From assembly GCA_000004985.1 (NCBI GenBank), contig GG738895.1: a stretch of DNA of 64,000 bases; one strand, 5' to 3'. This document shows positions 1 to 64,000 of this stretch, in pieces. Numbering within the stretch: the first letter of the stretch is position 1; each line of letters opens with the position of its first letter. The notes beneath the pieces are model-generated. The model had not been told where the DNA came from. It saw only the letters and a program-made list of their open reading frames with translations, and did not search any database. Made by a program: the position numbers and the translations under genes. The DNA comes from Naegleria gruberi. Taxonomy: Eukaryota.

Positions 1-150
1 TTGATGATAGGAATGAAAAGCAACTATTGGCTCAATCTTCCAGTGCATAAATTATGAATACAGTAGATAAAGTAGCACTGTTAGGTAATTAAATCCAACG
101 ATATTGAATCAAATTCTATAAGACGATAATTATGAAAATTGCAAAATTCT

Positions 151-1704
151 TTAATTTTGTAATAATCCTTCCAAAATGGCAATGTAATGAACAATAGAAT
201 CCAAATACACATTTTCATCCAAATATTCGTTGTGGTCATGAAGCAAAACCTTGGTATTTGGCATGTAACTGTATCCGATCATGTTGACACCGGCAGCTCT
301 TGGGAACTAATAAAGAATTAATAAATATAATGCAAAATAACTTACTCTGGCATCAGTGGCAGCTGGGAAAATTCTCAATTCTGTCTTCATTCTTGAAGAG
401 ACAATATCTAAGAATTTCTTAACAGTTTCATCATTAAGATCAGCAACTGGATTGATCTTTGGTTGTTCAATAAACTTGATGGTACCATTAACAAAATCAG
501 CCCATGAACGAAGCATAATTTCAATTTCCTTCAAGTCAATATGTGGTGGAATTCTCATATCAAACAAGGCAGTAGCTGTTCTTGGAATAACATTAGGACT
601 AGAGAATTCTCCAGTTTCCTTGTTGGTATGTCCTGCTCTGAGACCTGTCAAATTGATAGTAATAACAGTACTACATTGTGTCTTTTCTCTTGGATTGTTG
701 GTTTGCAATCTCATTTGAACTTGTTGTTGTTCTCTGAATGGGAAAACCTTTTCATTGAGCAATTTGTAAATCTTTTCAGTGGCTGTTTGAGGAATGAATT
801 GAGAGCCGTGTCCAACATTACCTGTGGCAGTAATTTCAAACCAGTGAGCAACATTTTCACCATAATAAATTGGGATTATATCTTCATCCAATCCACTTGC
901 CAAACCTTCATCAATACCAAAACTAACATTCAATTCCTTCCACAATTCGTTTTGAATCAAACATTCCCATCCATCATCACCTCCAATTTCTTCATCAGCA
1001 ATAAAAACAACTTGAAGATTTCTCTCTGGTTTGAATCCAGATTCCACAAGAGCAACAAGAGCTTCCATGTAACCAGTTCCGATATTCTTCATATCTTGAG
1101 ATCCTCTCGAGTAAACTCTTCTGCCCTTTCCTGTATTTTCATCAACCATTGTTGCATCAAATGGTGGATACTTCCATTGATCCTTATCAACAGGAACTAC
1201 ATCAGTATGACTATTAATCATGATACTTCCCTTCGAAGCATCTCTTCCTTTCCATGTAAATATAAAACTTGGTTTAGCAGGATTGCAATGGAAAATATAA
1301 TACTTGAGAATGGAATTTTCTCCAGTCTTTAAATTAGCATTCACTTGCACTTCCTTGATCGGATCAGTACTATCATCAATATGGAAAACACTTCTTGTCC
1401 ATTTCAACAGAAAATCAATAGCAGTGGCATAATCAGGCTTTGGATGTTGAGTAGGTAATCTCAAATAGTCTTGGAATCGTTTCATGATATCATCACGAAG
1501 GCTTTGATCCGAGTAGATTTTACTCTTGTATTGATCGGCTAAAGTTGTTGTTGTTGTTGTTGGAATGTGGATATCTACAATGGGATCTGCATTAATTTGT
1601 TGTTGTTGTTGATCCGATCCAAATACAACATTGATGAACAATACACAACACAATACAATTATTAAAATTGATGGTGATGAATTGTAAAAATTAAATCTTT
1701 TCAT
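151..1704 (-). CDS. M20 family metallopeptidase (aminoacylase-1-like); 2 exons (346..1704, 151..306), 39-nt intron 307..345
   Basis: Has the HTDVVPV and GSQDMK M20 motifs. The N-terminal signal-like segment is MKRF..VVFG. The C-terminal exon (FPRAAGVNMIGYSYMPNTKVLLHDHNEYLDENVYLDSIVHYIAILEGLLQN) is recovered only after removing a GTAAGT..TTAG intron, and then matches the aminoacylase-1 C-terminus (VLLHDHDERL..). ATG verified at 1704. Confidence 0.8.
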
Positions 1705-2047
1705 TTTTTGTGGTTATATTATTTTTATTGATATAAATATTACAATCAATTGGGAAATGGAATATTCGATCATGTTTGAATAAAGAGGTATTGTATTTTA
1801 CATTAACATCGTAATAACCAAAAATTACTTAACCTGCTTGAAAGGATATGGATCTTTATTGGCAGGTCATTAGAATTCCAACAAAGTCTCAAATTGTAAA
1901 GCTTGTGGAAGAGATGATTTAAAGTAATTGAAATTTGTTTTGATGAAGACGGAATAACGAAATTTTTGCTTTAATGAACAAGAAATCAACAAGAAACGAA
2001 AAAGTTTGTCCTCTAGGTTGGGAATTCGGAAGTTTCGAATTAAAATA

Positions 2048-4021
2048 ATGGAATTACCAACCGAAAAAATGTCTCAACCAGATCTATCAACATTACCACC
2101 AAGACCTCACCATATCAAGATTCTAGGACCACCCTGTGATTGCAAACCAGTGAAACTAACCGTACTAAAACAAGTGGAAGAAAGTACAACAAATTTTGGA
2201 GCTTTCTACTACAAGTGCGCAACATGTCGATACTTTAAATGGGCAACAGATTCTGGTAATTCCATTGATTATGGTGACTTGTGGGCTCCATGTTGTCTTC
2301 TTCATCCCAACCGAAAGTGTAAATTATTGCAAATTGCAAGAAACAGCATTAATAGAGGAAAATTATTTTGGATTTGTGGAGTTTTGGATACTCCTTGTAC
2401 CCATTTTCAATTATTCGAAGGAAATATTGATGATTACAAAGAGTTTGTACCGAATTTTGATGAATCGTTATTGGAAAGTCAAGAACTAGAGAGTTCTCAA
2501 TCAAGTCAAATTGTAATGTCTCAGGCAAATTCAAGAAACATGATCGTTAGTCAATTACCAGAGGAAATCATGGCAGAAATTTTGAAATACTTGGACATGA
2601 TTCCTAATTGGGTGAAAATTATTGGAGTCTGTAAAGAATGGAAGAGAATGATTGATAATGTGATCGACCAGAAAGTGAATGATGGCTTAATTGAGCTTAA
2701 TCTTGGTTTTTTACATTCAAAAAGTCCATTTTGGTATTTTTGTGAAATTTTCAAAAGATTTTACAAAGTAAGAAAGATTACAATTTGTAACTTTGAATTG
2801 TATAGCGAATTAATGAGATTATTGGAATGGGTTGGTGTCGAAACTCTGGTATTATATAATTGCACAACCAAAATGTCCTGTAATCAGAAAGATCAAGTTG
2901 ATGACTCAGATAAGGTCTTAAATGAATGTTTTTCATTTAGGTCTAAATGCACTGAAATGTCATTCTTTCACATTCATGGAGAAACTCTATTATACAATTT
3001 CAATCATAATCATGTGGTACCTCATTTGAATGCTATTAATTCGGACATTTACTTTGAGTTTGTTAAAGAAATGGAAAGAAAAGTTGACATTACCCATAGA
3101 AGGCAGTTTCAAGAGTTGTCTCAGATTATTGCAATTAATTGCCCAGAGGATCTGAATTTTGTTTGGCTTAATGGTCCAGATGCTAGATCCTACCACAAAC
3201 ATGAGCAAGTAGACGCAAACTATGGAGATTTACTCGATTTACCTTTCGAACAAGAAGAATTGGAAAATATTGGAAAGTGTCATGTTAATGTGTATTCTCT
3301 GCCTACAGATATTGACGTTGGTTTTCTAAACCTATCTCTATTGGGACATCATAGAACACCAAAGATTTATGTGAAAAATGGAAAAAAGTACAGCTTTCCT
3401 ACCGTTGTTGATAATCAAGTAATTTCACATCCAGAAATTCAAAAGCAATTCATTCTAAACTGTGGAATTTCCAAGTATTTCAATGTTAACATGCTTGAGA
3501 TTGTCAACAAGGAACATTTCGATATTGCAGTAGAGAGTGGAATTGTACATTTTGAAAATGTTCACAAGCATGCATCCTTCAAAATATGTTTGGAAATATT
3601 GGCAAAGAATTTACTTGAAGATATACTTAAGGTTAATGGGAATGAAAGACTATTTTCCTTATGGAAAGGAACGTGTGTTTATAGACTTGTGTACTGGATA
3701 TACACTTTGCATTCGAAAGGTTTAGTCAAACCAATTCCTTCTTCAATTATTCAAATAGCCAAATCTATTGATTCAGAATGGAAGCAACGAAAACTTCTCT
3801 ACTCTCCTGTTTCAAAATTTTACGTAGATTATTCGAGAAATATTGGTGCTATTAGAGTTCCATTCTCATGGGAAGCTTTTGTTAATTATGGCGAATTGAG
3901 ATATCTTTTTGATGAATCATCTGAAAATTCAAATACAGAAATGGTGGAAAAGAATGCAAATAGAAGAACTTCCAATCAATTCGATTCTCTTAACCAACCA
4001 AAGAAGAGGAAACTAGAATAA
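2048..4021 (+). CDS. Protein with two GRF-type zinc fingers followed by an F-box-like motif
   Basis: Two C..C..N.G..F(Y/W).C....C.FF.W modules (CDCKP..NFGAFYYKCATCRYFKW; CCLLHP..NRGKLFWICGVLDTPCTHFQLF). F-box-like LPEEIMAEILKYLDMIPNWVKIIGVCKEWKRMI. The ORF-track start at 2006 is TTG; the first ATG is at 2048. Confidence 0.6.
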   Translation: MELPTEKMSQPDLSTLPPRPHHIKILGPPCDCKPVKLTVLKQVEESTTNFGAFYYKCATCRYFKWATDSGNSIDYGDLWAPCCLLHPNRKCKLLQIARNSINRGKLFWICGVLDTPCTHFQLFEGNIDDYKEFVPNFDESLLESQELESSQSSQIVMSQANSRNMIVSQLPEEIMAEILKYLDMIPNWVKIIGVCKEWKRMIDNVIDQKVNDGLIELNLGFLHSKSPFWYFCEIFKRFYKVRKITICNFELYSELMRLLEWVGVETLVLYNCTTKMSCNQKDQVDDSDKVLNECFSFRSKCTEMSFFHIHGETLLYNFNHNHVVPHLNAINSDIYFEFVKEMERKVDITHRRQFQELSQIIAINCPEDLNFVWLNGPDARSYHKHEQVDANYGDLLDLPFEQEELENIGKCHVNVYSLPTDIDVGFLNLSLLGHHRTPKIYVKNGKKYSFPTVVDNQVISHPEIQKQFILNCGISKYFNVNMLEIVNKEHFDIAVESGIVHFENVHKHASFKICLEILAKNLLEDILKVNGNERLFSLWKGTCVYRLVYWIYTLHSKGLVKPIPSSIIQIAKSIDSEWKQRKLLYSPVSKFYVDYSRNIGAIRVPFSWEAFVNYGELRYLFDESSENSNTEMVEKNANRRTSNQFDSLNQPKKRKLE

Positions 4022-4223
4022 ACCGTAGACAAGTATTGTAAAATTGATAAAATCTATTCGTTAATCCAATACTGACAAGTAAATCCAAACTTGGACAAAT
4101 TGTTTGTATCATCATTACCATCCATCAAATGTCTTTACAGCTTCCAATTTGCCTTCCTTTTTCTACAGTTTTTTCCACACATTCAGTCAACCAGATCAGA
4201 ACCGTTCATCTCACTCAAAAAAA

Positions 4224-4799
4224 ATGAAACCATTCTTCGCCCTTCTCATTCTCCTCCTCATCCAACAACTTGTTTCCTGCCAATCCATCACCAAACAAAC
4301 CTATTACACTGAAGTCAATTGTGTTGGTGATATTTACACGACCATGTTCCTCGATAGTGGTTCAGCTTGCACATCGAAAGGATCAACTACTTGTAATGTG
4401 ATTACAATTTCTGGTCGTCAAGTTTACTTTACACAGGAATGTACCTCTGAAGTTCCACCTACACCAACCACTTTCACTGATGTCATTGCTTACACATACA
4501 AGAATGGTTCTTCTTGTAATGGGCAACTGAGATCTGCACAGGTCATTCCAATGGGAAAATGCATTATCGAATATGGTACCACTTATTATGCTTATTATGA
4601 TGCAACTGGATTCAAGACTTATTATTATGATAATGCTTGCAAAAGCAAAATGTTCACCACATCATTGTTTTTGAATACTTGTTTGAATGGTAATGTAAAG
4701 TACTCTTCTTTGGGAGGAAGAAATGCAGCCTCTTTGGAAACAAGTGCATCTTTGGGTGTGATTGTGCTAAGTGTATTGTTTAGTTTGGTTTCTTTCTAG
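4224..4799 (+). CDS. Secreted Cys-rich protein with C-terminal hydrophobic tail (GPI-anchor-like)
   Basis: The first ATG (4224) begins a signal peptide, MKPFFALLILLLIQQLVSC. The mature region is Cys-, Thr- and Tyr-rich. The C-terminus (SASLGVIVLSVLFSLVSF) fits a GPI-attachment signal. The ORF-track start 4104 is TTG. Confidence 0.5.
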   Translation: MKPFFALLILLLIQQLVSCQSITKQTYYTEVNCVGDIYTTMFLDSGSACTSKGSTTCNVITISGRQVYFTQECTSEVPPTPTTFTDVIAYTYKNGSSCNGQLRSAQVIPMGKCIIEYGTTYYAYYDATGFKTYYYDNACKSKMFTTSLFLNTCLNGNVKYSSLGGRNAASLETSASLGVIVLSVLFSLVSF

Positions 4800-4866
4800 T
4801 TAGTTTAATAAAACTAAATATTTCCAAATATGAGCTCTTTGAAATTCATAAAAACAACAAAAAAAA

Positions 4867-5444
4867 ATGTCTCAACAATCACAACAAGATTCATCATGGT
4901 TGGACTCTATGTTTATGGATCCTTTTTTAGGTGAGTATCAAAGGCTACCATTATTTACTGATTATCATCATCATTCCATAATTTTCGGAATTTGTTTAAA
5001 TTTCTATGATCACAACTTGTATTCGGAATTCATGATTTGAAAAACAAAATATGATTGATATTATTTGTAGGCTGTGCATATGAACCTGAAACTTCAATTG
5101 AAAACAAACCACCTCCAAGAAAATTACCACCTCTCAATGAACCAAATCAAAAGCCTCATCTTTCCATCTCTCACACCAATGAAGTGGTGAATATTTACTT
5201 TGATTTTAATGATACTGAGTGGACTAAACATGATGTTCATATTGATATTGATGATTTACATCACATCTTGTCCATTTCAAATATTAACAAGGCTAAACCA
5301 AGCTTTCAACGAAAACTTCATCTTCCTAAATATTTGAATACTAAAGAATCAAAGGCTAAATTTGCTGATGGATTTGTTGTCATTACATTCAAGAAGACTA
5401 TCAACTTGGAGCAGGCAACACCTAGAAAGGTTCCTTTGGAATAA
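4867..5444 (+). CDS. Small heat-shock protein (HSP20/alpha-crystallin family); 2 exons (4867..4930, 5071..5444)
   Basis: Exon 1 is MSQQSQQDSSWLDSMFMDPFL with a GTGAGT donor. A 140-nt intron ends at the TTTGTAG acceptor, and exon 2 is in frame. The alpha-crystallin domain pattern is present (EVVNIYFDFNDTEWTKHDVHIDIDDLHHILSIS; FQRKLHLPKYLNTKESKAKFADGFVVITFKK resembles F.R.F.LP..V....VKA...NGVLTVTVPK). The N-terminal DPF motif is typical of sHSPs. Confidence 0.65.
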
Positions 5445-5566
5445 TTGTAAATCTTTCTTTTTGTAAATATTAAATTATAATTTATACAATAATTGTAACA
5501 CAACATATTAGACTGACAAGAGTAATTGAGAGTAGCTCATTAACATGATAAAACAAGCAAAAAAAA

Positions 5567-6871
5567 ATGTCTCTAAAAGAACTTTATCCTGACCTTCTGA
5601 TAGATCAAGTTCTTCCCTTTCTCCCTGCGAGGTTCATACTAGATTATAAAATGGCTCCGATCTGGTTTAAAATTCTACCAGATGATTATCAACGCATCCT
5701 AACACAACGATCAAATGATTGGCTATTTACTAAAAGGTATGAAAAGCAGAAATCAAGTGTAGTGGATATTCTGTTGAAAATCATTATCAAATACAAGTCT
5801 GAATGCTATGGAAAATTTGAAAATATTGTCCCAACTGAATTTGGTTATCTTGTTGATAAATTGGAGGAAGGGAAGAGTAAGAATTACAAATCGATCAGGG
5901 AAGAACTAACATTCAGAGATGTGCAATTTATATTCGAGTTTGTGAGTCGATATAATTTCATATATTTGGGGTCCAAGTTTAATAGTATTATGAATAAGAG
6001 TACAGAACCTTTCGAGTTTAGCTGGGTTTATGCTCTTGATCCCTATTACCAAACTAATCAACAATTATTATTGAGAAGATTCAGAAAAAGTTACGATCCT
6101 TTAAGATATATCCACACAGATCTGAACTCGATTGAAGGATGTAAACGAATTCGAGGTCAATTCTATTTCAAGAATGGACACTATTGTTGCGAGCTTTACC
6201 ATGAATTATTCGTTAACATTGAAAAATTGGACAAGATTGAAGTTGACGCCACTTGGTCACTAATAATTTTGCATTCCTTGTCGTTTGATGACCTACATCC
6301 TGTCACTGACGAATACTTTTTGCAGAGATTCTTTTTACCTGTCATTGAATCTCGTCTGGTTTTCCAAAGTGAACGAGATCCCACGCCAACTTGTACCTTC
6401 GGTTCTGATAATGCTATATATTCACGTTTCAATGTTTCACTAATTCCCTCTCAAAACAAAATGGAAGTAGATGCCAAGATCAATAGACAGACTCTATCAA
6501 CCTTATTTTACATTGCTGTATGGTCTTTATTAATCTATTTTAAGCTGCTTTGGCCATTCAGTGATTATTTTGTTTTTCAACCTTACTTTGGAGAAAACCC
6601 ATTCCATTGGAAATCAATACTATTTATTATTTCAGATTTTTTTATACCAATCTATCCGGATTTTTTTATTCTAATCTATCTTATGAGAAGTATTCTTGTT
6701 TATTATTGGGGATTTTGGACAATTCATCATATTACCATATTGGAAACTCTGGTATTCATGTTCTTGTTCTCTGAACTCTGCAATTACATTACAATGTACT
6801 ATTTGCAACACGGAGCTGAGACACATCATGTTAGAACAATACCATGGATAAGGAAGAAAAAGAAGAATTAA
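5567..6871 (+). CDS. Hypothetical protein with F-box-like N-terminus and C-terminal multi-TM region
   Basis: ATG at 5567. The N-terminus LYPDLLIDQVLPFLPARFILDYKMAPIWFKIL is F-box-like. The C-terminal 130 aa are strongly hydrophobic (several predicted TM helices). Confidence 0.5.
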   Translation: MSLKELYPDLLIDQVLPFLPARFILDYKMAPIWFKILPDDYQRILTQRSNDWLFTKRYEKQKSSVVDILLKIIIKYKSECYGKFENIVPTEFGYLVDKLEEGKSKNYKSIREELTFRDVQFIFEFVSRYNFIYLGSKFNSIMNKSTEPFEFSWVYALDPYYQTNQQLLLRRFRKSYDPLRYIHTDLNSIEGCKRIRGQFYFKNGHYCCELYHELFVNIEKLDKIEVDATWSLIILHSLSFDDLHPVTDEYFLQRFFLPVIESRLVFQSERDPTPTCTFGSDNAIYSRFNVSLIPSQNKMEVDAKINRQTLSTLFYIAVWSLLIYFKLLWPFSDYFVFQPYFGENPFHWKSILFIISDFFIPIYPDFFILIYLMRSILVYYWGFWTIHHITILETLVFMFLFSELCNYITMYYLQHGAETHHVRTIPWIRKKKKN

Positions 6872-7021
6872 ACTCAAAGAAGATTCCACTCCCCTCACAT
6901 CAAAGATTGAACCCTTAATCCAGCTTCCTAAACACTTGATACAAAGATGGATGCCCAAATTCTTGCTCTATTATTAGGACAAATAAAAAAGGCGCGAAAC
7001 TTAATTTAACAGCAAAAAAAA

Positions 7022-8320
7022 ATGCCTCCCCATTCTTCCCTCTTTCAAACAATCCAGTCACATTCCGATGAAACTCTTCGGAACAGAAGTACCACCAGAA
7101 AAACAACAACATCTCGGGAAAGGGAAAGTAGGAAGTGTCCACTTTGTATGAGATCACGTCTAGGGAGTTCATCTGAAGGTTGTGTTCATGCAAAGGCTTT
7201 GATTCAGAAAACTAATCTAAAGGCTCCATTCATAGGTTTACATAATAGTAGGCTATTAGATAGATGCCCTACCTCTAGTGTTAAATTTCCAGAGTTTAAG
7301 GCTTTAATTGAAAAGACAATCGAAGAGTTTACAGACTTGGTTCCAGCCAATGATTTTACAATCGATAAGAAGCCTTATAGAGAAATGCTTAATAGGCACT
7401 TTTATCAAAAGATTAATGATTTGGCTATTATCAGAGGAATATTTCCAAGAGATTCAAATGATAAGCAATCATGGAGTGATGATGCAATTGAATATGATGA
7501 CGAAAATGATGAAATTACTATTGTAAATAAGAACAATACCAGAATTGACCAACCATCAATCCCTCCTGCTAGACCTTTAAATCAACAATCACCATCCAAC
7601 ACACAAGCAATCATTCCAACCAAACAACCAAAGATCAAACCTGCCAGCAAACCGAAAACACCTAAGCAAACCACTGTAACACCACCCCTTACAACACCTG
7701 TTTCATTCACCAATACGCAACCAAAATCCCAACCATCCATAACAACCCCAAGCAATTGTACAAAGCAATTAATCCTAGATGTAGATAGTCCAATCATAAC
7801 AACACCAAAGATAACATATCCAACAATCAAGCCAGAGAAAGTCCTAACAACAACTCAATCCACTCCAAATCTAAAGAAATCTGATGATTCATTCCTCAAA
7901 CCATCCCCCATTAGTCCCGTTTCTGTAAGAAAGACTCCCACCATAACAACACCTGCCAGAAGGTCTTCTATCCCTTCCACTAAACAACCAACGTATCTTC
8001 CAAGTACTCCTCAAAAGATTCAAAAGCAAAAGATAATGCTCAAGAACAATAGAACTAAAAAGAGAGAATTAATGATGCTCTCCCAATCTGATTTTAATTC
8101 TCTACAATCTCTGGGTGAAGCACTTGTCCAAAACTGGGAAGAAAAACCACCAATCAACCAAATCAAATTTAAATACCCAGAGAATGGTAAGAAAATTCAT
8201 GTCAATACTACCGGGCTTGAAGTTATAAAGGACATGTTTGGAAAGTATGACTTGTTAGAATTTTCAATTGGTAAGAAACAAAGATACCTCACAACTCCCA
8301 ATAAAGTTCACAATATGTAA
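7022..8320 (+). CDS. Hypothetical Pro/Thr/Ser-rich protein with an N-terminal Cys/His cluster
   Basis: Long ATG-initiated ORF. Contains CPLCMRSRLGSSSEGCVH, then an extended P/T/S/K-rich low-complexity stretch and a conserved-looking C-terminus. I do not recognise a family. Confidence 0.45.
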   Translation: MPPHSSLFQTIQSHSDETLRNRSTTRKTTTSRERESRKCPLCMRSRLGSSSEGCVHAKALIQKTNLKAPFIGLHNSRLLDRCPTSSVKFPEFKALIEKTIEEFTDLVPANDFTIDKKPYREMLNRHFYQKINDLAIIRGIFPRDSNDKQSWSDDAIEYDDENDEITIVNKNNTRIDQPSIPPARPLNQQSPSNTQAIIPTKQPKIKPASKPKTPKQTTVTPPLTTPVSFTNTQPKSQPSITTPSNCTKQLILDVDSPIITTPKITYPTIKPEKVLTTTQSTPNLKKSDDSFLKPSPISPVSVRKTPTITTPARRSSIPSTKQPTYLPSTPQKIQKQKIMLKNNRTKKRELMMLSQSDFNSLQSLGEALVQNWEEKPPINQIKFKYPENGKKIHVNTTGLEVIKDMFGKYDLLEFSIGKKQRYLTTPNKVHNM

Positions 8321-9030
8321 AACTGTCAACAACACTCTTGAAAATCGAGCTCAGACGAGACCAAGCAAACAAAAGAATTGGGCAAGCAAACAGAAGAAAC
8401 GTAATCATACACCCACCTCCCTTTTATGTGCACATAAAAGTAAGTCTGTATTACCAAATAAGAACAATAAATGCATGCTTAGTATACATAGGGACATCCA
8501 TTTGTGCAGCCTTATTCCCTGTATAGTCTTTGAGTATATTATATTCGTATCTAGTTTGTTGTTGACAGTAAACAAAATTTGCATCGTCTTTCGCTTGCAA
8601 AGAAAACTCGGTAAAACATACAACAAAAAAACAAACATTCCACTACAACATGTCGTGCTCTCACTAATTACTACTCCTCTACTAATAATATCGGTACCAA
8701 CACATCCATAGCGAAACATTGTGTTTTTCTGATTCAACAATAGCACACACAATAAATATTGCGCAGCAGCATCATTGGCCATTAATCTCCTTACTACTTT
8801 TTACTACTTTTTTGAAGCGAACTTTTTTAAAGCAGTATTATTAATAGGTTTTTTCTAGGAACAATGCCTGGGAAATTTCAGCAATGCCCAACAACAATAA
8901 GAAATGGAATATTGTAGGTGAGGTGAAATGGGATAATCTACCAACAAACAAGTAAAAAAAGAGAAAGCTCAACAGCAAGAAGAAAACTAAAGCCAACAAG
9001 AAATCAAAATCAAAAGTTTAGCAAACAAGA

Positions 9031-9702
9031 ATGCATGTCGTTGGTGACCATCAACAAACAGCACAAACACATGCCATGGAAGGAAACAACATGTTAGTAA
9101 TGCAACAACATGCACCAATGTTGCAACATGCAAGTGACATGTCTTTGATGCATCATCCTGACATGCATGAATGTGATTCGAACAGTAATGCATCACATGC
9201 AACTAGTATTTCTTCTCAACATGGACTCAATAGAAAACAGCAGCATGGAAAAACACCAATGAAATTTGTAGATGAAACAGTGAATGTAAGGAAGAAAATC
9301 AAAAAGAAACAAGACGAAAGCTGTTTTAAACGATCAAAATTGAGAAAATCACTCAGTAACGAAACATTCTTGGAAAATTACTTTGAATATGATAATATCA
9401 ATGGAACTAATCAATTGAAAAAATTCAAATTAATTGAATGTTCCCAGAGCAAAATTGTTACATCTGAAATAATCCCAAATTCTAATGTACATTCAATGCA
9501 TGTCAAGACATCTGAAAGCAAAACACTTGATGATGGTTCTACTTCTCACCATGTTGGATGTTCTCAAGCTCATGCACCTGTTAGCAACTCAAATGTATTG
9601 GAAAGTGAGCAAAATAACGAGTCAAATGATAACACTAATCTTCTCTTAGCACTGCTTTATGTACTGACCGCAGATTCTCAAACTCAAAATGTCTCAATTT
9701 GA
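9031..9702 (+). CDS. Hypothetical Met/His-rich protein
   Basis: ATG ORF. The N-terminal 60 aa are rich in Met and His (HQQTAQTHAMEGNNMLVMQQHAPMLQHASDMSLMHHPDMHE), reminiscent of Met-motif metal-binding tails. No family recognised. Confidence 0.35.
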   Translation: MHVVGDHQQTAQTHAMEGNNMLVMQQHAPMLQHASDMSLMHHPDMHECDSNSNASHATSISSQHGLNRKQQHGKTPMKFVDETVNVRKKIKKKQDESCFKRSKLRKSLSNETFLENYFEYDNINGTNQLKKFKLIECSQSKIVTSEIIPNSNVHSMHVKTSESKTLDDGSTSHHVGCSQAHAPVSNSNVLESEQNNESNDNTNLLLALLYVLTADSQTQNVSI

Positions 9703-10080
9703 GTTTTACAATTATTCGAAAGAAGCGAATTAATTTTTTTGGACAAAATCATATTTAGAATTTTTGTCAACTGTTACTCAATAGTTCTAACTTGTTGTAA
9801 AATTACAATAGTAGCCATTAACTGTTCAATTTTTTCATAACATGATAACAGCCTTTTTCAGTAAAGGAATCGATTCTATCAATATTTTTACATTATGCTT
9901 CATTGGTTGGAATTTATCTGACTCGCTCTTTGCTACTAGATATTTCATTGTTTTTGGACCAATATGTATCAAAGTCTATCTAATGAATAATTGAAAGTCT
10001 CGGTAATCCATTTGGTAGTTTTGCATGAATGGAACAACTATTGTTAACACAAATATATTCCACGGAAAAAAAGATAAAAA

Positions 10081-10198
10081 GACTACAGCACCACAGGTTC
10101 CCAAGTTGTCTCCAACCTCAGTACTGATGTGGCTCGACGATGCTTAACTTCTCAAATCGGACGGGATGAGGTGCATTCATCGTGATATGGCCGTAGCC
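10081..10198 (-). rRNA. 5S ribosomal RNA gene (solitary)
   Basis: The minus strand reads GGCTACGGCCATATCACGATGAATGCACCTCATCCCGTCCGATTTGAGAAGTTAAGCATCGTCGAGCCACATCAGTACTGAGGTTGGAGACAACTTGGGAACCTGTGGTGCTGTAGTC. It aligns along its length with canonical eukaryotic 5S (GCCTACGGCCATACCACC..CCCGATCTCG..GAAGCTAAGCAGG..GTACT..GGGAGACC..GGGAA..GGTGCTGTAGGC). A T-rich Pol III terminator (TTTTTATCTTTTTTT) follows immediately. Confidence 0.85.
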
Positions 10199-10824
10199 AT
10201 CAATAATATAAATTCTTAGTATTTAATCAGCTTCACAAATTGTGATGATGATATAGAGTAACAGTGGATTACTAAGTATCAACTAGAACAAGACCTCTAA
10301 GATATAGAACTCATAAACTACTATCAAAAAAGAATAAAAGAAGATTGGAAATTTGAAATCACATTATACAAAAATCCACACCTAAGGATGATTGTCCTCG
10401 TAACGTTTCAATTATTATTTTGGACGGGAAGCCTGCCAGGAATATGGCGACAATCCCGCTACAGTCTTTGACTGTATGAACAGTGAAGGCAACGAAGACA
10501 GAATCTTGTTGGTTCAGTAAGGTTTGTTAAAGAAATTGACAGAGTTGGATCACCTTCTATTTATTGCACATTATCGAAGCTAAATTGATGGATGCAAATT
10601 TTGGTACCATATTTTCTTTATCAATTCAAAATTGAAACTTCATCTATATATTTACTTACTGATAAATCTCTTTTAAATTGAATTTTTCAAAGATTCTGAG
10701 TAATGGCAGGTTATGAATCTACTAATATCCAAACTCCTTCGAGTTCTAGCGTTTACTGGAACAGTAACATATCGAAGAAAATTCTTCCTCACAAAATAGA
10801 TTCCAAATTAAATCATAAAAAATA

Positions 10825-11256
10825 ATGAGACAAAAACTGAACCTCATCACACTTGGTGTGGAAAATCTGCAAAAATCAATCAAGTTTTATTGTGATGGTT
10901 TAGGATGGAAACCATCAGAGAAGAGCAATGATAATTTAATTCTATTTCCTTTAGGTGTTGGAATGACTTTGGCTCTATATGACAGGAAACGCTTGGCTGA
11001 GGATACAACACTTCAAGATTGTGGACATGTTGGACATTTTCATGGGTTGACACTTGCTTTTAATGCTAAATCTGAAGAAGAGGTTGATCAAGTATTGAAA
11101 CAAGTTGAAAATAGTGGTGGCAAGATTGTGAAAACTGCTCAGAAGGTGTTTTGGGGAGGTTACTCTGGTTATTTTACTGATTTAGATGGTCATGTGTTTG
11201 AAGTTGCCTTCAATCCTTTCTGGAATATGGATGAGAATGATAATCTCGTTCTTTAA
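10825..11256 (+). CDS. VOC (glyoxalase/bleomycin-resistance/dioxygenase) family protein
   Basis: 143 aa, ATG verified. Has the two-lobed VOC pattern (ITLGVENLQKSIKFYCDGLGWK...; HVGHFHG...DLDGHVFEV) and a bacterial-like compact architecture. Confidence 0.7.
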   Translation: MRQKLNLITLGVENLQKSIKFYCDGLGWKPSEKSNDNLILFPLGVGMTLALYDRKRLAEDTTLQDCGHVGHFHGLTLAFNAKSEEEVDQVLKQVENSGGKIVKTAQKVFWGGYSGYFTDLDGHVFEVAFNPFWNMDENDNLVL

Positions 11257-11302
11257 AATGATAAGTAAACAAATACGGTGTGTATATCATATATCAAAAA
11301 AT

Positions 11303-11338
11303 TGGAGTCATAGGGAATCGAACCCTAGACCTTCTGCA

Positions 11339-11369
<31 letters not shown>

Positions 11370-11375
11370 AACCCC
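11303..11375 (-). tRNA. tRNA-Ala (anticodon UGC)
   Basis: Cloverleaf hand-folded. Acceptor GGGGTTA/TGACTCC includes the G3:U70 Ala identity pair. D arm GCTC/GAGC, anticodon loop TTTGCAT, T arm TAGGG-TTCGATT-CCCTA. No encoded CCA. A TTTTTT terminator lies downstream on the minus strand. Confidence 0.9.
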
Positions 11376-11606
11376 TTCTCGTTAATTTCTTGAAAATCAT
11401 CTATTTATTGATAATCTGAGGTGTTGTTTTAATAAGAGGAAAAATTACCTGAATCAATAATCTGCCACTCCATGTTCAGACACAATTTTGATTGTGCAAA
11501 TTGCCATGCAAGAAAGAAACAGTTAAACTTTCCTTAATACTTTCTTTGCGATTATTAATCCGCGTGCATTTTTCCAATTGTAAAAAAAATTCCAAAATCA
11601 CACCAA

Positions 11607-12445
11607 ATGTCCTCCTCTCAGTCTCCACCACCATCAGATAACACCAAGAAGGGATCCACCATTTCCCGAATCTTTTCAGTCTCTGATCAATTTGCAAATT
11701 ATTACTTTTATCACCAAAGTAAAACCAATCAGATTATTCACTTTATATTTGTACCTGTGATTGCATTTTCACTGATCATGTTGATTTTCCGAGTTGATTT
11801 GCAACATGTAGGAATTATTAAGAATATTTTGGTTGATGTTTTAGGCTTGGGAGCTGAATGGTGCAATTTGGCAACTGTTGCTTTTTGTTTTCTTGCTGTA
11901 TATTATTTGATTTTGGATTTGATTGCAGGAGTAGGTTTTTATTTTTTGATCAACCTTGCTGACCTTTTGTGTTTGATTTCACTTTAATTTTCATTTAATT
12001 TCGAATTTTGAAAATGACAGGCCTTGTTGAATGCCGAATTGTTTGCCATGCTTGTTATTTCTCGTCATCTCTTCTTAAAGTATAGTGAAGATCCAACACT
12101 TTATTTTGTTATTGCTGCTGTTTGTCAAGTTGTTGGTTGGGGTACTCAATTCTATGGCCATTATTTAGGTAAGTTTTCAAGAAGAAATTCTAAACTGAAC
12201 TATTCGAATCTAATAACCAATCGGATTAATAATTACATGAAATTTATTAATCAACTCGGTTTACAGAGGGTAAAAGACCTGCACTCATTGACAATGTTTT
12301 CCAAATCTTTATTGCTCCTCTCTTTGTCTTGTTCGAATTATTATTCATGTTGGGTCTTCGTTTGGATTTGAAGGAAATTGCTGAAAAGAAGTTGAAGGAA
12401 AAGAACCTTGCTGCTACCTATTCTAAACGTAACAAACAACAATAA
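11607..12445 (+). CDS. DUF962 / Mpo1-like membrane protein (2-hydroxy fatty-acid dioxygenase family); 3 exons (11607..11930, 12021..12168, 12267..12445)
   Basis: Exon 1 (..FANYYFYHQSKTNQIIHFIFVPVIAFSLIML..) matches the yeast YGL010W/Mpo1 N-terminus (FYKFYHHNPKNVLIHSIFVP). The joined exons 2-3 give GWGTQFYGHYLEGKRPALIDNVFQIFIAPLFVLFELLFMLG, matching [26 protein letters not shown]. Introns of 90 and 98 nt (GTAGGT..ACAG; GTAAGT..TTACAG) keep the frame. Confidence 0.75.
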
Positions 12446-12687
12446 ACCACACTCTCGATTGTACTTTAATAAATTCTTTCATCAATTTTTTCATCATCCA
12501 ACAAGAGAAAGTCAATAATCAAAAAATATCAAAACAATCGGATTAAGATAGAACACTCCAATCATCTAAACTCTCCCCAGATAAGACAAACAAAAAGAAG
12601 AGCTGCTACTTTCACTTTCTATTCTTCCCCTCTCTATCAAAATAAACCACATCACTAGTAACGGTTATAAATTCTAGAAATCAAAAA

Positions 12688-15636
12688 ATGCCAAGGAAAA
12701 GGAGTGTCTCTAGGAAGAAGAAAGCTCCAACAACAATAACGGACAATGATATTGATGACAATCCAGAAGAAGAAGAACAACAACAAAGGGATACAGCCTC
12801 ATCATCATCATCTTCGGAGGAGAATAATAAGGAATCAAGTGCGGAAGAGACTGACAAGGAAAAATCAACAAGTAATATCTTGAAGCAACAAGTGGACGAT
12901 AATACAATGCTGACTGATGAAGACGGAGCAAGCACAGCTAATAACACTTCTGTTGTCTTAGATCCAAATGATCACGATTTATCGAGTAGTGATGAAGGGA
13001 AGGAAGATGAGATTAATCATCCCACAACAACCTCTCCTCTTTTCAGAAGAAGAACCTCAACGGCCAATAAGAACAATAATCATCGACAATCATCATCATC
13101 TTCACCACCAGAGGAAACAGATCCAACCTCTCCGTCTAGTCCCTCCACTCTACAGATAGCAAACCATTCCCCCTCTAAAACCAACACGACTACATTAGCC
13201 TCCAATACAATAACAGCAGCAACTTCTGAAGGTAATAACCACAATTCACAAGATGTTCTCATTAAAAAGACAAGAACAACACGAAGAAAACCTCTACAAT
13301 CGCCCATCACTAAGAAACAAGACGACAACAATACTTCAGACAATGATGAAGACAAAACAACAACAATAGAACAACCATCAGAGTCCTCCAACGAATCGAG
13401 TAGTACATCCACAGCTGCTGCTGATACAACAACATCACTTGCTGAGGAGGATAATACAAACAACAATCAGATGGAAGACGATGATGCCTTCCTCACTCAT
13501 AAATCAGACTATGATAGTGATGAAGTTATTATTGAAACTCCAAAGAAGACCAGAGCCAACAAAAGAGGAAGAACACCACTTCCAAAATCCACTACAAAGG
13601 ACACAGACGAGCCAAAGAGTACAGAAGAGGCAACAATCACAACATCAACAACATCGGAACCTTCAGCTGATGAAAAGGAACAAAAAGAGATGGACACTAC
13701 AGAGGAAGATACAACAACAACATCAGTTGTAAAAAGAACACCAACGAGAACGAGAATTACCAAGAGTACGAAAAGAAAAGCAGCAGCTGCTGCCTCTTCA
13801 TCGGAAAGTGACAGTGATAATGAGTCAACCAAAGGTAAATCCAAACAAAGGAAACTTGATTCTAGACCACAAAGAAAGAGAGGAATGGAGACACCAGTTT
13901 CACAAAGATGCAATCCAACGACACCACAACCATCTCCAGGTCTTGCAAGACCAAGAAAGTTGGATGTTTCAAAAAAGTTGCTCATCTTACGAGGATCTGA
14001 TTTGAAAAACTTGGCAAGTTTGAAAAAGAAAGTAACTGCTGCAATCAATGAAGCAAAAAAGGCTGCCAATAAGGCAAGCCCAAAACGACCTGATTCAGAT
14101 GTGAGCAGATTGTCAGGAAATTTGACTGATTTGGATTTGAAACTTCTCACAGATGAGAGTATTTCTACTGGTACAGTCACTCTCATTGATAGTACAAGCC
14201 AATCTAATAAGAGGTATTTCAGAGACGCTGACGAATACGATGAATTTAAAGAGTTTAGAGATGGGACAATGATACACATTGATATTCCAAACGTTAGAAT
14301 CATTGAGGAAGAGCCAGCAGGACCACCTTTTAAGAGAACTTCGGAATTTATCAAATATGAAGATCCTGATAGATATGATCGTTCTACATTAACTCTTAAT
14401 CCTATCCCAGCTCAAGCTGATTTTGACATGTACAGTCATAGAAAGATTGACATTTCTGTAGAGTATAATATTGAGAGCGAAGATGAAGAGTGGCTCAATA
14501 ACTATAATAAGGATAGTAGGTATCCTCTCTCAGAGAAGGATTTTGAATCAATAATAGCATTAATGAATCGAGCCAGTAAGAATGGAAAGTCGTGTTGGTT
14601 TTCTGTTGCTTCAGTGATAGAGTTGAGCCGATTTTTTGATGTCAGGCTGGAGGAGCGTCACATTGTACAAGTTAAAAAATTATGGGAATCCAAATACAAC
14701 CCACAACACAAGTTGTTCAAGAGTGAAGAGCTTCAGAAACGAATTGAAAATGAAAATTTACTCTATGAATACATGTGTGTAAAACAACAATTGAATACAT
14801 ACAAGGAAAGAGTAGAGCAAATCATGGGAATTTCTGAACAAAAGAAGGAGCTTTTGGACAAACACTCAAAACTAATGAAGAGAAAGAACTATAGTGTCAC
14901 AAAGGACTTTCCAAAATTTGTAACCAAATATTCTAAATTAACTTATGATGAAGAAACGGAAACCAATTCAGATGACGATGAATCCGGTGACATTTCAAAC
15001 AAATTAGAGGAAGAGCAAATCCTCAAAGACTCATTTCCTGCCGATCAAGTAGAAATTGAACTTTTCATTGCTGAAGAAAAAAAAGAGGAAGAAGAGAGAA
15101 AAAAATCCAACCAAAAAGTAACAAAATCGTGGAAGAACAAGGGGTGTGATAATCTGGAAGAGCAACACGATGAATCAACTCTCGAAAGTACAGAATTCAA
15201 CAGTAGTTCTAATGAACCTTATTCTCCACTGAGTTCAGTTCCCTCCTCTCTAGCTTCCCTAATTATTCCACCACTTCCTCCCATTTTAACTAAGAATTTA
15301 TCCAATATTCAAACACCTGAAAGTACCTCAACAAATATCGACACACCTACCTCTGCAATTTCCAACTCGGATGATCTTCATTCAACAAAGAGAAGGACCA
15401 GAAAAAAGAGAATGGATTCTGGGACTCCTACATCTAATGTTTCTCGCACTCCAACCTCTGCCTCGAATATGGATTTTCAACAATCATTTGACGAATCTTC
15501 CTCGCTGATCTCATCCCCAACTCCTTCTGATATTGTACCACCACTTCTAGAAGCTTCTTCTCCATTACCATCTCCCAATAATAATGGTAACATGATGAGG
15601 CGAAGAAAAAAACGTTCTAAAATTGTAATCAATTAA
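12688..15636 (+). CDS. Enhancer-of-polycomb-like protein (EPC N-terminal domain) with long S/T/N/D/E-rich low-complexity N-terminal half
   Basis: 982-aa ATG ORF. The segment IHIDIPNVRIIEEEPAGPPFKRTSEFIKYEDPDRYDRSTLTLNPIPAQADFDMYSHRKIDISVEYNIESEDEEWLNNYN..LSEKDFESIIALMN matches the EPcA/Epc-N signature (Y.MD.eDeeWL...N....LSe.dFE.i.d.lE). The rest is compositionally biased. Confidence 0.55.
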   Translation: MPRKRSVSRKKKAPTTITDNDIDDNPEEEEQQQRDTASSSSSSEENNKESSAEETDKEKSTSNILKQQVDDNTMLTDEDGASTANNTSVVLDPNDHDLSSSDEGKEDEINHPTTTSPLFRRRTSTANKNNNHRQSSSSSPPEETDPTSPSSPSTLQIANHSPSKTNTTTLASNTITAATSEGNNHNSQDVLIKKTRTTRRKPLQSPITKKQDDNNTSDNDEDKTTTIEQPSESSNESSSTSTAAADTTTSLAEEDNTNNNQMEDDDAFLTHKSDYDSDEVIIETPKKTRANKRGRTPLPKSTTKDTDEPKSTEEATITTSTTSEPSADEKEQKEMDTTEEDTTTTSVVKRTPTRTRITKSTKRKAAAAASSSESDSDNESTKGKSKQRKLDSRPQRKRGMETPVSQRCNPTTPQPSPGLARPRKLDVSKKLLILRGSDLKNLASLKKKVTAAINEAKKAANKASPKRPDSDVSRLSGNLTDLDLKLLTDESISTGTVTLIDSTSQSNKRYFRDADEYDEFKEFRDGTMIHIDIPNVRIIEEEPAGPPFKRTSEFIKYEDPDRYDRSTLTLNPIPAQADFDMYSHRKIDISVEYNIESEDEEWLNNYNKDSRYPLSEKDFESIIALMNRASKNGKSCWFSVASVIELSRFFDVRLEERHIVQVKKLWESKYNPQHKLFKSEELQKRIENENLLYEYMCVKQQLNTYKERVEQIMGISEQKKELLDKHSKLMKRKNYSVTKDFPKFVTKYSKLTYDEETETNSDDDESGDISNKLEEEQILKDSFPADQVEIELFIAEEKKEEEERKKSNQKVTKSWKNKGCDNLEEQHDESTLESTEFNSSSNEPYSPLSSVPSSLASLIIPPLPPILTKNLSNIQTPESTSTNIDTPTSAISNSDDLHSTKRRTRKKRMDSGTPTSNVSRTPTSASNMDFQQSFDESSSLISSPTPSDIVPPLLEASSPLPSPNNNGNMMRRRKKRSKIVIN

Positions 15637-15719
15637 TCAATTTATTAAGCACACATCTAGGTATGCAAATAATGTGTTTTTAATACAGTTTCACATAATA
15701 AAACACATTACTTGTTTTT

Positions 15720-16088
15720 TTAAATACCTGTTTTAGTGACGTGTGGCATTGGATGATTATCGACGTGATGTCTATGACCACCTTCAGCTTGATGCAATTC
15801 CAATTCTTCAAATGGAATGGACAAGTAATAATCAACTTTTTCCTTATCCTTCATAACGAAAGGTTCATTGAAAATTCGAGTTCTCTTATTATTATCTGAA
15901 ATGTCAAGACGAGACAACCTCAACTTGGCACTACCTTTGGTTTTTGGTCCAAAAGTGTGAGATTTGTATCGAGGAATGATATGAGTAACTTCCTCCTCAT
16001 AATGATCGTCTTCACTCTTGTAAATGGCAGTTACAATAGTATCAGTGTTAGTGTTATTGGTAATGTTTGAAGCAAATAATCTACCCAT
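15720..16088 (-). CDS. Hypothetical 122-aa protein
   Basis: ATG-initiated intact ORF (MGRLFASNITNN..HPMPHVTKTGI). Sits in a compact gene context. No family recognised. Confidence 0.4.
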   Translation of the reverse strand: MGRLFASNITNNTNTDTIVTAIYKSEDDHYEEEVTHIIPRYKSHTFGPKTKGSAKLRLSRLDISDNNKRTRIFNEPFVMKDKEKVDYYLSIPFEELELHQAEGGHRHHVDNHPMPHVTKTGI

Positions 16089-16570
16089 TTTTTCTCTTGA
16101 ATTGAATTGTTACAATGCAACTCCATTGCGGCAACAATTTATTTCAATCCTTTATACAATTTTGGAAATTCTATCAATAAGGAAACTCTATTGAATTGAA
16201 ACTATTCTCTGATTTGAAAATAATAATACTCTTCTTTCACCACCAATTTTTTCATCTCTCCAATCATCATCATCAGTTTACTTTTTACCTAACTGCACTT
16301 AACTCTCATCAACTACAGTTGAGGTTGCACAATCCTTGGAATTTTTCCACTCTTGCGACAAAAGTGCATCCAAAATTTTTACTCCCTCACAGCATGTCCT
16401 GTAAGACAAATGAAAAGTTGTTTATTGAACATCATCGCAGATTCTTACTGGCATTTCGCACATTAGAACATATTTAAGCCAATCATCATGCATGCAACAT
16501 TCTTCAATTTAAACACAAAAAAACAACAAGATAGCGACAATTTTATATCCACATCATATTATCATCAAAC

Positions 16571-17789
16571 AATGAGCGAAGATACAACATTTAATCCAAT
16601 TAGTGTTACTGCTTATGCAGTTGGTGAGAAGAAGGACTCTCAAAAATTGGTTTCCTTTGATAAGGTTGAAAAGCAAGTTAAGAGCATTGGTCCAAATCAT
16701 GTATTTGTTGAATTGATTTGTAGTAGTATTTGTCATACGGACTGGTTTACTTTTGGATCGAAAGGTGCTGTTCCTGGACACGAAATGGTATGTAACTTTT
16801 TAATCAATTGGTTGAAATTAACATGGTAAATTGTGTGAATGAAACAACATTTACTTAATTCAGGTTGGTATTGTTAAGCATATTGGAGAAAATGTCGCCC
16901 ATGAAGGTAAAATCAAAGTTGGCATGCGTGTTGGTATGGGATATCAATTTACTTCATGTCGTCATTGTGAAACTTGCACTAATAATTTGGAAAATTTGTG
17001 TGATAGCTCCAAACCATTTTACACAGCTCCAATTGGTGGAGGATACCAAACAGGAGTTGTTTGGGATGCTCACTTTGTCTTCCCAATTCCAGATAACTTG
17101 AAATCCATCCATGCTGCTCCATTGCTCTGTGCTGGTGCCACTGTCTTTACTGCATTGCACAGATATACAAAGAATCCTCAATATAAGGTTCCAGGTAAAC
17201 CACTCAGTTGTGCAGTGTTGGGATTGGGAGGTCTTGGACATTTGGCCATTCAATACGCTAAAAAGATGGGTTTGCATGTTACTGCATTGAGTACTACTGC
17301 TAGTAAGGAGGAAGAATGCAGATCGTTTGGAGCTGATGAATTTTATGTTCACACCACTGAAGAAGCAAAGACAACTTTAGCATCAAAGTTTGATATTATT
17401 TTGAATACTGTTAGTGGAGATATTGAACTTGATAAGTTTATTGTCATGTTGAGACCTTATGGTCAATTGTGCATGTTGGGTCTTCGTAAGTATTTAACAA
17501 GATTATCAAATTGTGAAATTAACGTAATTTAGCATCAAATCCAAGATATGACTTGTCAGCATTTTCTCTCATTCTGAAGGCTCGTTCCTTGGTCTCTTCT
17601 GTCATTGGTTCTCCAGAAGAATTGAATTTAATGTTGAAGTTCAGTGCTGATCACGATATTAAACCACAAGTTGAGTTGACCACTTTGGATAAAGTTGGTG
17701 AAGCAATTGAAAAGGTTAATTCCAATAAGGTTAGATATAGAATGGTTATGATTGTCAATCAAGAACAAGTTGATAAGGAAAATCAATAA
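16571..17789 (+). CDS. Zinc-dependent alcohol dehydrogenase (MDR family, cinnamyl/mannitol-DH-like); 3 exons (16571..16787, 16864..17485, 17533..17789)
   Basis: Exon 1 ends ..CHTDWFTFGSKGAVPGHEM|GTATGT, and exon 2 starts VGIVKHIG.., reconstituting the classic GHE-VG-V motif. Also present are the structural-Zn cysteines CRHCETCTNNLENLC, a Rossmann GLGGLGHLA, and a C-terminal exon after a 47-nt GTAAGT..TTTAG intron. Introns are 76 and 47 nt. Confidence 0.8.
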
Positions 17790-18337
17790 ATTATTTCAAT
17801 TATTTTTTAGCAATTTATTCAATCATTATCACAAACGACAATAAAATTGGTATTAAATTAAATGTTCTAAAACACAGAATGCTTACATATTGTTTAAGGT
17901 CTTTGTTCGTGAATCAGCTGGTCGTTCCAGATGCTAGTATTTTGCTTGTGGTTTCTTTGATTATGATGTTGTGACATGAAGTCTAATTGATTTCAATCTT
18001 TCATATCTTTACAATAAAAATTCAATAAAATTGTAAAAACAAATTCAATGTTGAGGAAGTGGACAAACCTCAGGACCACCTCGCACATTTTTCACAAAAC
18101 CCAATAATGATCGTAGTCAATCAGCTCAAAGTTCTCAATGTTGTGCGTACTCCTCTTATAAAATTGCACGCGCCATTATTTTGCACCTTAAAAATGCGCA
18201 AGATTTCATCACAAACTTTTAAAAACACAAAAAAATAGCAACAAGTCCTCACACCTATTGCCTCTCGCTGTTGTATTTTCCTGAATCAAATTGATCACAC
18301 ACAAAACTTGAAATCATTATAAGAAAAACAAATCATC

Positions 18338-19366
18338 ATGGAATTGCTTCTCTCATCTGTACAAAATTGTTCAACTACACAATTATCTGCTGTAGCAGCT
18401 GCTGGTCTCGGAGTGTTGTATTTGGGAAAGAAACACTTTAATGGAGGAGTTGTTCCTTCTGAATTACTCAAGGCAACATCTTTGCAGGGAAAGACAATTA
18501 TTGTAACTGGTGCTAGTCCGAATGGAATTGGATATGAAACTTGTAAGATTTTGCACTCATTGGGAGCTACTGTTATTTTGGGAGTTCGTAGTGAAAGAAA
18601 TGGAGCCGAATCTAAAAAGTTGATCATTCAAGAGAATGGAGGTGGTGCTGAACGTTTGGTTGTCATGTTAATGGATCTGACTGATTTGGAATCCGTTAAG
18701 AAATTCACAGAAGAATTCAAGTCAAAATTTACCACTTTAGATATTTTGATTAATAATGCTGGCATCATGATGTGTCCATATGCTACAACAAAGCAAAATA
18801 TAGAGATTCAATTTGGTACTAATCACTTAGGTCACTTCTTACTCACTCTTTTACTTTTAGATATGATTAAGAAATCTAATGGAAGAGTTGTTAACTTGTC
18901 ATCATTGGCTGCTTCATATATCAAGAAGGAAAGTGATGTTAAGGGATTCTGTTCATTCAAAGAAGAAACTGTCACTGGAAATTCAAGCAAATTAGCTAGT
19001 GAATATCAATTGTACTATAGATCCAAAATGGCCAATATTTTATTCACAAAGAGACTTGCTCGTGAATTAGCTAAGGACAGTTCAGCAACTTCCTATGCAT
19101 GCCATCCCGGCTTAGTCCGCACACAATTATCGAGACACCTTAGTATTGCTATAATCTTTGCTCCAATTAGCTGGTACTTTACAAAGTCACCTGAACAAGG
19201 AGCTCAAACAAGTATCTACACAGCCATTGAAGATAAGAAGAAACTTAAATCTGGTAATTATTATGCTGATTGTATTGAAAAGATTGGAAATAACTTTGAG
19301 GATGATATTAAATTGCAAGATCAATTGTGGCAAACAAGTTTGGACCTTTGTAAGAATTATTTGTAA
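18338..19366 (+). CDS. Short-chain dehydrogenase/reductase (retinol-dehydrogenase-like)
   Basis: TGASPNGIGYET (TGxxxGIG cofactor motif), NNAG, and the catalytic YxxxK (YYRSK). 342 aa, ATG verified. Confidence 0.8.
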   Translation: MELLLSSVQNCSTTQLSAVAAAGLGVLYLGKKHFNGGVVPSELLKATSLQGKTIIVTGASPNGIGYETCKILHSLGATVILGVRSERNGAESKKLIIQENGGGAERLVVMLMDLTDLESVKKFTEEFKSKFTTLDILINNAGIMMCPYATTKQNIEIQFGTNHLGHFLLTLLLLDMIKKSNGRVVNLSSLAASYIKKESDVKGFCSFKEETVTGNSSKLASEYQLYYRSKMANILFTKRLARELAKDSSATSYACHPGLVRTQLSRHLSIAIIFAPISWYFTKSPEQGAQTSIYTAIEDKKKLKSGNYYADCIEKIGNNFEDDIKLQDQLWQTSLDLCKNYL

Positions 19367-19656
19367 GTGTTGGCAAGAAATGAAAATAATAAATTGTAAA
19401 TTTATTAATGTAGAGTTGTGAGGAACGATGTAACATTGGTATTTCGAAAAAATTGTTAACAATACTCATATTTTCAAAAAAATTACAAATGTAGACAATG
19501 ACCAAAATTCCACTTCATTTCCTGATTAATCTTATTTACAGAATCCAAAAAGTTCCAGCAAGCAAAACTCCCTTAAAATATTTCTCATCAAAAAAAAAAG
19601 AATCAACAACTCCTTGTTTTTAAATATCTTTGAAATCACACAACCAAAAGAGAATC

Positions 19657-21903
19657 ATGTCTTCTGATCATCAACAGACTCGTCATCGGGTGGGTCAACA
19701 CGTAGACGATGGTGATGATGATGAATTAATGAGTACAGATAATGGGCTATCCAATAATCATCAGCATCATCATCATCTTCAGGAAGGAGATCATCATAAT
19801 ATAATTATTAAACATAATCATCACGAACATGGCTCTGATGATGATTTGGAGTTGAAAAATCAACAGAGAAATCGCTCCGAAGAGGATTTGGGTTTGAATT
19901 ACTCGCAATCAATGAATACCTTTGATGAAAATTCGAATATGATCAATGATGAAGAAGAATCAAACGAACAAGATTCGAGTGAAAAAAGGAAGGAATCATC
20001 AACGATACCAACCACACCAGCACCTACCAATAATCATCAAAGGCAACAGTGGGGATCTCGTCTTTCCTTCATCTTGGCTACAATTGGAGCTGCTATTGGC
20101 TTTGGAAGTTTTGTTAGATTTCCATATCTTGCTTACAAGCAAGGAGGAGGTGCTTTCCTAATTCCATATACTGTTTGTTTAATTGTTTTGGGTATTCCAC
20201 TGTTAATTCTCGAGTTGAGTATGGGACAATTATTGAGGAAGAGTAGTATCAAAGCTCTCGGATTGTTGAACAATCGTATGAGAGGTTTGGGAGTTGCTGC
20301 TGTTCTATTTGGAGGATTTGGAATTTGTACTTATTATAGTGTTTTGATTTCTTGGATTTTTGTCTATTTCTATCACATGTTTGCATGGGAACTTCCTTGG
20401 AAAGGAAAAACTGAAGAATATTTCTATGATGTGATTTTGAGACGTAGTTCTGGTGATACAGTTGTGAGTGAATTGAATATTGCCATTACTGTTTCATTGT
20501 TTTTAGTGTGGGTTTCAGTTTACTGTGGTGTTTGGAAGGGAACTAGCTCAACAGGAATAATCACGTATATTACTGTTCCACTCCCAATATTATTGCTATT
20601 AATCTTGTTGATTACTAGTTTCTTTTTGGAGGGAAGTTGGACAGGAATGTACTATTTCATCAAGCCAGATTTTACAAAGATTTTGAATGTGGAAATTTGG
20701 TTAACTGCAGCTGGTCAGGTATTCTTTTCATTGAGTTTGGCCAGTGGTACCATGATTGCTCTGTCATCCTACAATGATCCAAAGCAAAATATTGTCAAAG
20801 ATGCTTGGATTATTGGTTTGTCCACTTACATTTTCAGTATTTTTGCTGGATTTTGCATGTTTGCTATTTTGGGATATATGGCCCATTCTAAGGGTGTTGA
20901 AATTGATCATATTGTTCAAGGAGGTTTGGCATTGGCCTTTGTTGTCATTCCTGAAGCTATTACCTTAATGCCAGCTTCACATGTTTTTTGCATCTTGTTC
21001 CTTGTTGCCATGTATACTCTTGCTATTGACAGCTGTTTTGGTATGATTGAAGGTGTTAATGCAGTAATTCATGATGCTTTTCCAAATCTCAAATTGCATT
21101 GGATTTCTTTAGTGACTTGTTTTTTGGGATTCATTTTTGGTATTCCATATTGTTTAGACAAGTAAGTATATTGATTTTTTTAGTTGGGTTTACTGAACTA
21201 CTTCAGTGGATACTATTTGATGGATATTGTGGACCATTACTTGAGTGATTTCTGTTTGGTATTGTCAGCTATTGGACAATGTATTGTTGTAGGATATTTG
21301 ATTTCAGACGAATCAGTAATTGCCAGAGTTAGGAAACAATGGAGAGAATACTCTTCTTCATCTTATGCCAATGTTGAAGAAGGTAATGCTACACCAATTG
21401 ATTCATCAGAGCAGCCAGCCACCAGACCTACTCCTCAATGGAAACTCAGAGTGAAAAAGTATCTTTCTCTCACTGATACCATTCTTTTCCATAGTATTGA
21501 TGAATTCAGACTTCGTATCAAGAAGGTCTGTAATTTTGGACCTCACAAAGAGTGGAGCATTTTCATCAAGTATATTGGACCAATTATTTTATTAATCTTG
21601 TTGATTATTCAGTTGGTTAAGGAAATCACCTCACCTTACTCTACAAAAGGTTCAGATTCAAAGGAATTCGACTGGCTCTCTCTCACAATTGGATTATGTA
21701 TCATATTTGGATATTTGGGTACTTTTACTATCTTTGCCATCTTCCCTCGATTGGCCACTCAAAAATCTGAAGATCCTGGAAATTCGTGGAGAGCTGTTTT
21801 GGACAAATATGAAAAGGAAGATTCTGAAAAAGAAGAAGAATCCAAAACTAATAATCTGGAGGAAGAATTACAAAATGTCGTTCCATCCACTCCTCAAGAA
21901 TAA
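19657..21903 (+). CDS. Sodium:neurotransmitter symporter family (SLC6) transporter; 2 exons (19657..21161, 21207..21903)
   Basis: WGSRLSFILATIGAAIGFGSFVRFPYLAYKQGGGAFLIPY is the hallmark SLC6 TM1 motif, and the protein is multi-TM. The first ATG is 19657 (track start 19630 is TTG). The two track ORFs are in the same frame and are joined by a 45-nt GTAAGT..CTTCAG intron with a TACTGAAC branch-like element. Confidence 0.8.
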
Positions 21904-22077
21904 TTGTAATATATTTGCATAACTTTTATTTTTGATTCATTAACATTGTGATTACATTAAATTCAATTATAATTATAATCTTAATATCCTTGCATGCATG
22001 AAAATGTTTCATTAATAGACGTTGATTAAATATTATTAAATATTATTAAATATTAAATTATTAAATTATTAAAAAAA

Positions 22078-23048
22078 ATGCTCAAAACCTCCAATCGTCT
22101 CTCCTCTCTTGTTTCTTGTCAAGCTTTAAAGGAAGCCATCAACAAGACAAGCAATATTAAAATTATTGACGGATCATGGCATATGCCAGCCATGAAACGT
22201 AATGGCTATGAAGAATATTTAAAAGAACACATTCCGAATGCTAGATTTTTTGATATTGATGGATTGAGTGATCAAAACACTGATTTGCCACACATGTTCC
22301 CTTCTGTTGAATTGTTTGAGAAGAGCATTACAGAAATGGGTATTGAAAATACTGATCAAATTGTTGTATATGATACTGCCTTTACTTCAGCATTCAGAGT
22401 TTGGTATACGTTTAAAGTTTTTGGACATGAAGGGAAGGTTAGCTTGTTGGATGGTGGATTAACCAAGTGGAAGCTATTGGGCTATCCTATCGAAAGTGGA
22501 AAACCAAATATTACTCCATCATCTCATCCGTACAAGGCCAAATATCAATCGGATTTTGTTGCAAGAATGGACGAAATTTTGGATAATTTGAATAATCAAA
22601 AATCATACATTGTTGGTATGTAATATTATTAGTGGAATATTAGTGAGATATGATACTATTTATTATACACTGAATAGATGCTAGATCAGCTGAAAGATTT
22701 AATGGAACTCAACCAGAACCTCGTCCAAATTTAAAGAGTGGACACATTCCAAATTCTTTCAATATTCCATTCCCAACTCTTGTCAATCCAGAAGATAAAA
22801 CTTTCAAGACAGATGAAGAGATTTTGAAATTATTCCAAAACTCTGGTTTGAACATTCAATACATTAATGATAAGATTGTAATTGACAAGCCAATTATTGG
22901 AAGTTGTGGAAGTGGTGTAACTGCTTGTGCCTTGCTCTATTCCCTTAATCTTCTTGGTGTTTCTCTTGATAAACTTCGTATTTATGATGGCTCCTTCTCG
23001 GAGTACGGAAAGGAATCATTCACCAATCCAGTTTCCCAAAGAAAATAA
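22078..23048 (+). CDS. Rhodanese/3-mercaptopyruvate sulfurtransferase (two rhodanese domains); 2 exons (22078..22615, 22678..23048)
   Basis: Domain 1 is inactive. Domain 2 carries the active-site CGSGVTA (MST-type CG[ST]GVTA). Exons are joined over a 62-nt GTATGT..AATAG intron, giving ..SYIVG|DARSAERFNG.. in frame. Confidence 0.8.
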
Positions 23049-23094
23049 GTTTCAACAAGTTCCACACATCATTCACATTTCACTCAAAAAAAAA

Positions 23095-25389
23095 ATGTCA
23101 TCATATACAGAGATTATTAGTGGGTTAAGTGTTAGAGCCTCCGGTGTGCATACAAACTTGGATGAAAATGGAATGGTGACTAATAAAGATCCAAAAGAAA
23201 GACTTTTAGAAGTGTGTAAGGATATTATTTCCTACTACAATTCCTACCAAGACAAGACACAAGATTTCTGCCAGAAAATTACAGCCATATTCGAATCGTT
23301 TGTTGCAGACAAGAGGTTTAATTCAATCTTCCTTGAAAAGGATGTTGCAGCTGTTTATTCCGATTGTCTGATCAATCCGAAATATGGTATCAAATTAACA
23401 GGACACGGAGGTATTTGGAAGTTGGTCAATTTTCAACATATTGTTACGAAGGAGACGACAAAACAGTTTGTGGATATTGGTCTATTGGACATGTTCAATC
23501 AACTGAATGCCACAACTGTTGATTGTACCAATACTTCCTACACTACTTCTATCATGAATATTTATCATGTTATCGGAACTCAGAAGGAATATGCTCGATT
23601 GGTTGTTAGACCAGTGATTGCCCTGATACTCAAGCTTGAAAATAGTAGTTATGAAGCTAGAAATTATATGAATTACTTGTTTAATATTGTTGGATGTGAT
23701 AGGGAAAGAATTTTTGAAGAATATGGAAAAGATCTTGAAGAGGTCAATAAGAAATTTGAAAAGAACAAGAATCAAACAATCAAGCAACTTCTCTTTGATT
23801 TATTTGGCACAAAGAATGCAGAATTTGTTTCCCTATTGATTGACTATGCAGGAACTAAGAAGAAATACTCCTTCCCTATTGATAATGAGATTGAAACTAC
23901 TGTTGAAGATGTGACACAATTCATTTTGGAGAAGTGTGTTATGGAGGATGTAGATGTGATTGAGAGTCATGAATTACAAATTTACGATATGGATATTGAG
24001 GACTATGTGGATTTTGATTTTATTGATTCGGATATTTTTGGAAAGGATGGTAATGCTGCCAAGTTCAAGTTGAACGTTACAATTGATTATGATAAAAAGA
24101 GAAAAAAGGAAGAAAAAAGAGAATCCGAGTTGAGAGAATTATCCGAGAAGAGTATATCTAGTATCAACCTTTCAGAAAAGTCGCTGGCAGACTCTGTACC
24201 ATCTTCTCACAAATTCGATAGCAGTATTGCTAGCTCAGGAATTGAAATGTCTAGTATGGAAATGTCCGCTATGAAAGATTCAGGAAATGAAATTTCTGGT
24301 ATTCCAATGTCAGGAATCCAAATGTCTGGTATTGAAATGTCTGGAATTCAAATGTCAGGCGTTGAAATGTCAGGTATTGAAATGTCTGGATTTTCGTCAT
24401 CTCACTCAATCTCAGGTCATAATGGTCCTCTTGAAATGCCATCATTTATTTCTGCTGCTGAAAATGCTCCAAAGGTAGAGCTAACCGAGAATAGTTTATT
24501 AGGTGGCAGCTTTGAGATTCCAGATTCATTCAAAGAACCAGTTGTCACATCTCAAAAGGACAAAAAGACCAAAAAGATTGTTAATGAAACATATCAAATA
24601 TTGGATAAGATTGAATCTAATGAATCAATGATTGATAGAAAGGTTTATATTGCAAAGGATTTGGCCAACAAATCTGGTCCAAATATTGTAATCAAATATT
24701 TACCAATCAAATCAACCACCGAATTCAACAGATGTATGAAGGAAGGAGTAAATATGATTCGTATGGGAAGAACTATTCAACAAAAGAAGATTCCACTCGC
24801 AAACATATTCGATGTCTTTGAAGAAGAAGACAAGGAGAAGAATAAGGCATCCATCAGATTCCTTTGTTTTGCCATGCCTTACTATGGATCTGGAAATTTG
24901 CAAACCTATTTGGAATCAAAGAATCAACCATCCTTGGATTGGAATTTCATCTACTCTCTATTCAAGCAAATTGTTAATGGTTTGGTGTATTTGCATGAAC
25001 AAAATATTGCTCACAAGAATCTCAAACTCTCCAATGTTTTCTTTGTGGATGAGGATAAAATCGTACTGACAGATTATGGACTAAATAGTGACATTTCATC
25101 ACAAGTACCAGAACACAATTCTCTGAGCAATGTGGAAAATATTCCAATTGAGAAATTCCAAAAGGCAGATATCTATCAAGCCGGGTTAATATTTGCCTCC
25201 CTGTGTTTGCTCCTGAATGGTAACACGGTGAGTAATTTGACTACGATTTTGAAGGAAGGAGAAAGCTCATTAAGAAATTCTCTTGGTAAAATCCCAGAAA
25301 AAGCAAAGGACATGGCTGTCAAATTATTGACTCAAGATCCAAATGAAAGACCATCCATTCAGCAAGTTGTCAATTTGTTGGATATCTAG
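23095..25389 (+). CDS. Predicted pseudokinase with N-terminal unknown domain and internal MSGIE pentapeptide repeats
   Basis: The C-terminal kinase-like fold has VIKY (retains the VAIK lysine), HKNLKLSN in place of HRDLKPxN (catalytic Asp lost), DYG in place of DFG, subdomain XI DPNERPS, and no Gly-rich loop. About 8 tandem 15-nt repeats encode M-S-G-I-E/Q (about 24237-24400). The first ATG is 23095 (track start 22927 overlaps the upstream gene). Confidence 0.6.
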   Translation: MSSYTEIISGLSVRASGVHTNLDENGMVTNKDPKERLLEVCKDIISYYNSYQDKTQDFCQKITAIFESFVADKRFNSIFLEKDVAAVYSDCLINPKYGIKLTGHGGIWKLVNFQHIVTKETTKQFVDIGLLDMFNQLNATTVDCTNTSYTTSIMNIYHVIGTQKEYARLVVRPVIALILKLENSSYEARNYMNYLFNIVGCDRERIFEEYGKDLEEVNKKFEKNKNQTIKQLLFDLFGTKNAEFVSLLIDYAGTKKKYSFPIDNEIETTVEDVTQFILEKCVMEDVDVIESHELQIYDMDIEDYVDFDFIDSDIFGKDGNAAKFKLNVTIDYDKKRKKEEKRESELRELSEKSISSINLSEKSLADSVPSSHKFDSSIASSGIEMSSMEMSAMKDSGNEISGIPMSGIQMSGIEMSGIQMSGVEMSGIEMSGFSSSHSISGHNGPLEMPSFISAAENAPKVELTENSLLGGSFEIPDSFKEPVVTSQKDKKTKKIVNETYQILDKIESNESMIDRKVYIAKDLANKSGPNIVIKYLPIKSTTEFNRCMKEGVNMIRMGRTIQQKKIPLANIFDVFEEEDKEKNKASIRFLCFAMPYYGSGNLQTYLESKNQPSLDWNFIYSLFKQIVNGLVYLHEQNIAHKNLKLSNVFFVDEDKIVLTDYGLNSDISSQVPEHNSLSNVENIPIEKFQKADIYQAGLIFASLCLLLNGNTVSNLTTILKEGESSLRNSLGKIPEKAKDMAVKLLTQDPNERPSIQQVVNLLDI

Positions 25390-25445
25390 TCAAATCTCTT
25401 TCTTAAATCCATTATAAACATTGGTCAAATTTATTGAGGCAAATT

Positions 25446-26779
25446 CTAATTGTTTTTTATAGAAGAGTAACACTCGGTCGTGTAATATAGTTGATCTATA
25501 GCCTCACTAAATCCTCTTTCTTCAAAGCCTTCCCCTACAATCCAGTGAACATAAGCTCTCTTGCTATACATCTTATCAAATTGTAGAGCAAGGTTATTAA
25601 GATAACTTGTTATTGAACTGGTATTGTTGGCAATGTGCATTACATTTTTAAAATGGAAAGAGGTTGGATGAATATTTACAGGTGCCTTTCTTGATATTTG
25701 ATATTGAGCTTGTTCATTGTTGTAAGTTTTGAGTACTTTCGAAAGAGAATCAGTATGATGATGTGAAAAATCTCCTCTCATTGATGTGTTCATTGCTATG
25801 GAAACTCCATCAGCCTTATTAACACTATTCAAAGAGGATTTTTTTGAAAAGAGATCCTTAATATTGAATTCAGTACTGGATGTATCTTGCAAGTTTACAA
25901 AACTATTAGATATTATATTAGTTTCGGCTGTTACACCCAAATAATCAATGACATTATTTAAACTTCCTTCATTTGAGAATCTAATCTGAGATGTTAATGT
26001 TGAAATACTTTGTGAAATTAAATGATTCATGTCCTTGAAATTAGGATTCTCAATTCCACACTCCACACAAGCATCCAATAGTGAACAATTATCAAATGCA
26101 AATATACATTTCATTCTATCATAAATATAATTCAAGCCAATAACTGAATTGTAAGTATCCAACATTGAAGTAGAATAAGTTGCACCTGGAAAAACAGTAA
26201 AGGTTGACTCGAAACATTATCTCAATATTCAACATGAAACTCTCACAAACCTACCATTGGTAATTTAAATTCATTTGCCAAACCCCAGACAATACGAGAG
26301 GTTGATCCAGATCCAGTTCCTCCACCAAGTGCTTGAGTAATCAATATACTCTCCACTGAATCACATCGTTCCAGCATTTTCCTAACTCTCTCCTCAATAT
26401 AATTAATTTCACAAGATGACATTGAAAAATAGCCTTTACCAAAGTTTGAGGCAGCATCTTCATTACCACATATTATATTTTCCTCCTTAAATTGAACATG
26501 CAATTGATGATCATTATGCAATGAACTTTGTAGTTGTTGGGGATCGGAATCAAAGAATAAACATCGAGGATGATAGACATTCTCCACTCTAATGGATTCA
26601 TCATATAAACATGATAGATTATTAATTTGTGGATCATTGTGGATATTGCTATTTTCTAAAAGTGAATTAGTGTTGTTGTTGTTGGATTGTAATCCGTGTT
26701 CATCGGCAAATAATTGCCAGAGATCAGTGCCGATCTGAGTTCCGCAATTACCAATATGCAAAAATATCAATTCTTTCAT
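25446..26779 (-). CDS. Divergent tubulin-family protein; 2 exons (about 26252..26779, 25446..26186)
   Basis: The N-terminus MKELIFLHIGNCGTQIGTDLWQLFADEHGL parallels the tubulin MREIVHIQAGQCGNQIG..FWEVISDEHG. It has the GGGTGSG nucleotide-binding signature and the C-terminal KRAYVHWIVGEGFEERGFSEA (compare KAFVHWYVGEGMEE.EFSEA). The two ORFs are joined by a 65-nt GTTTGT..TTCCAG intron. Coordinates here are ±1; the displayed sequence and the ORF track disagree by 1 nt locally. Confidence 0.75.
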
Positions 26780-26920
26780 TTTTTTTTTAAATATTAAATA
26801 TTTTAAATACAATAATTGTAATGTCCTTAATATTTAAAGATGTATTTTGTCAAGTGTTGAAGTTCTCTTGAACTTTGATCTTTAAATAGATTTTGAAAAA
26901 AACAATTTTCAAAAAAAAAA

Positions 26921-27832
26921 ATGATTCAATTCTTGGATCCAAATGTTGTGCAATTTGAAATTTTACCTCATCTCGATGATCGATCCGTTATTTCACTCCT
27001 ATCGACATGTAAAATTGTCAATCAGGTAATTTCTATTCCGGACTATATCGAAACAAAATTGAAAATAATGGATGAAGAAATTTTGAGTCAGAAATTCAAT
27101 GAGTTGGAACAAAGTCCAATCCAAGTGAATAGAATTAATGAAATATTTAGATTAGCATATTTGAATTTTAGAGAAGGAATGTTTCAAACTGAAAAGCAAT
27201 TGTTAGGAACAGTTAAAGTGGATGAGGCACAATGTTATGGAAAATTGAAATCTCAATATACTCTTTTGCAGAGATATGTTTTCAAGAATTCCGACAAATT
27301 ATCACCACACTGTAATAGGAGTGTTTTTTCAGGTTCAACAGGATTTTGGAATTCTCATAGTGTTGATTTTAAAATCTCAAAAGAGAATACTGTATATTAT
27401 TGGTCCATTGTCCTTACAGCATTTGATCGTAAGATATCAAATAGCTGGGCAATACTTGTAGGTTTTGCTGAAGAGGATGCTGCCTCATCATTATCTAAAA
27501 GCTGGATTCCATCTGGATATTGTGTCAAATCAAATGCAATACTTGAAAATAGTTATACATCATACACAGAGAGCCTTGTGAATACGGAAGGAGATGTCAT
27601 TGGAATTGAGTGCTATGTCCAAAACAAAACAGTCTATTTCAATGTTTACTCTCCTTCGAGGAACCATCAGACCTTTCAATTCAAATCTGTGAATAGTAAT
27701 ATAGTACCAATGGTATCTATGGTACACTCTCAATCACTCCAATTACTTTCATTACTTCCGTGGGATGGGCATGTGGAAAGCTTGAAATCCTTTGGAGAAT
27801 GTGCAACAAGGATTTGTACAGCAGAAGAATGA
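26921..27832 (+). CDS. F-box / SPRY(B30.2)-domain protein (module gene A)
   Basis: The N-terminal F-box-like motif is VVQFEILPHLDDRSVISLLSTCKIVNQVI. The C-terminal SPRY-like pattern is WSIVL...WAILVGFAEED...GYCVKSN...GDVIGIECYVQNKTVYFNV. About 90% identical to the minus-strand copy at 52502..53413. Confidence 0.7.
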   Translation: MIQFLDPNVVQFEILPHLDDRSVISLLSTCKIVNQVISIPDYIETKLKIMDEEILSQKFNELEQSPIQVNRINEIFRLAYLNFREGMFQTEKQLLGTVKVDEAQCYGKLKSQYTLLQRYVFKNSDKLSPHCNRSVFSGSTGFWNSHSVDFKISKENTVYYWSIVLTAFDRKISNSWAILVGFAEEDAASSLSKSWIPSGYCVKSNAILENSYTSYTESLVNTEGDVIGIECYVQNKTVYFNVYSPSRNHQTFQFKSVNSNIVPMVSMVHSQSLQLLSLLPWDGHVESLKSFGECATRICTAEE

Positions 27833-27966
27833 TTTTATTGTTTGAAGAATTAAATTTCAAACAATAAATTACTATTCTATTATTGATGGATATCCAATGA
27901 TGATGTTCACTGAATATCAATGTTTTCCAGTATTGAAACCTTGATCTCTTTTTTACAACAAAAAAA

Positions 27967-29454
27967 ATGGGAAATAACAAGAGCAGAAATCCAACTCCCA
28001 TTCCACCACCATCTTTCGAATTAGATTTCCGAACCATCAAGGAAATTAATCAGGAAAAATTTGTGTTGCATCCAGATTTAACATTCGAAATGGCAACAAA
28101 TTATTTGGAAATTGGTGAAATTTTACAATTGGCATTGTCATGTAAATTATTGTACTCGTATTTGTGGTTTGATCAGGAAAAATTGTGGAACGCAGTGGCA
28201 AGGAGAGATGGCTTTACGATTCGACAGCACGAATGTAAACAACTTTATCGTACGTTGAGGAAGAAGGAGATTAGTTTATTGGAAAATCCAAAATTTAGTT
28301 TGGTTTCTCTCTTTTGGAAACCAGAATTTGTTGCTGAATTTGGGAATATTGAATTGAATCAATTAATTTACATATTAAGAAATCCACATTTTCACATAAT
28401 GGTTAAAGCCAATTTGATTGAATTTTCATTGAAACAATTCATCACTAGTGAGAATTACAAAAAATTGAAGAATCTTTTATATTCAATGTGTAGGATTGAA
28501 AATGGAACAAACATTATATTACCAGATGGTTATTTAGAGAGACCTCCATCTAAAATAACTCTCCTTTCATTATTATGTAAACATTTATTCGAAATACCAG
28601 GTGCTGATGATATTATTATAAGATTTGCACCTTTTGGATTGGTATCTGAGGAAGTGAACAAGTATTCCTCTGTCTTTACATTTGAAAAGAGAATCATTTT
28701 AATATTATTAGAAAAGTGCAAAAGAAAGGAACCTAATTTGGATCAATACTTTACAATATTCACTCAAATATTCGAGAAGAAATTACATTTACTGGAAAAT
28801 TTCTATCAATTCAAAGACTTATTGGACTCATTTCAAACACTGGACATTGAAAAAATTACTCCTACCTTAATCCATTTACTTTCCAGTAATGAGAAATTAT
28901 TTCCAGGAGCTACCTTGCTTGATCTACATGTTTATCATCCAAAAATTGTTGCAGAAATATCAAAGCTGTCTCATTTACCTTGCAATCACTCAATGAACTA
29001 CATTCTAAAGTATTTAGATAACAGTACATTTTCATCTCAAGAACAACTTGCTATACCTCTTGATTCTCTTTTTCAAATATGGGGAAAATATGGTAAAATG
29101 ATTTCTCAATATTATCTAAGAAGGATTTGTGAATTGGATTTTGAAAGAACTGTGAATCAAATATTGGAATGTGAGCCCGTGTCTTTCTGTTCTTTTGACT
29201 GGGATAATCAGCGTTACCAATTTCAGTATTTGTTTTTCTTGAAACAACTGGAAAACCATGTCAAGACTCTTGATTCTTCTGAATATGGATTATTCTTTCA
29301 GAAACTGAAAAAGGTATCAGAAACCATCCATCAGAACAGCAAAGGAGAGGGATACACGAAAATACTGAATTCTATTCTCTTTGAGATTGAGCGGTTTGCA
29401 TCCCAGTATCCATTCAGTAACTCTTTGAAAAAAGCAATTGAACGAGATTTTTAA
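27967..29454 (+). CDS. Hypothetical protein with N-myristoylation signal (MGNNKS) and F-box-like motif
   Basis: ATG at 27967. Gly2 with Ser6 fits the myristoylation consensus. LHPDLTFEMATNYLEIGEILQLALSCKLLYSYLW is F-box-like. 495 aa, no other recognised domain. Confidence 0.5.
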   Translation: MGNNKSRNPTPIPPPSFELDFRTIKEINQEKFVLHPDLTFEMATNYLEIGEILQLALSCKLLYSYLWFDQEKLWNAVARRDGFTIRQHECKQLYRTLRKKEISLLENPKFSLVSLFWKPEFVAEFGNIELNQLIYILRNPHFHIMVKANLIEFSLKQFITSENYKKLKNLLYSMCRIENGTNIILPDGYLERPPSKITLLSLLCKHLFEIPGADDIIIRFAPFGLVSEEVNKYSSVFTFEKRIILILLEKCKRKEPNLDQYFTIFTQIFEKKLHLLENFYQFKDLLDSFQTLDIEKITPTLIHLLSSNEKLFPGATLLDLHVYHPKIVAEISKLSHLPCNHSMNYILKYLDNSTFSSQEQLAIPLDSLFQIWGKYGKMISQYYLRRICELDFERTVNQILECEPVSFCSFDWDNQRYQFQYLFFLKQLENHVKTLDSSEYGLFFQKLKKVSETIHQNSKGEGYTKILNSILFEIERFASQYPFSNSLKKAIERDF

Positions 29455-29593
29455 AACAAATGAAAGTCAACTAGTTGCCTCATCACAACATGATGTTTAG
29501 AAGAGAATCAAAGATAGCCACCTTTTTGAATTGAGGGTTTTATTTCAAGTCGATGGATGGGAAGTGTACCAACATACCACATTTAATGAGCTA

Positions 29594-30393
29594 CTATTTA
29601 ACAGTGAACACATCTCCTTCAACGGCAGCCCCAGGCAATGTAAGAACAATTCCTTGAAAATGAATAGCAAGTATAAATTCATTGACACATTCATCAGAAT
29701 TAATCATTTCTTCAGTTAATCCCATGAATTTCATAACTTGTTGAATTGATTTCCTTGCAGAAAAATTGTCGTTTCTACGAAAATCAATAAAAATACTATT
29801 ATTAAGCAATGGTACACTATTTTGGTAAACTGATAATACCCTTGTTAATCCTCCATTTCCATTACGTCCTCCAAAAGAAGAAAATCTCAATATTAAATCC
29901 ATTTGCTTAATTGTGTTTAAAATTTCTCCATTTACAGATGTAACAATAAGGTCATTATGTAGACTAATTTGCAAATCAGATGATGAAAATGATATAAAAC
30001 TTTTAACGAATATAAAAGGAGTTATGAGAGAAATCATTTTTCCAACCAATTCATTATTCGATTCGTTTAGAATAGCTGGTTGTTTAGTCACTACATTGTT
30101 CACAATTGCTTGTAAAAAACCGAAAATCTCAAACAAGTCAACATTAGTGCTACATTCGTCCAAGAAGAATACGAAACATTTGTTTTCTCGCAGCTGAATA
30201 TTCCTCTAACTTTCATCCCTTCCAATAACTCAGTTTCCAAACGATGACGCCAGAAATCAACAGCTCCAATCAAAGTTTCATTCCAATTCCTAATTCACAC
30301 AAGTCGGAGAACAAGTACAGACATTGGTGATGGATGAAACAAGTGTGAAATTATTTCATTGATGAAAATATCTGCTGGCATGAGTGATGACAT
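29594..30393 (-). CDS. TRAPP complex Bet3-family subunit (TRAPPC6/Trs33- or TRAPPC5-like); predicted 2 exons (30319..30393, 29594..30193)
   Basis: The body ..VDLFEIFGFLQAIVNNV..VYQNSVPLLNN..NEFILAIHFQGIVLTLPGAAVEGDVFTV follows the Bet3-fold pattern (..LSVLEGMGFRVGQAL..VLQDNSFPLL..CGLLRGAL..). The track ORF starts at TTG with no upstream in-frame ATG. A short upstream exon (ATG at 30393, MSSLMPADIFINEIISHLFHPSPMS) resembles the TRAPPC6 N-terminus and can be spliced (GTACTT..ATTCAG, about 125 nt) in frame. The splice donor is uncertain. Confidence 0.5.
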
Positions 30394-30503
30394 TTTTTTT
30401 AGACGAATGTTTATTGTAATGAAAACTAATCTGTACTGGAAAGTAAATCATAAACATTCTGTTGTCTGTCACAGCTTAGCGAGAGACTTTCTTATTTACC
30501 ATT

Positions 30504-31664
30504 TTAATTAAATATCAAATAATTGTTCAAACTATTAAAAAGTTCTGTATCCGAAGGTTTTGAATTCATTTCTCTAATTAATTTCTTCCAATCTTTACAT
30601 TTAATTTCTTCTGGTTGGTTATTTTTTGTAATTGTCTTGAATTGTTGAACCATTACTTGACCTGCCTTTTCTAGTAAGTTGATTTCTACATTTGGAAGAA
30701 ATTGAACTATAAATGGATTTTTTTCAACTAATTTCTCAATCAATTGTGGATCTTTTGAAAATTTTTCATCAACTATTTTCAAACATTTTGCATCCTTCGC
30801 CACCAATTCCATTTCAAATTCATCCAAATTTGGAATTTCTGAAATAATTACTGATTTGTAAAATCTATAATTCATTCCATTCAAAGAAATTGCTTTCATT
30901 AAAAAATCTCTATTTCCTACAAATTTGGAAGGTATATCATTAATGATATAATCATCCACTTCGACTGCTTTTAATACAACTTGTTCATCATTTTCCCATG
31001 GTTCAATATCTCCAATCCAATATATTGGAAGTCCATATTCGAAACTCTTAATGAGTAAATCCTTATTTTGGAGTTTCCAATCTAGACCTTGATGGGTTGG
31101 GTCAATTTCGATTTGTTTGGAGATGAATTCTCTTGAATTAAGTAGTGATTCGTCAACTCCTGAGAGGACTATTCCAGATTTCATGGCTTGGAGAACAAAA
31201 TCCACATTCGAAAGTAAACTATTGTTTTCTCTAGCCATTTCAGCATAATCCACAACTATATCCGTTTGAAAAACTGTATTCAGCAGTCTCTCCTCAGCAA
31301 TTTCATAAACAAGCTTTCTTTCTTCTTCAGTTAATTGTACTAACTTTCCAATAGCTTCAAAAACTAAACTACCTAATCTATTTCTCATATCCAGAGTCAT
31401 TTCCTTCCAAGCATGTTTCCAAAAATCTTGTCTTTTCAACACTGAGAAGGGAAGATCAAAAAGTAAATTCAATACTAATAAATGGCCATTATTAAATAGT
31501 CTGAAAATCCAATACGAATCTTGTGTGAAAAGTTTTATTAGAAATGGAGCGAACGGAAGAAGTTTTGATAATTGGTGCAAGTGATGATTGCTTTCGTATT
31601 GGTGCGATAGCAAGGCAAGGTCTTGAGATAAATCAAATAATTGGAACGAAACTTGTTCAGACAT
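30504..31664 (-). CDS. DUF4116-repeat protein
   Basis: ATG verified. C-terminal tandem repeats of the form NDEQVVLKAVEVDDYIINDIPSKFVGNRDFLMKAISLNGMNYRF.. match the DUF4116 pattern (nD.e.vl.AV.q.g.al.ya...l.nD.efvl.Av.qnG.al.y). Confidence 0.5.
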   Translation of the reverse strand: MSEQVSFQLFDLSQDLALLSHQYESNHHLHQLSKLLPFAPFLIKLFTQDSYWIFRLFNNGHLLVLNLLFDLPFSVLKRQDFWKHAWKEMTLDMRNRLGSLVFEAIGKLVQLTEEERKLVYEIAEERLLNTVFQTDIVVDYAEMARENNSLLSNVDFVLQAMKSGIVLSGVDESLLNSREFISKQIEIDPTHQGLDWKLQNKDLLIKSFEYGLPIYWIGDIEPWENDEQVVLKAVEVDDYIINDIPSKFVGNRDFLMKAISLNGMNYRFYKSVIISEIPNLDEFEMELVAKDAKCLKIVDEKFSKDPQLIEKLVEKNPFIVQFLPNVEINLLEKAGQVMVQQFKTITKNNQPEEIKCKDWKKLIREMNSKPSDTELFNSLNNYLIFN

Positions 31665-31800
31665 TTTTTTTCATTATAATGATAGTTTCCAATAAGTGAA
31701 GCTTCATTATCTACAAGTAACCTCCATTAATCAACTATTTGAAATCTCAATCGAGGTTGCATTCTGTCTATTCAAAAAATTTAGTTAATTGCCCAAAAGA

Positions 31801-31874
31801 TGCCTCCCTTGGGAATCGAACCCAAGACCTCTGTCTTACTAGGACAGCGCTACTGCCAACTGAGCTAGGAAGGC
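31801..31874 (-). tRNA. tRNA-Thr (anticodon AGU)
   Basis: Hand fold: acceptor GCCTTCC/GGGAGGC with one G-U pair, anticodon stem CTGTC/GACAG, loop CTAGTAA, T arm TTGGG-TTCGATT-CCCAA. No CCA. Short T-run downstream. Confidence 0.85.
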
Positions 31875-32077
31875 TGACATTGAATTGAAATATTTGAGAT
31901 ATTAAGCCTATTAAAGTACAAATTTCTGTCAACACGCTTATTTTTTTGTTTATGAATAGATTTCTACTCATATGCTTATCTTTTGCACATATTAAGTTTT
32001 ACAGCTGTCCTGACCAATGGTTTAAAAAATCTCTTATTAACAAATCTTTCAGATTCCTATTGGTCATTGTAAAAAAA

Positions 32078-33580
32078 ATGTTTAAACAACTTGATCACGA
32101 TTCCTTGGTCAATATTATTGGATTTCTTAACCTTTCTGATGTATTGGAAAATTTTGCCATCATCAATTCCGAAATAAATCAACTTTTTAATGATCGGTAT
32201 GGATACTTGATCTCTTTGATCACAGATAGGATTTTATTCTCGGAAGAACATTTTCTAGCCTTGTTCAATTTTTTAGATAAGAATTTTCAAGTTGAATCAA
32301 TACTAAATGAAGAGGAGAGGGAAGTTATTAATTGTACAGCTTTGAGTAGAATATGTGGGGAGGAAAATCATGATGAGAGGAAGGTGATTGAAAGAGTCTT
32401 GTCAGAGCAGATTAATTGTGTCCAGATTGATAATTATTCCAAGATGAAAACATGTTGGAGTTGTTGTAAGAGGCTGAGCTATTTGAATATTCTGTTTATA
32501 CCTAGGGATAGCGATAGAAACATTGAAGTGTGTTATTGCCCTGGTCATGAAAAATACATTCATTACAGTTTGGATAATTACGGAAAGATTATGAAATTGG
32601 CTGACTCCTACGAATTTTCAAAGGATAGAATTTACAAATTTACTTTGCATTATAAGAATGGATTTAACGTAAAGAAAATATATTCGAAACCAAGAGAATC
32701 ACATAGAAATCAAAAAGAAATAATTCTTAAAAACAAGGAATTGTATATTGAGCTTACAGGCCCGACTCTTTACGAGTATAATACTGTAACATTAATTCAT
32801 CAAGAATCAATTAATAGTGACATTACCATTTCAATACCAAACATTCAAGATTCTGAACATTACAAGAACAGATGTTACTTGGTGAGGAGCGATTTATTTG
32901 TCAGACCACTATATGACATTAATTCTTTCTTCCATGATATTTCAGCTCCCAACAAATGTGGAGATTTGAAAGTATCAAGAAAAGGAGATTCTATTTTATG
33001 GACAATCTCAAAGAAAAATATCAAACAATTAGTATTTCGTTTCATGATTACAAATGCTATGATTCTACCACTTTCGTTGCTCCTATTTGTATATTTAACG
33101 GATTATTCTATTGATTCTATATCAACTGATAATATTCAACTCCTTATGCTTTTTCTTGATTCAGTTTCATTAAGTTGCATTTCCCTTTTTGCTTCGGATT
33201 ATTTCACTAACAGATATCGTCGTGTATCAACGGAAAGCTTTAAATTTCTGGCCAAAATTGGTATTGGAAGTTTTTTCCTAAAACTAGTCATTTCATTCAT
33301 TTTTCCATTCCTTTCTCCAGTAGATACAGCAAGTCCATTTAGATTATCATTGCAATTCACAATCCCTTACATATTTTCTTTATTTACAACCATAGTCTCT
33401 TGTTCCTGTTTAGCTCAAACATCATTTTGGTACGCACGTTCCTGTGATTGGTTTTACAATTTGAGGAAGAAGGAATCAGCACTTGGTAGAGTTTTCAATA
33501 AGTGTCTATCTTGGATAACAAACCTCTCCTCCTTGAAAGGTGTAGACAATGACACAGAAGAACGTTGTGTAGTTAACTGA
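32078..33580 (+). CDS. Hypothetical protein: F-box-like N-terminus, Cys-rich middle, C-terminal multi-TM region
   Basis: The first ATG at 32078 gives MFKQLDHDSLVNIIGFLNLSDVLENFAIINSEINQLF (F-box-like). The C-terminal 180 aa are hydrophobic. The track start 31946 (TTG) would place the start only 72 nt from the tRNA-Thr gene. Confidence 0.45.
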   Translation: MFKQLDHDSLVNIIGFLNLSDVLENFAIINSEINQLFNDRYGYLISLITDRILFSEEHFLALFNFLDKNFQVESILNEEEREVINCTALSRICGEENHDERKVIERVLSEQINCVQIDNYSKMKTCWSCCKRLSYLNILFIPRDSDRNIEVCYCPGHEKYIHYSLDNYGKIMKLADSYEFSKDRIYKFTLHYKNGFNVKKIYSKPRESHRNQKEIILKNKELYIELTGPTLYEYNTVTLIHQESINSDITISIPNIQDSEHYKNRCYLVRSDLFVRPLYDINSFFHDISAPNKCGDLKVSRKGDSILWTISKKNIKQLVFRFMITNAMILPLSLLLFVYLTDYSIDSISTDNIQLLMLFLDSVSLSCISLFASDYFTNRYRRVSTESFKFLAKIGIGSFFLKLVISFIFPFLSPVDTASPFRLSLQFTIPYIFSLFTTIVSCSCLAQTSFWYARSCDWFYNLRKKESALGRVFNKCLSWITNLSSLKGVDNDTEERCVVN

Positions 33581-33611
33581 ACGAGTCAAGCTCAAATAAT
33601 AACTTAAAAAA

Positions 33612-34388
33612 ATGCAACAAGATCAAGAAGATGCCACAATAGTTTTCCTGCATGATTTCGCTTTCTATAACCAAAATTCTTCCTCGGAATACTTGGTCAA
33701 TCTCTTGAAGAAAAACCTGTCAAGGCCAAGGACAAGATTTAACATGAAAAAAGTTGACAGTTTCCAAGATTTGGAATTGAGAGAAGATTTACTACGAGGA
33801 GTGTATGGATATGGATTAAAACAATTATCAGAAATTCAAACTAAATGTATCATGCCAATAATATCATCCGAACCACCACTAGATGTTGTTTGCATTTCAA
33901 GCTCGGGGACTGGAAAGAAAACTGCATTCTCAATTGCTCTTCTCCAAAGAATAGACTTGGATCATCAAGCGTACTCTAAAGGAGCACCTCAAGCTCTAGT
34001 TATTACACCTACGAGAGAAATGAGTCAAGTCATTTCTAATCACATCAAGAAATTGGCTCATTATTTGGATGTCAAAGTATTACCTTTCCATGGAGGAGTT
34101 TCAACCAAAGAAACAATCCAAGCTCTAAATGAAATTCAACATGTAGTTGTTGGAACAAACAAATTGATGGACTTAATCAGGTTTAAAGTTTTGAATTTGA
34201 AATATTTGAAACTGATAATAATTGACAGAACAGGTTGTGATTGGCTCGACATGTATGATCAACAGATTTTGAGAATTATCAATGCATCAAACAAATTCAA
34301 CCTTCAAATATGTGTCTTTGGCGATTCGAGAAATATAGGATCGATTGAACAATATCTGAAAGATCCAATTTATTGTGAACTGGAGTAG
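33612..34388 (+). CDS. eIF4A-like DEAD-box helicase N-terminal RecA domain only, degenerate motifs (module gene B)
   Basis: Q-motif-like FQDLELREDLLRGVYGYGLKQLSEIQ, interrupted P-loop SGTGKKTAF, motif Ia PTREM, motif II IIDR (in place of DEAD), and FGDSRN in the SAT position. The protein ends before helicase domain 2 (258 aa). About 45% identical to 45766..46560. Confidence 0.65.
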   Translation: MQQDQEDATIVFLHDFAFYNQNSSSEYLVNLLKKNLSRPRTRFNMKKVDSFQDLELREDLLRGVYGYGLKQLSEIQTKCIMPIISSEPPLDVVCISSSGTGKKTAFSIALLQRIDLDHQAYSKGAPQALVITPTREMSQVISNHIKKLAHYLDVKVLPFHGGVSTKETIQALNEIQHVVVGTNKLMDLIRFKVLNLKYLKLIIIDRTGCDWLDMYDQQILRIINASNKFNLQICVFGDSRNIGSIEQYLKDPIYCELE

Positions 34389-34683
34389 AACTCGACAATC
34401 AGAGTATGTTGATTTGTATGCATCATGTCAACTCTGCTGCATATTCATTAAGCAATATTGGACCAAGTCAAGTGATATCTTCTCCAATTTTCAATTCCCT
34501 TGGTGAGTCTCAACTCTTCATTGATATTCAATGATTTTCCTTTTAATGGAAGATTATTTGAAGAGATTAATTACTAGAAATTAATTAGTCTGTTTGGAAA
34601 GTTAAGTTACAAAAATTACAGTAAATCTAGTTATTGGTTAAAGTTCTCAATAACGTATCATAATTAAATACTTTACAAAAAAA

Positions 34684-35775
34684 ATGGGAAACAATCAACA
34701 ACCCACATCCCAACCACCAGTTTTAAAAGATGGCGCTCTTCCGAGTGTTAGTACTCCATCATCAGCATGTTATGAACGCACATTAATGCAAGAATATTTT
34801 CCTAATAATTGTAAATTAATTCGAGTTTGTGATCATGATGAAGAAAATCGAAGGAAACAAGAGGAGAATTTGAAGAATTATCGGGAGAAATACTTGTCTC
34901 GATGTAATGGAATATTGGAGAAGATGTTACCTGAGGAAATTATTGTTGAAATTTTGTATTACTTGCCAATGAAGAGTTTGATCAAATTACAAATGGTTTC
35001 AAAGAATTTTCGCTTGTATTGGACTGAACTTCCTGGATTGTGGGATAAATTTTCAGATTATCCCAAAATGATGTATATTCCAATGGTATACGAAAGTATG
35101 AGAAGTAATTTTGGATATTATAATGAATTTAGACAAAAATTAATTAATTTACATGAAAAGCCAACACGAAATTTTGATTTTACTGGATATCAATACAAAG
35201 CCATCGTTTTGGGAGATAAAAAGTGTGGGAAAACCATTTTGCATAACAGAGTCTTCAAAGGCGAACCATTTTCTCAAGAATATGTCTATACGATCGGAGT
35301 AGATTTTTCTACCACAATTTCCAAACAAAACATATACATTCAATCTTGGGATACAGGTGGAGATGAAAGATTTAGAACAATTAATATCAATTTCTTTAGG
35401 GGTATGAAAGGCCACTTTTACTGCTTTGATTTGAATAATCACGAGTCATTTGAAGTAATGAAGGACATTTTTCAAGATTGGAAGAATGTATATCTCAAAG
35501 GTGAAGACCTTAGTTCATATTTTACTAAGATTTCATTCGCATTGGTGGGATTGAAATCAGATTTGGAACGCAAAGTATCAAGAGATGAAATTCATGAATT
35601 CTTGGAAAATATTGAACCACTGAAGGATAAGACTTTGCACACCAGTAGAGTCCAATACTTTGAGTTGAGTTCTAAAGAAGATTCAATTTCAGATTTACTT
35701 TTTCCATTTGTCTATAGTTATCATAATGTAATGGAAATACCAAGGCAATATTCAACAAGTATAAGTGAAATGTAA
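34684..35775 (+). CDS. N-myristoylated F-box + Rab-like small GTPase fusion (module gene C)
   Basis: MGNNQQ.. has Gly2. F-box LPEEIIVEILYYLPMKSLIKLQMVSKNFRLYW. GTPase motifs: G1 GDKKCGKT, switch I YVYTIGVDF (Rab-type TIGxDF), G3 WDTGGDERF (Gln replaced by Asp), G4 LKSD (in place of NKxD), G5 SSKE. No C-terminal prenylation motif. Confidence 0.7.
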   Translation: MGNNQQPTSQPPVLKDGALPSVSTPSSACYERTLMQEYFPNNCKLIRVCDHDEENRRKQEENLKNYREKYLSRCNGILEKMLPEEIIVEILYYLPMKSLIKLQMVSKNFRLYWTELPGLWDKFSDYPKMMYIPMVYESMRSNFGYYNEFRQKLINLHEKPTRNFDFTGYQYKAIVLGDKKCGKTILHNRVFKGEPFSQEYVYTIGVDFSTTISKQNIYIQSWDTGGDERFRTININFFRGMKGHFYCFDLNNHESFEVMKDIFQDWKNVYLKGEDLSSYFTKISFALVGLKSDLERKVSRDEIHEFLENIEPLKDKTLHTSRVQYFELSSKEDSISDLLFPFVYSYHNVMEIPRQYSTSISEM

Positions 35776-35924
35776 ACAAGATGAGATGTCAATAGTTTCG
35801 GTATTGAAATTATTTACAAATAAGAGAACTAAACCACAATACACTGAATAAGGAATATTCAAACACTTAGGGTCAAAAATCCGAGTTTTAATTAATATCA
35901 GCTTGAAAGATCATAATTGTTTTA

Positions 35925-38900
35925 TTAAATCATTAAGAACTGAACAAAGACCACTAAGCACAATACTTCAGTAACAAAATAGCTAGCATTAGCAACAGAA
36001 ACTCTATCCGATTTTCCAGGTGAACCCCTTCTTGATGGTTCTGGAATTGGTTGGGAAGTACTACTTTTTGGTTGTGGAATAGATGGTTGTGGATTAACAG
36101 GACTCTCTCCATTACAATTCATCTCATAAGCTCCAATATCTGGTGCCTTTCCATAATAAGGCATTCCAACATTAGTTCCCTTATCAATCAATGTAATGTT
36201 GCTGTCACATCTCAATCTAAAATCATTAGCCAAATAATCTTTGAAATAATTGGTGGCATTATTGTAATTATTTTCAAAAATGGTGTTTGGTCCAATAACT
36301 GGTTTCCAAATACCTTGGAAATAGCTCCCAACAATTGCAATATAATTGTAATCAGTTTCCCAATATGGAAGAAGATCAAACTTTGCACTAGAAGTTCCAA
36401 TATTCAAGTCAACCAACTGAATAGTATTGTCCAAGAAGGCATTATTCTTCATGGAAACACTTCTTGGATAGTAACTAATCATTGCCGAATCAAAAATTGC
36501 TTGGAATACCAATTCATCAAGAATGGATCTTGTCAACCCTCTTACTTCCTCAATAATTGAAAGACCAGCATTTGAATACGAGAAAGCACCTGTACTGGAG
36601 CTTAATAACCCTCTTTTTGTAACAGCAGTCCAATATGGATAAGCAAGACCATCTTGATCCAATTGAGGAAGAACATAATCTTTGTGAACTGACATGAAAT
36701 TAGTGTCATTAATCACATTGTTAATGAAATTGATAATTTCAGCCTTATCACCACTTGTTAAATCTGAAGCTGTAGAATAAGATCTAATTCTTGATACAAG
36801 AGTTTCATTTTTGGACCAAACTAATTTGTTTCCATTTTCGGTTGGGTTTACAATACTGTTAAAAAGAGTATTCCAATTTGAAGTGGTAGTACTATCTATC
36901 AAAGCACATCTGCTATTATCTGTCTTGACAGCAAATCTCAAAAATGATTGATAGAATTGATTATTATGCAGCACAACTCTAGCAGCATGATTGACACCAA
37001 CTGGACCTCCAATAAAGACATTTCGTCTGAAGATAACTAAACCATTTTGTTCCATCCACATGTTCTGATTACCAAGTTTGTTAATCAATACGTTATCTTC
37101 GAGAACAATGTTATTGATATTGGTAAATTGAATATTATCTGGATGTTGACGATATGAAGTTTGATGCTCAACTCGATTGTTTTTGATTAGAATATTCCAA
37201 TTACTATATGCCAATTGAGTTCCAGAACCAACCCAAATACCATTATTATAATTCTTGTAAATGTACATGTTCTTAATTTGTGAATCGTTCACCATACTTG
37301 CAAAGTTTACACCATTGTTGTGATTATAACTAATCTTGCCGCCATCAACATTAATATTAGTTGCATCTCTGAAACTAAATCCATTTTCACCATTTCCATA
37401 TGAAGAGCAGTTCAATAATTGAACACTATCAGTGAATTGACCAAAAAATCCCATTGAAGCATACTTTCTAAACATCATATCTTGAACAATTAAACCATCC
37501 CCGTAAACTATTGAAATGCCATTGGTCAAGGCAGATGCTTCAAGCATGACACCACTCACCTTAGGATCCTTATCAAGTGAAACTTGAATGATATTTCCTT
37601 CTGCGGTATATTGATTAGCACGAGAGAATGATCCAATATGATTGGCAATAGCATACGAATCTTTCAAGACTATTCCCATTGGAGTAGTAAGTCCTGGCGG
37701 AATGGCATTAATTCCAATAGTATTGGTAGTGGCATTGTAATAGATAATTGTTCGAGGTTGAATGGCATTTCCAAATTGATTGTAATGGTAGAAATCAGCA
37801 CCAACCCAGAAATTATCTGAAACAGGATTTCCTGCAGCATCATATTTGAACATGTCATCAACTTCCAAATAGACTATTCCATTTAAAGTGTATGAAACAT
37901 TCTTTGGAGTGAGATAATTAGTATGATCATATTCATCATCCAAATCATATGGAAGAGGTTTCATTGCCAAACTCAATTTCTCGCCATCTGCATAAATATA
38001 CGAAGTTGAAACTTGAAGTTGACCCTTATAGATGGAAATTGGTGTGGACATGACCTTTTCCAAATTTTTAGGATCAATAATTAATGAACCATCCAAAACT
38101 GCTGAATAAGTTTTGGAATTTCCAGAGGAAGGAGTTGGTGGATTCAAAGGTTTGATAGTAATTGGATGTTTGGAATGGGTTGGGCGATCAAAATAGATTG
38201 ATTCTCTATAGATACCATTTCCAACAATTAAGGTGTCATCTGGAAGTAACATGTATTGAGCTGCATTCAAAGTTGACCAAGCAGAAGATAGACCAAGACC
38301 ATCATTAGAATCGGATCCACTCAATTGATTAACATAGTAGGTCAATCCATTTCTGTTGTGCATTTGTTTACCTTGATAAACAGTAACAGATTGAGATCTC
38401 AAAGTTGCTCCTTTGGAATTTCCTGGATTTCTGTCATAAAAACCAAATTTCAAGATTTTAAACTTTTGAATAGCACTAGAATCGGTATCTGTTACAATGA
38501 CTTGATAATCATTAGCACTGGAACCCAATTTAGCCAACTGAATTGAAATTCCATTTGAAGACCATTCAGCATAAAGTTTGTAAGTGGAATAAAGCAATGG
38601 GACATGAATTAATGCTAATTTGGAGCTAGAATATAAGCGAACAGATTGACCATTCATAATTCTGGTAATGGACATGGTTGGATACAAACTAATCTTGTAA
38701 TAATTGTTTTGGTCAACCAGGAGAACAAAACCAAGATCATAGCTGGTAGATAGAAAACCAGTTTGCAAATTGCTTGAAAATGTAACACCATCAGTAGTGT
38801 CATACGGAGTGTCATAGGTGACAATCGAATCATTTTGATAAATTTGCAACAATTGACTAGCAATACCAACATTTCCTTTTTGGGTATTCCAACCAGCCAT

Positions 38901-39326
38901 GCCATTGCTAAAATTACTCTGCATCAACACCTTCAAACTATTTGGAGTAGGCAATGCAATAGATTGAATAGTAATCATGTGAGTAATGGTTATCTTTTTC
39001 CCATTCACATCATTATACGAAACGTTTCTCATCACCACAGTTTCGCCAATCGATTGTGTACTATAAACCAGAGCTGAATTATAATTATATAAACCAGTTT
39101 TCAATGGAGAACCATCTGCCATTGAATAAGCGATCTGAACTGAAGTTGAAGAATAGGAATCATTGAAATAGGTAATTCTTGGATTTAAAATTACTGAACC
39201 GAATTGATGCATGATAACTTTCTGGATGGGAGTAACGTAGAGTACATCCTGAACAGTTTGTGCATGTGTAACGGTATGAAAAACTGTCAGGAGGAGCAAA
39301 ATGACAAGTGGCAGTTTTGCTTTCAT
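35925..39326 (-). CDS. Secreted right-handed parallel beta-helix protein (pectate-lyase-superfamily-like), Ser/Pro-rich stalk and GPI-anchor-like C-terminus
   Basis: 1133-aa continuous ORF, ATG verified. Signal peptide MKAKLPLVILLLLTVFHTVTHAQ. The central region has PbH1-like repeats (..NNGVNFASMVNDSQIKN.., ..NRVEHQTSYRQHPDNIQFTNINNIVLEDNVLIN.., ..HAARVVLHNNQF..). The C-terminus is NPQPSIPQPKSSTSQPIPEPS.. followed by a hydrophobic tail. Confidence 0.65.
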   Translation of the reverse strand: MKAKLPLVILLLLTVFHTVTHAQTVQDVLYVTPIQKVIMHQFGSVILNPRITYFNDSYSSTSVQIAYSMADGSPLKTGLYNYNSALVYSTQSIGETVVMRNVSYNDVNGKKITITHMITIQSIALPTPNSLKVLMQSNFSNGMAGWNTQKGNVGIASQLLQIYQNDSIVTYDTPYDTTDGVTFSSNLQTGFLSTSYDLGFVLLVDQNNYYKISLYPTMSITRIMNGQSVRLYSSSKLALIHVPLLYSTYKLYAEWSSNGISIQLAKLGSSANDYQVIVTDTDSSAIQKFKILKFGFYDRNPGNSKGATLRSQSVTVYQGKQMHNRNGLTYYVNQLSGSDSNDGLGLSSAWSTLNAAQYMLLPDDTLIVGNGIYRESIYFDRPTHSKHPITIKPLNPPTPSSGNSKTYSAVLDGSLIIDPKNLEKVMSTPISIYKGQLQVSTSYIYADGEKLSLAMKPLPYDLDDEYDHTNYLTPKNVSYTLNGIVYLEVDDMFKYDAAGNPVSDNFWVGADFYHYNQFGNAIQPRTIIYYNATTNTIGINAIPPGLTTPMGIVLKDSYAIANHIGSFSRANQYTAEGNIIQVSLDKDPKVSGVMLEASALTNGISIVYGDGLIVQDMMFRKYASMGFFGQFTDSVQLLNCSSYGNGENGFSFRDATNINVDGGKISYNHNNGVNFASMVNDSQIKNMYIYKNYNNGIWVGSGTQLAYSNWNILIKNNRVEHQTSYRQHPDNIQFTNINNIVLEDNVLINKLGNQNMWMEQNGLVIFRRNVFIGGPVGVNHAARVVLHNNQFYQSFLRFAVKTDNSRCALIDSTTTSNWNTLFNSIVNPTENGNKLVWSKNETLVSRIRSYSTASDLTSGDKAEIINFINNVINDTNFMSVHKDYVLPQLDQDGLAYPYWTAVTKRGLLSSSTGAFSYSNAGLSIIEEVRGLTRSILDELVFQAIFDSAMISYYPRSVSMKNNAFLDNTIQLVDLNIGTSSAKFDLLPYWETDYNYIAIVGSYFQGIWKPVIGPNTIFENNYNNATNYFKDYLANDFRLRCDSNITLIDKGTNVGMPYYGKAPDIGAYEMNCNGESPVNPQPSIPQPKSSTSQPIPEPSRRGSPGKSDRVSVANASYFVTEVLCLVVFVQFLMI

Positions 39327-39818
39327 TGTGTTTGTTTTTTTTTACTGTGGTGATTTCAATGATAGTTATCATAATTGACTATATTGATTGATTTGCGTAG
39401 TGAGTTTCGTAATTTGTGAACTAAAAGAGTCAACTCCTAGTCAACTGGCGTGTGAAAAGCTTAGAAATTTAAATCTCTCTAAAATTTTATTATTCTGCTG
39501 TCATTGCAATTGACTCTTTGATAAAGCAACAAAATTCAGATCTGGGCAATGGTTTTCCAGGAAAGGAACGGTGTGGCTGGGTTCGCAAAAATTATATCTC
39601 CATTCCATTGCGCCTCAATTACTTTTTTCCGAAAAAAGCGAAACACTGAACGCCACAATTTATACAAACAATTTCTTGAACATTCATTGGTCTCTTCATT
39701 GAATATTGTGAGAACAGTAATCTTAAAAACCTGTAAATGATTGAGGGAAGTAAGTGAATTGGCTTGAAAATGCAGAGATATGTCTATGTGAAAACTATTC
39801 TTTTAAGATAGATGTGAA

Positions 39819-39898
39819 GCAGGGGTTCCCGAGTGGTCAAAGGGGTAGACTCAAGTTCTACTGCGCAAGCTTCGTGGGTTCAAATCCCACCTTCTGCA
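39819..39898 (+). tRNA. tRNA-Leu (anticodon CAA), class II, no intron
   Basis: Hand fold: acceptor GCAGGGG/CTTCTGC (2 G-U pairs), 3-bp D stem CCC/GGG with a GAGTGGTCAAA loop, anticodon stem GTAGA/TCTAC, loop CTCAAGT, long variable arm, T arm GTGGG-TTCAAAT-CCCAC, T-run downstream. Confidence 0.85.
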
Positions 39899-40369
39899 AC
39901 TTTTGTTTCTTTTTCTTTAGTGATTATGACTTGAGCATAATATTGATATTAAATATTTGACATTGTATGTAGAATATAATATGAAAAGATGGTCGCTTTA
40001 TTTCAAGTATATAAAAAGTTAATCAGCAACGATTACAAGCACCTGAATCATCCTCCTTCCTAACAATCCTTGGAAACAGATAAGATGAGCTTAGAGATGA
40101 ACTCAATTTCCAAGTTCTTTAAATGGATGAGATTGAATCACTTATAACACAAATTTTATTAATTGTTGTTTCTTCACAAGTGTAACCTTTTGTTTGTTGA
40201 AACCTTTCTATTACAAATAGTTACTTTTGTCATTTAAGCAATGTAACATTTCAATTATTTCGAATAAATTAGTTTATTGTTATCTTTGACTTTCAACTCT
40301 TTACTTTTGAATAGCCAATCACTCGTATCTAAACATTCTCTTCTCAAAACTATATAGTACAAAACTCGT

Positions 40370-40855
40370 TTAAATCAAAAAGTCAAACTTTTGAAATACT
40401 GGATCAAAATTCGTTGAAAATGAAATACAACCATTAAAGTTTTCCTGTTTCGTACTCTTCACAACAGAGCAACACAAAATTTGGAAAGGTTTAGGTGAGC
40501 TCATATTTGAATCGTACAAGTTAGGAATGGAAGAAGTATCAATTTCAACAATTAGATTACTCGATTCTGGAATACAATGAAAACTCATCTTTTCCCACTG
40601 TGGAGTAAAGCTTGGAAATATGCTGTGTGTTCTACGTGATGAATCAATCACCATAATAATCATGTGTGTCTGTTGTGAGCTATTATTCTCAAAGAAGAGT
40701 CTCAGTTTTTCACCCCTCTTTAACAGATTACTCCTCTCACTTGATTCTCTCGACATTTTACAAGTGTGCATACATTGATAAGCTAGTGATTGTTCCATCG
40801 CCTCAGGTGAATATTGTCGGCTCAATAATTGATGTACTGTAACTTTAGTTGCCAT
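40370..40855 (-). CDS. Hypothetical 161-aa protein
   Basis: ATG-initiated intact ORF. No recognised motifs. Confidence 0.35.
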   Translation of the reverse strand: MATKVTVHQLLSRQYSPEAMEQSLAYQCMHTCKMSRESSERSNLLKRGEKLRLFFENNSSQQTHMIIMVIDSSRRTHSIFPSFTPQWEKMSFHCIPESSNLIVEIDTSSIPNLYDSNMSSPKPFQILCCSVVKSTKQENFNGCISFSTNFDPVFQKFDFLI

Positions 40856-41735
40856 TCTTGTTGATGTTTTTATTGGTTGTGTGTTTTGTTCCTACTTCCC
40901 AATGAGATGTTGTTCTTTCTTTTTTTCCTAGATGTAAGTTGCGTCTTAAATGATTACGATGTGTGGTGGTTGCCAAACAACAATTAACATCAACAGTGAT
41001 GAAACTTGTACCAAGTTCATTGCTAATGGAAGTTCCTTGACTGTGCGAGAAGGAGTTCAGCATCATTTCAATGATGGGATGAAAATAATTTGGAGTGCTA
41101 CTTGCCGAAGTGATGTGACATGGATAGATGGTTCTGCCTTTGATGATGAACAACTCAATGTCGTTTAGTGTGTTTCAATCGTATTATGAAATGTTGTTTG
41201 GTTCATCATGCACACTGCAATCGATAAGGATTCACTGAATTGAAGAAAGGGTGAACCTTGATGAATTCAATGATAATCTAGATGAACATTTTCTGATGAA
41301 TTTTAAAATGATTATGAGATATTGACCTGTGTAACTTTACAGTACTTTATGTAACTTGACAAAGTTCATTAAATTTTTCAAATAAAACCTATATAATAAG
41401 AATGACAAGATTGATTTGGAAATGAATTTCTTCATTATTCCAAGTCATCTTATTCTTCATTAGTTCTTAATTGTTGATTCAAAGAAGTGAACTTGGTGAA
41501 ATAGAAAAATATTTTCAACAAATTTGTGAAATAAATTACAATTTCAATTTATCTTAGCTCTAATCTAGTTGGATTGTTGTTTGTATACTGTTAATAATAA
41601 TTATTTGAATAAATCTAAATATTTGTACAGAGGTATGTGGTGTGTTATGAATGATCATCATTAATATGGTCCAATTTGTTGTTGTATCATCCTCGTAATC
41701 CTTTCGGAAGAAGTGATCATCCACAATTTGTCCAA

Positions 41736-42140
41736 TTATTTCTTGTCATTCTTGAATCTGTGGTTACAACCCGTACAAATCAACCACAAATTCATACCAC
41801 CTTGATTTTCTTTAGTAATACCAAAACCTGTTTGTAGATAGACAACTTCACTGTGGCCACATTTTGGACAAGCACCAATACCAACAGTACCTCTTGGAAG
41901 AGTTGGATCTTTTGTTAATTCGTTCCAATCAATATTACTCCATTGAATATCCTTGGAAGCTTTAATATCGTTTTTATAAACAGTGTATTCATCTGTTGGA
42001 ACTCTTTCACTAAAATCGCAATGTCTACATTTATATTCGAGTGTTTTGAGTCTTCGGTTTTCTCTTGGATACAACATATTGTTGCATTCTGAGCAAAACT
42101 TCATACCCAATGATCTATCGTCTTCAAGATTGTCCTCCAT
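41736..42140 (-). CDS. RNA polymerase II subunit RPB9-like (TFIIS-type zinc-ribbon)
   Basis: N-terminal ribbon FCSECNNMLYPREN..YKCRHCDF (compare RPB9 FCQECNNMLYPKED..YACRNCDY). Linker DPTLPR. C-terminal ribbon CPKCGH..CTGCNHRF. Confidence 0.75.
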   Translation of the reverse strand: MEDNLEDDRSLGMKFCSECNNMLYPRENRRLKTLEYKCRHCDFSERVPTDEYTVYKNDIKASKDIQWSNIDWNELTKDPTLPRGTVGIGACPKCGHSEVVYLQTGFGITKENQGGMNLWLICTGCNHRFKNDKK

Positions 42141-42541
42141 TTTTTTTTAATTAAAATTATTTTATTGTTGTGATAAAAATACACCTTGTTAATTAAACTG
42201 TCTTGTGAAAATAGTGAAGTAAAGGTTCAAGTTGTTGTGAAGGTGATGATCTACGAAACACAGAAGGTATTAATCATTCCGCTTGTTTGTTATTGATGGA
42301 GTCATGTTCTTATTGTTATGTGTTTGGTCCAAACATGAGATTCTTTCAGGCTGGCATTTTTTAGCTTGGGATTTGCCTGTAAAATATTCTTATTGTAAAA
42401 GAACCCTAGACTGGGTTGGCCAAAATTTGCGAAAGTTTGTCGAAAAAAAAATACAAAAAGTAAGTTAATGCCACACCTTCGTACTTATCGTTCTCCTTTC
42501 TACTTGTTTTAAAATGATAAAATTTATTGTTACACAACTAG

Positions 42542-42922
42542 ATGTCTCTTGTTTGGGAAATTACTAAGAACAACAGCTCTTTCTTGAAGAGAACCAAGCT
42601 CTATGATGGTGCTGCATTCAACACTGCTCCAACCAACCCATTGAACATTAACTCTGAAAAGTACACCAAGACTCAAGCTGTTTCCGTTGATGTTACTCCA
42701 AAGGGTAATTTGGTTATCAAGAAGTCCACTTTGGACTGTTCCGTCAGAAAGCCAAAGGAATTCGTCAAGAAGACCAAGGTCACCAAGGGACAAAAGTCAG
42801 TCACCAACTTTGCTAGAAACATTGTTGAAGCCACCGAATCTGAAGATTTCAGAGGTGACTTGAAGGCTGTTTTGGTTGCTCGTGCTGCCAAGTTGTTGAA
42901 GAACAGAAAGGCCAGAAAGTAA
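42542..42922 (+). CDS. 60S ribosomal protein L28e
   Basis: 126 aa. MSLVWEITKNNSSFLKRTKLYDG.. parallels the L28e M..L.W.VVRNCSSFL.KR. It has the basic C-terminus and is arranged divergently with the RPB9 gene. Confidence 0.75.
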   Translation: MSLVWEITKNNSSFLKRTKLYDGAAFNTAPTNPLNINSEKYTKTQAVSVDVTPKGNLVIKKSTLDCSVRKPKEFVKKTKVTKGQKSVTNFARNIVEATESEDFRGDLKAVLVARAAKLLKNRKARK

Positions 42923-43252
42923 ATTTGCTTTTTCCAATAAAAAAACATATAAATTATAACTGTCCAACATTCAACGATGATTCAGCAGAATATTTAAGCT
43001 TATCCATTCACTTTCTATTTCGGTAATCACACGTGTTAATCAAAATAAAAAATTGATTCTCCTTCCCAGGATTTTATTCAAATTGATTGTTAATAAATAA
43101 TTAATTATTTTCAAATTGATTGATTGAAATTGTTTTTCTATTTAAATCTGCAATCCATCATAGATACATTGTTCTTTTAATAAACCATTCAAAAAAAAAT
43201 AGTCCTTCTACTTTTGATCATCCTCTACATTCGTCATAATCCTAATAGTGCC

Positions 43253-45235
43253 ATGTCTGAATACATTGCTTCACTTGTTCAAAAGGGTTATGATCAAGGA
43301 AAAGCCCTCCTTGAAAATTATGGTGTAATCCAAAAACCTGTTCAACCAAATACTCATGATGCCATTCGTGACTTTATCACCAATCATCCATACATCACAA
43401 CAAGTATTGTTACCTCAACATTGTATAGCACTGCCAAGTTTGCGATCGGCCAATTAAAGAAGAGAGTTGCTGCTAATACCATCTTGGAAATTGATTTGGA
43501 AGATGTTGAATTTACTCCTCAACCTGTTGCACCATCATTGTCCCAAATTCTTTCTCCTGGTAAATTCAAGATGAATTATCTTACATTTATTCAAACTTTG
43601 AAAGCTGCCAATCAAAATCCAAAAATTTCTGGATTGATTTTATACTTACCAGGATCAAGTCATAATCCATTCGAAGGTTTAGCTTTGGCTCATATTTATG
43701 AAATGAGAAAGGCTTTATTCGAATTCAAAGGTCAAAAGATTGCTCATGCTGACATGTTCAATTCATCTATTTCTTATTATTTTGCTACTGCTTGTGATAA
43801 GATTTTCATGACTGATAATGGTCTTCTTATTTTGAATGGATTCCAATTACGTAATTTCTTCTTTAAACAATTGTTGGATAAGATTGAGGTCGAACCTTTT
43901 GTTGTAAAGAGAGCTGAATATAAATCAGCAATGAATCCATTCACCGAAGAAAAGTATACTGAACATCATCGTGAACAAGTGGAAACTCTTGCTAAGGAAT
44001 TATTCGATACCTTTGTCTCTGATATTGCTCAAACAAGAGAAAAGAATGCGGAAAGTGTTAGAGAATGGTTTGATATTGGAATTTTTGGACCTAAGGATTC
44101 CGTTGAACACAAAGTTATTGATGGTGTAAAATATAGAGATGAGTTGCTTGGTGTTATGGCACAATCCTTGTCAGTTGATTCTAAAAAGCTCAATTTGTTA
44201 TATCTTCAAAAGTATATTGAACAAAAGCTTGATGGTAGTCCTCTTGATAAAATCAATCCAAAGAAGAAGGATGACAATTTGGTTGCTGTCATTTATGCCA
44301 GTGGAGCTATTGTAAGAGGTAGACCATCCAACCCTAGAGATACCAACATGAATAGCAATGTCATTGTTGATGCAATCTATAAGGCCAGAAAGGATAAGGA
44401 AGTTAAGGTCATTCTCATCAGAGTTGACTCTCCTGGTGGTGAAGTCTCTGCTTCTGAAGTTATTAGAAGAGAAATTGAACTTGCTAGAACTGAAGATAAA
44501 AAGAAGGTAGTTATCTCTATGGGTGGTTTGGCTGCTAGTGGTGGTTATTGGATCAGTTTACCAGGTGATAAGATTGTTTGCAATCCTTTCACAATTACAG
44601 GTTCAATTGGTGTTATCATGGGTAAATTGTATTTGGGAGACTTTTTCTCAAAGAAACTTGGTGTTACCAATGATAGTGTATCAACAAGCAAGAATGCTGG
44701 TCTTTTATCACAATTTGAACGTGCTAATGATCAACAAATGGAAATATTTAATAATCTTGCTGATGATTTTTATGATTCATTCTTGGAAAAGGTTAGTGAA
44801 AGAAGAAATATTTCAAAGGATGATCTCAAGAATAATATTGCAAAGGGTAAAGTCTATCTTGGAAACTCTGCTAAGGCACTTAATTTGGTTGATAGTGTTG
44901 GCGATTTTTATGATGCCCTCCAAGTTGCTAAGGAACTTGCTGGTATGAAGAATGAACCTCACATTGTTGTCTTCCATCCAAAGAAGAAATCTGTAATAGA
45001 GTCCCTTCTCAACACTCAATCTCCATCTAATAGTAAGGAAAGAGCTCTCAAATCCAATGTTTCTATTTTCGAACCATTTACATCATTGTATCAATCAATT
45101 TGTGGATTCATGAAGCTCACTAATATTTTCATCAAGCACCAAAATATTATTGAAAAGTACGCAAAGGTTATTGAAAAGACCCAAGCAGTCAATGGACAAG
45201 TAAGATCAGAACTTGATATCAATGTGGAATTGTAA
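43253..45235 (+). CDS. Signal peptide peptidase SppA (protease IV, S49 family), two-domain 67K type
   Basis: Contains the duplicated ClpP/crotonase-like S49 domains. The second has IRVDSPGGEVSASEVIRREI and SMGGLAASGGYWISLPGDKIVCNPFTITGSIGV (catalytic Ser/Lys region). About 660 aa, as in bacterial or plastid SppA. The first ATG is 43253 (track start is TTG). Confidence 0.8.
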   Translation: MSEYIASLVQKGYDQGKALLENYGVIQKPVQPNTHDAIRDFITNHPYITTSIVTSTLYSTAKFAIGQLKKRVAANTILEIDLEDVEFTPQPVAPSLSQILSPGKFKMNYLTFIQTLKAANQNPKISGLILYLPGSSHNPFEGLALAHIYEMRKALFEFKGQKIAHADMFNSSISYYFATACDKIFMTDNGLLILNGFQLRNFFFKQLLDKIEVEPFVVKRAEYKSAMNPFTEEKYTEHHREQVETLAKELFDTFVSDIAQTREKNAESVREWFDIGIFGPKDSVEHKVIDGVKYRDELLGVMAQSLSVDSKKLNLLYLQKYIEQKLDGSPLDKINPKKKDDNLVAVIYASGAIVRGRPSNPRDTNMNSNVIVDAIYKARKDKEVKVILIRVDSPGGEVSASEVIRREIELARTEDKKKVVISMGGLAASGGYWISLPGDKIVCNPFTITGSIGVIMGKLYLGDFFSKKLGVTNDSVSTSKNAGLLSQFERANDQQMEIFNNLADDFYDSFLEKVSERRNISKDDLKNNIAKGKVYLGNSAKALNLVDSVGDFYDALQVAKELAGMKNEPHIVVFHPKKKSVIESLLNTQSPSNSKERALKSNVSIFEPFTSLYQSICGFMKLTNIFIKHQNIIEKYAKVIEKTQAVNGQVRSELDINVEL

Positions 45236-45359
45236 ATAAATTTGCCAAAGAATACATAAGAAAAAAAGATGTTGTCAACACTCATTCTTAACTTAGCTGT
45301 TCATTGGTAAAGGAGGTCAACTAGAAATATAATAAGTATTGTTTCATAATGAATATGAA

Positions 45360-45430
45360 GCGTCGATGGTTTAGTGGTAGAATACGGCGTTGCCATCGCC
45401 GTGACCCGGGTTCAATTCCCGGTCGACGCA
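45360..45430 (+). tRNA. tRNA-Gly (anticodon GCC)
   Basis: Perfect acceptor GCGTCGA/TCGACGC. Anticodon stem CGGCG/CGCCG with loop TTGCCAT. T arm CCGGG-TTCAATT-CCCGG. 71 nt. Confidence 0.9.
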
Positions 45431-45765
45431 TCAGAAGATATCAATTTTTACTTTTTTCCCTTTGGATTCAAAATTTAAATTTTTTGCCGCGTGGGCTACC
45501 CATGTCTAGATAGTATATTCTCAAATATCACAGTTTCATCTATTATATTGGTCTAGATAATGCCCACAGTTTTGACCTCATTTTTTCCCTGAGGGTCCAA
45601 TTCTACTCAGACTAAATATAATCTAATATTCAAATAGACAATAGAGTTTAAGCAAAATTAACTTAGATCAACCCACACTTTACCATAAAAAATTGTAAAC
45701 AAAATTGGTAAATTAAAATTAATATTCTCTGGTGTTTGTTTTTGACCAAGTTGAAGATAAAGTTG

Positions 45766-46560
45766 TTACAAATCTTCTAATAATATTGGATCTCTCAAAT
45801 GTTTTTGAATGAACAATTTGGTATCTCGATTTCTTGCACATCCAAAAATACAAATCTGAAGATTTAACTTTTTGGCAATTTTCACAATTTCCTCAACATG
45901 AGCTTGAAAACCATAATTTTGTACATGACTCATCTCCTCAACAATTAACATTTTCAAATATTTCACATTCAGAATATTGCTCTCTATCAAATCTAACAAT
46001 TTCACTGGCGTTCCCACAACTACATGTTGAATTTCTTGCAGAGCTAGCTCTGCAGACCGCATTTGACCTCCATATATCCCAAATACTTTGACACTCATAA
46101 ATTTCGCAAAGGATGCTATAATATGAGAGAGACTTATCGCCATTTCCCTGGTCGGTACAATCACCAATGCTTGAGGGGCACCTTTCGAATATAAATCATG
46201 ATTCAGATCAATTCTTTCAAGAAGGGCAAGTGAAAACCCAACTGTTTTACCAGTTCCAATTTTAGATGTGGACACAACATCAACTGGTGGATAGGATGAA
46301 ATAATTGGCATGATCAACTTTTTTTGCAATTCTGTCATTTCTTTTTTACCATCACTATAAAAACCAGAAAGTAAATTCGCGCGTAAATTTAAATCTTCAA
46401 AAGTTTCAATCTTTTTCATGTTGAATTTTGGTCGTGGAATTGTGATTTGTTTTTTGAAAAGTTTGATCAAGTGTGAAAATTCCGAATTTATATTCGAATT
46501 GCTGTGTATGTCTGTTAGAAGGAGGCGTGTAACACTTTCGTATGTTTCTGCTTGGTTCAT
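45766..46560 (-). CDS. eIF4A-like DEAD-box N-terminal RecA domain only, degenerate (module gene B')
   Basis: FEDLNLRANLLSGFYSDG..ELQ (Q-motif-like), intact P-loop GTGKT, PTREM, motif II IVEE (in place of DEAD), FGCARN. Ends before domain 2. Paralog of 33612..34388. Confidence 0.65.
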   Translation of the reverse strand: MNQAETYESVTRLLLTDIHSNSNINSEFSHLIKLFKKQITIPRPKFNMKKIETFEDLNLRANLLSGFYSDGKKEMTELQKKLIMPIISSYPPVDVVSTSKIGTGKTVGFSLALLERIDLNHDLYSKGAPQALVIVPTREMAISLSHIIASFAKFMSVKVFGIYGGQMRSAELALQEIQHVVVGTPVKLLDLIESNILNVKYLKMLIVEEMSHVQNYGFQAHVEEIVKIAKKLNLQICIFGCARNRDTKLFIQKHLRDPILLEDL

Positions 46561-46596
46561 TTTTTTTTGAAAGATTTTGTTGAGGAAGAATCATTT

Positions 46597-47133
46597 ATGG
46601 AAATTTCTGCAGAATTAGTGCCAGGTATTTCACACAGTATCAAACTAAAGCTTGAGTATGCTAGCAATGCAGAAGATTTGAAAGATCTTTGGAGTTTCGT
46701 TAACAAGTTGATGAAACGAATTGATCAACTCGAGAAGAAACAACCACAACTTAAGAGAGTAAGAATTCCATTATTGGACAGGATTCAATTGAATAATTCA
46801 ACACCAACTTATCAAATTCCAATTCAAGTTCCCAAAAATTCTGTTTCTGTCATTTTGAGATGTAAAAGTTTTATTGGAAACTCTTCAGGACATTCGTATT
46901 TGACATTCGAAGCTCAACAACAAGCAAATTCCAATGGTATTCTCACCGTTGACAAATATCATTTCGATTGGTATTACAACAATACTGTGGAAGAATTTAT
47001 AATGCCTTGGAATGGTCAATCTGAGAATCAAACATTGGAAATTAGAGTTAAATCATCTCTCTCTGATGGGAATTACAATGGAGAAAATCAAAATTATTTT
47101 ACCATTTCCATTGAAGGTTTTATGGAATTTTAA
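46597..47133 (+). CDS. Hypothetical 178-aa protein
   Basis: The first ATG at 46597 is only about 36 bp from the divergently oriented ATG of the B' gene. No recognised family. Confidence 0.35.
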   Translation: MEISAELVPGISHSIKLKLEYASNAEDLKDLWSFVNKLMKRIDQLEKKQPQLKRVRIPLLDRIQLNNSTPTYQIPIQVPKNSVSVILRCKSFIGNSSGHSYLTFEAQQQANSNGILTVDKYHFDWYYNNTVEEFIMPWNGQSENQTLEIRVKSSLSDGNYNGENQNYFTISIEGFMEF

Positions 47134-47460
47134 ATTAATAATGAAATTGAAAAAAGAAAAAGAGTGTTTCGAATGGAGAGAAATTGTATCTTTTTTCCAA
47201 CATTTAAATGAAATAGTCTCTTTATAATAATTGTTTGTAGATGTTGAATTGATTATTGTTACTGAGATTCCATTTGTGATGAAGAAAGATGTGCAGTTAC
47301 CTGTTAAAATACAATTGGAAACTAATTGAACTAAACGTGTTGAATAAGTCTTTCTTTTAATTATTCCATCAATCATCACAATGAAGAACATCCAATGACT
47401 CGTTCCACATCACATGGAAAGTGATCTATTAGATCTCGTTATTCGAAACGACAAAAAAAA

Positions 47461-49644
47461 ATGAAATCAACATCTCTATTGATATCTTTGGTTCTTTTTA
47501 TTTCCATCTGCATTTCCACACATGTCAATTGTGCATGGAACTTGCCACCACTCGGTTCTCCAAGAATACTCTTTGCAGATTCGTCCTACTTGACGAAACT
47601 AAAGTCTGACATGGCAAAGCCAACCAATTACGCCACTTCTTTCAAAAACTTTGTTAATAGTGGAATTTCTGGTGGCGGATCCGTCTATCTATTCGAAGCA
47701 TGGCACTCAGCTCTATTATTCATGGTCACAGGACAAGTTTCCTATTGTAACTATGCAGTTCAAAATATAGATTCCATTGTAGCTCAAGAAGAATCCATCA
47801 TTGCCAGTGGGAACATTCCATCCATTGCAGGAGATAGTTATCTTGATGTTGGATATGGTTTGCATAATATAATGACTGTCTATGATTGGTGTCGAGCACA
47901 AACAAGTCAATCTCAAAGAAATCGATGGACAAATTATGCCAATCAAGCAGTTTCTAATATTTGGAATTGCTCAACAGCGACATGGGGTGGTAAAGATGCT
48001 GCATGGTCATGTTGGTCGGTGGATAATCCAGGAAACAATTATTATTACTCCTTTTTGAGAGCAACCATGATGGTTGGGTTAGCCACATACGGAGAGAATG
48101 CAAGTGCTGATATGTGGTTGAGACAATTTAGAAATGTCAAGATTGGAAATCAATTAATTCCATATTTTAATGGAGAGCTCAAGACAGGTGGCAGTTTGGA
48201 AGGAACTGGGTATGGTATTTCACATAAGGAATTGTTTAATTTGTATATTTGGTGGCAATTGTCAACTGGTGAAAATATTGCTGACCTGACTTCACACACT
48301 TACAATTCGTTACAATGGATTTTGCATCAAATGGTTCCACAATTGGATGCATTGGCAAATATTGGCGATCAAGCACGTGATTCCTCTGCATCTTTCTATG
48401 ATTATCATCGTCATTACATTATTGCTCTTTGCTATTTATATCCAAAATCCAAATTAGCAAAATCAGCTAAAATTCTATTATCCAAATCGAGTGTTCCTCA
48501 AATGACAAGCGGTTTCAATACTTATATAGATTACATTTATGATATCAGTTCTATTGAAACAGTTCCACTCAATTCAACCTATATTACAACTTCATTCAGG
48601 GGAGATTCAACTGGAACTCTTGCCTTACGTTCAAGTTGGGATTCTGATGCAGTTTATGCTAATTTAGTTTGTGGACCACTTGTAGAATCTCATGCACATC
48701 AAGATCAGGGAAGTTTTATTCTATATCACAAGGGTTGGTTGGCATATGATCAGAATTTCAATAGTCATTCTGGAATTCAACAAATGAATCACTATCATAA
48801 TTTGGTTAGAATTGTTAGTGACAATGAGATTATTCTTCAATCTGGAGGATCTCCTTGTAATATGAGTGCACTTTCTGATAATTCTGTTTATTCCTATGCA
48901 CTTTCACTTGTTACTCCTCTATATGATAGTAATAATTACAATTCGAAAGGTTTAGTTACCAAAGTCGAAAGAGAATTTGTATTTATCAAACCAAGTACAT
49001 TTGTTGTTTTTGATAGAGTGGCAACAAAGACTAATTCCAAAGCTAAAAGAATACTTTCGCTTAATTTTATGGATAAACCAAGCTATTCCAATGGAAATTT
49101 GGTTTTTAATTCAAAGAGTTCCATTACTGTTAAAACTCTTTCTCCAACCTCAAATTTAAACGTTTCCATTATTGATTGGAAAACTGAAGATTCTGATAAC
49201 AATGCTGGATATAGAGTTGACTATTTGGATACTTCATCATTAGATTCCACTAACTTTTTACAAGTAATTTCAATCAACTCTTCTGTTGCCTCATCCATTA
49301 GGGATGATGTTAGTGGAAAAATAGGAGCAACAATTAGTTTGAATGATGGACGAAAGGTAACTGTTCGATTCAATACTGCCAGTACTGGTGGATCAATCGT
49401 GGTTATTTCCAATAAGCAAACAACATTGGTGAATGAGGATCTCACAACCAGTAAGCAAGCTCTTGGTGTGGGAGAGGTAATAGTTCCACTTTCATCACCT
49501 AAACCTGTTCCAATTTCTTCTGTGCAACCAGGTCAAAAATCAAGCAAAGCATTTACATCAACAAGAGTTAATTCTAGTCGGCCATCTCAAATGAGTAGTT
49601 TGTTCTTCATTATTGTAATAATTGGTTTCATTTTAATAAATTAA
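47461..49644 (+). CDS. Secreted heparinase II/III-like / alginate-lyase-like polysaccharide lyase with GPI-anchor-like C-terminus
   Basis: Signal peptide MKSTSLLISLVLFISICISTHVNCA. The N-terminal half is Trp-rich and (alpha/alpha)-toroid-like. The C-terminal beta-domain contains ESHAHQDQGSFILYHKGWLAYDQN, matching the heparinase II/III HxHxDxxSF..G....D.G signature. The Ser-rich stalk ends in a hydrophobic tail (SSLFFIIVIIGFILIN). Confidence 0.65.
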   Translation: MKSTSLLISLVLFISICISTHVNCAWNLPPLGSPRILFADSSYLTKLKSDMAKPTNYATSFKNFVNSGISGGGSVYLFEAWHSALLFMVTGQVSYCNYAVQNIDSIVAQEESIIASGNIPSIAGDSYLDVGYGLHNIMTVYDWCRAQTSQSQRNRWTNYANQAVSNIWNCSTATWGGKDAAWSCWSVDNPGNNYYYSFLRATMMVGLATYGENASADMWLRQFRNVKIGNQLIPYFNGELKTGGSLEGTGYGISHKELFNLYIWWQLSTGENIADLTSHTYNSLQWILHQMVPQLDALANIGDQARDSSASFYDYHRHYIIALCYLYPKSKLAKSAKILLSKSSVPQMTSGFNTYIDYIYDISSIETVPLNSTYITTSFRGDSTGTLALRSSWDSDAVYANLVCGPLVESHAHQDQGSFILYHKGWLAYDQNFNSHSGIQQMNHYHNLVRIVSDNEIILQSGGSPCNMSALSDNSVYSYALSLVTPLYDSNNYNSKGLVTKVEREFVFIKPSTFVVFDRVATKTNSKAKRILSLNFMDKPSYSNGNLVFNSKSSITVKTLSPTSNLNVSIIDWKTEDSDNNAGYRVDYLDTSSLDSTNFLQVISINSSVASSIRDDVSGKIGATISLNDGRKVTVRFNTASTGGSIVVISNKQTTLVNEDLTTSKQALGVGEVIVPLSSPKPVPISSVQPGQKSSKAFTSTRVNSSRPSQMSSLFFIIVIIGFILIN

Positions 49645-49781
49645 CTATCATGATTGAATAATTTAGCTCAGTAGAGCTCACAGTTTTCAATTATTGCTTC
49701 AACAAGTAATAAAAAAATGAAAAACAAGAAAATTAGTATGTTCAAGTAGCTTTTATTGGTTTAATTAACATTAACACTTGA

Positions 49782-51883
49782 TTAATAGAGTCTGAGCTTA
49801 ATTTGAACAGATGTGCCTCCACCATTGTAATTCTTGACAACATTATGCTTGATTGAAGCATGTTGGCTCTTTGCTTTTTGACTCTTCTTTGCTTCTTCTT
49901 GTTGAACAAATTGCTTCAAATCTTGTTGAGTGACAGGTTTAACACCTTCAGCAATGTCACGTTCTTCCTCACGAGCCAATCTCTTCTTTTCACGTGCCAA
50001 TCTCAATGCTTCTCTTCTAACTTGCTTTTCAGTTGGAGCTTGAGAAGAATGGCTTTTAACTTCCTTCTGTCTTCTATTCTCTCTATCAATTCTCTTTTGA
50101 ACTCTTACGATTCTTCTTTCCTCTCTCAATAAGCTAATGTTATCTGCAGGTGTATTGTCAAGTACTTTAGCATCATCATCAATCAATGCTCTAGCACGAT
50201 GGATAGCAAGTGTTTTAGTACTGCTACCTCCACTTCCACCACTTGATCCACCACTAGATACAACACTGGATCCACCACCACTTGATCCACCACCGCTTGA
50301 TCCACCACTGGATGATTGAGATTCAGAATTTCTTCTGTTGTGTCTTTGAGCTACAATGTGTTGCTCCAAATCTCTTCTTTGATTTCTTGCAGCTGTCACT
50401 TTTTGTTGTTCACCTTGTGCAGTCATTGGTCCGGCTACTGCATTTCCATCATAAGCAACAAGCATGCCATTAGAAGAACACATCTTGAGGTTATAATCAA
50501 CTGCGTTTGGAGCTTGAGCACGGTTAATGGAACGACCAAGATTAAAGAGTGTTGGGAGAATGGTAGCGAATTGTTTCAATAACTCTGCATCACTAGAATC
50601 ATAATAAAATTGTGCCAAAGTTCTCAATTCAAAGATTACAAGTCTTTGACCACCAACAGTCAATGGGAATCTACCAAATGAATTGTCAAAAGTATCAGCA
50701 TTGACTTCAAATAAATCTCTTGGATTATTGTTGTCAAATAAATTAATCAAATAGTTAGTGGCAGAGAATGGGAATGGAGTTCCATTATCATATGTACGGG
50801 TAAAGTAAACATCTTGATCATTTTGTTTGGTACAAACTGTTGCTTGTGGTCCAATAGTTGCAGCAAGATATCTCTTATATGCGTTAATAACTAAATTGAC
50901 TGGGTTTTCAATTTTACCCAACTCAACTTGAGAAGAACCTTGTCCACCATCCTTTAAGAGTTGAACAATTTGAGTTCTCAAGAGAACTGGTCCAGTAATT
51001 GTCTTGGCAAAAGCACCCATTTCACAATTTTCTCTCTTACCAGAAATGAAATAGTTCAATAGGAAAAACATGACGAATTTGGAACGACCTGAAAGACCAC
51101 GTAATACATTATCCTGTTGATCAATAAATTTAACCAAATTATCCATTGATGCAGCAGAGTCTCTATTACCAAATTTATATCCTTGAGCTGCTTGTGATTT
51201 TGTGTTTAAGAAGGAAACAATTGCCTTAATTGAAGGCCATGCCTTATCAAGTGGGAATGAAAAGGTTGCCTGAAGATTTGGTCCAACACGAGTGAAAGCT
51301 GGTGGTGGTTGATTTGCATTTTGTGCTCCTTGTTTAACCTTTAGTTTAACTCCAAAAGCTTTGTAATATGGATGTACCATCTTATTTGGTTGATTTGTGG
51401 AAATCATATCAAGATATTCCTTGAATTTGCTTTGCATTTTACAAATTTCATTTCCATTATCGGCAAAACGAACTGGATCAGAAACAAATTCAACAATTGG
51501 AAATCTCACAAATTCATAGGTTGGATGGAGTTTTGGATTTTCCATGTCCATGCCTGGATATGGTGGTGGAACATCAAGCATGTTTCCCTATATAAAATAT
51601 ACAAGTTTAGAATAACATTAGTTTAACAATTATTAGAAAAATCATGCATGATCATCAAACATACCTTTGAAAATTCAACTCTTTGACCGTTTGCCTTTGT
51701 GTAACTAGCTTTATAATTGGCAATTGTGGCACCTTCGAATTCACAGGCACCAACTTCACTTTCAAAACCCACAGCTTGGGCGTTTACAATGGAAGTACTG
51801 GATAACATCAAACATGTCAGTGCCAGGATAGTCAATACAAGAGAGATGCTCTTGCATGTTGTAGGGAGAGCAAGTGTTGTCAT
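49782..51883 (-). CDS. Secreted hypothetical protein with PPPY motif, Gly/Ser linker and highly charged C-terminal coil; 2 exons (51665..51883, 49782..51587)
   Basis: The exon 1 start is MTTLALPTTCKSISLVLTILALTCLMLSSTSIVNAQA (signal peptide). The GTATGT donor follows ..VEFSK, and a 77-nt intron ends TTATATAG. Exon 2 is in phase (GNMLDVPPPYPG..). It has a (GGSS)n linker and then an R/K/E-rich predicted coiled coil. Confidence 0.5.
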
Positions 51884-52313
51884 TGTACTGAACGAAACAA
51901 TCAACTCTAATTTTTTTTTGATGTGAGTTTTTGCTTGTTGACATGTTTGACATTTATTGGAGCTGACCATAAAAACGGATAATGAATGCGATGTCATTGC
52001 ATGAACTACTAACATGTGCTGTCAGTGAAGAGAGTGTTTCCAATTCCCAGAACAAGGTTCATCCAATGTATTCTTTGCAATCATGTGCTTACAAACCCTC
52101 AACATCATTCATTAGATTACCTTCCTTTTACACAAAGATATATGTGTTATCAGATTGTTTATCAACAAGCTAAACTAATAGAAAAGCAAAAACCAACAAC
52201 ACACGATTGGAGATAATGCCTTAGGCTGAAATTTTCCGCGCAGATTCTTGATGAACAGACGCTAAATGAGCAAAGGATGCTGGTTCAGAAGAGAGGCAAA
52301 TTGTTCACCGTAA

Positions 52314-52386
52314 TCCCCCTTAGCTCAGTCGGTAGAGCGTCAGACTGTTAATCTGCAGGTCGGTGGTTCGAGCCCACCAGGGGGAG
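52314..52386 (+). tRNA. tRNA-Asn (anticodon GUU)
   Basis: Body TAGCTCAGTCGGTAGAGCGTCAGACTGTTAATCTGCAGGTCGGTGGTTCGAGCCCACC. The acceptor is formed by TCCCCCT/AGGGGGA, i.e. a U1:A72 first pair. TTTTTT terminator follows. Confidence 0.8.
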
Positions 52387-52501
52387 ATCCTTTTTTGAAT
52401 TATGGTACAGTTGATTAGGATTTGGAAAAGCAAATCTTAATAACCATGAAACTAGATAAGGATATTTTTAGATAAGGATCGAATACGGGGTTTAATTACT
52501 A

Positions 52502-53413
52502 TCATTCTTCTGCTGTACAAATCTTTGTTGCACATTCTCCAAAGGATTTCAGGCTTTCCACATGTCCATCCCACGGAAGTAATGAAAGTAATTGGAGTGA
52601 TTGAGAGTCTACCAGAGATACCATTGGTACTATATTACTATTAACATATTCGAATTGAAAAGTCTGATGGTTCCTCGAAGGGGAGTAAACATTGAAATAG
52701 ACTGTTTTGTTTTGGATATAACATTCAATTCCAATGACATCTCCTTCAGTATTCACACTGTGCTCTGAGTATAATTTATAACTACTTGTAACTGTTGCAT
52801 TCGATTTGATACAATAGCCATATAGAATCCATTTATCATATAGTGATGAGACAGCATCCTCTTCAGCAAAACCTACAATTATTGCCCAGCCATTTGATAT
52901 CTTCCAATCATAAGCTGTAAGTACTATGGACCAATAATATATAGTATTCTCTTTTGAGATTTTAAAATCAACACTATGAGAATTCCAAAATCCTGTTGAA
53001 CCTGAAAAAACACTCCTATTACAGTGTGGTGATAATTTGTTAGAATTCTTGAAAACATATCTCTTTAAAAGAGTATATTGAGATTTCAATTTTCCATAAC
53101 ATTGTGCCTCATCCACTTTAACTGTTCCTATCAATTGCTTTTCTGTTTGGAACATTCCTTCTCTAAAATTCAAATATGCTAATCTAAATATTTCATTAAT
53201 TCTATTCACTTGGATTGGACTTTGTTCCAACTCATTGAATTTCTGACTCAAAATTTCTTCATCCATTATTTTCAATTTTGTTTCGATATAGTCCGGAATA
53301 GAAATTACCTGATGGACAATTTTACATGTCGATAGGAGTGAAATAACGGATCGATCATCGAGATGAGGTAAAATTTCAAATTGCACAACATTCGGATCCA
53401 AGAATTGAATCAT
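52502..53413 (-). CDS. F-box / SPRY-domain protein (module gene A')
   Basis: About 90% identical to 26921..27832. The N-terminal 130 aa are nearly identical and the SPRY region is more diverged. The first ATG at 53413 gives MIQFLDPN.. (the track start is TTG). Confidence 0.7.
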   Translation of the reverse strand: MIQFLDPNVVQFEILPHLDDRSVISLLSTCKIVHQVISIPDYIETKLKIMDEEILSQKFNELEQSPIQVNRINEIFRLAYLNFREGMFQTEKQLIGTVKVDEAQCYGKLKSQYTLLKRYVFKNSNKLSPHCNRSVFSGSTGFWNSHSVDFKISKENTIYYWSIVLTAYDWKISNGWAIIVGFAEEDAVSSLYDKWILYGYCIKSNATVTSSYKLYSEHSVNTEGDVIGIECYIQNKTVYFNVYSPSRNHQTFQFEYVNSNIVPMVSLVDSQSLQLLSLLPWDGHVESLKSFGECATKICTAEE

Positions 53414-53581
53414 TTTTTTTTTGAAAATTGTTTTTTCATAGATCAAAGTTCGTTTTTTGTTTTTTACAATGAACAGTTTTTTGTTATAATTTTTAAATAG
53501 TGAATGGAAAAATTACAACAATTTAAGGAGCTAGCCCAAATGTTTACAACATAACACAATAATTTGAAAGTTTTTAAAAAA

Positions 53582-55018
53582 ATGAAAAAAGTTAAAAAAG
53601 TTAAAAAAGTTAAAAAATCGAAAACTGTCAAGTCATTGGCAGTTGAAGATCAAGTGGTCATACAGGCTGGCCTGTTAGCACCGTTATCATCATCGGATGT
53701 TTTGTTTTATCAAATATTACCATGCTTTCCATTAAAATTGTTATTCGAAACAGCAAGATTAGTTTGTAAAGAATGGAATTTATTTATTGTGGGAAATCAT
53801 AATGATGCTGGTCATGTAAAAGAATATTTTACAGGTCGGTACTCTCTGATCATTCCCCGTGAAAAAGAAGAATCTCTGATGACTTGTATTCGTGCTGGAT
53901 ATTTCCGAAATATAATTCAAAAATTACATTTCAAAGCTTTTGATTCATTTTGTAATCCTTCTATTGTTAGAAACTCAGGAGTGATTGAAATGGTTCCACA
54001 AATTAGTTCAACTTTATTGGATGATTCTTTTCCAAATGTTGAGGAAATTATTATTGGAACTGTCAATTCAGATTCTTGTATTATAAGAGAGGGATTTTGT
54101 AAAAACAAACTGGAAAAGTTGAAATTGTTGAAGATGACCATGCAAAGGGACGTGTCAATTTCTGATATATTTTCATGTGATTTTATGCAAAATTTGACAT
54201 GCTTGAATTTGGATAACTGCTTTATTGATTATACAACAGTTTTACAAATTAGTGAATGTCCACTGAAGAACTTGGAGAAATTGTGCTTAGGATATAATTC
54301 AATAACTCAATTGGGAGCTCTTACATTGTCCAAAAGCAAACATCTTTCAAAATTAACATATTTAGATTTGACTTATAATGACATTGGTGATGAAGGGCTT
54401 AGACATCTTTGTGAAAGTGAAACACTGTGTAATATTTCAAATCTATTATTGGAATTTAATGTAATTTCAGAATTGGAGCCTCTTTTACAAAGCTCCAATA
54501 TGAAAAATCTAGCACATTTGAATTTGTATAGATGTAGTTTGAATTTAAAAAGCTTTATGTCATTGATATCTTGCCCTAATTTACCAAAACTTTCAGAAAT
54601 TAGTCTATACCATGCAGGTTTAACAGGAATGCAAGAATTAGAAACTTCTCACATCATAGTATCCAACTCAATCAATCGACTTGATCTATCCTCTTGCAGT
54701 TTAGATGATTTGGGATTTAGGTGTTTGTTAAATTCCCTCAAATACGACTCCATTACTGAACTAAATCTTAGGTACAATGAAATTGGAAATGAAGGATTGT
54801 TGTGCCTAGCTGAATGTCCCTTCCTGACCAATTTGAGGATACTCGACCTATCTGGAAATCCAATAGATGATGAAGGTGCCCTCTACCTGGCACAAAACGT
54901 TCAATTTCCAAATATTAAGGAATTAATTTTAGAGTTTACCAAAATGACCAAAAATGGCAGTGAAAAATTTTCAGAAATTATTTTACAACGATTCCCAAAT
55001 GTTAATTTAACTATTTAA
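53582..55018 (+). CDS. F-box-like + RNI-type leucine-rich-repeat protein
   Basis: Lys-rich N-terminus encoded by an (AAAAAGTT)n repeat. F-box-like ..LFYQILPCFPLKLLFETARLVCKEWNLFIV. C-terminal RNI-like LRRs (..LDLTYNDIGDEGLRHL..; ..LNLRYNEIGNEGLLCL..; ..LDLSGNPIDDEGALYL..). Confidence 0.65.
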   Translation: MKKVKKVKKVKKSKTVKSLAVEDQVVIQAGLLAPLSSSDVLFYQILPCFPLKLLFETARLVCKEWNLFIVGNHNDAGHVKEYFTGRYSLIIPREKEESLMTCIRAGYFRNIIQKLHFKAFDSFCNPSIVRNSGVIEMVPQISSTLLDDSFPNVEEIIIGTVNSDSCIIREGFCKNKLEKLKLLKMTMQRDVSISDIFSCDFMQNLTCLNLDNCFIDYTTVLQISECPLKNLEKLCLGYNSITQLGALTLSKSKHLSKLTYLDLTYNDIGDEGLRHLCESETLCNISNLLLEFNVISELEPLLQSSNMKNLAHLNLYRCSLNLKSFMSLISCPNLPKLSEISLYHAGLTGMQELETSHIIVSNSINRLDLSSCSLDDLGFRCLLNSLKYDSITELNLRYNEIGNEGLLCLAECPFLTNLRILDLSGNPIDDEGALYLAQNVQFPNIKELILEFTKMTKNGSEKFSEIILQRFPNVNLTI

Positions 55019-55099
55019 AAATTTAGTGAGCTCATCTAAATGGAATTTATTTGTGCAAGCAATTCCATTCATTGGAAATCAAGTCAATTTTTCAAAGTT

Positions 55100-56123
55100 T
55101 CATTTTATTCTTGGTAATATTGTTAAAATTATATTTAAAAAGCCTTCAGTTTCAATATTGTTTGCATTGATATTGAGATCTGTTAACTGAGATAAGTGAC
55201 TCAATGATTTGGCACCTTCAGCACCAATATTATTTGTACTGATATTCAAAGTGGTCAATTTGCCTAGTTGACTGATATACATTGCTCCAGTGTTTCCAAT
55301 TTTAGAATAACTAATATTCAAGTCTGTTAATTGTGACATTTCGGATATAATTTTTGCCCCTTCATCTCCAATATAATTACAACTAATATTCAAATTATTT
55401 AAATTTTCCATTTGACTAATGAACTTGACTCCAACTACAGACAAATTTGGACAATTCGAAACATCAAGCTTTGTTAACTGTTTAATTTCACTAATTTTCT
55501 CTACAGATCTATCATTAAGATCAGAATATCTTACACGAAGTGATTTCAAAGTTTTTGATTGTGAAATAACATTCATCTGAAATGTTTCATCATTTTCTAA
55601 TGAAAATGCTGAATAACTCAAATCGAGTGAAATCAAATTTTTCATTCCAAATACAGAAAAAGATCCTGAATATCCAATACGATTGCTACATATATTCAAA
55701 CTAGTCAAGTTTGCCATTGTACTGATATGTTTAGCTCCTTCATCTCCAATTGAATTATAACTCAGATCAAGATTGGTCAATTGAGTCAAATTTTGAGAAA
55801 TTAATTGAGCTCCTTTCGTCCTAATTCTACAAACACTATTCCCAACAAGTTTCAATTCAACAATATTCCCAATAATTCCAGATTTAACAATATTTTCCAC
55901 AATTTTATCCTCAACCTCCAAATCAACAGAAAGTTTTGCCCTATTTTTGATTACTTCATGCCAATTACGAGAAATTAATAAACAACTTTGTATAATCATT
56001 GAAGAATCCAAAAAGGTAAGAATTTCATAACAAATATCATCAGGAAATACTTGATTTCGAAATTATTATATAAAAAATTACATAATTTTAGCAATTACAC
56101 TCACAATCAGGATTGGATTTCAT
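55100..56123 (-). CDS. F-box + RNI-type LRR protein; 2 exons (about 56105..56123, 55100..56049)
   Basis: The track ORF starts at TTG inside an F-box. An upstream mini-exon ATGAAATCCAATCCTGATT, followed by a GTGAGT donor and a 55-nt intron ending ATCAAG, restores MKSNPDLFPDDICYEILTFLD..LLISRNWHEVI (a complete F-box). The body has 24-aa RNI-type LRRs (LTDLNISYSKIGNTGAMYISQLGK). Confidence 0.65.
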
Positions 56124-56411
56124 TCCGATAGGTGCATCAATGGATTGTTTCATCTTTTTCCTATTAGAAAAATTATCATCATTTTCCCTTCTTTTTGTTT
56201 TTGACATTTTTTTAAATTTCAAATTAATTTGAAAATTGGAAAATCAAAACATTGTAAACGATTTAATTGGCGGACCATCTCACTTAATAATCAACTCAAA
56301 ACATCCACCTCCCCGACTGCTAATAAGCAGGGATGTTTAAGCGGACTATTGGTCCACCATTCGAATAGACATCAACAAGAATCGAATTTATGTAAACTCA
56401 TCAAAAAAAAA

Positions 56412-57143
56412 ATGCACGACTGTTGTAAGCAAGGACACATTCACACAGGTACTCCAACAGGTACACTCACTCAAATTTCCGGAAGAGAAACCTATGTGAA
56501 AAAACATTCGAATAGTAATGGAAAGGCCATTTTATTTATTCATGATGCTTTCGGATTGCCATTCATTAATAATCAACTCTTGGTTGATACCTTCTCTGAA
56601 GAAGCACAAGCTGATGTTTATTTACCTGATTTTTTCAATGGTGATGGTGTTCCAATTCAAGTCCTGTCAAACATGTCAAGTTTTGATTTTAATCCTTGGA
56701 GAGCTAGAAATGGACGTGATAAATTCCCAATTATTGAAAGTTATACAAGAGCACTGAAAGAACAGGAAGGAATTAAAAAACTTGTAGTAATTGGATTTTG
56801 TTGGGGTGGTTGGGGTTCCATTCAATTAGGTCAATTGGATGATTTGGTGGATGGAGTTGTTTTGGCTCATCCATCAATGCTTGAAATTCCATCTGATATT
56901 GAGGCATTGAAAAAGCCAAGTTTATTCATTTGTGCTGAGGTTGACCATGCATTCTCAGAGGAAGCACGTTTATTATCTCAATCAATTTTGGAAAATAAGG
57001 AAATGGATGCAACATTTAAATTGTGGAATGGAGTGAGACATGGATTTGCAGTTCGTTTTGATACGGAGGATAAGATTGCTGCTCAAGCTGCTGAACAAGC
57101 AAAGGATGAGGCAGTTAAATTCTTTAAGAGAATACTTCAATAA
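56412..57143 (+). CDS. Dienelactone hydrolase family protein (AIM2-like)
   Basis: MHDCCKQGHIHTGTPTG.. (the Cys-Cys N-terminus is typical of this family). Also GFCWGGW around the nucleophile region, AHPSML, and HGFAVR. The first ATG is 56412. Confidence 0.75.
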   Translation: MHDCCKQGHIHTGTPTGTLTQISGRETYVKKHSNSNGKAILFIHDAFGLPFINNQLLVDTFSEEAQADVYLPDFFNGDGVPIQVLSNMSSFDFNPWRARNGRDKFPIIESYTRALKEQEGIKKLVVIGFCWGGWGSIQLGQLDDLVDGVVLAHPSMLEIPSDIEALKKPSLFICAEVDHAFSEEARLLSQSILENKEMDATFKLWNGVRHGFAVRFDTEDKIAAQAAEQAKDEAVKFFKRILQ

Positions 57144-57322
57144 TTATTTAATACTTATTAGAAATTTATTATATGTAAAGTAACCATTGATATTTAAGTA
57201 TTTACGGAAATGCTTAATATTTGGACCCTTAACTACGGCATTGACAATAAATCAAAAACAAGATGAAATCATCATTGGTTGTGAAACACTTTATTAAGGG
57301 TAATTAAGCAAACGTTAACGTA

Positions 57323-57395
57323 GCCCGTCTAGCTCAGTCGGTAGAGCGCAAGGCTCTTAACCTTGTGGTCGTGGGTTCGACCCCCACGGTGGGCG
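57323..57395 (+). tRNA. tRNA-Lys (anticodon CUU)
   Basis: Acceptor GCCCGTC/GGTGGGC. D arm GCTC-AGTCGGTAG-AGCG. Anticodon stem CAAGG/CCTTG, loop CTCTTAA. T arm GTGGG-TTCGACC-CCCAC. T-run follows. Confidence 0.9.
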
Positions 57396-57695
57396 TTTCC
57401 TTTTAATTTTATTATCTTTGATTTTAGCCAATCAACTGAGGAAAAATCAACTCTTCATAAGGCCATCCTAATTCGAATCAGGTACATAGTTTGCACAAGA
57501 GAAAAAAGTATTATTTTAGAACATGACGGAACATCAAGAATTGTTGTAACACAACATATTAATTGTTTCCTGTTGGTATGGCTTGTCTGGTATCGTTTCT
57601 TGTGTCATATTAATCAGAAAAAACTACCAATATTTTCAGCATCAAATAATCAATTATCATCATCATGATGGAGGTAAAACAAGAAGAAGGTTGGT

Positions 57696-59141
57696 ATGTT
57701 CTCGAGAACAAGGGTTATTTTCAAAATAATAATAATAATAATAATTAATGAATTGCTAATAGAGAATATTATATTTTCGGATGATGTTTGTTTTGAAATT
57801 ATTTCCATGATTGATGATTCGTGGTTTATTTTGAATAATTGTTCTTTAATTTCAAAACAATGGTTTAATGTGATCAAGGATCGTTCAAAACTTGTTATTC
57901 AATTTAAAAAAAAATTAACAGAAAAAAGAGTTGAATTATTAATGAAAAGTCAATTCATGAACAGTATTGTAAATGTTAAGTTTTCTTTTGGGTTGCTTAA
58001 CTCTTCAGATAAACTTAAATTCATAAGTGAAATGAAACATTTAACATCACTTGATATTGCTGACAATCAAATTGGTGATGAGGGATCTAAATTCATAAGT
58101 GGAATGAAACATTTAACATCACTTAATATAGATCGCAATCAAATTGGTGTAGAAGGAGCCAAACTCATAAGTGGAATGAAATCATTAATATCACTTAGTA
58201 TTGGTGATAATCAAATTGGTGTAGAAGGAGCCAAACTCATAAGTGGAATGAAACATTTAACATCACTTGATATAAATCGCAATCAAATTGGTGTAGAAGG
58301 AGCCAAATCAATAAGTAGAATGAAACAATTAACATCACTTAATATATATTACAATCAAATTGGTGCTGAGGGAGCCAAATCAATAAGTGGAATGAAACAA
58401 TTAACATCACTTGATATTGGTGGAAATCAAATTGGTGTAGAAGAATCCAAATACATAAGTGAAATGAAACAATTAACATCACTTGATATATATAACAATC
58501 AAATTGGTGTAGAAGGAGCCAAATCAATAAGTGGAATGAAACAATTAACATCACTTAATATTGGTTTCAATCGAATTGGTGTAGAAGGATCCAAACTCAT
58601 AAGTGAAATGAAACAATTAACATCACTTAATATTGGTTCCAATGAAATTGGTGTAGAAGGGTCCAAATTCATACCTGAAATGAAACATTTAACATCACTT
58701 AATATATATTACAATGAAATTGGTGATGAAGGATCCAAATACATAAGTGAAATGAAACAATTAACATCACTTGATATATATTACAATGAAATTGGTGTGG
58801 AAGGAGCCAAATACATAAGTGAAATGAAACAATTAACATCACTTGGTATTAGTGATAATCAAATTGGTGTAGAAGGAGCCAAATTCATAAGTGAAATGAA
58901 ATTATTAACATCACTTGATATTGCTGACAATCAAATTGGTGATGAGGGATCTAAATTCATAAGTGAAATGAAATCATTAACATCGCTTAATGTTAATTCC
59001 AATCAAATTGGTGATGAGGGAGCCAAACTTATAAGTGGAATGAAACAATTAACATCACTTAAAATATATTACAATCAAATTGGTGAAACTTTATTAATGT
59101 CTGTTATATCAATAACAGCTGAGACCAAATCTTTAGACTAA
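57696..59141 (+). CDS. F-box-like + RNI-type LRR protein built from about 15 near-identical 24-aa repeats
   Basis: The N-terminal F-box-like motif is IFSDDVCFEIISMIDDSWFILNNCSLISKQWFNVI. It is preceded by a poly-Ile stretch encoded by an (ATA)6 microsatellite. The body is MKHLTSLDIADNQIGDEGSKFISG repeated with few changes. Confidence 0.7.
   Translation: MFSRTRVIFKIIIIIIINELLIENIIFSDDVCFEIISMIDDSWFILNNCSLISKQWFNVIKDRSKLVIQFKKKLTEKRVELLMKSQFMNSIVNVKFSFGLLNSSDKLKFISEMKHLTSLDIADNQIGDEGSKFISGMKHLTSLNIDRNQIGVEGAKLISGMKSLISLSIGDNQIGVEGAKLISGMKHLTSLDINRNQIGVEGAKSISRMKQLTSLNIYYNQIGAEGAKSISGMKQLTSLDIGGNQIGVEESKYISEMKQLTSLDIYNNQIGVEGAKSISGMKQLTSLNIGFNRIGVEGSKLISEMKQLTSLNIGSNEIGVEGSKFIPEMKHLTSLNIYYNEIGDEGSKYISEMKQLTSLDIYYNEIGVEGAKYISEMKQLTSLGISDNQIGVEGAKFISEMKLLTSLDIADNQIGDEGSKFISEMKSLTSLNVNSNQIGDEGAKLISGMKQLTSLKIYYNQIGETLLMSVISITAETKSLD
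58020..59090 (+). repeat. 72-bp tandem repeat array (about 15 copies) encoding the LRR units of the 57696..59141 gene
   Basis: Direct reading shows a reiterated unit AAACAATTAACATCACTTGATAT..AATCAAATTGGTGTAGAAGGAGCCAAA..ATAAGTGGAATG with greater than 85% nucleotide identity between neighbours. Confidence 0.8.
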
Positions 59142-59287
59142 CTAAGATTCTTTGTAGGGATTTGGGTTTGTTGATATTAGGCACCGTACATTGTGTAAAG
59201 CTTCATTTATTTAACTACCTCAATATCTTAAAGTGTGGAGTATTGTGATTGAAACGTTGAAAGATGAGTTTACATAATTCAAACAAT

Positions 59288-60240
59288 TCACTTACAGATA
59301 TCTTCAAGATGGGATCTTGGAGAGAAGATCAGTGGATGCTTTTGCATGTCAATGTAGAGTAAGGAACGATTGGTGCTCATTTCTGGGAATTCCTTTTCCT
59401 CTAAGGAAAGTTTGAAATGTCTGACAGTGTTGACAATTGACATGCAAAGTTCTAAGGTTGCAATTCTACTACCTGGGCATTTTCTTGCCTTAATTCGCAA
59501 GTTATTTGAAGTAATTGATAGAAAACTTACACCAACACCAAATGGACTGTTTACAAATGAACTCTTCATTGCCAATGGTGAATTTCTTTCATGTCTTTCT
59601 GGAATGAATTCTTGAGCTCGTGGCACAAACTCTTCACTCAAACAAGCACGTCTTTGGAGTGCAATAACTGTTGTACCCTTTGGAATATTTTATCCTCCCA
59701 GTTCTGTATCGTTATTGAGTATTCTTGCCAAAATCCAAAGGGATTGAGGCGTAAAACTTCTTCCACAAAGTTTTTAGTGAGCTTTAGTTTCTTGAATTGC
59801 TCTGCATTTACTAATAGACCGTTCTCTGAAGTAACCTCGTCTAAATTTGGCTCTCCAAATACCTCTAATAGTAGTAAAGTTTTTTTTGGTAATCTGGATG
59901 ATGAGCTAATCTGTACATGACATGACTCATCATTGTCATTGTAATGTCCATTGCAGCTTGAAGGAATGAATTCATAACTGTTCATTCTTTGAACGTTCCA
60001 TTAGCAGTTCATACAATCTTGGCTTTTCGCTTGGGTTGACCTTAAACCTGTTCATTACATAATTTGTACATATTCGAATGATTTTTCACAGGTAAATTCC
60101 ATTCTCTTGTATTCTTTTGTTTTAAAATATTGATACATGGATGGTTTTGTCAATAATCTGGATCTTGTGTTGGTTCTAAGTATTTAATTAATCTTCTTAC
60201 ATTCAATTGACTCAGGAGTTACGACTTGATCTTGGAATTC
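59288..60240 (-). pseudogene. Cytochrome P450 3'-fragment (K-helix to heme-binding loop only), likely truncated remnant
   Basis: ExxR region EEVLRLNP. Meander/PERF ..EFIPERH... A 42-nt in-frame GTAAGT..TTAAG intron must be removed to restore the heme loop: FGVG|ARKCPGSRIATLEL matches FGxGxRxCxG. A frameshift separates the ..HSKDVL and SEEFVP segments. No I-helix or N-terminal half exists, because the upstream gene (60321..) ends immediately 5' on the same strand. Confidence 0.5.
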
Positions 60241-60320
60241 TGGTTTCATGGCAATGTTAAACAATTGCCTCGTCTCTTGCCATGGTTCCTCATATAGCAT
60301 TTTGCAAAGCAAATGGATGT

Positions 60321-61418
60321 TTATAGCATGGTTTTTAGAGTGGCAACAGCATAGAGGAATGGAAAGAGAAGGTCATCATCAGAGCACTCTTCTTTGGAGC
60401 TTAATTCAAAATATTGAACTTTGGTTGTGTGAATTGTTTTTTGTTGAGGCTCTGGCTCGACCATTTTTAGAAAATTGTAAATTTCAAGTCTTGTTACTTG
60501 ATGATCGAGATCTGATTTCAATCCGAGTAAGAGGAAACATCTATCATTGATATTGTAATCTGAAATATCTTTGACTGTCATTTCGTGATAAATTTCAATC
60601 ATTTCCTCAAATGATTTATGACTATTCAAATCAAAACAATACACAAAAACATTAGCTCTCGAATAAACAGATTTGAATAGCGATAGATATGTTTGATTTC
60701 CACATGTATCCCAAATCTTGAATGCAAATTCCGTCCCACTTCCATAAAGGTAATGCTTGTCAATTACTGGGAAAGTTATTGAGGGTGTATAATTTTCCGA
60801 AAATGGTAATTGATTAAAAGCTCTATCAATCAAAGTGGATTTACCACACCCTGATGACCCAACAAATATGTATTGGGCACATTGAGGCAATTCAACATCC
60901 TCATCTATTACAAATCTCTTCAGCAAGACATTTTTAACATTTTCATAACTTTCCATATCAGAAAACATGTACAACATTGGACTTTTTCTCCTCAAATCCT
61001 TCCACAGAACTTCAAATCTGGTCCAATACATTAAAAATCTCTTTGAAACTCGTTGCATTCTCCCTATACTTTCCATATCCAAAAATTGTAAAATGTGTAA
61101 AATTATTTCATGAGGAAAATTCGTCAACCAACCATCCTTCTCCTCACCCTGATTGAAATACTCATCATTGCCTCCATATCCTCTCCTAATTCCATTAAAA
61201 ATTCCTATCGGAAGCAATTCTACATCCGAAACAATAGTAGAAAGAATAGATTTCCTCTTGAATCCTCTTGGTAATTCCAACACGGGAAAATGTAGGGATT
61301 TTCCTGTAGAATAAAGTAAATTTTCAGATTGTTCACGGGAGGGGATTTTATTTTCATCTCTTGCTTGGTGATTCAGAGATGATGATGAGGGCGTCTCTGT
61401 TGATGTTTGTTGTCCCAT
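60321..61418 (-). CDS. N-myristoylated F-box + Rab-like small GTPase fusion (module gene C')
   Basis: MGQQTS.. has Gly2. F-box FPHEIILHILQFLDMESIGRMQRVSKRFLMYW. G1 GSSGCGKST, G3 WDTCGNQTY, G4 LKSD, G5 SSKE. About 35% identical to 34684..35775 with the same domain order. Confidence 0.7.
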   Translation of the reverse strand: MGQQTSTETPSSSSLNHQARDENKIPSREQSENLLYSTGKSLHFPVLELPRGFKRKSILSTIVSDVELLPIGIFNGIRRGYGGNDEYFNQGEEKDGWLTNFPHEIILHILQFLDMESIGRMQRVSKRFLMYWTRFEVLWKDLRRKSPMLYMFSDMESYENVKNVLLKRFVIDEDVELPQCAQYIFVGSSGCGKSTLIDRAFNQLPFSENYTPSITFPVIDKHYLYGSGTEFAFKIWDTCGNQTYLSLFKSVYSRANVFVYCFDLNSHKSFEEMIEIYHEMTVKDISDYNINDRCFLLLGLKSDLDHQVTRLEIYNFLKMVEPEPQQKTIHTTKVQYFELSSKEECSDDDLLFPFLYAVATLKTML

Positions 61419-61521
61419 TTTTTTATGTTGATTGGTTTACAAAATATGAAATAGTTATGATTGTAATAGTCCAGAAAAGATTTTCAATCACAATATCGAT
61501 TATTGAATTTATTGGTACAAT

Positions 61522-62392
61522 TTATCGTTGATCTACAGTTGCTCTTTGAATCAACATGATATCATCCTCATCATCTTCCATTCCTTCATCATCCAAATCC
61601 TGATTACTAATCAATACATATTTTGATTCAACAATAGGTGTTGCACCAATATGAGCTTCATGAGATTTACCCTCAATTGATGTGGAACTTTCTTCCTTAT
61701 TTCTGAAAATGTGAATCAAATAACTACCAATAATATACATTGGAATGCAACCTAAAATACATAATCCACACGAAACACCCAAGAATGCAGCTCCCATTTG
61801 CAATAATCCACTCTTTGTTGCATCATTTTGGTCATTAACACTTGATTTAATGGTTGGATTTGAAATTTGAACAATTAATGCAAGACTCACTGAACCCAAT
61901 CCAATCAATAACAAACTACTCAATCCAATCCAAAAACACAAATGCAATGAACAATACAAATTATAAGTTCTCTGTTTTTGAAACCAGTGACGAAGTAAAA
62001 TGTGTTGATCTTCATTCATTTGTGGATTGCTCTTCAACATTTCACGTCTCTGTTTCAAAGTTCTTTCCTGTGAGAAGAGCATGAGAGAAAATACGAAACA
62101 AGCAATTCCACAAAAAGTTAGAGAACCAGCTGTAGATGTTACATCATTTTGATTCGGAGAAGAAACGGGACGAAATAGTTTGTGATTCTAATAAAAATAA
62201 TTGATCATCTACGAACCTGTTAAATGTTGAGTAACGACAAACGCAAGCGGTCCACTTCTTGTTATTGAATAATTCTCCAAAGTCATTTCCAATGCAAAGT
62301 TCGTCACTCCGATACCAAACATTAATAAACCAGCCAACAACAAGAAGATTTTGGTTGCTAAAAACAAGTATCGTCTTCTCATTTTTTCTTAT
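61522..62392 (-). CDS. Four-transmembrane-helix membrane protein; 2 exons (62227..62392, 61522..62139)
   Basis: Exon 1 is MRRRYLFLATKIFLLLAGLLMFGIGVTNFALEM..QHLT with a GTTCGT donor. An 87-nt intron ends CATCTACAG. Exon 2 continues in the track ORF frame (AGSLTFCGIACFVFSLMLFSQERTL..). Four hydrophobic helices and an acidic C-terminal tail. Confidence 0.5.
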
Positions 62393-63092
62393 GTAATTAT
62401 TGAAATTGGTTTGACAAGTGATGCCTCCACTGAAATCCCAACTCAACTGTAGTGTGTCATTATTCTTAATATTTTGAACATATTTCAAGCGCCAAAATCG
62501 AACCATTAAGCAATTAAAAAGTTCATCAACGCGCTAAGGAATCTTCGCAAACCGCAGATAAAAAATTATCCAAACACATTTTCTCTCAAATAAGGAATTT
62601 TTTCGAGTTTTTGCCAAACAAGTAGAGTTTGATTCAAGTTGGAAGTTGTGATAACCTGTAGTCTAACATTCATTTCCCGCATTTTTTCAACTCGACAGAA
62701 GAACAGTGTTGTTCCTTTCATGACTTTGTTACTCACACAATTTTCCTTCTGAAAAAGTTCAAATTATTAATGCTAGGAGTAACGACACTCAACCTAGATA
62801 ACAAATAACCTTCTCCTTTATATATTATCCAATATGCTCAATGACCTTTTTCCAAGCCAATATTGTTGTCGTTGGAAGATGAGACAAATACCAGTGCGCT
62901 TTGCGAAAAAGTCATCACACAGTGGTTTTGAAAATCGAATCTTTTTCCACTCACAAAAAAAACAACACAAACCCGAAAATACCACTTGGTTGCTTCATAC
63001 AATATTCATTGCTGCTGCTTCAGTTTTGTTGATATTTGAATCAATCACTCTTTGTTGTTTATTTTAATAACTATACTATTGTACTATAAACT

Positions 63093-64000
63093 ATGGCCCC
63101 TACAAAGGAAAATAATTGGGCAGGCGTTGATCCAAGCCTTCTCAACCAAAAAGATTACTTGTGGACCAAGACTGATGAACCTCATTGGAATAGAAAGAAG
63201 GAATTGTTGAAGAAGTATCCACAAATCAAGGAACTCTACAGTATTGATCCAATGACCAAGTGGAAGATTCTCCTCCTTGTTCTTATCCAATTTGCCACTT
63301 GTTATTATGTAGTAACTGCTAAACCTGCTTGGTACATTGTCCTTGCTTGTATGTGGGTTATTGGTGGTACTTGTAACACTAGTTTGACTGTTGGTATCCA
63401 CGAATTGACTCATGGTATGTTTGATCATTATTCTTTATTGTTAAATTTTAAAAATCATATGCATAATTATTCAATTTAATTATCTAATCTTTCAGGTGTT
63501 GGATTTGAAACTTTGGAATACAATTACATGATGGCAATTTTTGGTAACCTTCCACTTGCTGTTCCTTTTGCCATGTCCTTCAAACGTTACCATCATGAAC
63601 ACCACGTTTATCAAGGAGTTTTGGGTCTTGATACCGACATCGGAACCCCTATAGAAGCAAAATTCTTCAACACTCGTTACACTAAATTCCTCCACGTTCT
63701 CTTCATGGTCTTTTTCTATGCTTTGAGACCATTGTTCCTCCTCCCAAAAATTCCAAACAAGTGGGAATTAATTAACCAAGCTGTTATTTTCTCATTCGTC
63801 GGTGTTGTAACCTATTTCTTCGGTTGGATGTCTATCATCTATTTCTTGGGCTCTGACTTTTTCGGATTGGGTTTGCACCCATTGGCTGGTCACTTTATTT
63901 CTGAAGTAAGTTTTTCATCATGATGATAGTAATATTTACAACAATTATTAGCACTTTGTGACAAGACCAGGACAAGAAACATACAGTTATTATGGTATTG
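63093..64000 (+). CDS. Sphingolipid delta4-desaturase (dihydroceramide desaturase, DEGS1-like), 5' partial within window; exons 63093..63414, 63496..63905, 63952..>64000
   Basis: DYLWTKTDEPHWNRKKELLKKYPQIKELYSIDP.. parallels human DES1 [33 protein letters not shown]. It has His boxes HELTHG and HHEHH, the PLAGHFISE..HFVTRPGQETYSYYG segment (compare HPISGHFIAEHYMF..GHETYSYYG), and introns of 81 and 46 nt (GTATGT..TTTCAG; GTAAGT..TTATTAG). Confidence 0.8.

Follow-up and report, generated by a model that had tools for sequence, protein, structure and literature searches.

RhoBTB proteins, in which an atypical, hydrolysis-impaired GTPase is fused to a cullin adaptor, provide an analogue for substrate recruitment conditioned by a GTPase and for auto-regulation. 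TbFRP, which combines FYVE, F-box and Ras-like GTPase domains, has been known since 2005/2013, and its authors found no Naegleria ortholog (PMC3593210). Rab domains are also combined with F-box/U-box domains in Dot/Icm effectors of Legionella (Gomez-Valero et al., bioRxiv 10.1101/350777). The description that applies most directly to the genes considered here is that of Herman et al. (2021, BMC Biol 19:142), whose Supplementary text 4 and Fig. S6/S7 present Naegleria-specific Rab-like clades with a conserved, F-box-containing N-terminal extension, and with no relatives outside Naegleria. These authors cited RhoBTB beside the F-box fusions, proposed GTPase-dependent ubiquitination for them, reported disrupted copies or pseudogenes and a dynamic birth-and-death evolution in these clades, and noted a CaaX box just for another subgroup. 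The accessions of both of our genes are listed in their Table S8 as "Rab" with the additional domain "F-box". These very genes have therefore already been described in print as fusions, with GTPase-dependent ubiquitination as the suggested role, and the "novel architecture" proposed in the initial annotation must be withdrawn, since the genes were catalogued in 2021 and the FYVE, F-box and GTPase combination of TbFRP was on record before that. Gly2 and myristoylation have 0 occurrences in Herman et al. (2021), which also gives no state for the G3, G4 or G5 motifs.

The 2 genes, here called C and C', are located in a stretch of 64,000 nucleotides from Naegleria gruberi NEG-M, referred to below as the window. 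Database entries name C (XP_002672750.1) "rab family small GTPase" and C' (XP_002672819.1) "small GTPase", both from Naegleria gruberi. The coordinates and reading frames given for them by the initial annotation were correct: both ORFs are uninterrupted across ~1.1 kb of a 33% GC genome, and each begins with the earliest start codon that follows a stop; the start of C lies in an A-rich context (aaaaaATGg). C and C' are the only 2 copies of this gene in the window and share 36% identity over 274 aa (E 1e-44). A recent segmental duplication was excluded as their origin on the basis of this low identity and of the 3 paralog pairs in the window, which are of widely differing age and lie in non-mirror order. 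The layout of the 2 proteins is as follows.

34684..35775, + strand: coding sequence of C, 363 aa, single exon (XP_002672750.1 / EFC40006.1 / D2VT17, full-length 100% identity)
34684..34707, + strand: N-terminus MGNNQQPT of C, with the candidate N-myristoylation Gly2 at codon 34687-34689
34708..34926, + strand: poorly conserved N-terminal spacer of C, aa 9-81 (clade alignment)
34927..35028, + strand: F-box of C, aa 82-115, LPEEIIVEILYYLPMKSLIKLQMVSKNFRLYWTE (Pfam PF00646, E 9e-7; PF12937, E 3.4e-5)
35029..35196, + strand: linker between F-box and GTPase of C, aa 116-171 (AF2 model)
35197..35679, + strand: Rab-like small GTPase domain of C, aa 172-332 (Pfam Ras, E 2e-23)
60321..61418, - strand: coding sequence of the paralog C', 365 aa (XP_002672819.1 / EFC40075.1 / D2VT30, 100% match)
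60990..61127, - strand: F-box of C', aa 98-143 (Pfam PF12937, E 9.2e-7; PF00646, E 2.6e-6)
60384..60872, - strand: Rab-derived GTPase domain of C', aa 183-345 (Pfam Ras, E 1e-22)

A Pfam domain scan placed both domains above threshold in both proteins, as had been proposed, and matched the GTPase region to the P-loop GTPases. Scores for C were 29.0 bits with F-box PF00646 (cut-off 20.5) and 83.2 bits with Ras PF00071 (cut-off 21.6), and those for C' were 29.0 bits with the F-box-like PF12937 (cut-off 24.3), 27.6 bits with PF00646 and 80.9 bits with PF00071. When the N-terminal 111 aa were used as a single sequence to search the PDB, no F-box protein was found; detection required a profile of the F-box segment of the clade, which yielded 31 matches at E<=1, nearly all of them named F-box proteins or, for Skp2 and KDM2A/B, fragments that contain the F-box (the matches including FBXW8, KDM2A/B, FBXL5, Cdc4, FBXW7 and Skp2), with 2 of the 31 chains bearing names that do not identify an F-box protein. 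In the AF2 model of C, residues 1-32 appeared disordered (pLDDT <50), the F-box and linker reached a pLDDT of just 57-75, the linker being modelled as short strands plus one long helix (139-158), and the GTPase domain exceeded 90. The best PDB sequence matches of this last domain were Rab1, Rab3, Rab8 and Ypt1, with a Rab or Ypt in 60 of the 60 matches listed, and Foldseek gave Rab9, Rab11, Ypt7 and Rab8 as the best matches of the model (target-normalized TM ~0.8), the matched Rab9/11/8/7 structures being GTP-bound. Sequence matches and predicted structure together confirmed a Rab fold for C. The continuous ORF, and the retention of the fusion in relatives, argue against the F-box and GTPase parts being separate genes.

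In an exhaustive representative search we observed that the fusion has been kept in about 27 relatives from 3 genera, with matches running from the F-box to the C-terminus in N. gruberi, N. lovaniensis, Willaertia magna and metagenome contigs. The Willaertia magna protein extends the clade beyond Naegleria (family Vahlkampfiidae), in contrast to the earlier description (Herman et al. 2021). When 8 further N. gruberi members from Table S8 were aligned with C and C', the N-terminal extension was found to be common to all. Word-indexed homologue searches proved insensitive for this clade, the C query returning 2 proteins and the clade alignment 4. Ten long, high-scoring hits (including P0005 and P0008) showed tandem Ras domains only in a Pfam scan, with no F-box, and have no bearing on C and C'. 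In a few gene models the start codons are likely to have been mis-called.

The nucleotide-binding motifs of the 2 proteins are listed below, and include all of the switch I, G3 (DTGGDE and DTCGNQ) and G4 (LKSD in both) sequences quoted in the initial annotation.

35212..35235, + strand: G1/P-loop GDKKCGKT of C, Walker A intact
35287..35307, + strand: switch I/RabF1 YTIGVDF of C, G2 Thr retained
35350..35367, + strand: G3 DTGGDE of C, DxxG retained, Asp in place of the catalytic Gln
35548..35562, + strand: G4 GLKSD of C, Leu in place of Asn, Lys and Asp retained
35665..35676, + strand: G5 LSSK of C, Leu at the Ras T144 position, S-S-K as compared with S-A-K
60837-60860, - strand: G1 GSSGCGKS of C', Walker A match
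60765-60785, - strand: switch I PSITFPV of C', Ser at the switch I Thr position
60693-60710, - strand: G3 DTCGNQ of C', catalytic Gln replaced, DxxG retained
60510-60524, - strand: G4 GLKSD of C', Leu in place of Asn, Lys and Asp retained
60393-60404, - strand: G5 LSSK of C', S-x-K retained

Canonical Rabs (Rab1/Ypt1, Rab8, Rab3), which gave the best matches in both sequence and fold, carry the signature motifs RabF1-F5: IGVDF, KLQIW, RFRSIT, YYRGA and LVYDIT. The corresponding positions of C read IGVDF, YIQSW, RFRTIN, FFRGM and YCFDLN, so that F1, F3 and F4 are recognizable, and Phe208, Trp222 and Phe238 stand where Rabs have their hydrophobic triad. In C', these motifs are mostly lost (ITFPV, FKIW, TYLSLF and VYSRA). 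Both proteins differ from canonical Rabs in the replacement of the catalytic Gln and of the G4 Asn, in short insertions (relative to Rab1) ahead of the G4 strand and in the G4-G5 interval, in an N-terminal extension of ~170 aa that holds the F-box, and in the lack of a C-terminal Cys. As had been claimed, a prenylation Cys is absent, both proteins being free of Cys over their final 12 residues; C ends in ...YSTSISEM, with no Cys beyond residue 247, and C' in ...VATLKTML.

Across the clade, the guanine-specifying residues were kept and the catalytic position varied. The residue equivalent to Ras K117 was kept in 26/26 sequences, D119 in 23/26, T35 in 23/26 and G60 in 24/27. Position 116, the G4 Asn, was occupied by L, M, T or F and never by N, and this replacement was accompanied by that of position 144, where we observed L, I, V or Q and never T. 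The catalytic position 61, in contrast, was D, N, E, H, S, K, G or Q, so that the clade-wide replacement is that of the G4 Asn only. The initial annotation had taken the loss of the Gln to be conserved and hence selected; with a variable position 61 that includes Q, constraint on this residue looks relaxed, which fits the sequences better than selection. Bulky residues (Lys, Arg or Trp) occur at the Ras G13 position of the clade, C itself having Lys at both the G12 and G13 positions and Cys at that of V14, and some members (P0118, P0152 and P0022) have lost Walker A or DxxG. In view of these losses, and of the reported pseudogenes and birth-and-death evolution, the function of the clade may be lax or heterogeneous.

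It had also been proposed that the 2 proteins are in a hydrolysis-deficient or altered-nucleotide state. The first part is plausible for intrinsic hydrolysis, which would be slow with the catalytic Gln replaced. TBC-type RabGAPs, however, supply the catalytic Gln in trans, so loss of the Gln in cis is no proof of a GTP-locked state. The second part appears unlikely from the LKSD sequence, since G4 retains its Lys and Asp, at the positions of Ras K117 and D119, and G5 its S-x-K.

The N-termini were less uniform than the myristoylation consensus MG(N/Q)xxx[ST] that had been assigned to both proteins. C' (MGQQTST) fits it and C (MGNNQQP) does not; only Gly2 is common to the two. By PROSITE PS00008, G-{EDRKHPFYW}-x(2)-[STAGCN]-{P}, the N-terminus MGQQTSTE of C' passed (S6, T7), and that of C failed (Q at position 6, P at position 7). 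The pattern was passed by 12/19 clade members, and C and 4 others carry Gly2 and fail the NMT consensus. Gly2 itself was present in 17/19 members of the clade versus 1/123 of the remaining Rab-like hits, and in 4 of 58 ORFs of the window, C and C' being 2 of the 4. Its retention in 17 of 19 members makes a function for Gly2 in this clade plausible, most likely myristoylation, for which support is good in C' and in most clade members, C being a doubtful case. The clade-wide Gly2 probably substitutes for prenylation.

We propose that C and C' are membrane-tethered, nucleotide-conditioned SCF substrate receptors within the published F-box and Rab-like clade, and assign to this reading a probability of roughly 0.55. 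The F-box would dock the protein on Skp1, and thereby on Cul1-Rbx1. The Rab-like domain would still bind guanine nucleotide and would be mostly in the GTP form, since the catalytic Gln is absent and exchange is probably faster without the G4 Asn; weakened or faster-exchanging binding is to be expected unless it is compensated. The switch/interswitch face, with Phe208, Trp222 and Phe238 of C, would form the surface for partners or substrates, and a myristoyl group on Gly2 would replace the C-terminal geranylgeranyl anchor and put the complex on membranes. Such a receptor would be the Cul1 counterpart of RhoBTB/Cul3, although the modules differ: RhoBTB has a BTB/Cul3 module and an N-terminal, Rho-derived GTPase, whereas C and C' have an F-box/Skp1/Cul1 module and a C-terminal, Rab-derived GTPase, and the 2 systems have no sequence kinship outside the GTPase superfamily.

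The same parts could be arranged otherwise. Within SCF, F-box proteins often become ubiquitinated themselves, and the GTPase might be the output, with the F-box serving only to have the protein rapidly degraded through SCF; in this way a GTPase that is constitutively active and insensitive to GAPs would be kept short-lived, and proteolysis would replace hydrolysis. Loss of the catalytic Gln would create a need for such an off-switch, and the TbFRP authors connect the F-box of that protein with fast proteolysis and with a protein population that is dynamic (PMC3593210). We nevertheless regard this arrangement, which is compatible with a role as an adaptor, as unlikely; the function of the TbFRP F-box was called "unclear" by these same authors.

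FRP itself resembles C and C' in several respects. Its F-box is N-terminal to a divergent, Rab-related GTPase that lacks a prenylation motif; its catalytic Gln is also replaced (H/E/D/A); the G4 of the Euglena protein is GLKGD, as compared with GLKSD; and both families, which belong to Discoba, have a separate N-terminal membrane-targeting device, in C and C' a candidate one. FRP has a FYVE domain, however, whereas C and C' gave no Pfam match to one, and the FYVE motif R[RK]HHCR was absent from every clade member. We rebuilt an FRP set (Euglena, T. brucei, T. cruzi, Bodo and T. borreli) with sequences taken from the PMC3593210 supplement, the OCR of which was imperfect. In hhalign comparisons, FRP and the clade were colinear from the F-box to G4 with a probability of 99% (E 2e-18), the linker not being confidently aligned. 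In phmmer and HMM searches with FRP, ordinary Rabs occupied ranks 1-75 and the best clade member was 76th, at 34.6 bits as compared with 55 bits for the top Rab. A specific relationship is not supported when FRP scores ordinary Rabs above all clade members, and we retain FRP kinship as a lead only. A bolder combination of proposals seems unlikely, namely, that the Gly2-bearing clade (Naegleria, Willaertia and environmental relatives) is a FYVE-less sister of FRP within a family of F-box GTPases that is ancient, spans Discoba and whose anchor has been swapped (FYVE, N-myristoyl, CaaX), that a GTP-locked, fast-exchanging Rab-like domain gates ubiquitination by SCF at membranes with proteolysis as the off-switch, and that the coupled changes N116 to L/M and T144 to L/I/V make up a new, structurally compensated guanine pocket.

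Retention of nucleotide binding in the SCF receptor that we favor is open to a direct objection. In Rab1a, an Asn-to-aliphatic change in G4 (N124I) abolishes nucleotide binding, so the GTPase domain of C and C' could be nucleotide-free. The proteins would then be decaying or pseudo-GTPases, either static protein-binding scaffolds or the products of genes that drift within a birth-and-death family and have little function. The bulky residues at the Ras G13 position, the variable catalytic position, the loss of G1 or G3 in several relatives and of most Rab signatures in C' (ITFPV versus IGVDF) are all in keeping with decay, as are the disrupted copies and birth-and-death evolution reported for the family (Herman et al. 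2021). Yet both ORFs are intact in a 33% GC genome; Walker A, DxxG, K117, D119 and G5 are kept in most of the clade, which would be unexpected if nucleotide were not bound; and the coupling of N116 to L/M with T144 to L/I/V looks like compensation rather than decay. We therefore judge decay to be improbable.

A role apart from ubiquitin ligases is harder still to sustain. In yeast, the F-box protein Rcy1 and Skp1 work together outside SCF in recycling from endosome to Golgi, Rcy1 also interacting with Ypt31/32, and by analogy the F-box of C and C' might bind Skp1 without a cullin, so that the proteins would be Rab-like trafficking regulators rather than subunits of a ubiquitin ligase. The RabF1, F3 and F4-like motifs of C, and the residues at its hydrophobic-triad positions, are consistent with this proposal. 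However, the clade lacks prenylation and most Rab features related to GDI/REP, and Herman et al. (2021) favor a role in ubiquitination; we think a non-SCF role quite improbable.

In Ras-like proteins base specificity is set by the G4 Asp, as the switch to XTP in Ras D119N illustrates, and other first residues of G4 are normal elsewhere (TKxD in Rho and dynamin GTPases, AKxD in septins). Use of XTP or ATP in place of GTP, for which the non-canonical G4 of every clade member might be cited, is thus barely credible and was rejected, given that the G4 Asp, Lys117 and the G5 loop are retained in C, C' and 23/26 relatives and that LKxD also occurs in 6/65 ordinary Rab-like comparators.

The Legionella effectors are like C and C' in having a Rab-like domain and an F-box on one polypeptide, and the hosts of these bacteria are amoebae that include Naegleria; but they are secreted bacterial proteins. 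Signature peptides from a closer alignment of the clade found no relative in prokaryotic genomes of 185,579 species, and a link to Legionella effectors was not obtained.

To the published description of these genes, the present analysis adds the clade-wide Gly2 and the coupled replacement of N116 and T144 with the guanine-specifying residues kept, as well as the variable catalytic position, the Willaertia member and the likely start-codon mis-calls, which are additions at the level of annotation. Their importance would be greater only if biochemistry showed substrate recruitment to be nucleotide-gated. Fusions of an F-box to a GTPase suggest that small-GTPase state may be wired directly to cullin-RING ubiquitination.

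Two genes of the type considered here, C and its diverged paralog C', are the only such copies in the window, which is AT-rich (31-38% GC). Both ORFs open at the earliest start codon downstream of an in-frame stop:

34684-35775, + strand: C, ORF of 363 aa
60321-61418, - strand: C', ORF of 365 aa

The two proteins align over 274 aa (E 1e-44). C is identical (100%) to Naegleria gruberi NEG-M XP_002672750.1, annotated as 'rab family small GTPase', and C' is XP_002672819.1. We observed that Pfam found both an F-box and a GTPase domain in each protein, all over curated cut-offs: for C, F-box PF00646 at 29.0 bits and Ras PF00071 at 83.2 bits; for C', PF12937 at 29.0, PF00646 at 27.6 and PF00071 at 80.9 bits. 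When C was compared with PDB sequences, all 60 matches listed were Rab/Ypt proteins. The AlphaFold model of C was confident in the GTPase domain (pLDDT >90), less so in the F-box and linker (57-75), and below 50 for residues 1-32; it overlaid GTP-bound Rab9, Rab11, Ypt7 and Rab8 with a target-normalised TM of about 0.8.

We searched 1.84 billion representatives exhaustively with HMMER, which returned 8 proteins at E<=1e-30 and about 25 relatives that matched from the F-box to the C-terminus. Those with names belong to N. gruberi, N. lovaniensis and Willaertia magna; metagenome contigs supplied the remainder. The one-ORF fusion has therefore been kept in at least 3 genera, which argues, as far as sequence allows, that F-box and GTPase belong to one gene and not two. 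Relatives carrying signature peptides of this clade were absent from the prokaryotic genomes scanned (185,579 species). A 291-aa protein on a JGI metagenome contig (P0124) has an F-box-like N-terminal motif and a near-canonical Rab domain with DTFGQE, TKLD and a Cys near its C-terminus, so F-box-Rab fusions that keep the catalytic Gln exist too.

Residues of the GTPase motifs (Ras numbering) were counted in an alignment of 27 sequences of the clade with H-Ras and Rab1A. Walker A was kept in 22/24 sequences, Thr35 in 23/26 (C' has Ser), Asp57 in 20/26, Gly60 in 24/27, Lys117 in 26/26, Asp119 in 23/26 (the other 3 have Glu), Ser145 in 23/25 and Lys147 in 20/25. Because these residues are mostly retained, the predicted machinery for binding phosphate, Mg2+ and the guanine base is largely intact. 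With the guanine-specifying Asp119 in place, a change of base specificity to XTP or ATP appears unlikely, and the altered nucleotide specificity proposed in the initial annotation went too far. Asn occurs in none of the sequences at position 116 (L 14, M 6, T 5, F 1), nor Thr at position 144 (L 12, I 7, V 4, Q 2). In Ras, hydrogen bonds link the side chain of Asn116 with Thr144 and the P-loop backbone; the joint replacement of the two by aliphatic residues looks like compensated repacking. Possibly, nucleotide binding is weaker or exchange fast. Position 61 is occupied by D, N, E, H, S, K, G, I, L or Q; by this variability, the catalytic Gln would seem to be under relaxed constraint, with no one residue favoured in its place, and calling its loss 'selected', as had been done, goes too far. 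Rab GTPases share a hydrophobic triad as a family feature, and C has Phe208, Trp222 and Phe238 at these positions, together with RabF1, F3 and F4-like motifs; in C', most signatures of the Rab family are gone.

The motifs quoted in the initial annotation were each found at the expected place in C and C', and the absence of a C-terminal Cys was confirmed in both proteins; that description was real overall, with one motif mis-stated. The start MG(N/Q)xxx[ST], ascribed to both, fits C' (MGQQTST) and not C (MGNNQQPT), whose Q6 and P7 also place it outside the PROSITE N-myristoylation pattern that C' matches. An MG[QN] start was present in 17 of the 19 N-terminally complete clade members, and P0152 furnishes an 18th case, with MGQAPTRK eleven residues inside a gene model that is probably over-extended. 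A conserved internal MG[QN] was also seen in P0154, P0155 and XP_002677491.1, the last corrected in Table S8 of Herman et al. 2021, BMC Biol 19:142 (PMC8296547). Annotated starts of these three and of P0152 lie 7-24 residues upstream of it, and the clade-wide conservation of Gly2 suggests that translation really begins at the internal Met. By comparison, an MG start occurred in 1/123 other Rab-like matches and in 4/58 window ORFs, C and C' being two of the four. The 30-80 residues that follow are essentially unalignable across the clade, so that the retention of Gly2 beside them indicates selection on this residue. Pattern PS00008 fitted 12 of the 19 complete members; failures were C and four others (MGQSQP.., MGQKQVP..). 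The most economical reading is that putative N-myristoylation stands in for the absent prenyl anchor in the clade; for C itself the modification is uncertain.

We ran the clade's 53-column F-box segment as a profile against PDB sequences. Of 31 sequences at E<=1, all were F-box proteins or F-box-containing fragments apart from two, whose names do not identify them as such; the matches included FBXW8, KDM2A/B, FBXL5, Cdc4, FBXW7, FBXL2, FBXO4, Skp2 and Legionella AnkB. Many were solved with Skp1, which makes Skp1 the strongly predicted partner of the clade F-box.

The euglenozoan FYVE + F-box + GTPase proteins (FRP; TbFRP in T. brucei, PMC3593210) share with the clade their domain order, loss of the Gln and lack of prenylation. 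Euglena gracilis FRP shows the same deviations as the Naegleria clade, with G4 GLKGD and G3 DASGDP (PMC3593210 supplement), and kinetoplastid FRPs have wholly lost G4. Profile-profile alignment of FRP and clade was colinear from F-box to G4 (99%, E 2e-18), and the linker did not align. With FRP sequences and an FRP HMM as queries, ordinary Rabs outscored every clade member (the best at rank 76). On these comparisons, the two families may or may not share an origin.

We propose that Gly2 would tether the protein to membrane and the F-box would dock it on Skp1-Cul1, while the Rab-like domain, mostly GTP-loaded because its hydrolysis would be impaired, would offer its switch surface to partners that thereby become ubiquitination substrates; C and C' would then be a Cul1 analogue of RhoBTB/Cul3. 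Alternatively, the main role of the F-box may be to have its own GTPase destroyed, an idea put forward for TbFRP, or the GTPase domain may be a nucleotide-free pseudo-GTPase, or the genes may be drifting. The F-box might also act in a cullin-free Skp1 complex, like yeast Rcy1. An altered base specificity is disfavoured.

Paralogs and repeats in the window are as follows:

26921-27832 (+) and 52502-53446 (-): paralog pair, 89% identity
33612-34388 (+) and 45766-46560 (-): paralog pair, 48% identity
34684-35775 (+) and 60321-61418 (-): paralog pair C/C', 36% identity
53564-55018 (+), 55100-56011 (-) and 57696-59141 (+): LRR-repeat cluster, mutual identity 25-46%

Partners in the three pairs lie on opposite strands; their very unequal divergence and unmirrored order suggest repeated or old inverted duplications, not one event. 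The 89% pair gave a weak SPRY match only. The 48% pair (about 260 aa each) has a DEAD/DEAH N-terminal domain (Pfam E 5e-20 and 1e-22) and no Pfam match to the helicase C-terminal domain in either ORF, with IIDR, by eye, at the expected DEAD motif site of 33612-34388; the shortened form, kept by both paralogs, points to a genuine family with the DEAD domain only. The two Pfam-scanned cluster ORFs, 55100-56011 and 57696-59141, matched LRR_6 (RNI-like) strongly, and the latter has an F-box-resembling N-terminal segment under Pfam significance. No Pfam match was obtained for the ORF at 31946-33580 (+), whose N-terminus carries an F-box-like motif (LDHDSLVNIIGFLNLSDVLENF...) and whose C-terminal half is hydrophobic. 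Adjoining C', 59288-59641 (-) encodes a C-terminal piece of a cytochrome P450 (Pfam E 7e-8), the remainder of the gene lying outside that ORF, possibly through an intron, frameshift or pseudogene. Convergent with C, and about 150 bp from it between stop codons, 35925-39326 (-) encodes a 1133-aa protein with a signal-like N-terminal segment, a hydrophobic C-terminus and a weak right-handed beta-helix match below cut-off.

In their re-annotation of the Ras superfamily in N. gruberi, Herman et al. (PMC8296547) listed both accessions in Table S8 as 'Rab' with the additional domain 'F-box', and described (Supplementary Material 4) three divergent, Naegleria-specific Rab-like subgroups whose N-terminal extension is conserved and recognisable as an F-box. 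A CaaX box is present in one of the three. Signs of birth-and-death evolution were noted, as were fusions of the F-box to Rho, Ran and G-alpha domains; the authors inferred 'GTPase-dependent ubiquitination'. Together with TbFRP (PMC3593210) and the Rab + F-box effectors of Legionella (bioRxiv 10.1101/350777), this listing means that the architecture is not novel. What stands of the original interpretation is a real fusion, probably slow hydrolysis and a possible lipid anchor; the novelty does not, nor do the points on nucleotide specificity and the Gln. Since 'myristoyl' has 0 occurrences in the Herman supplements, what is said here on Gly2 and on the G motifs adds to that account. With the genes and architecture already published, the gain is annotation-level detail and testable hypotheses.

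Follow-up and report, generated by a model that had tools for sequence, protein, structure and literature searches.

Two Naegleria gruberi genes of probable bacterial ancestry encoding carbohydrate-active-enzyme-like ectodomains with eukaryotic secretory signals

The analyzed window of 64,000 nucleotides is nuclear DNA of Naegleria gruberi and harbors two long genes, here named BH1133 (encoding a 1133-aa beta-helix protein) and HEP727 (encoding a 727-aa heparinase II/III-like protein). Both are probably intact, unlinked genes of bacterial ancestry for carbohydrate-active-enzyme-like ectodomains that were re-tooled for the eukaryotic secretory pathway. Horizontal transfer from bacteria is well supported for each of them, and together they represent a solid yet fairly ordinary case of transfer to a protist that feeds on bacteria.

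Architecture and genomic setting

The two open reading frames proposed in an earlier note on this DNA are present with the coordinates and lengths given there. By base composition, the odds of the frame staying open are ~10^-38 for BH1133 and ~10^-24 for HEP727. HEP727 comprises the following parts:

47461..49644, + strand: HEP727 coding sequence, 727 aa, single exon (NAEGRDRAFT_72148 / XP_002672754.1; 100% match to an N. gruberi predicted protein)
47461..47535, + strand: signal peptide, ~aa 1-25, MKSTSLLISLVLFISICISTHVNCA (hydrophobic N-terminal window; pLDDT <50 at residues 1-22)
47536..48555, + strand: alpha/alpha-toroid domain, ~aa 26-365 (AF2 helices 41-359; invariant columns; fold matches)
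48556..49464, + strand: beta-sandwich domain, ~aa 366-668 (AF2 strands 378-661; heparinase II matched by HMMER profile at E 2e-18)
48691..48705, + strand: H411-A-H413-Q-D415 motif (residue alignment to heparinase II; invariant in 53 family members)
49465..49599, + strand: Ser/Pro-rich disordered stalk, aa 669-713 (44% S+P+T; pLDDT 31-36)
49600..49641, + strand: C-terminal hydrophobic tail, LFFIIVIIGFILIN, aa 714-727 (15-residue Kyte-Doolittle windows reaching 3.0; no residues after)

BH1133 lies on the opposite strand and is composed as follows:

35925..39326, - strand: BH1133 coding sequence, 1133 aa, single exon
39261..39326, - strand: signal peptide, ~aa 1-22, MKAKLPLVILLLLTVFHTVTHA (hydrophobic N-terminal windows)
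38367..38939, - strand: beta-sandwich (jelly-roll / LamG-like) domain, ~aa 130-320 (AF2 strands 180-298, pLDDT 55-80)
36927..38354, - strand: right-handed beta-helix core with inserted beta-domain, ~aa 325-800 (Pfam Beta_helix at residues 602-720; AF2 strand ladder, pLDDT 60-89; GH120/GH141/AlgE matches)
36117..36248, - strand: conserved C-terminal cap with GKAPDIGAYE motif, ~aa 1027-1070 (conserved columns; weak PelN C-terminus match)
35982..36116, - strand: Pro/Ser-rich stalk, aa 1071-1115 (44% S+P+T; pLDDT 22-39)
35928..35981, - strand: C-terminal hydrophobic tail, YFVTEVLCLVVFVQFLMI, aa 1116-1133 (hydrophobic windows 1114-1119)

Both genes lack introns in N. gruberi, as had been pointed out, but this is not diagnostic, because the HEP727 ortholog of Naegleria lovaniensis contains two spliceosomal GT-AG introns. 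Eukaryotic genes (F-box+Ras, DEAD, RPB9, RPL28e, kinase, LRR, and EPL1) surround the two loci, and the housekeeping genes for an RPB9-like protein and RPL28e lie between them. Since these genes intervene and no locus joining the two families was found in bacteria, the idea that HEP727 and BH1133 form one island was rejected.

The composition check suggested earlier revealed host-like values for both genes, with a GC3 of 0.25-0.27 compared to 0.23-0.31 in adjoining genes; their GC content is 0.35, whereas that of the bacterial homolog genes is 0.51-0.73. This bears on the possibility of bacterial contamination or a chimeric assembly, in which case neither gene would truly belong to the amoeba genome. 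That HEP727 so closely resembles bacterial proteins might be read that way, but the host-like composition, the eukaryotic genes on both sides and in between, and the signal peptides, stalks, and tails of eukaryotic type, absent in bacteria, make such an artifact exceedingly improbable. Moreover, the intron-bearing N. lovaniensis ortholog stems from an independent assembly, and both Willaertia and further scaffolds of N. gruberi contain paralogs of BH1133.

Bacterial relatives and entry into the amoeba lineage

A search with HEP727 yielded 1350 matches, more than 1,000 of them bacterial, with 45-53% identity over ~88% of the protein. They form an uncharacterized family from Burkholderiales, Sphingomonadales, Myxococcota, and others, and 302 relatives from at least five phyla are present in GTDB species genomes. 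HEP727 is an offshoot of a large bacterial family within the fold superfamily of heparinase II/III, PL15/PL17 alginate lyases, and DS-epimerase. In a neighbor-joining tree with midpoint rooting, as used for both families, the N. gruberi and N. lovaniensis proteins grouped together in 100/100 bootstrap replicates, as did this pair with a metagenomic sequence, and a Myxococcota clade was set apart at 100/100. As possible donors, Sphingomonadales appeared as sister group with only 45% support. The gene arrived in the Naegleria lineage prior to the divergence of N. gruberi and N. lovaniensis, and its composition was fully ameliorated thereafter. The similarity of the bacterial homologs starts directly after the signal peptide, at PLGSPRIL, and ends at ~aa 668, without a stalk. 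A eukaryotic signal peptide took the place of the bacterial one at the same domain boundary, and the disordered Ser/Pro stalk and terminal hydrophobic segment were acquired. In N. lovaniensis, the ortholog is disrupted in its 5' third, and thus the gene may be dispensable.

For BH1133, the public protein sets searched contained no entry that was identical or more than 50% identical; the best matches were paralogs with 46-47% identity. Among the 261 relatives, those with names came from N. gruberi, Willaertia magna, and a Phycisphaerae MAG. The family has at least five members in N. gruberi, including BH1133, and at least four in Willaertia, which speaks against a lone recent transfer and indicates an old acquisition followed by expansion. 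The heterolobosean clade (Naegleria/Willaertia) was monophyletic in 200/200 bootstrap replicates and had bacterial sister groups, the closest of which show ~30% identity over ~750 residues. An ancestor of Naegleria and Willaertia gained a protein with signal peptide, LamG-like domain, and right-handed beta-helix from bacteria, and duplications followed. The bacterial affinity of both proteins thus bears out their earlier designation as candidate horizontal transfers.

We also considered that one or both families might be ancient in eukaryotes and lost nearly everywhere, or might have moved from eukaryotes to bacteria. The trees are in effect unrooted and compatible with a root on the Naegleria or heterolobosean branch, and the BH1133 family occurs as many paralogs in two heterolobosean genera at a mere ~30% identity to bacteria. 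However, the two Naegleria proteins are the sole eukaryotic labels among the best 120 of the 1350 HEP727 matches, the portion screened for such labels, while bacterial relatives span the phyla mentioned above. The distance of N. gruberi HEP727 to the nearest bacterium (0.78) is also smaller than the largest distance between bacteria (1.02). The bacterial BH1133 relatives are a diverse set equipped with bacterial modules for secretion and adhesion (Por_Secre_tail and Big domains), and none of the close matches (E < 1e-30) checked for origin came from another eukaryotic supergroup. Vertical inheritance or reverse transfer is consequently very unlikely.

Transfer from bacteria has precedents among carbohydrate-active enzymes of phagotrophic protists, e.g., in Acanthamoeba (PMC4053784) and Diplonema (PMC10161547). 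As in these cases, single bacterial genes are found among vertically inherited ones, with ameliorated composition and introns sometimes gained. Heparinase is not mentioned in the text-searched Naegleria papers, nor do these describe GPI-like surface tethering combined with a transferred bacterial enzyme; lyase, beta-helix, or CAZy terms, each sought in a part of these papers, were not found there.

Fold, active site, and possible function of HEP727

The AF2 model of HEP727 (pLDDT 84.5) matched PL15 (1e-23) and heparinase II (4e-21) in Foldseek, and the family profile retrieved heparinase II as best PDB match as well as PL35, PL12, and PL15. This substantiates the heparinase II/III / alginate-lyase fold proposed from the sequence, with the His/metal motif kept. 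The HxHxDxxSF core noted before corresponds to SHAHQDQGSF at residues 410-419, which HMMER pairs with NHQHQDAGAF of heparinase II. The latter enzyme, from Pedobacter heparinus (HepB, CAZy PL21; PDB 2FUQ/3E7J), is the closest known system: H411 and H413 of the H-x-H-x-D motif and the downstream D430 align to its H406, H408, and D425, of which H406 is catalytic and H408 is a metal ligand.

HEP727 is nevertheless only 15-17% identical to heparinase II, scores 24 bits on the NCBIfam HepB equivalog against a cutoff of 600 bits, and has a eukaryotic signal peptide, stalk, and tail in addition. Its N-terminal domain is not alignable to heparinase II by sequence, and a profile of this domain alone had no PDB match. 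Identity to the exo-type PL15 alginate lyase Atu3025 (PDB 3A0O) and to exoHep (6LJA) is 14-15%, with a profile E-value of only 3.6e-4. Human dermatan-sulfate epimerase 1 (PDB 6HZN) matches the structure as well as lyases do, at 10% identity and with no phylogenetic link, the sequence relatives of HEP727 being bacterial and not animal.

The toroid domain holds two family-invariant motifs, NNYYY (residues 192-196) and EGTGYG (with Tyr251). Heparinase II uses His202 plus Tyr257, and PL5/PL17-type lyases have NNH where the HEP727 family has NNYYY, which may point to a different chemistry. In the mechanism proposed here, a GPI anchor or the tail itself would fix the HEP727 ectodomain to the outside of the plasma or phagosomal membrane, where it would cleave uronic-acid-containing bacterial exopolysaccharide by beta-elimination. 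Tyr251 from the toroid and His411 from the sandwich would act beside a His413/Asp430/His446 metal site, and cleavage could help the bacterivore to break up capsule or floc matrix.

Alternatively, HEP727 could act as a uronate C5-epimerase, or it could bind glycans as a receptor devoid of catalysis, e.g., to recognize prey exopolysaccharide or to mediate adhesion, which we consider rather unlikely. Besides NNYYY, this would fit the replacement of the nearly invariant Arg246 by Leu, five residues before Tyr251, in both Naegleria copies, as well as the occurrence of bacterial members in exopolysaccharide biosynthesis contexts, where epimerases are found too. In 12 of 78 bacterial loci a CapK-like enzyme is encoded, and deacetylases, a GT1 glycosyltransferase, and acyltransferase_3 also occur, although contexts of this type are a minority. 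In contrast, the likeness at sequence level is to lyases, and a silent protein is less likely because the His/metal site and 127 of 138 positions (92%) with at least 97% conservation in the family are retained. An epimerase would presumably also lack a substrate in an amoeba with no known uronan of its own. We keep the lyase label for HEP727 as putative.

Fold of BH1133 and possible membrane tethering of both proteins

The same label, which the earlier note had extended to BH1133, does not hold for this protein. Its best profile and fold matches are GH120, GH141, GH136, GH110, and mannuronan C5-epimerases, with the GH120 N-terminal cap as top profile match (2e-20); lyases (PL9-like, PL6, PL31) gave weaker matches, for the most part restricted to the N-terminal cap. 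The beta-helix itself was corroborated: BH1133 scores below the Pfam Beta_helix gathering threshold (21.1 versus 25.9 bits), yet 21 of 25 relatives match, with a best E-value of 2e-30. In Foldseek, GH141 (BT_1002, PDB 5MQP; 4e-14) and GH120 (XylC, PDB 3VST; 2e-9) ranked best for a low-confidence query model; because of its poor quality (pLDDT 55), fold matches are weak (TM 0.25-0.43). BH1133 shares with these enzymes a beta-helix with inserted beta-domain, and two relatives match GH141_M. It is, however, only 10-13% identical and possesses, in addition, a LamG-like domain, a helical insertion, stalk, and tail. Two relatives match Laminin_G_3, and bacterial relatives align from ~aa 140. The only invariant column of the family is the Gly of DIGAYE, with nearly invariant neighboring columns. 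Most likely, BH1133 depolymerizes or binds glycans while tethered to the cell surface, and it would be GH141/GH120-like rather than a lyase.

Signal peptides, Ser/Pro stalks, and hydrophobic tails, as described earlier, were recognized in both proteins, and the bacterial relatives are devoid of these eukaryote-style signals. Strongly hydrophobic 15-residue windows are confined to the extreme N and C termini; only 3 of the 37 ORFs of at least 150 aa in the window have both of these features, and Ser+Pro+Thr make up 44% of the residues before the tail versus 20-22% in the remainder of each protein. GPI anchoring is consistent with both sequences and plausible; the HEP727 tail could plausibly serve as a GPI-like signal or as a membrane anchor. 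Small residues, a spacer, and a hydrophobic tail are the classical anatomy of a GPI signal. As assessed by eye, HEP727 has N-S-S, RPSQMSS, and a 14-residue tail, and BH1133 has N-A-S, YFVTE, and a 13-residue tail, both suitably spaced. Ordinary type I transmembrane anchors with no cytoplasmic tail are a possible, if less favored, explanation of the same segments: the tails measure 13-18 residues, and that of BH1133 is predicted to be helical (residues 1116-1131), but both chains end within or just after the hydrophobic stretch, without positively charged cytosolic residues. Tails resembling that of BH1133 were also found in three of its paralogs (P0121, P0122, and P0148).

Gene models, genomic setting and surface-targeting signals

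The two long open reading frames (ORFs) proposed in the earlier note were recovered exactly, one encoding a beta-helix protein of 1133 amino acids (BH1133) and the other a heparinase II/III-like protein of 727 amino acids (HEP727). At the base composition of the window a stop is expected every ~14 codons, so that the chance of these frames being open is ~10^-38 for BH1133 and ~10^-24 for HEP727. The latter is 100% identical to XP_002672754.1 of N. gruberi (NAEGRDRAFT_72148, UniProt D2VT24), which identifies the window as nuclear DNA of this species. The window contains the following genes and ORFs:

35925-39326 (-): BH1133
47461-49644 (+): HEP727
33612-34388 (+): DEAD-domain-only paralog
45766-46560 (-): DEAD-domain-only paralog
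43214-45235 (+): Peptidase_S49, 673 amino acids, SppA-like signal peptide peptidase (Pfam E 6e-65)
4224-4799 (+): third ORF, 191 amino acids
Between BH1133 and HEP727: RPB9-like gene and RPL28e
Other neighbours: F-box plus Ras GTPase gene, protein kinase gene, LRR protein genes, EPL1-domain protein gene, SNF-family transporter gene

The surroundings of both candidates are plainly eukaryotic. GC content is 31-38% throughout the window. The GC3 values of BH1133 (0.27) and HEP727 (0.25) lie within the range of six neighbouring genes (0.23-0.31); the overall GC of the bacterial homolog genes is 0.51-0.73. Host-like GC3 and eukaryotic neighbours, set against the GC of the bacterial homologs, exclude contamination as the source of the two genes. 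Since GC3 is host-like and far from bacterial homolog GC, any transfer would be old enough for full amelioration.

The two DEAD-domain paralogs, one near each candidate gene in mirrored orientation, comprise ~260 amino acids each, share 49% identity and contain the first RecA-like DEAD domain only. Their motifs look degenerate (e.g., SSSGTGKKT, and IIDR/IVEE replacing DEAD). Proteases of the Peptidase_S49 type are mainly bacterial and plastid, and the S49 gene might be a further transfer candidate.

In each protein, the sole 15-residue windows with a Kyte-Doolittle value of >2.0 are the two extreme termini, in line with the signal peptides and C-terminal tails described earlier; both terminal features occur together in 3 of the 37 window ORFs of at least 150 amino acids. 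The bacterial similarity of HEP727 starts directly after the predicted signal peptide (..NCA, followed by WNLPPLGSPRIL) and stops at about residue 668. Ser, Pro and Thr make up 44% of the next 45 residues and of the equivalent segment of BH1133, versus 20-22% elsewhere, in agreement with the proposed Ser/Pro stalks, and both stalks are disordered in the structure models. HEP727 ends in LFFIIVIIGFILIN and BH1133 in YFVTEVLCLVVFVQFLMI, with no residues beyond. Small residues, read by eye, stand at GPI-like spacing before the tails (N-S-S plus 7 residues and N-A-S plus 5). Furthermore, equivalent C-terminal tails are present in the BH1133 paralogs P0121, P0122 and P0148 and in the N. lovaniensis ortholog of HEP727. 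Owing to the hydrophobic ends, the stalks and the tails of these relatives, the predicted surface tethering of both proteins is well supported, and the anchor may plausibly be of the GPI type and not a simple transmembrane one. Evidence for GPI-anchored proteins is mentioned in one pangenome paper (PMC9928731). The 191-aa ORF, which matches no Pfam family, likewise combines a signal-peptide-like N terminus with a hydrophobic tail at the C terminus and may encode another small surface protein.

Fold, active site and origin of HEP727

HEP727 alone scores 19.5 bits against Pfam Hepar_II_III_C (PF07940), under the 24-bit gathering cut-off, and matches in 47 of 53 family members are likewise sub-threshold only (best E-value, 2.8e-5). 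The NCBIfam equivalog scores are 24 bits (cut-off, 600) for HepB, the heparinase II of Pedobacter heparinus (PL21; here HepII), and 13.4 bits (cut-off, 700) for HepC (heparinase III, PL12), so that HEP727 fails the family-level cut-offs for PL21 and PL12 proper. As a single sequence it matches HepII in the PDB with an E-value of 3e-5; a profile of 53 family members gives a stronger match (2e-18) and also reaches PL35 GAGase II (5e-10), PL12 heparinase III (3e-6) and PL15 Atu3025 (4e-4). The AlphaFold model, built on the family alignment, is confident (pLDDT 84.5, pTM 0.83) and divides as follows:

Residues 1-22: disordered
Residues 40-360: alpha-helical toroid
Residues 378-661: beta-sandwich
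Residues 672-727: disordered

An N-terminal (alpha/alpha) toroid with a C-terminal antiparallel beta-sandwich is the fold of the heparinase II/III-like superfamily, taken here as PL12/15/17/21/33/35/39 plus DS-epimerase. HEP727 is like the PL21, PL15, PL12 and PL35 uronate lyases in fold, and putatively in working, but falls under the sequence thresholds of every one; judged by sequence, it is a member of an uncharacterised sister family to them. We found no paper in the literature that mentions the BH1133 or HEP727 gene or characterises the bacterial family of HEP727.

The HxHxDxxSF core reported in the earlier note was confirmed by HMMER alignment, in which SHAHQDQGSF (residues 410-419) aligns with NHQHQDAGAF of HepII, and H411, H413 and D430 pair with HepII H406, H408 and D425. 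These three residues are invariant or nearly so in the HEP727 family; in HepII, H406 is the catalytic His of the sandwich domain, and H408 and D425 are Zn ligands. For the toroid domain, a profile of the N domain alone gave no more than chance matches against the PDB. Candidates for its catalytic residues are Tyr251, in the family-invariant EGTGYG, and, as the upstream partner, N193/Y194 within the likewise invariant NNYYY (residues 192-196), 57 residues apart. This spacing resembles the His-Tyr spacing of 54-56 residues in HepII, Alg17c and Atu3025, and by analogy we infer that the HEP727 family would carry Tyr at the position of that His. N. gruberi HEP727 keeps 127 of the 138 positions that are conserved at a level of at least 97% among 118 non-Naegleria members. 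One near-invariant Arg of these members is Leu in both Naegleria proteins (R246L; codon 48196-48198); located five residues ahead of the candidate catalytic Tyr251, this substitution could change substrate binding or activity.

A word-indexed search with HEP727 gave 1350 matches. Among the best 120 of these, which show 43-58% identity over 71-90% of the query, all named matches are bacterial (Ideonella, Sphingomonas, Aquabacterium and a deltaproteobacterial MAG) except N. gruberi itself and N. lovaniensis (58%); no relative from N. fowleri or Willaertia is found among these 120. Scanning one genome per GTDB species revealed 302 relatives, mostly in Burkholderiales (Rhizobacter, Ideonella, Aquabacterium, Piscinibacter, Rhodoferax and Acidovorax) and Sphingomonadales, with others in Myxococcota, Anaerolineales, Acidobacteriota and Solirubrobacteraceae. 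These bacteria inhabit soil, freshwater and sludge and thus share their habitat with Naegleria.

Neighbour-joining unites the two Naegleria proteins in 100/100 replicates, and equally often joins the pair to P0003, a groundwater metagenome sequence. The P0003 contig (2 kb, GC 0.56) contains an ORF that runs off its end into an Ala-Pro (AP-repeat) linker resembling those in Sphingomonas homologs, and the nearest metagenomic relative lies on a contig with a GC of 0.70 and two family copies. P0003 is probably bacterial, although its 2-kb contig is too short for certainty. When 77 named bacterial sequences are included and the tree is rooted at its midpoint, the clade of Naegleria and P0003 falls inside the proteobacterial part of the tree, and a divergent Myxococcota clade splits off at 100/100. 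Since Sphingomonadales appear as its sister with only 45% support, no donor is named. N. gruberi is separated from its nearest bacterium by a corrected distance of 0.78, less than the largest distance between two bacteria (1.02). Bacterial nearest relatives, eukaryotic labels confined to Naegleria among the best 120 of 1350 matches, and host-like composition and setting all bear out the horizontal transfer proposed for this gene, and bacterium-to-eukaryote transfer of HEP727 is strongly supported at the sequence level.

The N. lovaniensis ortholog lies at about 9534-11953 of PYSW02000003.1 (locus L004), in a gene neighbourhood that differs from that in N. gruberi. It contains two canonical GT-AG introns, both absent in N. 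gruberi, a sign that the gene has resided in a eukaryote. The 5' third of the ortholog shows a TGA at the conserved Trp156 codon, frame changes and a deletion of ~25 amino acids, and the annotated protein P0005 begins at an internal Met and is without a signal peptide. This ortholog is either decaying (a pseudogene) or mis-assembled.

Mobile elements were also considered. A tblastn search of PLSDB for plasmid copies of the family gave no match. Three viral-classed IMG/VR contigs of ~62-63 kb (L083, L084 and L085) carry full-length HEP727 relatives with 37-39% identity; with no clear phage hallmark genes within 3 kb of them, a phage or giant-virus vector is unsupported. On L085, the relative is adjoined by a gene for a Beta_helix protein of 581 amino acids that weakly matches a tailspike.

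Fold, enzyme class and origin of BH1133

From the N to the C terminus, BH1133 is composed of the following parts, as read from the alignment together with an AF2 model of low confidence:

Signal peptide
Small beta domain
Jelly-roll / LamG-like domain
DUF1565-type N-cap (YYVNQLSGSDSNDG...)
Beta-helix with an inserted beta-domain
Helical insertion
C-terminal cap, ending in APDIGAYE
Stalk
Hydrophobic tail

The AF2 model has a mean pLDDT of 55, with core residues 330-790 at 60-89 (model and alignment numbering is offset by -1, Met1 being left out). A word-indexed search with the family alignment retrieved generic beta-helix proteins only, and therefore the BH1133 alignment is shallow and the model poor. 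BH1133 itself scores 21.1 bits against Pfam Beta_helix, under the cut-off of 25.9, and 21 of 25 relatives match this family (best E-value, 2e-30). Together with a strand ladder over residues 328-800 of the model and Foldseek matches to beta-helix enzymes, the profile matches of these relatives agree with the parallel beta-helix assigned to the protein in the earlier note.

The top match of the BH1133 family profile is GH120 XylC (2e-20, N-cap), followed by the mannuronan epimerases AlgE4 and AlgE6 (~1e-11) and GH136 lacto-N-biosidases (~1e-10). Below these come a rhamnogalacturonan lyase (5e-7) and, confined to the N-cap, a PL31 alginate lyase (1e-6), then GH87, phage tailspikes and chondroitinase B (5e-3); PL6 reaches 0.06, and the PelN (PL9) equivalog scores 32.9 bits versus 740 and covers the terminal caps only. 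BH1133 lacks family-level similarity to the beta-helix PL families (PL1/3/6/9/31), and hydrolases and epimerases score better. Foldseek with the model places GH141 BT_1002 first (4e-14), ahead of GH120, GH110B, a Klebsiella K1 capsule lyase, phage depolymerases and GH136. The likeness to beta-helix enzymes of the GH141/GH120 type is thus one of fold, with the GH120 N-cap profile match in addition. Taken together, the profile and Foldseek matches point to a beta-helix glycan-processing or glycan-binding protein, for which, judging from sequence and model, a hydrolase or an epimerase is at least as well supported as a lyase, the best matches being hydrolases. The description of both proteins as lyase-like is hence supported for HEP727 only, as a putative function, on its HepII-aligned motif, profile match and fold.

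The best match to BH1133 in a word-indexed search of 5.8 billion sequences is a paralog with 46% identity, and no match exceeded 47% when 1.84 billion representatives were searched exhaustively; neither collection holds an identical or >50% identical entry. As four N. gruberi paralogs are annotated, the ORF seems to have been missed by public annotation, and its seeming absence from public Naegleria protein sets makes it a small annotation gain. The exhaustive search yielded 261 relatives, 28 of them with E < 1e-30. Named relatives are:

N. gruberi, encoded elsewhere in the genome: four besides BH1133 (P0121, P0122, P0126, and P0131 plus P0148)
Willaertia magna: four BH-family proteins
Phycisphaerae MAG: "right-handed parallel beta-helix repeat-containing" protein, ~31% identity over residues 323-1069

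P0131 and P0148 (NAEGRDRAFT_69936 / 69935) are adjacent gene models that seem to represent the two ends, N-terminal and C-terminal, of a single fifth paralog split by the annotation. The remaining close relatives are metagenomic, mostly with bacterial-type composition or modules; Por_Secre_tail, Big and Flg_new domains are matched by family members. Trees were built on the core common to the family (residues about 321-1075); all 200 of 200 neighbour-joining bootstraps recover the nine heterolobosean sequences as a clade, with the bacterial and metagenomic ones outside. This topology, and the integration of the gene among host genes, speaks for the proposed horizontal transfer here as well, and bacterium-to-eukaryote transfer of the BH family is reasonably supported. 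The simplest reading of the sequences would be one old acquisition before the Naegleria/Willaertia split, followed by duplication in each lineage.

The BH1133 and HEP727 genes lie 8 kb apart. Co-transfer or functional pairing of the two was rejected, given that housekeeping genes lie between them, that a BH-core HMM found zero matching neighbours in 78 bacterial HEP727-family loci, and that the beta-helix gene near the Ideonella HEP727 homolog shows no specific similarity to BH1133.

Bacterial gene context and possible role of HEP727

In the same 78 loci, the HEP727 homolog has a CapK-like adenylate-forming enzyme among its recurrent neighbours in 12 cases; polysaccharide deacetylases occur in 11 loci (two ORF clusters summed), a GT1 glycosyltransferase in 6 and an acyltransferase_3 in 5. 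This context is reminiscent of loci for exopolysaccharide biosynthesis, but in only a minority of the 78.

On sequence and model, lyase activity of HEP727 is supported only in so far as it is the likeliest of two candidate chemistries. A broader reading, which we consider unlikely, is that HEP727 belongs with its >1,000 bacterial relatives to a polysaccharide-lyase family not described before and that the Naegleria copy is a surface grazing tool. The variant active site would consist of NNY in place of NNH together with the His/metal site, and bacterial members would trim the exopolysaccharide of their own cell. A single copy would have been taken up by Naegleria and presented on the cell surface via a GPI anchor, where it would dissolve the floc or biofilm matrix of Burkholderiales and Sphingomonadales prey, the source of the gene.

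That phagotrophs have received bacterial carbohydrate-active enzymes by transfer is well documented (e.g., PMC4053784, PMC10161547). Two Naegleria papers contain no mention of heparinase; lyase is likewise absent from the one covered for this term, and beta-helix and CAZy terms from the other. If confirmed, the two genes would provide a testable case of a free-living amoeba making bacterial glycan-processing enzymes into surface-tethered tools, a matter relevant to the way in which bacterivores get through capsules and biofilms. HEP727 furthermore points to a large bacterial family, present in >300 GTDB species genomes with no Pfam or NCBIfam model above threshold, that may turn out to be a CAZy family of its own, of lyases or epimerases. 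Its substrate and variant active site are the most interesting point for further work.

Several bacterial genomes harbor two or three diverged copies of the family, sometimes no more than ~10 kb apart (L017/L042 on the same MAG contig, L087, and L015/L030/L038 of an Aquabacterium MAG), which suggests paralogs with different specificities.

What the first reader, a model, noticed from the sequence alone, without database searches (positions are those of the whole stretch)
59288..60320. P450 3' remnant abutting the stop codon of GTPase paralog C'; 42-nt in-frame intron inside the heme-binding loop
Only the K-helix, PERF and Cys-loop portion of a P450 is present. It begins directly downstream (same strand) of C' and contains one frameshift. 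The heme loop FGxGxRxCxG is reconstituted only by splicing a 42-nt GTAAGT..AG intron, so this piece was once functional. The geometry suggests that insertion or duplication of the C' gene destroyed an ancestral P450, which would date and orient the module duplication.
Basis: inference. Interest (0 to 1): 0.55.

Follow-up and report, generated by a model that had tools for sequence, protein, structure and literature searches.

The report
Decaying P450 pseudogene beside a GTPase
This stretch of the Naegleria gruberi genome is a dead, unannotated copy of a cytochrome P450 gene that has lost its front third and is riddled with frameshifts, which makes it an ordinary pseudogene and gives no dating for a gene duplication.

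Summary
The window is Naegleria gruberi NEG-M. On the minus strand, 60303-59294 is a real P450 relic. The unedited ORF hits Pfam p450 at 2.9e-11 and the frame-corrected reading at 1.2e-38. It belongs to a P450 family found only in Heterolobosea, with four intact annotated paralogs elsewhere in NEG-M.

Removing it restores FGVGARKCPG. Paralogs carry an intron at the same site (L002) or two codons away (an intact paralog).

The relic is larger and more damaged than described. It runs from the C-helix WxxxR motif to the C-terminus. It has six frame changes, a TAA nonsense codon and deletions of about 55 codons, about 7 codons, 7 nt and 42 nt. The N-terminal ~163 family positions are absent from the whole window. 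At least two frameshifts recur in an independent assembly of a close strain, so they are not sequencing errors.

Saturated synonymous divergence against low non-synonymous divergence shows a long functional history and a recent death.

The idea that insertion of GTPase C' killed the gene is unsupported. No 5' half lies beyond C', C and C' are only 36% identical, and the relic itself shows repeated deletion. Deletional decay halted at the GTPase coding sequence is the simpler account. Interest is low.

The parts
59294..60303 (-). Whole P450 pseudogene. It spans family-HMM positions 164-559 of 562, with gaps. It is unannotated in NEG-M.
   Evidence: Family HMM against the three minus-strand frames, Pfam and tblastn with seven full-length family members. 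No NEG-M protein model overlaps it.
60211..60303 (-). Most 5' surviving segment, KMLYEEPWQETRQLFNIAMKPEFQDQVVTPE. It contains the C-helix WxxxR motif and matches HMM positions 164-194.
   Evidence: 30.7 bits, E=1.6e-11; 53-61% identity to P0014, P0164 and P0168.
60156..60215 (-). Short segment in a different frame, LSQLNVRRLIKYLEPTQDPD. It is followed by loss of about 55 codons relative to the paralogs.
   Evidence: tblastn against L002p and the alignment A2.
59981..60180 (-). Middle segment, RLLTKPSMYQYFKTKEYK...NPSEKPRLYELLMERSKNE. It is split by a +2 nt frameshift near 60066.
   Evidence: HMM positions 265-332.
59874..59984 (-). I-helix segment, TVMNSFLQAAMDITMTMMSHVMYRLAHHPDYQKKLY. It is bounded by frameshifts at about 59980 and 59873. 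Both frameshifts are also in the related-strain contig L001.
   Evidence: HMM positions 340-376, E=1e-14.
59728..59871 (-). Segment carrying the K-helix ExxR motif, LLEVFGEP...NFVEEVLRLNPFGF. It ends at a 7-nt deletion found only in NEG-M.
   Evidence: HMM positions 379-426.
59690..59692 (-). In-frame TAA nonsense codon. The related strain has TAT (Tyr), and Tyr is invariant in the family.
59531..59727 (-). Segment from ARILNNDTELGG*NIPKG through EFIPERHERNSPL to PFGVG. It carries the PERF-type motif (PERH) and the first half of the heme loop.
59489..59530 (-). 42-nt phase-0 intron, GTAAGT...AG, in frame and without stop codons, lying between FGVG and ARKCPG.
   Evidence: L002 has an intron at the identical site. 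An intact paralog has one two codons away.
59291..59488 (-). Last exon, ARKCPGSRIATLEL...PRSHL, followed by the non-native tail EDICK*. A 42-nt deletion at about 59307 removed the native end TDYCKSQKNL*.
60321..61418 (-). Intact F-box plus Ras/Rab-like GTPase 'C''. It is XP_002672819.1 (UniProt D2VT30).
   Evidence: Homology to paralog C runs to residue 357, which is nt 60348.
60304..60347 (-). 44-nt junction interval that contains the breakpoint. It holds the last 8 GTPase codons, the stop codon and a 17-nt spacer, and cannot be assigned to either gene.

Best explanation
This is an unprocessed, non-functional pseudogene of a P450 family restricted to Heterolobosea, in Naegleria gruberi NEG-M.

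Shown steps:
1. The gene was a full-length, intron-containing, functional P450 for most of its history.
2. It was inactivated shortly before NEG-M split from a close strain, which differs by about 1% at the DNA level.
3. It has been eroding neutrally since then, mainly by small and large deletions.

Inferred steps:
4. Loss of the 5' third, the promoter and the spacer upstream is most simply one or more deletions of the same kind.
5. Those deletions stopped at the end of the GTPase coding sequence because anything further would damage a gene under selection.
6. By default, the relic now makes up the 3' flank of the GTPase gene, and probably its 3' UTR.

It makes no P450 enzyme.
For: Identity and family:
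- The window is NEG-M.
- Pfam p450 hits at E=2.9e-11 on the raw ORF and 1.2e-38 on the corrected reading.
- An exhaustive HMMER search finds a tight family of 15 representatives at E<1e-30, then a gap to 1e-20. The named members looked up come from N. gruberi, N. fowleri and Willaertia; the rest are unnamed metagenome proteins.
- Four intact NEG-M paralogs of 533-583 aa exist.

Disablement:
- There are six frame changes, one TAA, and deletions of about 55 codons, about 7 codons, 7 nt and 42 nt.
- Family-HMM positions 1-163 are absent from the whole window on both strands.

Not sequencing error: the orthologous contig L001 comes from an independent metagenome assembly. It shares the frameshifts at about 59980 and 59873.

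Ongoing neutral decay:
- NEG-M alone has the 7-nt deletion, the TAA and the 42-nt deletion.
- L001 alone has PERH changed to PERY at an invariant His.
- The 7 substitutions in 738 nt split into 5 non-synonymous, 1 nonsense and 1 synonymous.
- That 0.95% divergence falls within the strain background of 0.6-2.6%.

Once functional: pN is 0.23 against a saturated pS of 0.77 versus L002, and the motifs are intact.

Unprocessed: it retains the heme-loop intron.

Unannotated: no NEG-M protein model matches it.

Deletion model: the relic contains at least four other deletions. The C/C' homology runs to within 44 nt of the first P450 residue.
Against: - No contig from a relative covers the junction, so deletion versus rearrangement cannot be told apart directly. 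L001 starts at window position 60054, and no ortholog of C' was found in any collection.
- Interspecies synteny ends just beyond C'. The membrane-protein and desaturase genes are conserved neighbours in N. lovaniensis and in L090/L091, but neither C' nor a P450 follows them there. This leaves room for a rearrangement.
- There are no expression data, so use of the relic as a 3' UTR is only an inference.
Confidence: 0.8

Rival explanations
1. The C' GTPase gene was inserted or duplicated into an intact P450, cutting off its 5' part, so the relic dates and orients the C/C' module duplication.
For: - C' ends 17 nt before the P450 homology starts, on the same strand.
- Synteny with N. lovaniensis and with L090/L091 stops at C'.
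Against: - No 5' P450 fragment lies beyond C' or anywhere else in the window.
- C and C' are 36% identical, so they diverged long ago. The relic died recently.
- An inserted copy would have had to be trimmed exactly at its stop codon, with no 3' flank of its own.
- The paralog pairs in the window are 89%, 48% and 36% identical and are not collinear.
- No target-site duplication is present.
Confidence: 0.1
2. A chromosomal rearrangement (translocation or inversion) had one breakpoint inside the P450 and the other just after the C' coding sequence. It joined two previously unlinked regions and killed the P450 in one step.
For: - There is a synteny break next to C' relative to N. lovaniensis and L090/L091.
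- A perfect 14-nt inverted repeat brackets the GTPase-plus-relic pair, at 59241-59254 and 61482-61495.
- In N. fowleri, another family member is split by an inversion.
Against: - The interspecies break cannot be placed at the C'/P450 junction, because nothing left of the membrane-protein gene matches in the relatives.
- The inverted repeat is near chance level: 3 of 100 shuffles give 2 hits. The related strain has a 2-nt insertion in one arm.
- The repeat flanks the pair as a whole, not the junction.
Confidence: 0.18
3. A dead-on-arrival partial duplicate. Only the 3' two-thirds of a paralog were ever copied here, so the sequence never functioned at this locus.
For: The 5' end is missing, and gene fragments of this family occur elsewhere, for example P0020 in N. 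fowleri.
Against: - The closest paralog is only 61% identical at the protein level. Synonymous sites are saturated while pN is 0.23.
- A never-functional copy that old would not keep ExxR, PERH, FGxGxRxCxG and the splice sites.
Confidence: 0.04
4. A functional P450 gene whose apparent lesions are tiny introns or assembly errors.
For: The family does use introns of 42-43 nt.
Against: - The frameshift sites have no GT..AG intron that would restore the frame.
- There is an in-frame TAA at an invariant Tyr.
- About 55 codons and the N-terminal 163 positions are missing.
- Two frameshifts are reproduced in an independent assembly.
Confidence: 0.01

Closest known systems
Intact N. gruberi NEG-M paralogs of the same heterolobosean P450 family: XP_002672098.1, XP_002672174.1, XP_002670200.1 and XP_002674083.1. 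Related members are N. fowleri XP_044561246.1 and Willaertia magna KAL9646489.1.
   Same: - Best-alignment identities are 41-51%.
- The family motifs are the same: WxxxR, xxDIT in the I-helix, KLKLTKxFVEEVLR, EFIPERHEK and PFGxGARKCPGSR.
- They also carry an intron in or next to the heme loop.
   Different: - Those proteins are 533-600 aa and have a long N-terminal extension and a PGPK hinge.
- The window copy lacks family positions 1-163 and about 55 internal codons, and has six frame changes and a nonsense codon.
Metagenome contig L001 (ENA ERZ929261, k127_2737), the orthologous pseudogene in a close N. gruberi-like strain.
   Same: - It differs by only 7 substitutions in 738 ungapped nt over window positions 60054-59307.
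- The 42-nt intron is identical.
- The frameshifts at about 59980 and 59873 are the same.
- The same LRR gene lies downstream.
   Different: - L001 still has the 7 nt, the Tyr codon and the native C-terminal 42 nt that NEG-M lost.
- It has its own PERH-to-PERY change.
- It does not reach the junction with the GTPase.
Animal CYP3A and the mitochondrial-clan enzymes CYP11A1 and CYP24A1, which are the nearest solved structures.
   Same: The P450 fold aligns over the full length at the sequence level, with E=3e-25 for CYP3A5 and 1e-18 to 1e-19 for CYP11A1 and CYP24A1.
   Different: The relationship is only distant. The query for this comparison was a composite of paralogs, not the relic itself. 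No functional inference is possible.
Classical unprocessed (duplicated or unitary) pseudogenes in compact protist genomes.
   Same: It retains an intron, carries frameshifts and a nonsense codon, shows a deletion bias, has a neutral substitution pattern and is not annotated.
   Different: Nothing differs in kind. The only unusual feature is that the 5' erosion reaches to within 17 nt of a neighbour's stop codon.

Membership tests
Cytochrome P450 (Pfam PF00067) | A significant match to the family profile. | tested here: met
   The raw ORF gives E=2.9e-11 (43.3 bits against a cut-off of 22.8). The corrected reading gives E=1.2e-38.
Cytochrome P450 (Pfam PF00067) | The heme-binding loop FxxGxRxCxG with the axial Cys. 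| tested here: met
   FGVG|ARKCPG appears after removal of the 42-nt intron at 59530-59489.
Cytochrome P450 (Pfam PF00067) | The K-helix ExxR motif and a PERF-type motif. | tested here: met
   EEVLR lies in the 59728-59871 segment and FIPERH lies upstream of the heme loop.
Cytochrome P450 (Pfam PF00067) | A complete, uninterrupted coding sequence that includes the N-terminal third. | tested here: not met
   Family-HMM positions 1-163 and about 195-264 are absent. There are six frame changes and one TAA. It is a relic of a family member, not a functional member.
Heterolobosean P450 family (N. gruberi XP_002672098 group) | It groups with this family ahead of all other P450s. | tested here: met
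   In a search of 1.84 billion representatives, 15 hits reach E<1e-30 and the next is at 1e-20. The named members looked up are Naegleria or Willaertia and the rest are unnamed metagenome proteins. The custom family HMM scores 157 bits on the last segment.
Unprocessed pseudogene | Disabling mutations that are real and not assembly artefacts. | tested here: met
   Two frameshifts are shared with the independent assembly L001. The other lesions are specific to one lineage and each lineage has its own.
Unprocessed pseudogene | It retains an intron and has no poly(A) tract, so it is not a retrocopy. | tested here: met
   The 42-nt intron is retained at a site where the family has introns. No A-tract follows the relic.
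Unprocessed pseudogene | A neutral pattern of recent substitutions. | tested here: inconclusive
   The split is 6 non-synonymous or nonsense against 1 synonymous, and the divergence falls within the strain background. This is consistent with neutrality, but only 7 changes are available.
Unprocessed pseudogene | No translated product, and any transcription is only incidental. | not testable with these tools
   No RNA-seq or proteome data were available.
   No N-terminal P450 match exists in 60304-64000 or anywhere else in the window.
   C and C' are 36% identical over 274 aa.

The most novel reading that the evidence does not exclude
The GTPase-plus-relic pair may be a relocated cassette. It is bracketed by a perfect 14-nt inverted repeat (59241-59254 and 61482-61495) and sits at an interspecies synteny breakpoint. 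On this reading, one rearrangement both truncated the P450 and fused its remains to the F-box GTPase gene. The relic would now supply the GTPase's 3' UTR and polyadenylation region, and possibly its last eight codons and stop codon. That would make it an exapted pseudogene and not mere debris.
Probability: 0.1. Interest if true: 0.35.

Novelty: new member of a known kind. Interest (0 to 1): 0.15.

Why it matters
The main value is for annotation and as a caution:
- It adds an unannotated pseudogene to the small P450 complement of N. gruberi.
- It shows this heterolobosean P450 family gaining and losing copies. At least one other copy in the related strain, and one in N. fowleri, also look broken.
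- It gives a clean example of deletion-driven pseudogene erosion in a compact protist genome.
- It shows that the relic cannot be used to time the C/C' GTPase duplication.

It bears on no long-standing question.

Tried and rejected
- **Orthologous junction in a close strain.** The only orthologous contig, L001 (1464 nt), starts at window position 60054. A search with the GTPase returned only the query itself, so the junction could not be compared.
- **JGI metagenome scan.** A scan with a family alignment gave 80 loci, all at or below 38% identity over the best segment and none from Naegleria.
- **NEG-M genomic DNA outside the window.** It is not retrievable. The look-up of the GTPase found nothing on record. 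The missing 5' third and the NEG-M orthologs of L002 and L003 therefore could not be searched genome-wide.
- **Synteny via the desaturase gene.** N. lovaniensis and L090/L091 keep only the membrane-protein and desaturase pair. This does not resolve the junction.
- **N. fowleri P450 loci (L085, L086).** They share no neighbours with this window.
- **Special constraint on the relic.** I considered whether its roughly 99% identity to L001 meant constraint. I rejected this because background divergence between the strains is 0.6-2.6% and the substitutions are mostly non-synonymous.
- **Structured RNA.** I considered this and rejected it. Rfam finds only the tRNA-Lys in 56000-64000.
- **MAFFT DNA alignment A3.** It misaligned the 5' part, so I relied on protein-to-DNA dynamic programming and the family HMM for that region.
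- **Literature.** Searches found nothing on Naegleria P450 pseudogenes.

Full report
**Source and setting.** Seven complete ORFs of the window are exact matches to Naegleria gruberi NEG-M proteins on a 333,733-nt scaffold. The ORF at 60321-61418 (minus strand) is XP_002672819.1 (UniProt D2VT30), annotated 'small GTPase'. It has an F-box and a Ras/Rab-like domain. Its only paralog in the window is 'C' at 34684-35775 (XP_002672750.1), which is 36% identical over 274 residues. The window is 34% G+C and gene-dense.

- The unedited stop-to-stop ORF 59291-59689 (minus strand) matches Pfam p450 at E=2.9e-11.
- A frame-corrected 324-residue reading matches at E=1.2e-38 over profile positions 171-449 of 462.
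- The 42 nt at 59530-59489 begin with GTAAGT and end with AG. They are in frame and contain no stop codon.
- They sit exactly between FGVG and ARKCPG, so their removal rebuilds the heme loop FGVGARKCPG.
- The first residue that aligns to a family HMM is at 60303. That is 17 nt after the last base of the GTPase stop codon, at 60321.

**What family is it?** An exhaustive HMMER search of 1.84 billion representatives gave 15 proteins at E<1e-30, followed by a gap to 1e-20.
- The named members looked up come from N. gruberi, N. fowleri and Willaertia magna. The others are unnamed metagenome proteins.
- NEG-M has four intact annotated paralogs: XP_002672098, XP_002672174, XP_002670200 and XP_002674083, of 533-583 aa.
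- In best local alignments the relic is 61% identical to a metagenomic paralog (L002), 51% to N. fowleri XP_044561246, and 41-49% to the NEG-M paralogs.
- The nearest solved structures are CYP3A5/3A4 (about 1e-25), CYP11A1 and CYP24A1 (about 1e-18 to 1e-19). That search used a composite of paralogs as the query.
- No NEG-M protein model overlaps the relic, so it is unannotated.

**Anatomy.** I used tblastn with paralogs, a protein-to-DNA alignment that allows frameshifts and introns, and a family HMM run without filters on all three minus-strand frames from 64000 to 59250. The surviving pieces are:

| Family-HMM positions | Window coordinates | Content |
|---|---|---|
| 164-194 | 60303-60211 | C-helix WxxxR motif |
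| weak match | 60215-60156 | short piece in another frame |
| 265-332 | 60180-59981 | middle segment |
| 340-376 | 59984-59874 | I-helix |
| 379-426 | 59871-59728 | ExxR |
| 428-559 | 59731-59294 | PERH, heme loop, C-terminus |

The lesions are:
- Six frame changes, at about 60210, 60157, 60066, 59980, 59873 and 59730.
- One TAA at 59692-59690, replacing an invariant Tyr.
- Loss of about 55 codons at about 60157.
- Loss of about 7 codons at about 59980.
- A 7-nt deletion at 59730.
- A 42-nt deletion at about 59307, which removed the native C-terminus and stop codon.

HMM positions 1-163 are found nowhere in the window on either strand.

**Are the lesions real, and how old are they?** Contig L001 comes from an unrelated metagenome assembly (ENA ERZ929261). 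It is the ortholog from a very close strain. It covers window positions 60054-58663 and has the same LRR gene downstream.
- L001 shares the frameshifts at about 59980 and 59873 and has the identical 42-nt intron.
- L001 still has the 7 nt, the TAT codon and the 42 nt that NEG-M lacks.
- L001 has its own PERH-to-PERY change at an invariant His.
- In 738 ungapped nt there are 7 substitutions (0.95%): 5 non-synonymous, 1 nonsense and 1 synonymous.
- Two other contigs of the same strain differ from the window by 0.6% and 2.6%.

The relic therefore evolves at about the background rate with a neutral-looking pattern. It was already dead before the two strains split, and it has kept decaying in both.

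**Was it once functional?** Against the L002 coding sequence (265 aligned codons), pN is 0.23 while pS is 0.77, which is saturated. The lineage was therefore under purifying selection for nearly all of its divergence.

**The intron.**
- L002 has an 85-nt GTAAGT..AG intron at exactly the same site and phase.
- L092 is the strain's ortholog of the intact NEG-M gene XP_002672174. It has a 77-nt intron two codons upstream, at FG|VG.
- N. fowleri XP_044561246 has a 127-nt intron in the Ser codon before LPFG.
- L003 has one at IP|FG, and also a 43-nt intron in the I-helix.

An intron in or beside the heme loop is therefore a family trait, and 42-43 nt is a working intron size here. Retention of the intron makes this an unprocessed pseudogene.

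**How was the 5' end lost?** Homology between C and C' continues to C' residue 357 (nt 60348), through the shared motif LLFPF(L/V)Y. P450 homology begins at 60303. The breakpoint therefore lies within 44 nt (60304-60347).

The insertion model predicts a 5' P450 half beyond C'. None exists. It also ties the event to the C/C' duplication, but C and C' are 36% identical, whereas the relic died recently. The three paralog pairs in the window are 89%, 48% and 36% identical and are not collinear. There is therefore no single module duplication to date or orient.

The relic shows at least four other deletions. I therefore infer that the spacer and the 5' third were lost in the same way. Erosion would have halted at the coding sequence of a neighbour under selection.

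A rearrangement cannot be excluded. In N. lovaniensis (L089) and an unidentified relative (L090, L091), the membrane-protein gene (61522-62382) and the desaturase gene (63093 onward) are conserved neighbours. Nothing resembling C', the P450 or any other window gene follows them there. No available contig from a relative spans the junction.

**Verdict.** This is an ordinary, previously unannotated, unprocessed P450 pseudogene. The sequence-level observation is partly confirmed. The evolutionary story built on it is not supported. Interest is low.

Noticed in passing
window 59241-59254 and 61482-61495: A perfect 14-nt inverted repeat (TATTGTGATTGAAA) brackets the GTPase-plus-relic pair. These are the only two copies in the window. 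Three of 100 shuffles reach two hits. The related strain (L001) has a 2-nt insertion in the left arm. It is probably chance, but it could mark an inversion or relocation.
   Followed up: partly
window 61418-61522; L089 8618-11417; L090 6499-9466; L091: The membrane-protein gene and the sphingolipid desaturase gene are conserved divergent neighbours in N. lovaniensis and an unidentified relative. Synteny with the window ends immediately beyond the membrane-protein gene, so C' and the relic sit next to an evolutionary breakpoint.
   Followed up: partly
L003 2370-2470; L002 545-700: Other family copies in the related strain also look defective. L003 reads FG*RFCIG, a stop codon inside the heme loop, and then diverges. 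L002 has a TAG right after DITM in the I-helix, and no canonical splice rescues the frame. Neither has a close annotated NEG-M ortholog. This suggests several unannotated P450 pseudogenes in N. gruberi.
   Followed up: partly
L086 7105-7728 (-) and 8004-8771 (+): In N. fowleri a member of the same P450 family is split. Residues of about 66-266 lie on one strand and 323-581 on the other. It looks like a gene broken by an inversion, and it is annotated as two separate small proteins.
   Followed up: no
window 59489-59530; L002 1101-1185; L092 2196-2272; L085 9617-9743; L003 2376-2430: The intron in the Cys-loop region sits at four slightly different positions among paralogs: before LPFG, at IP|FG, at FG|VG and at FGxG|A. 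This pattern suggests intron sliding, or repeated gain, within about 8 codons.
   Followed up: partly
P0014, P0164, P0022, P0162, P0167, P0019 and L003 (N-terminal 60-100 residues): Intact family members have long, presequence-like N-terminal extensions in place of a membrane anchor. They share a conserved Cys-Pro-Tyr/Phe motif about 20-30 residues before the PGPK hinge. This resembles a heme-regulatory CP motif. These may be P450s targeted to mitochondria outside animals.
   Followed up: no
L088 1-1694 versus window beyond 31895: The related-strain contig matches the window over 30494-31895. It then continues into genes that look bacterial or phage-derived (Glyco_hydro_108 and SH3_3), not the window's tRNA-Thr. 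It is either a chimeric metagenome contig or a strain-specific insertion.
   Followed up: no
window 26897-27829 / 52505-53512; 33603-34385 / 45769-46590; 34654-35772 / 60324-61436: There are three paralog pairs in inverted orientation with very different identities. An SPRY-like pair is 89% identical, a DEAD-box helicase N-terminal pair is 48%, and the F-box GTPase pair is 36%. Their order is not that of a simple inverted segmental duplication.
   Followed up: partly
window 57696-59141: An F-box-like LRR gene is built of about 24-residue (72-nt) tandem units. It aligns to the related strain in many 72-nt registers at only 80-87% identity, so the array evolves much faster than its surroundings.
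   Followed up: no
window 60321-61418 and 34684-35775: Both GTPases combine an N-terminal Met-Gly start, an F-box and a Rab-like domain. The G4 motif of that domain reads LKSD, where NKxD is the usual form, and there is no C-terminal prenylation cysteine. This is an unusual architecture. The word-indexed search found no homolog of C' outside NEG-M.
   Followed up: no
L004 1-110 versus 185-295: The contig that carries the intron-less paralog P0004 starts with an inverted copy of its own coding sequence. This is likely an assembly hairpin artefact. The absence of the intron may mean the contig derives from transcripts.
   Followed up: no
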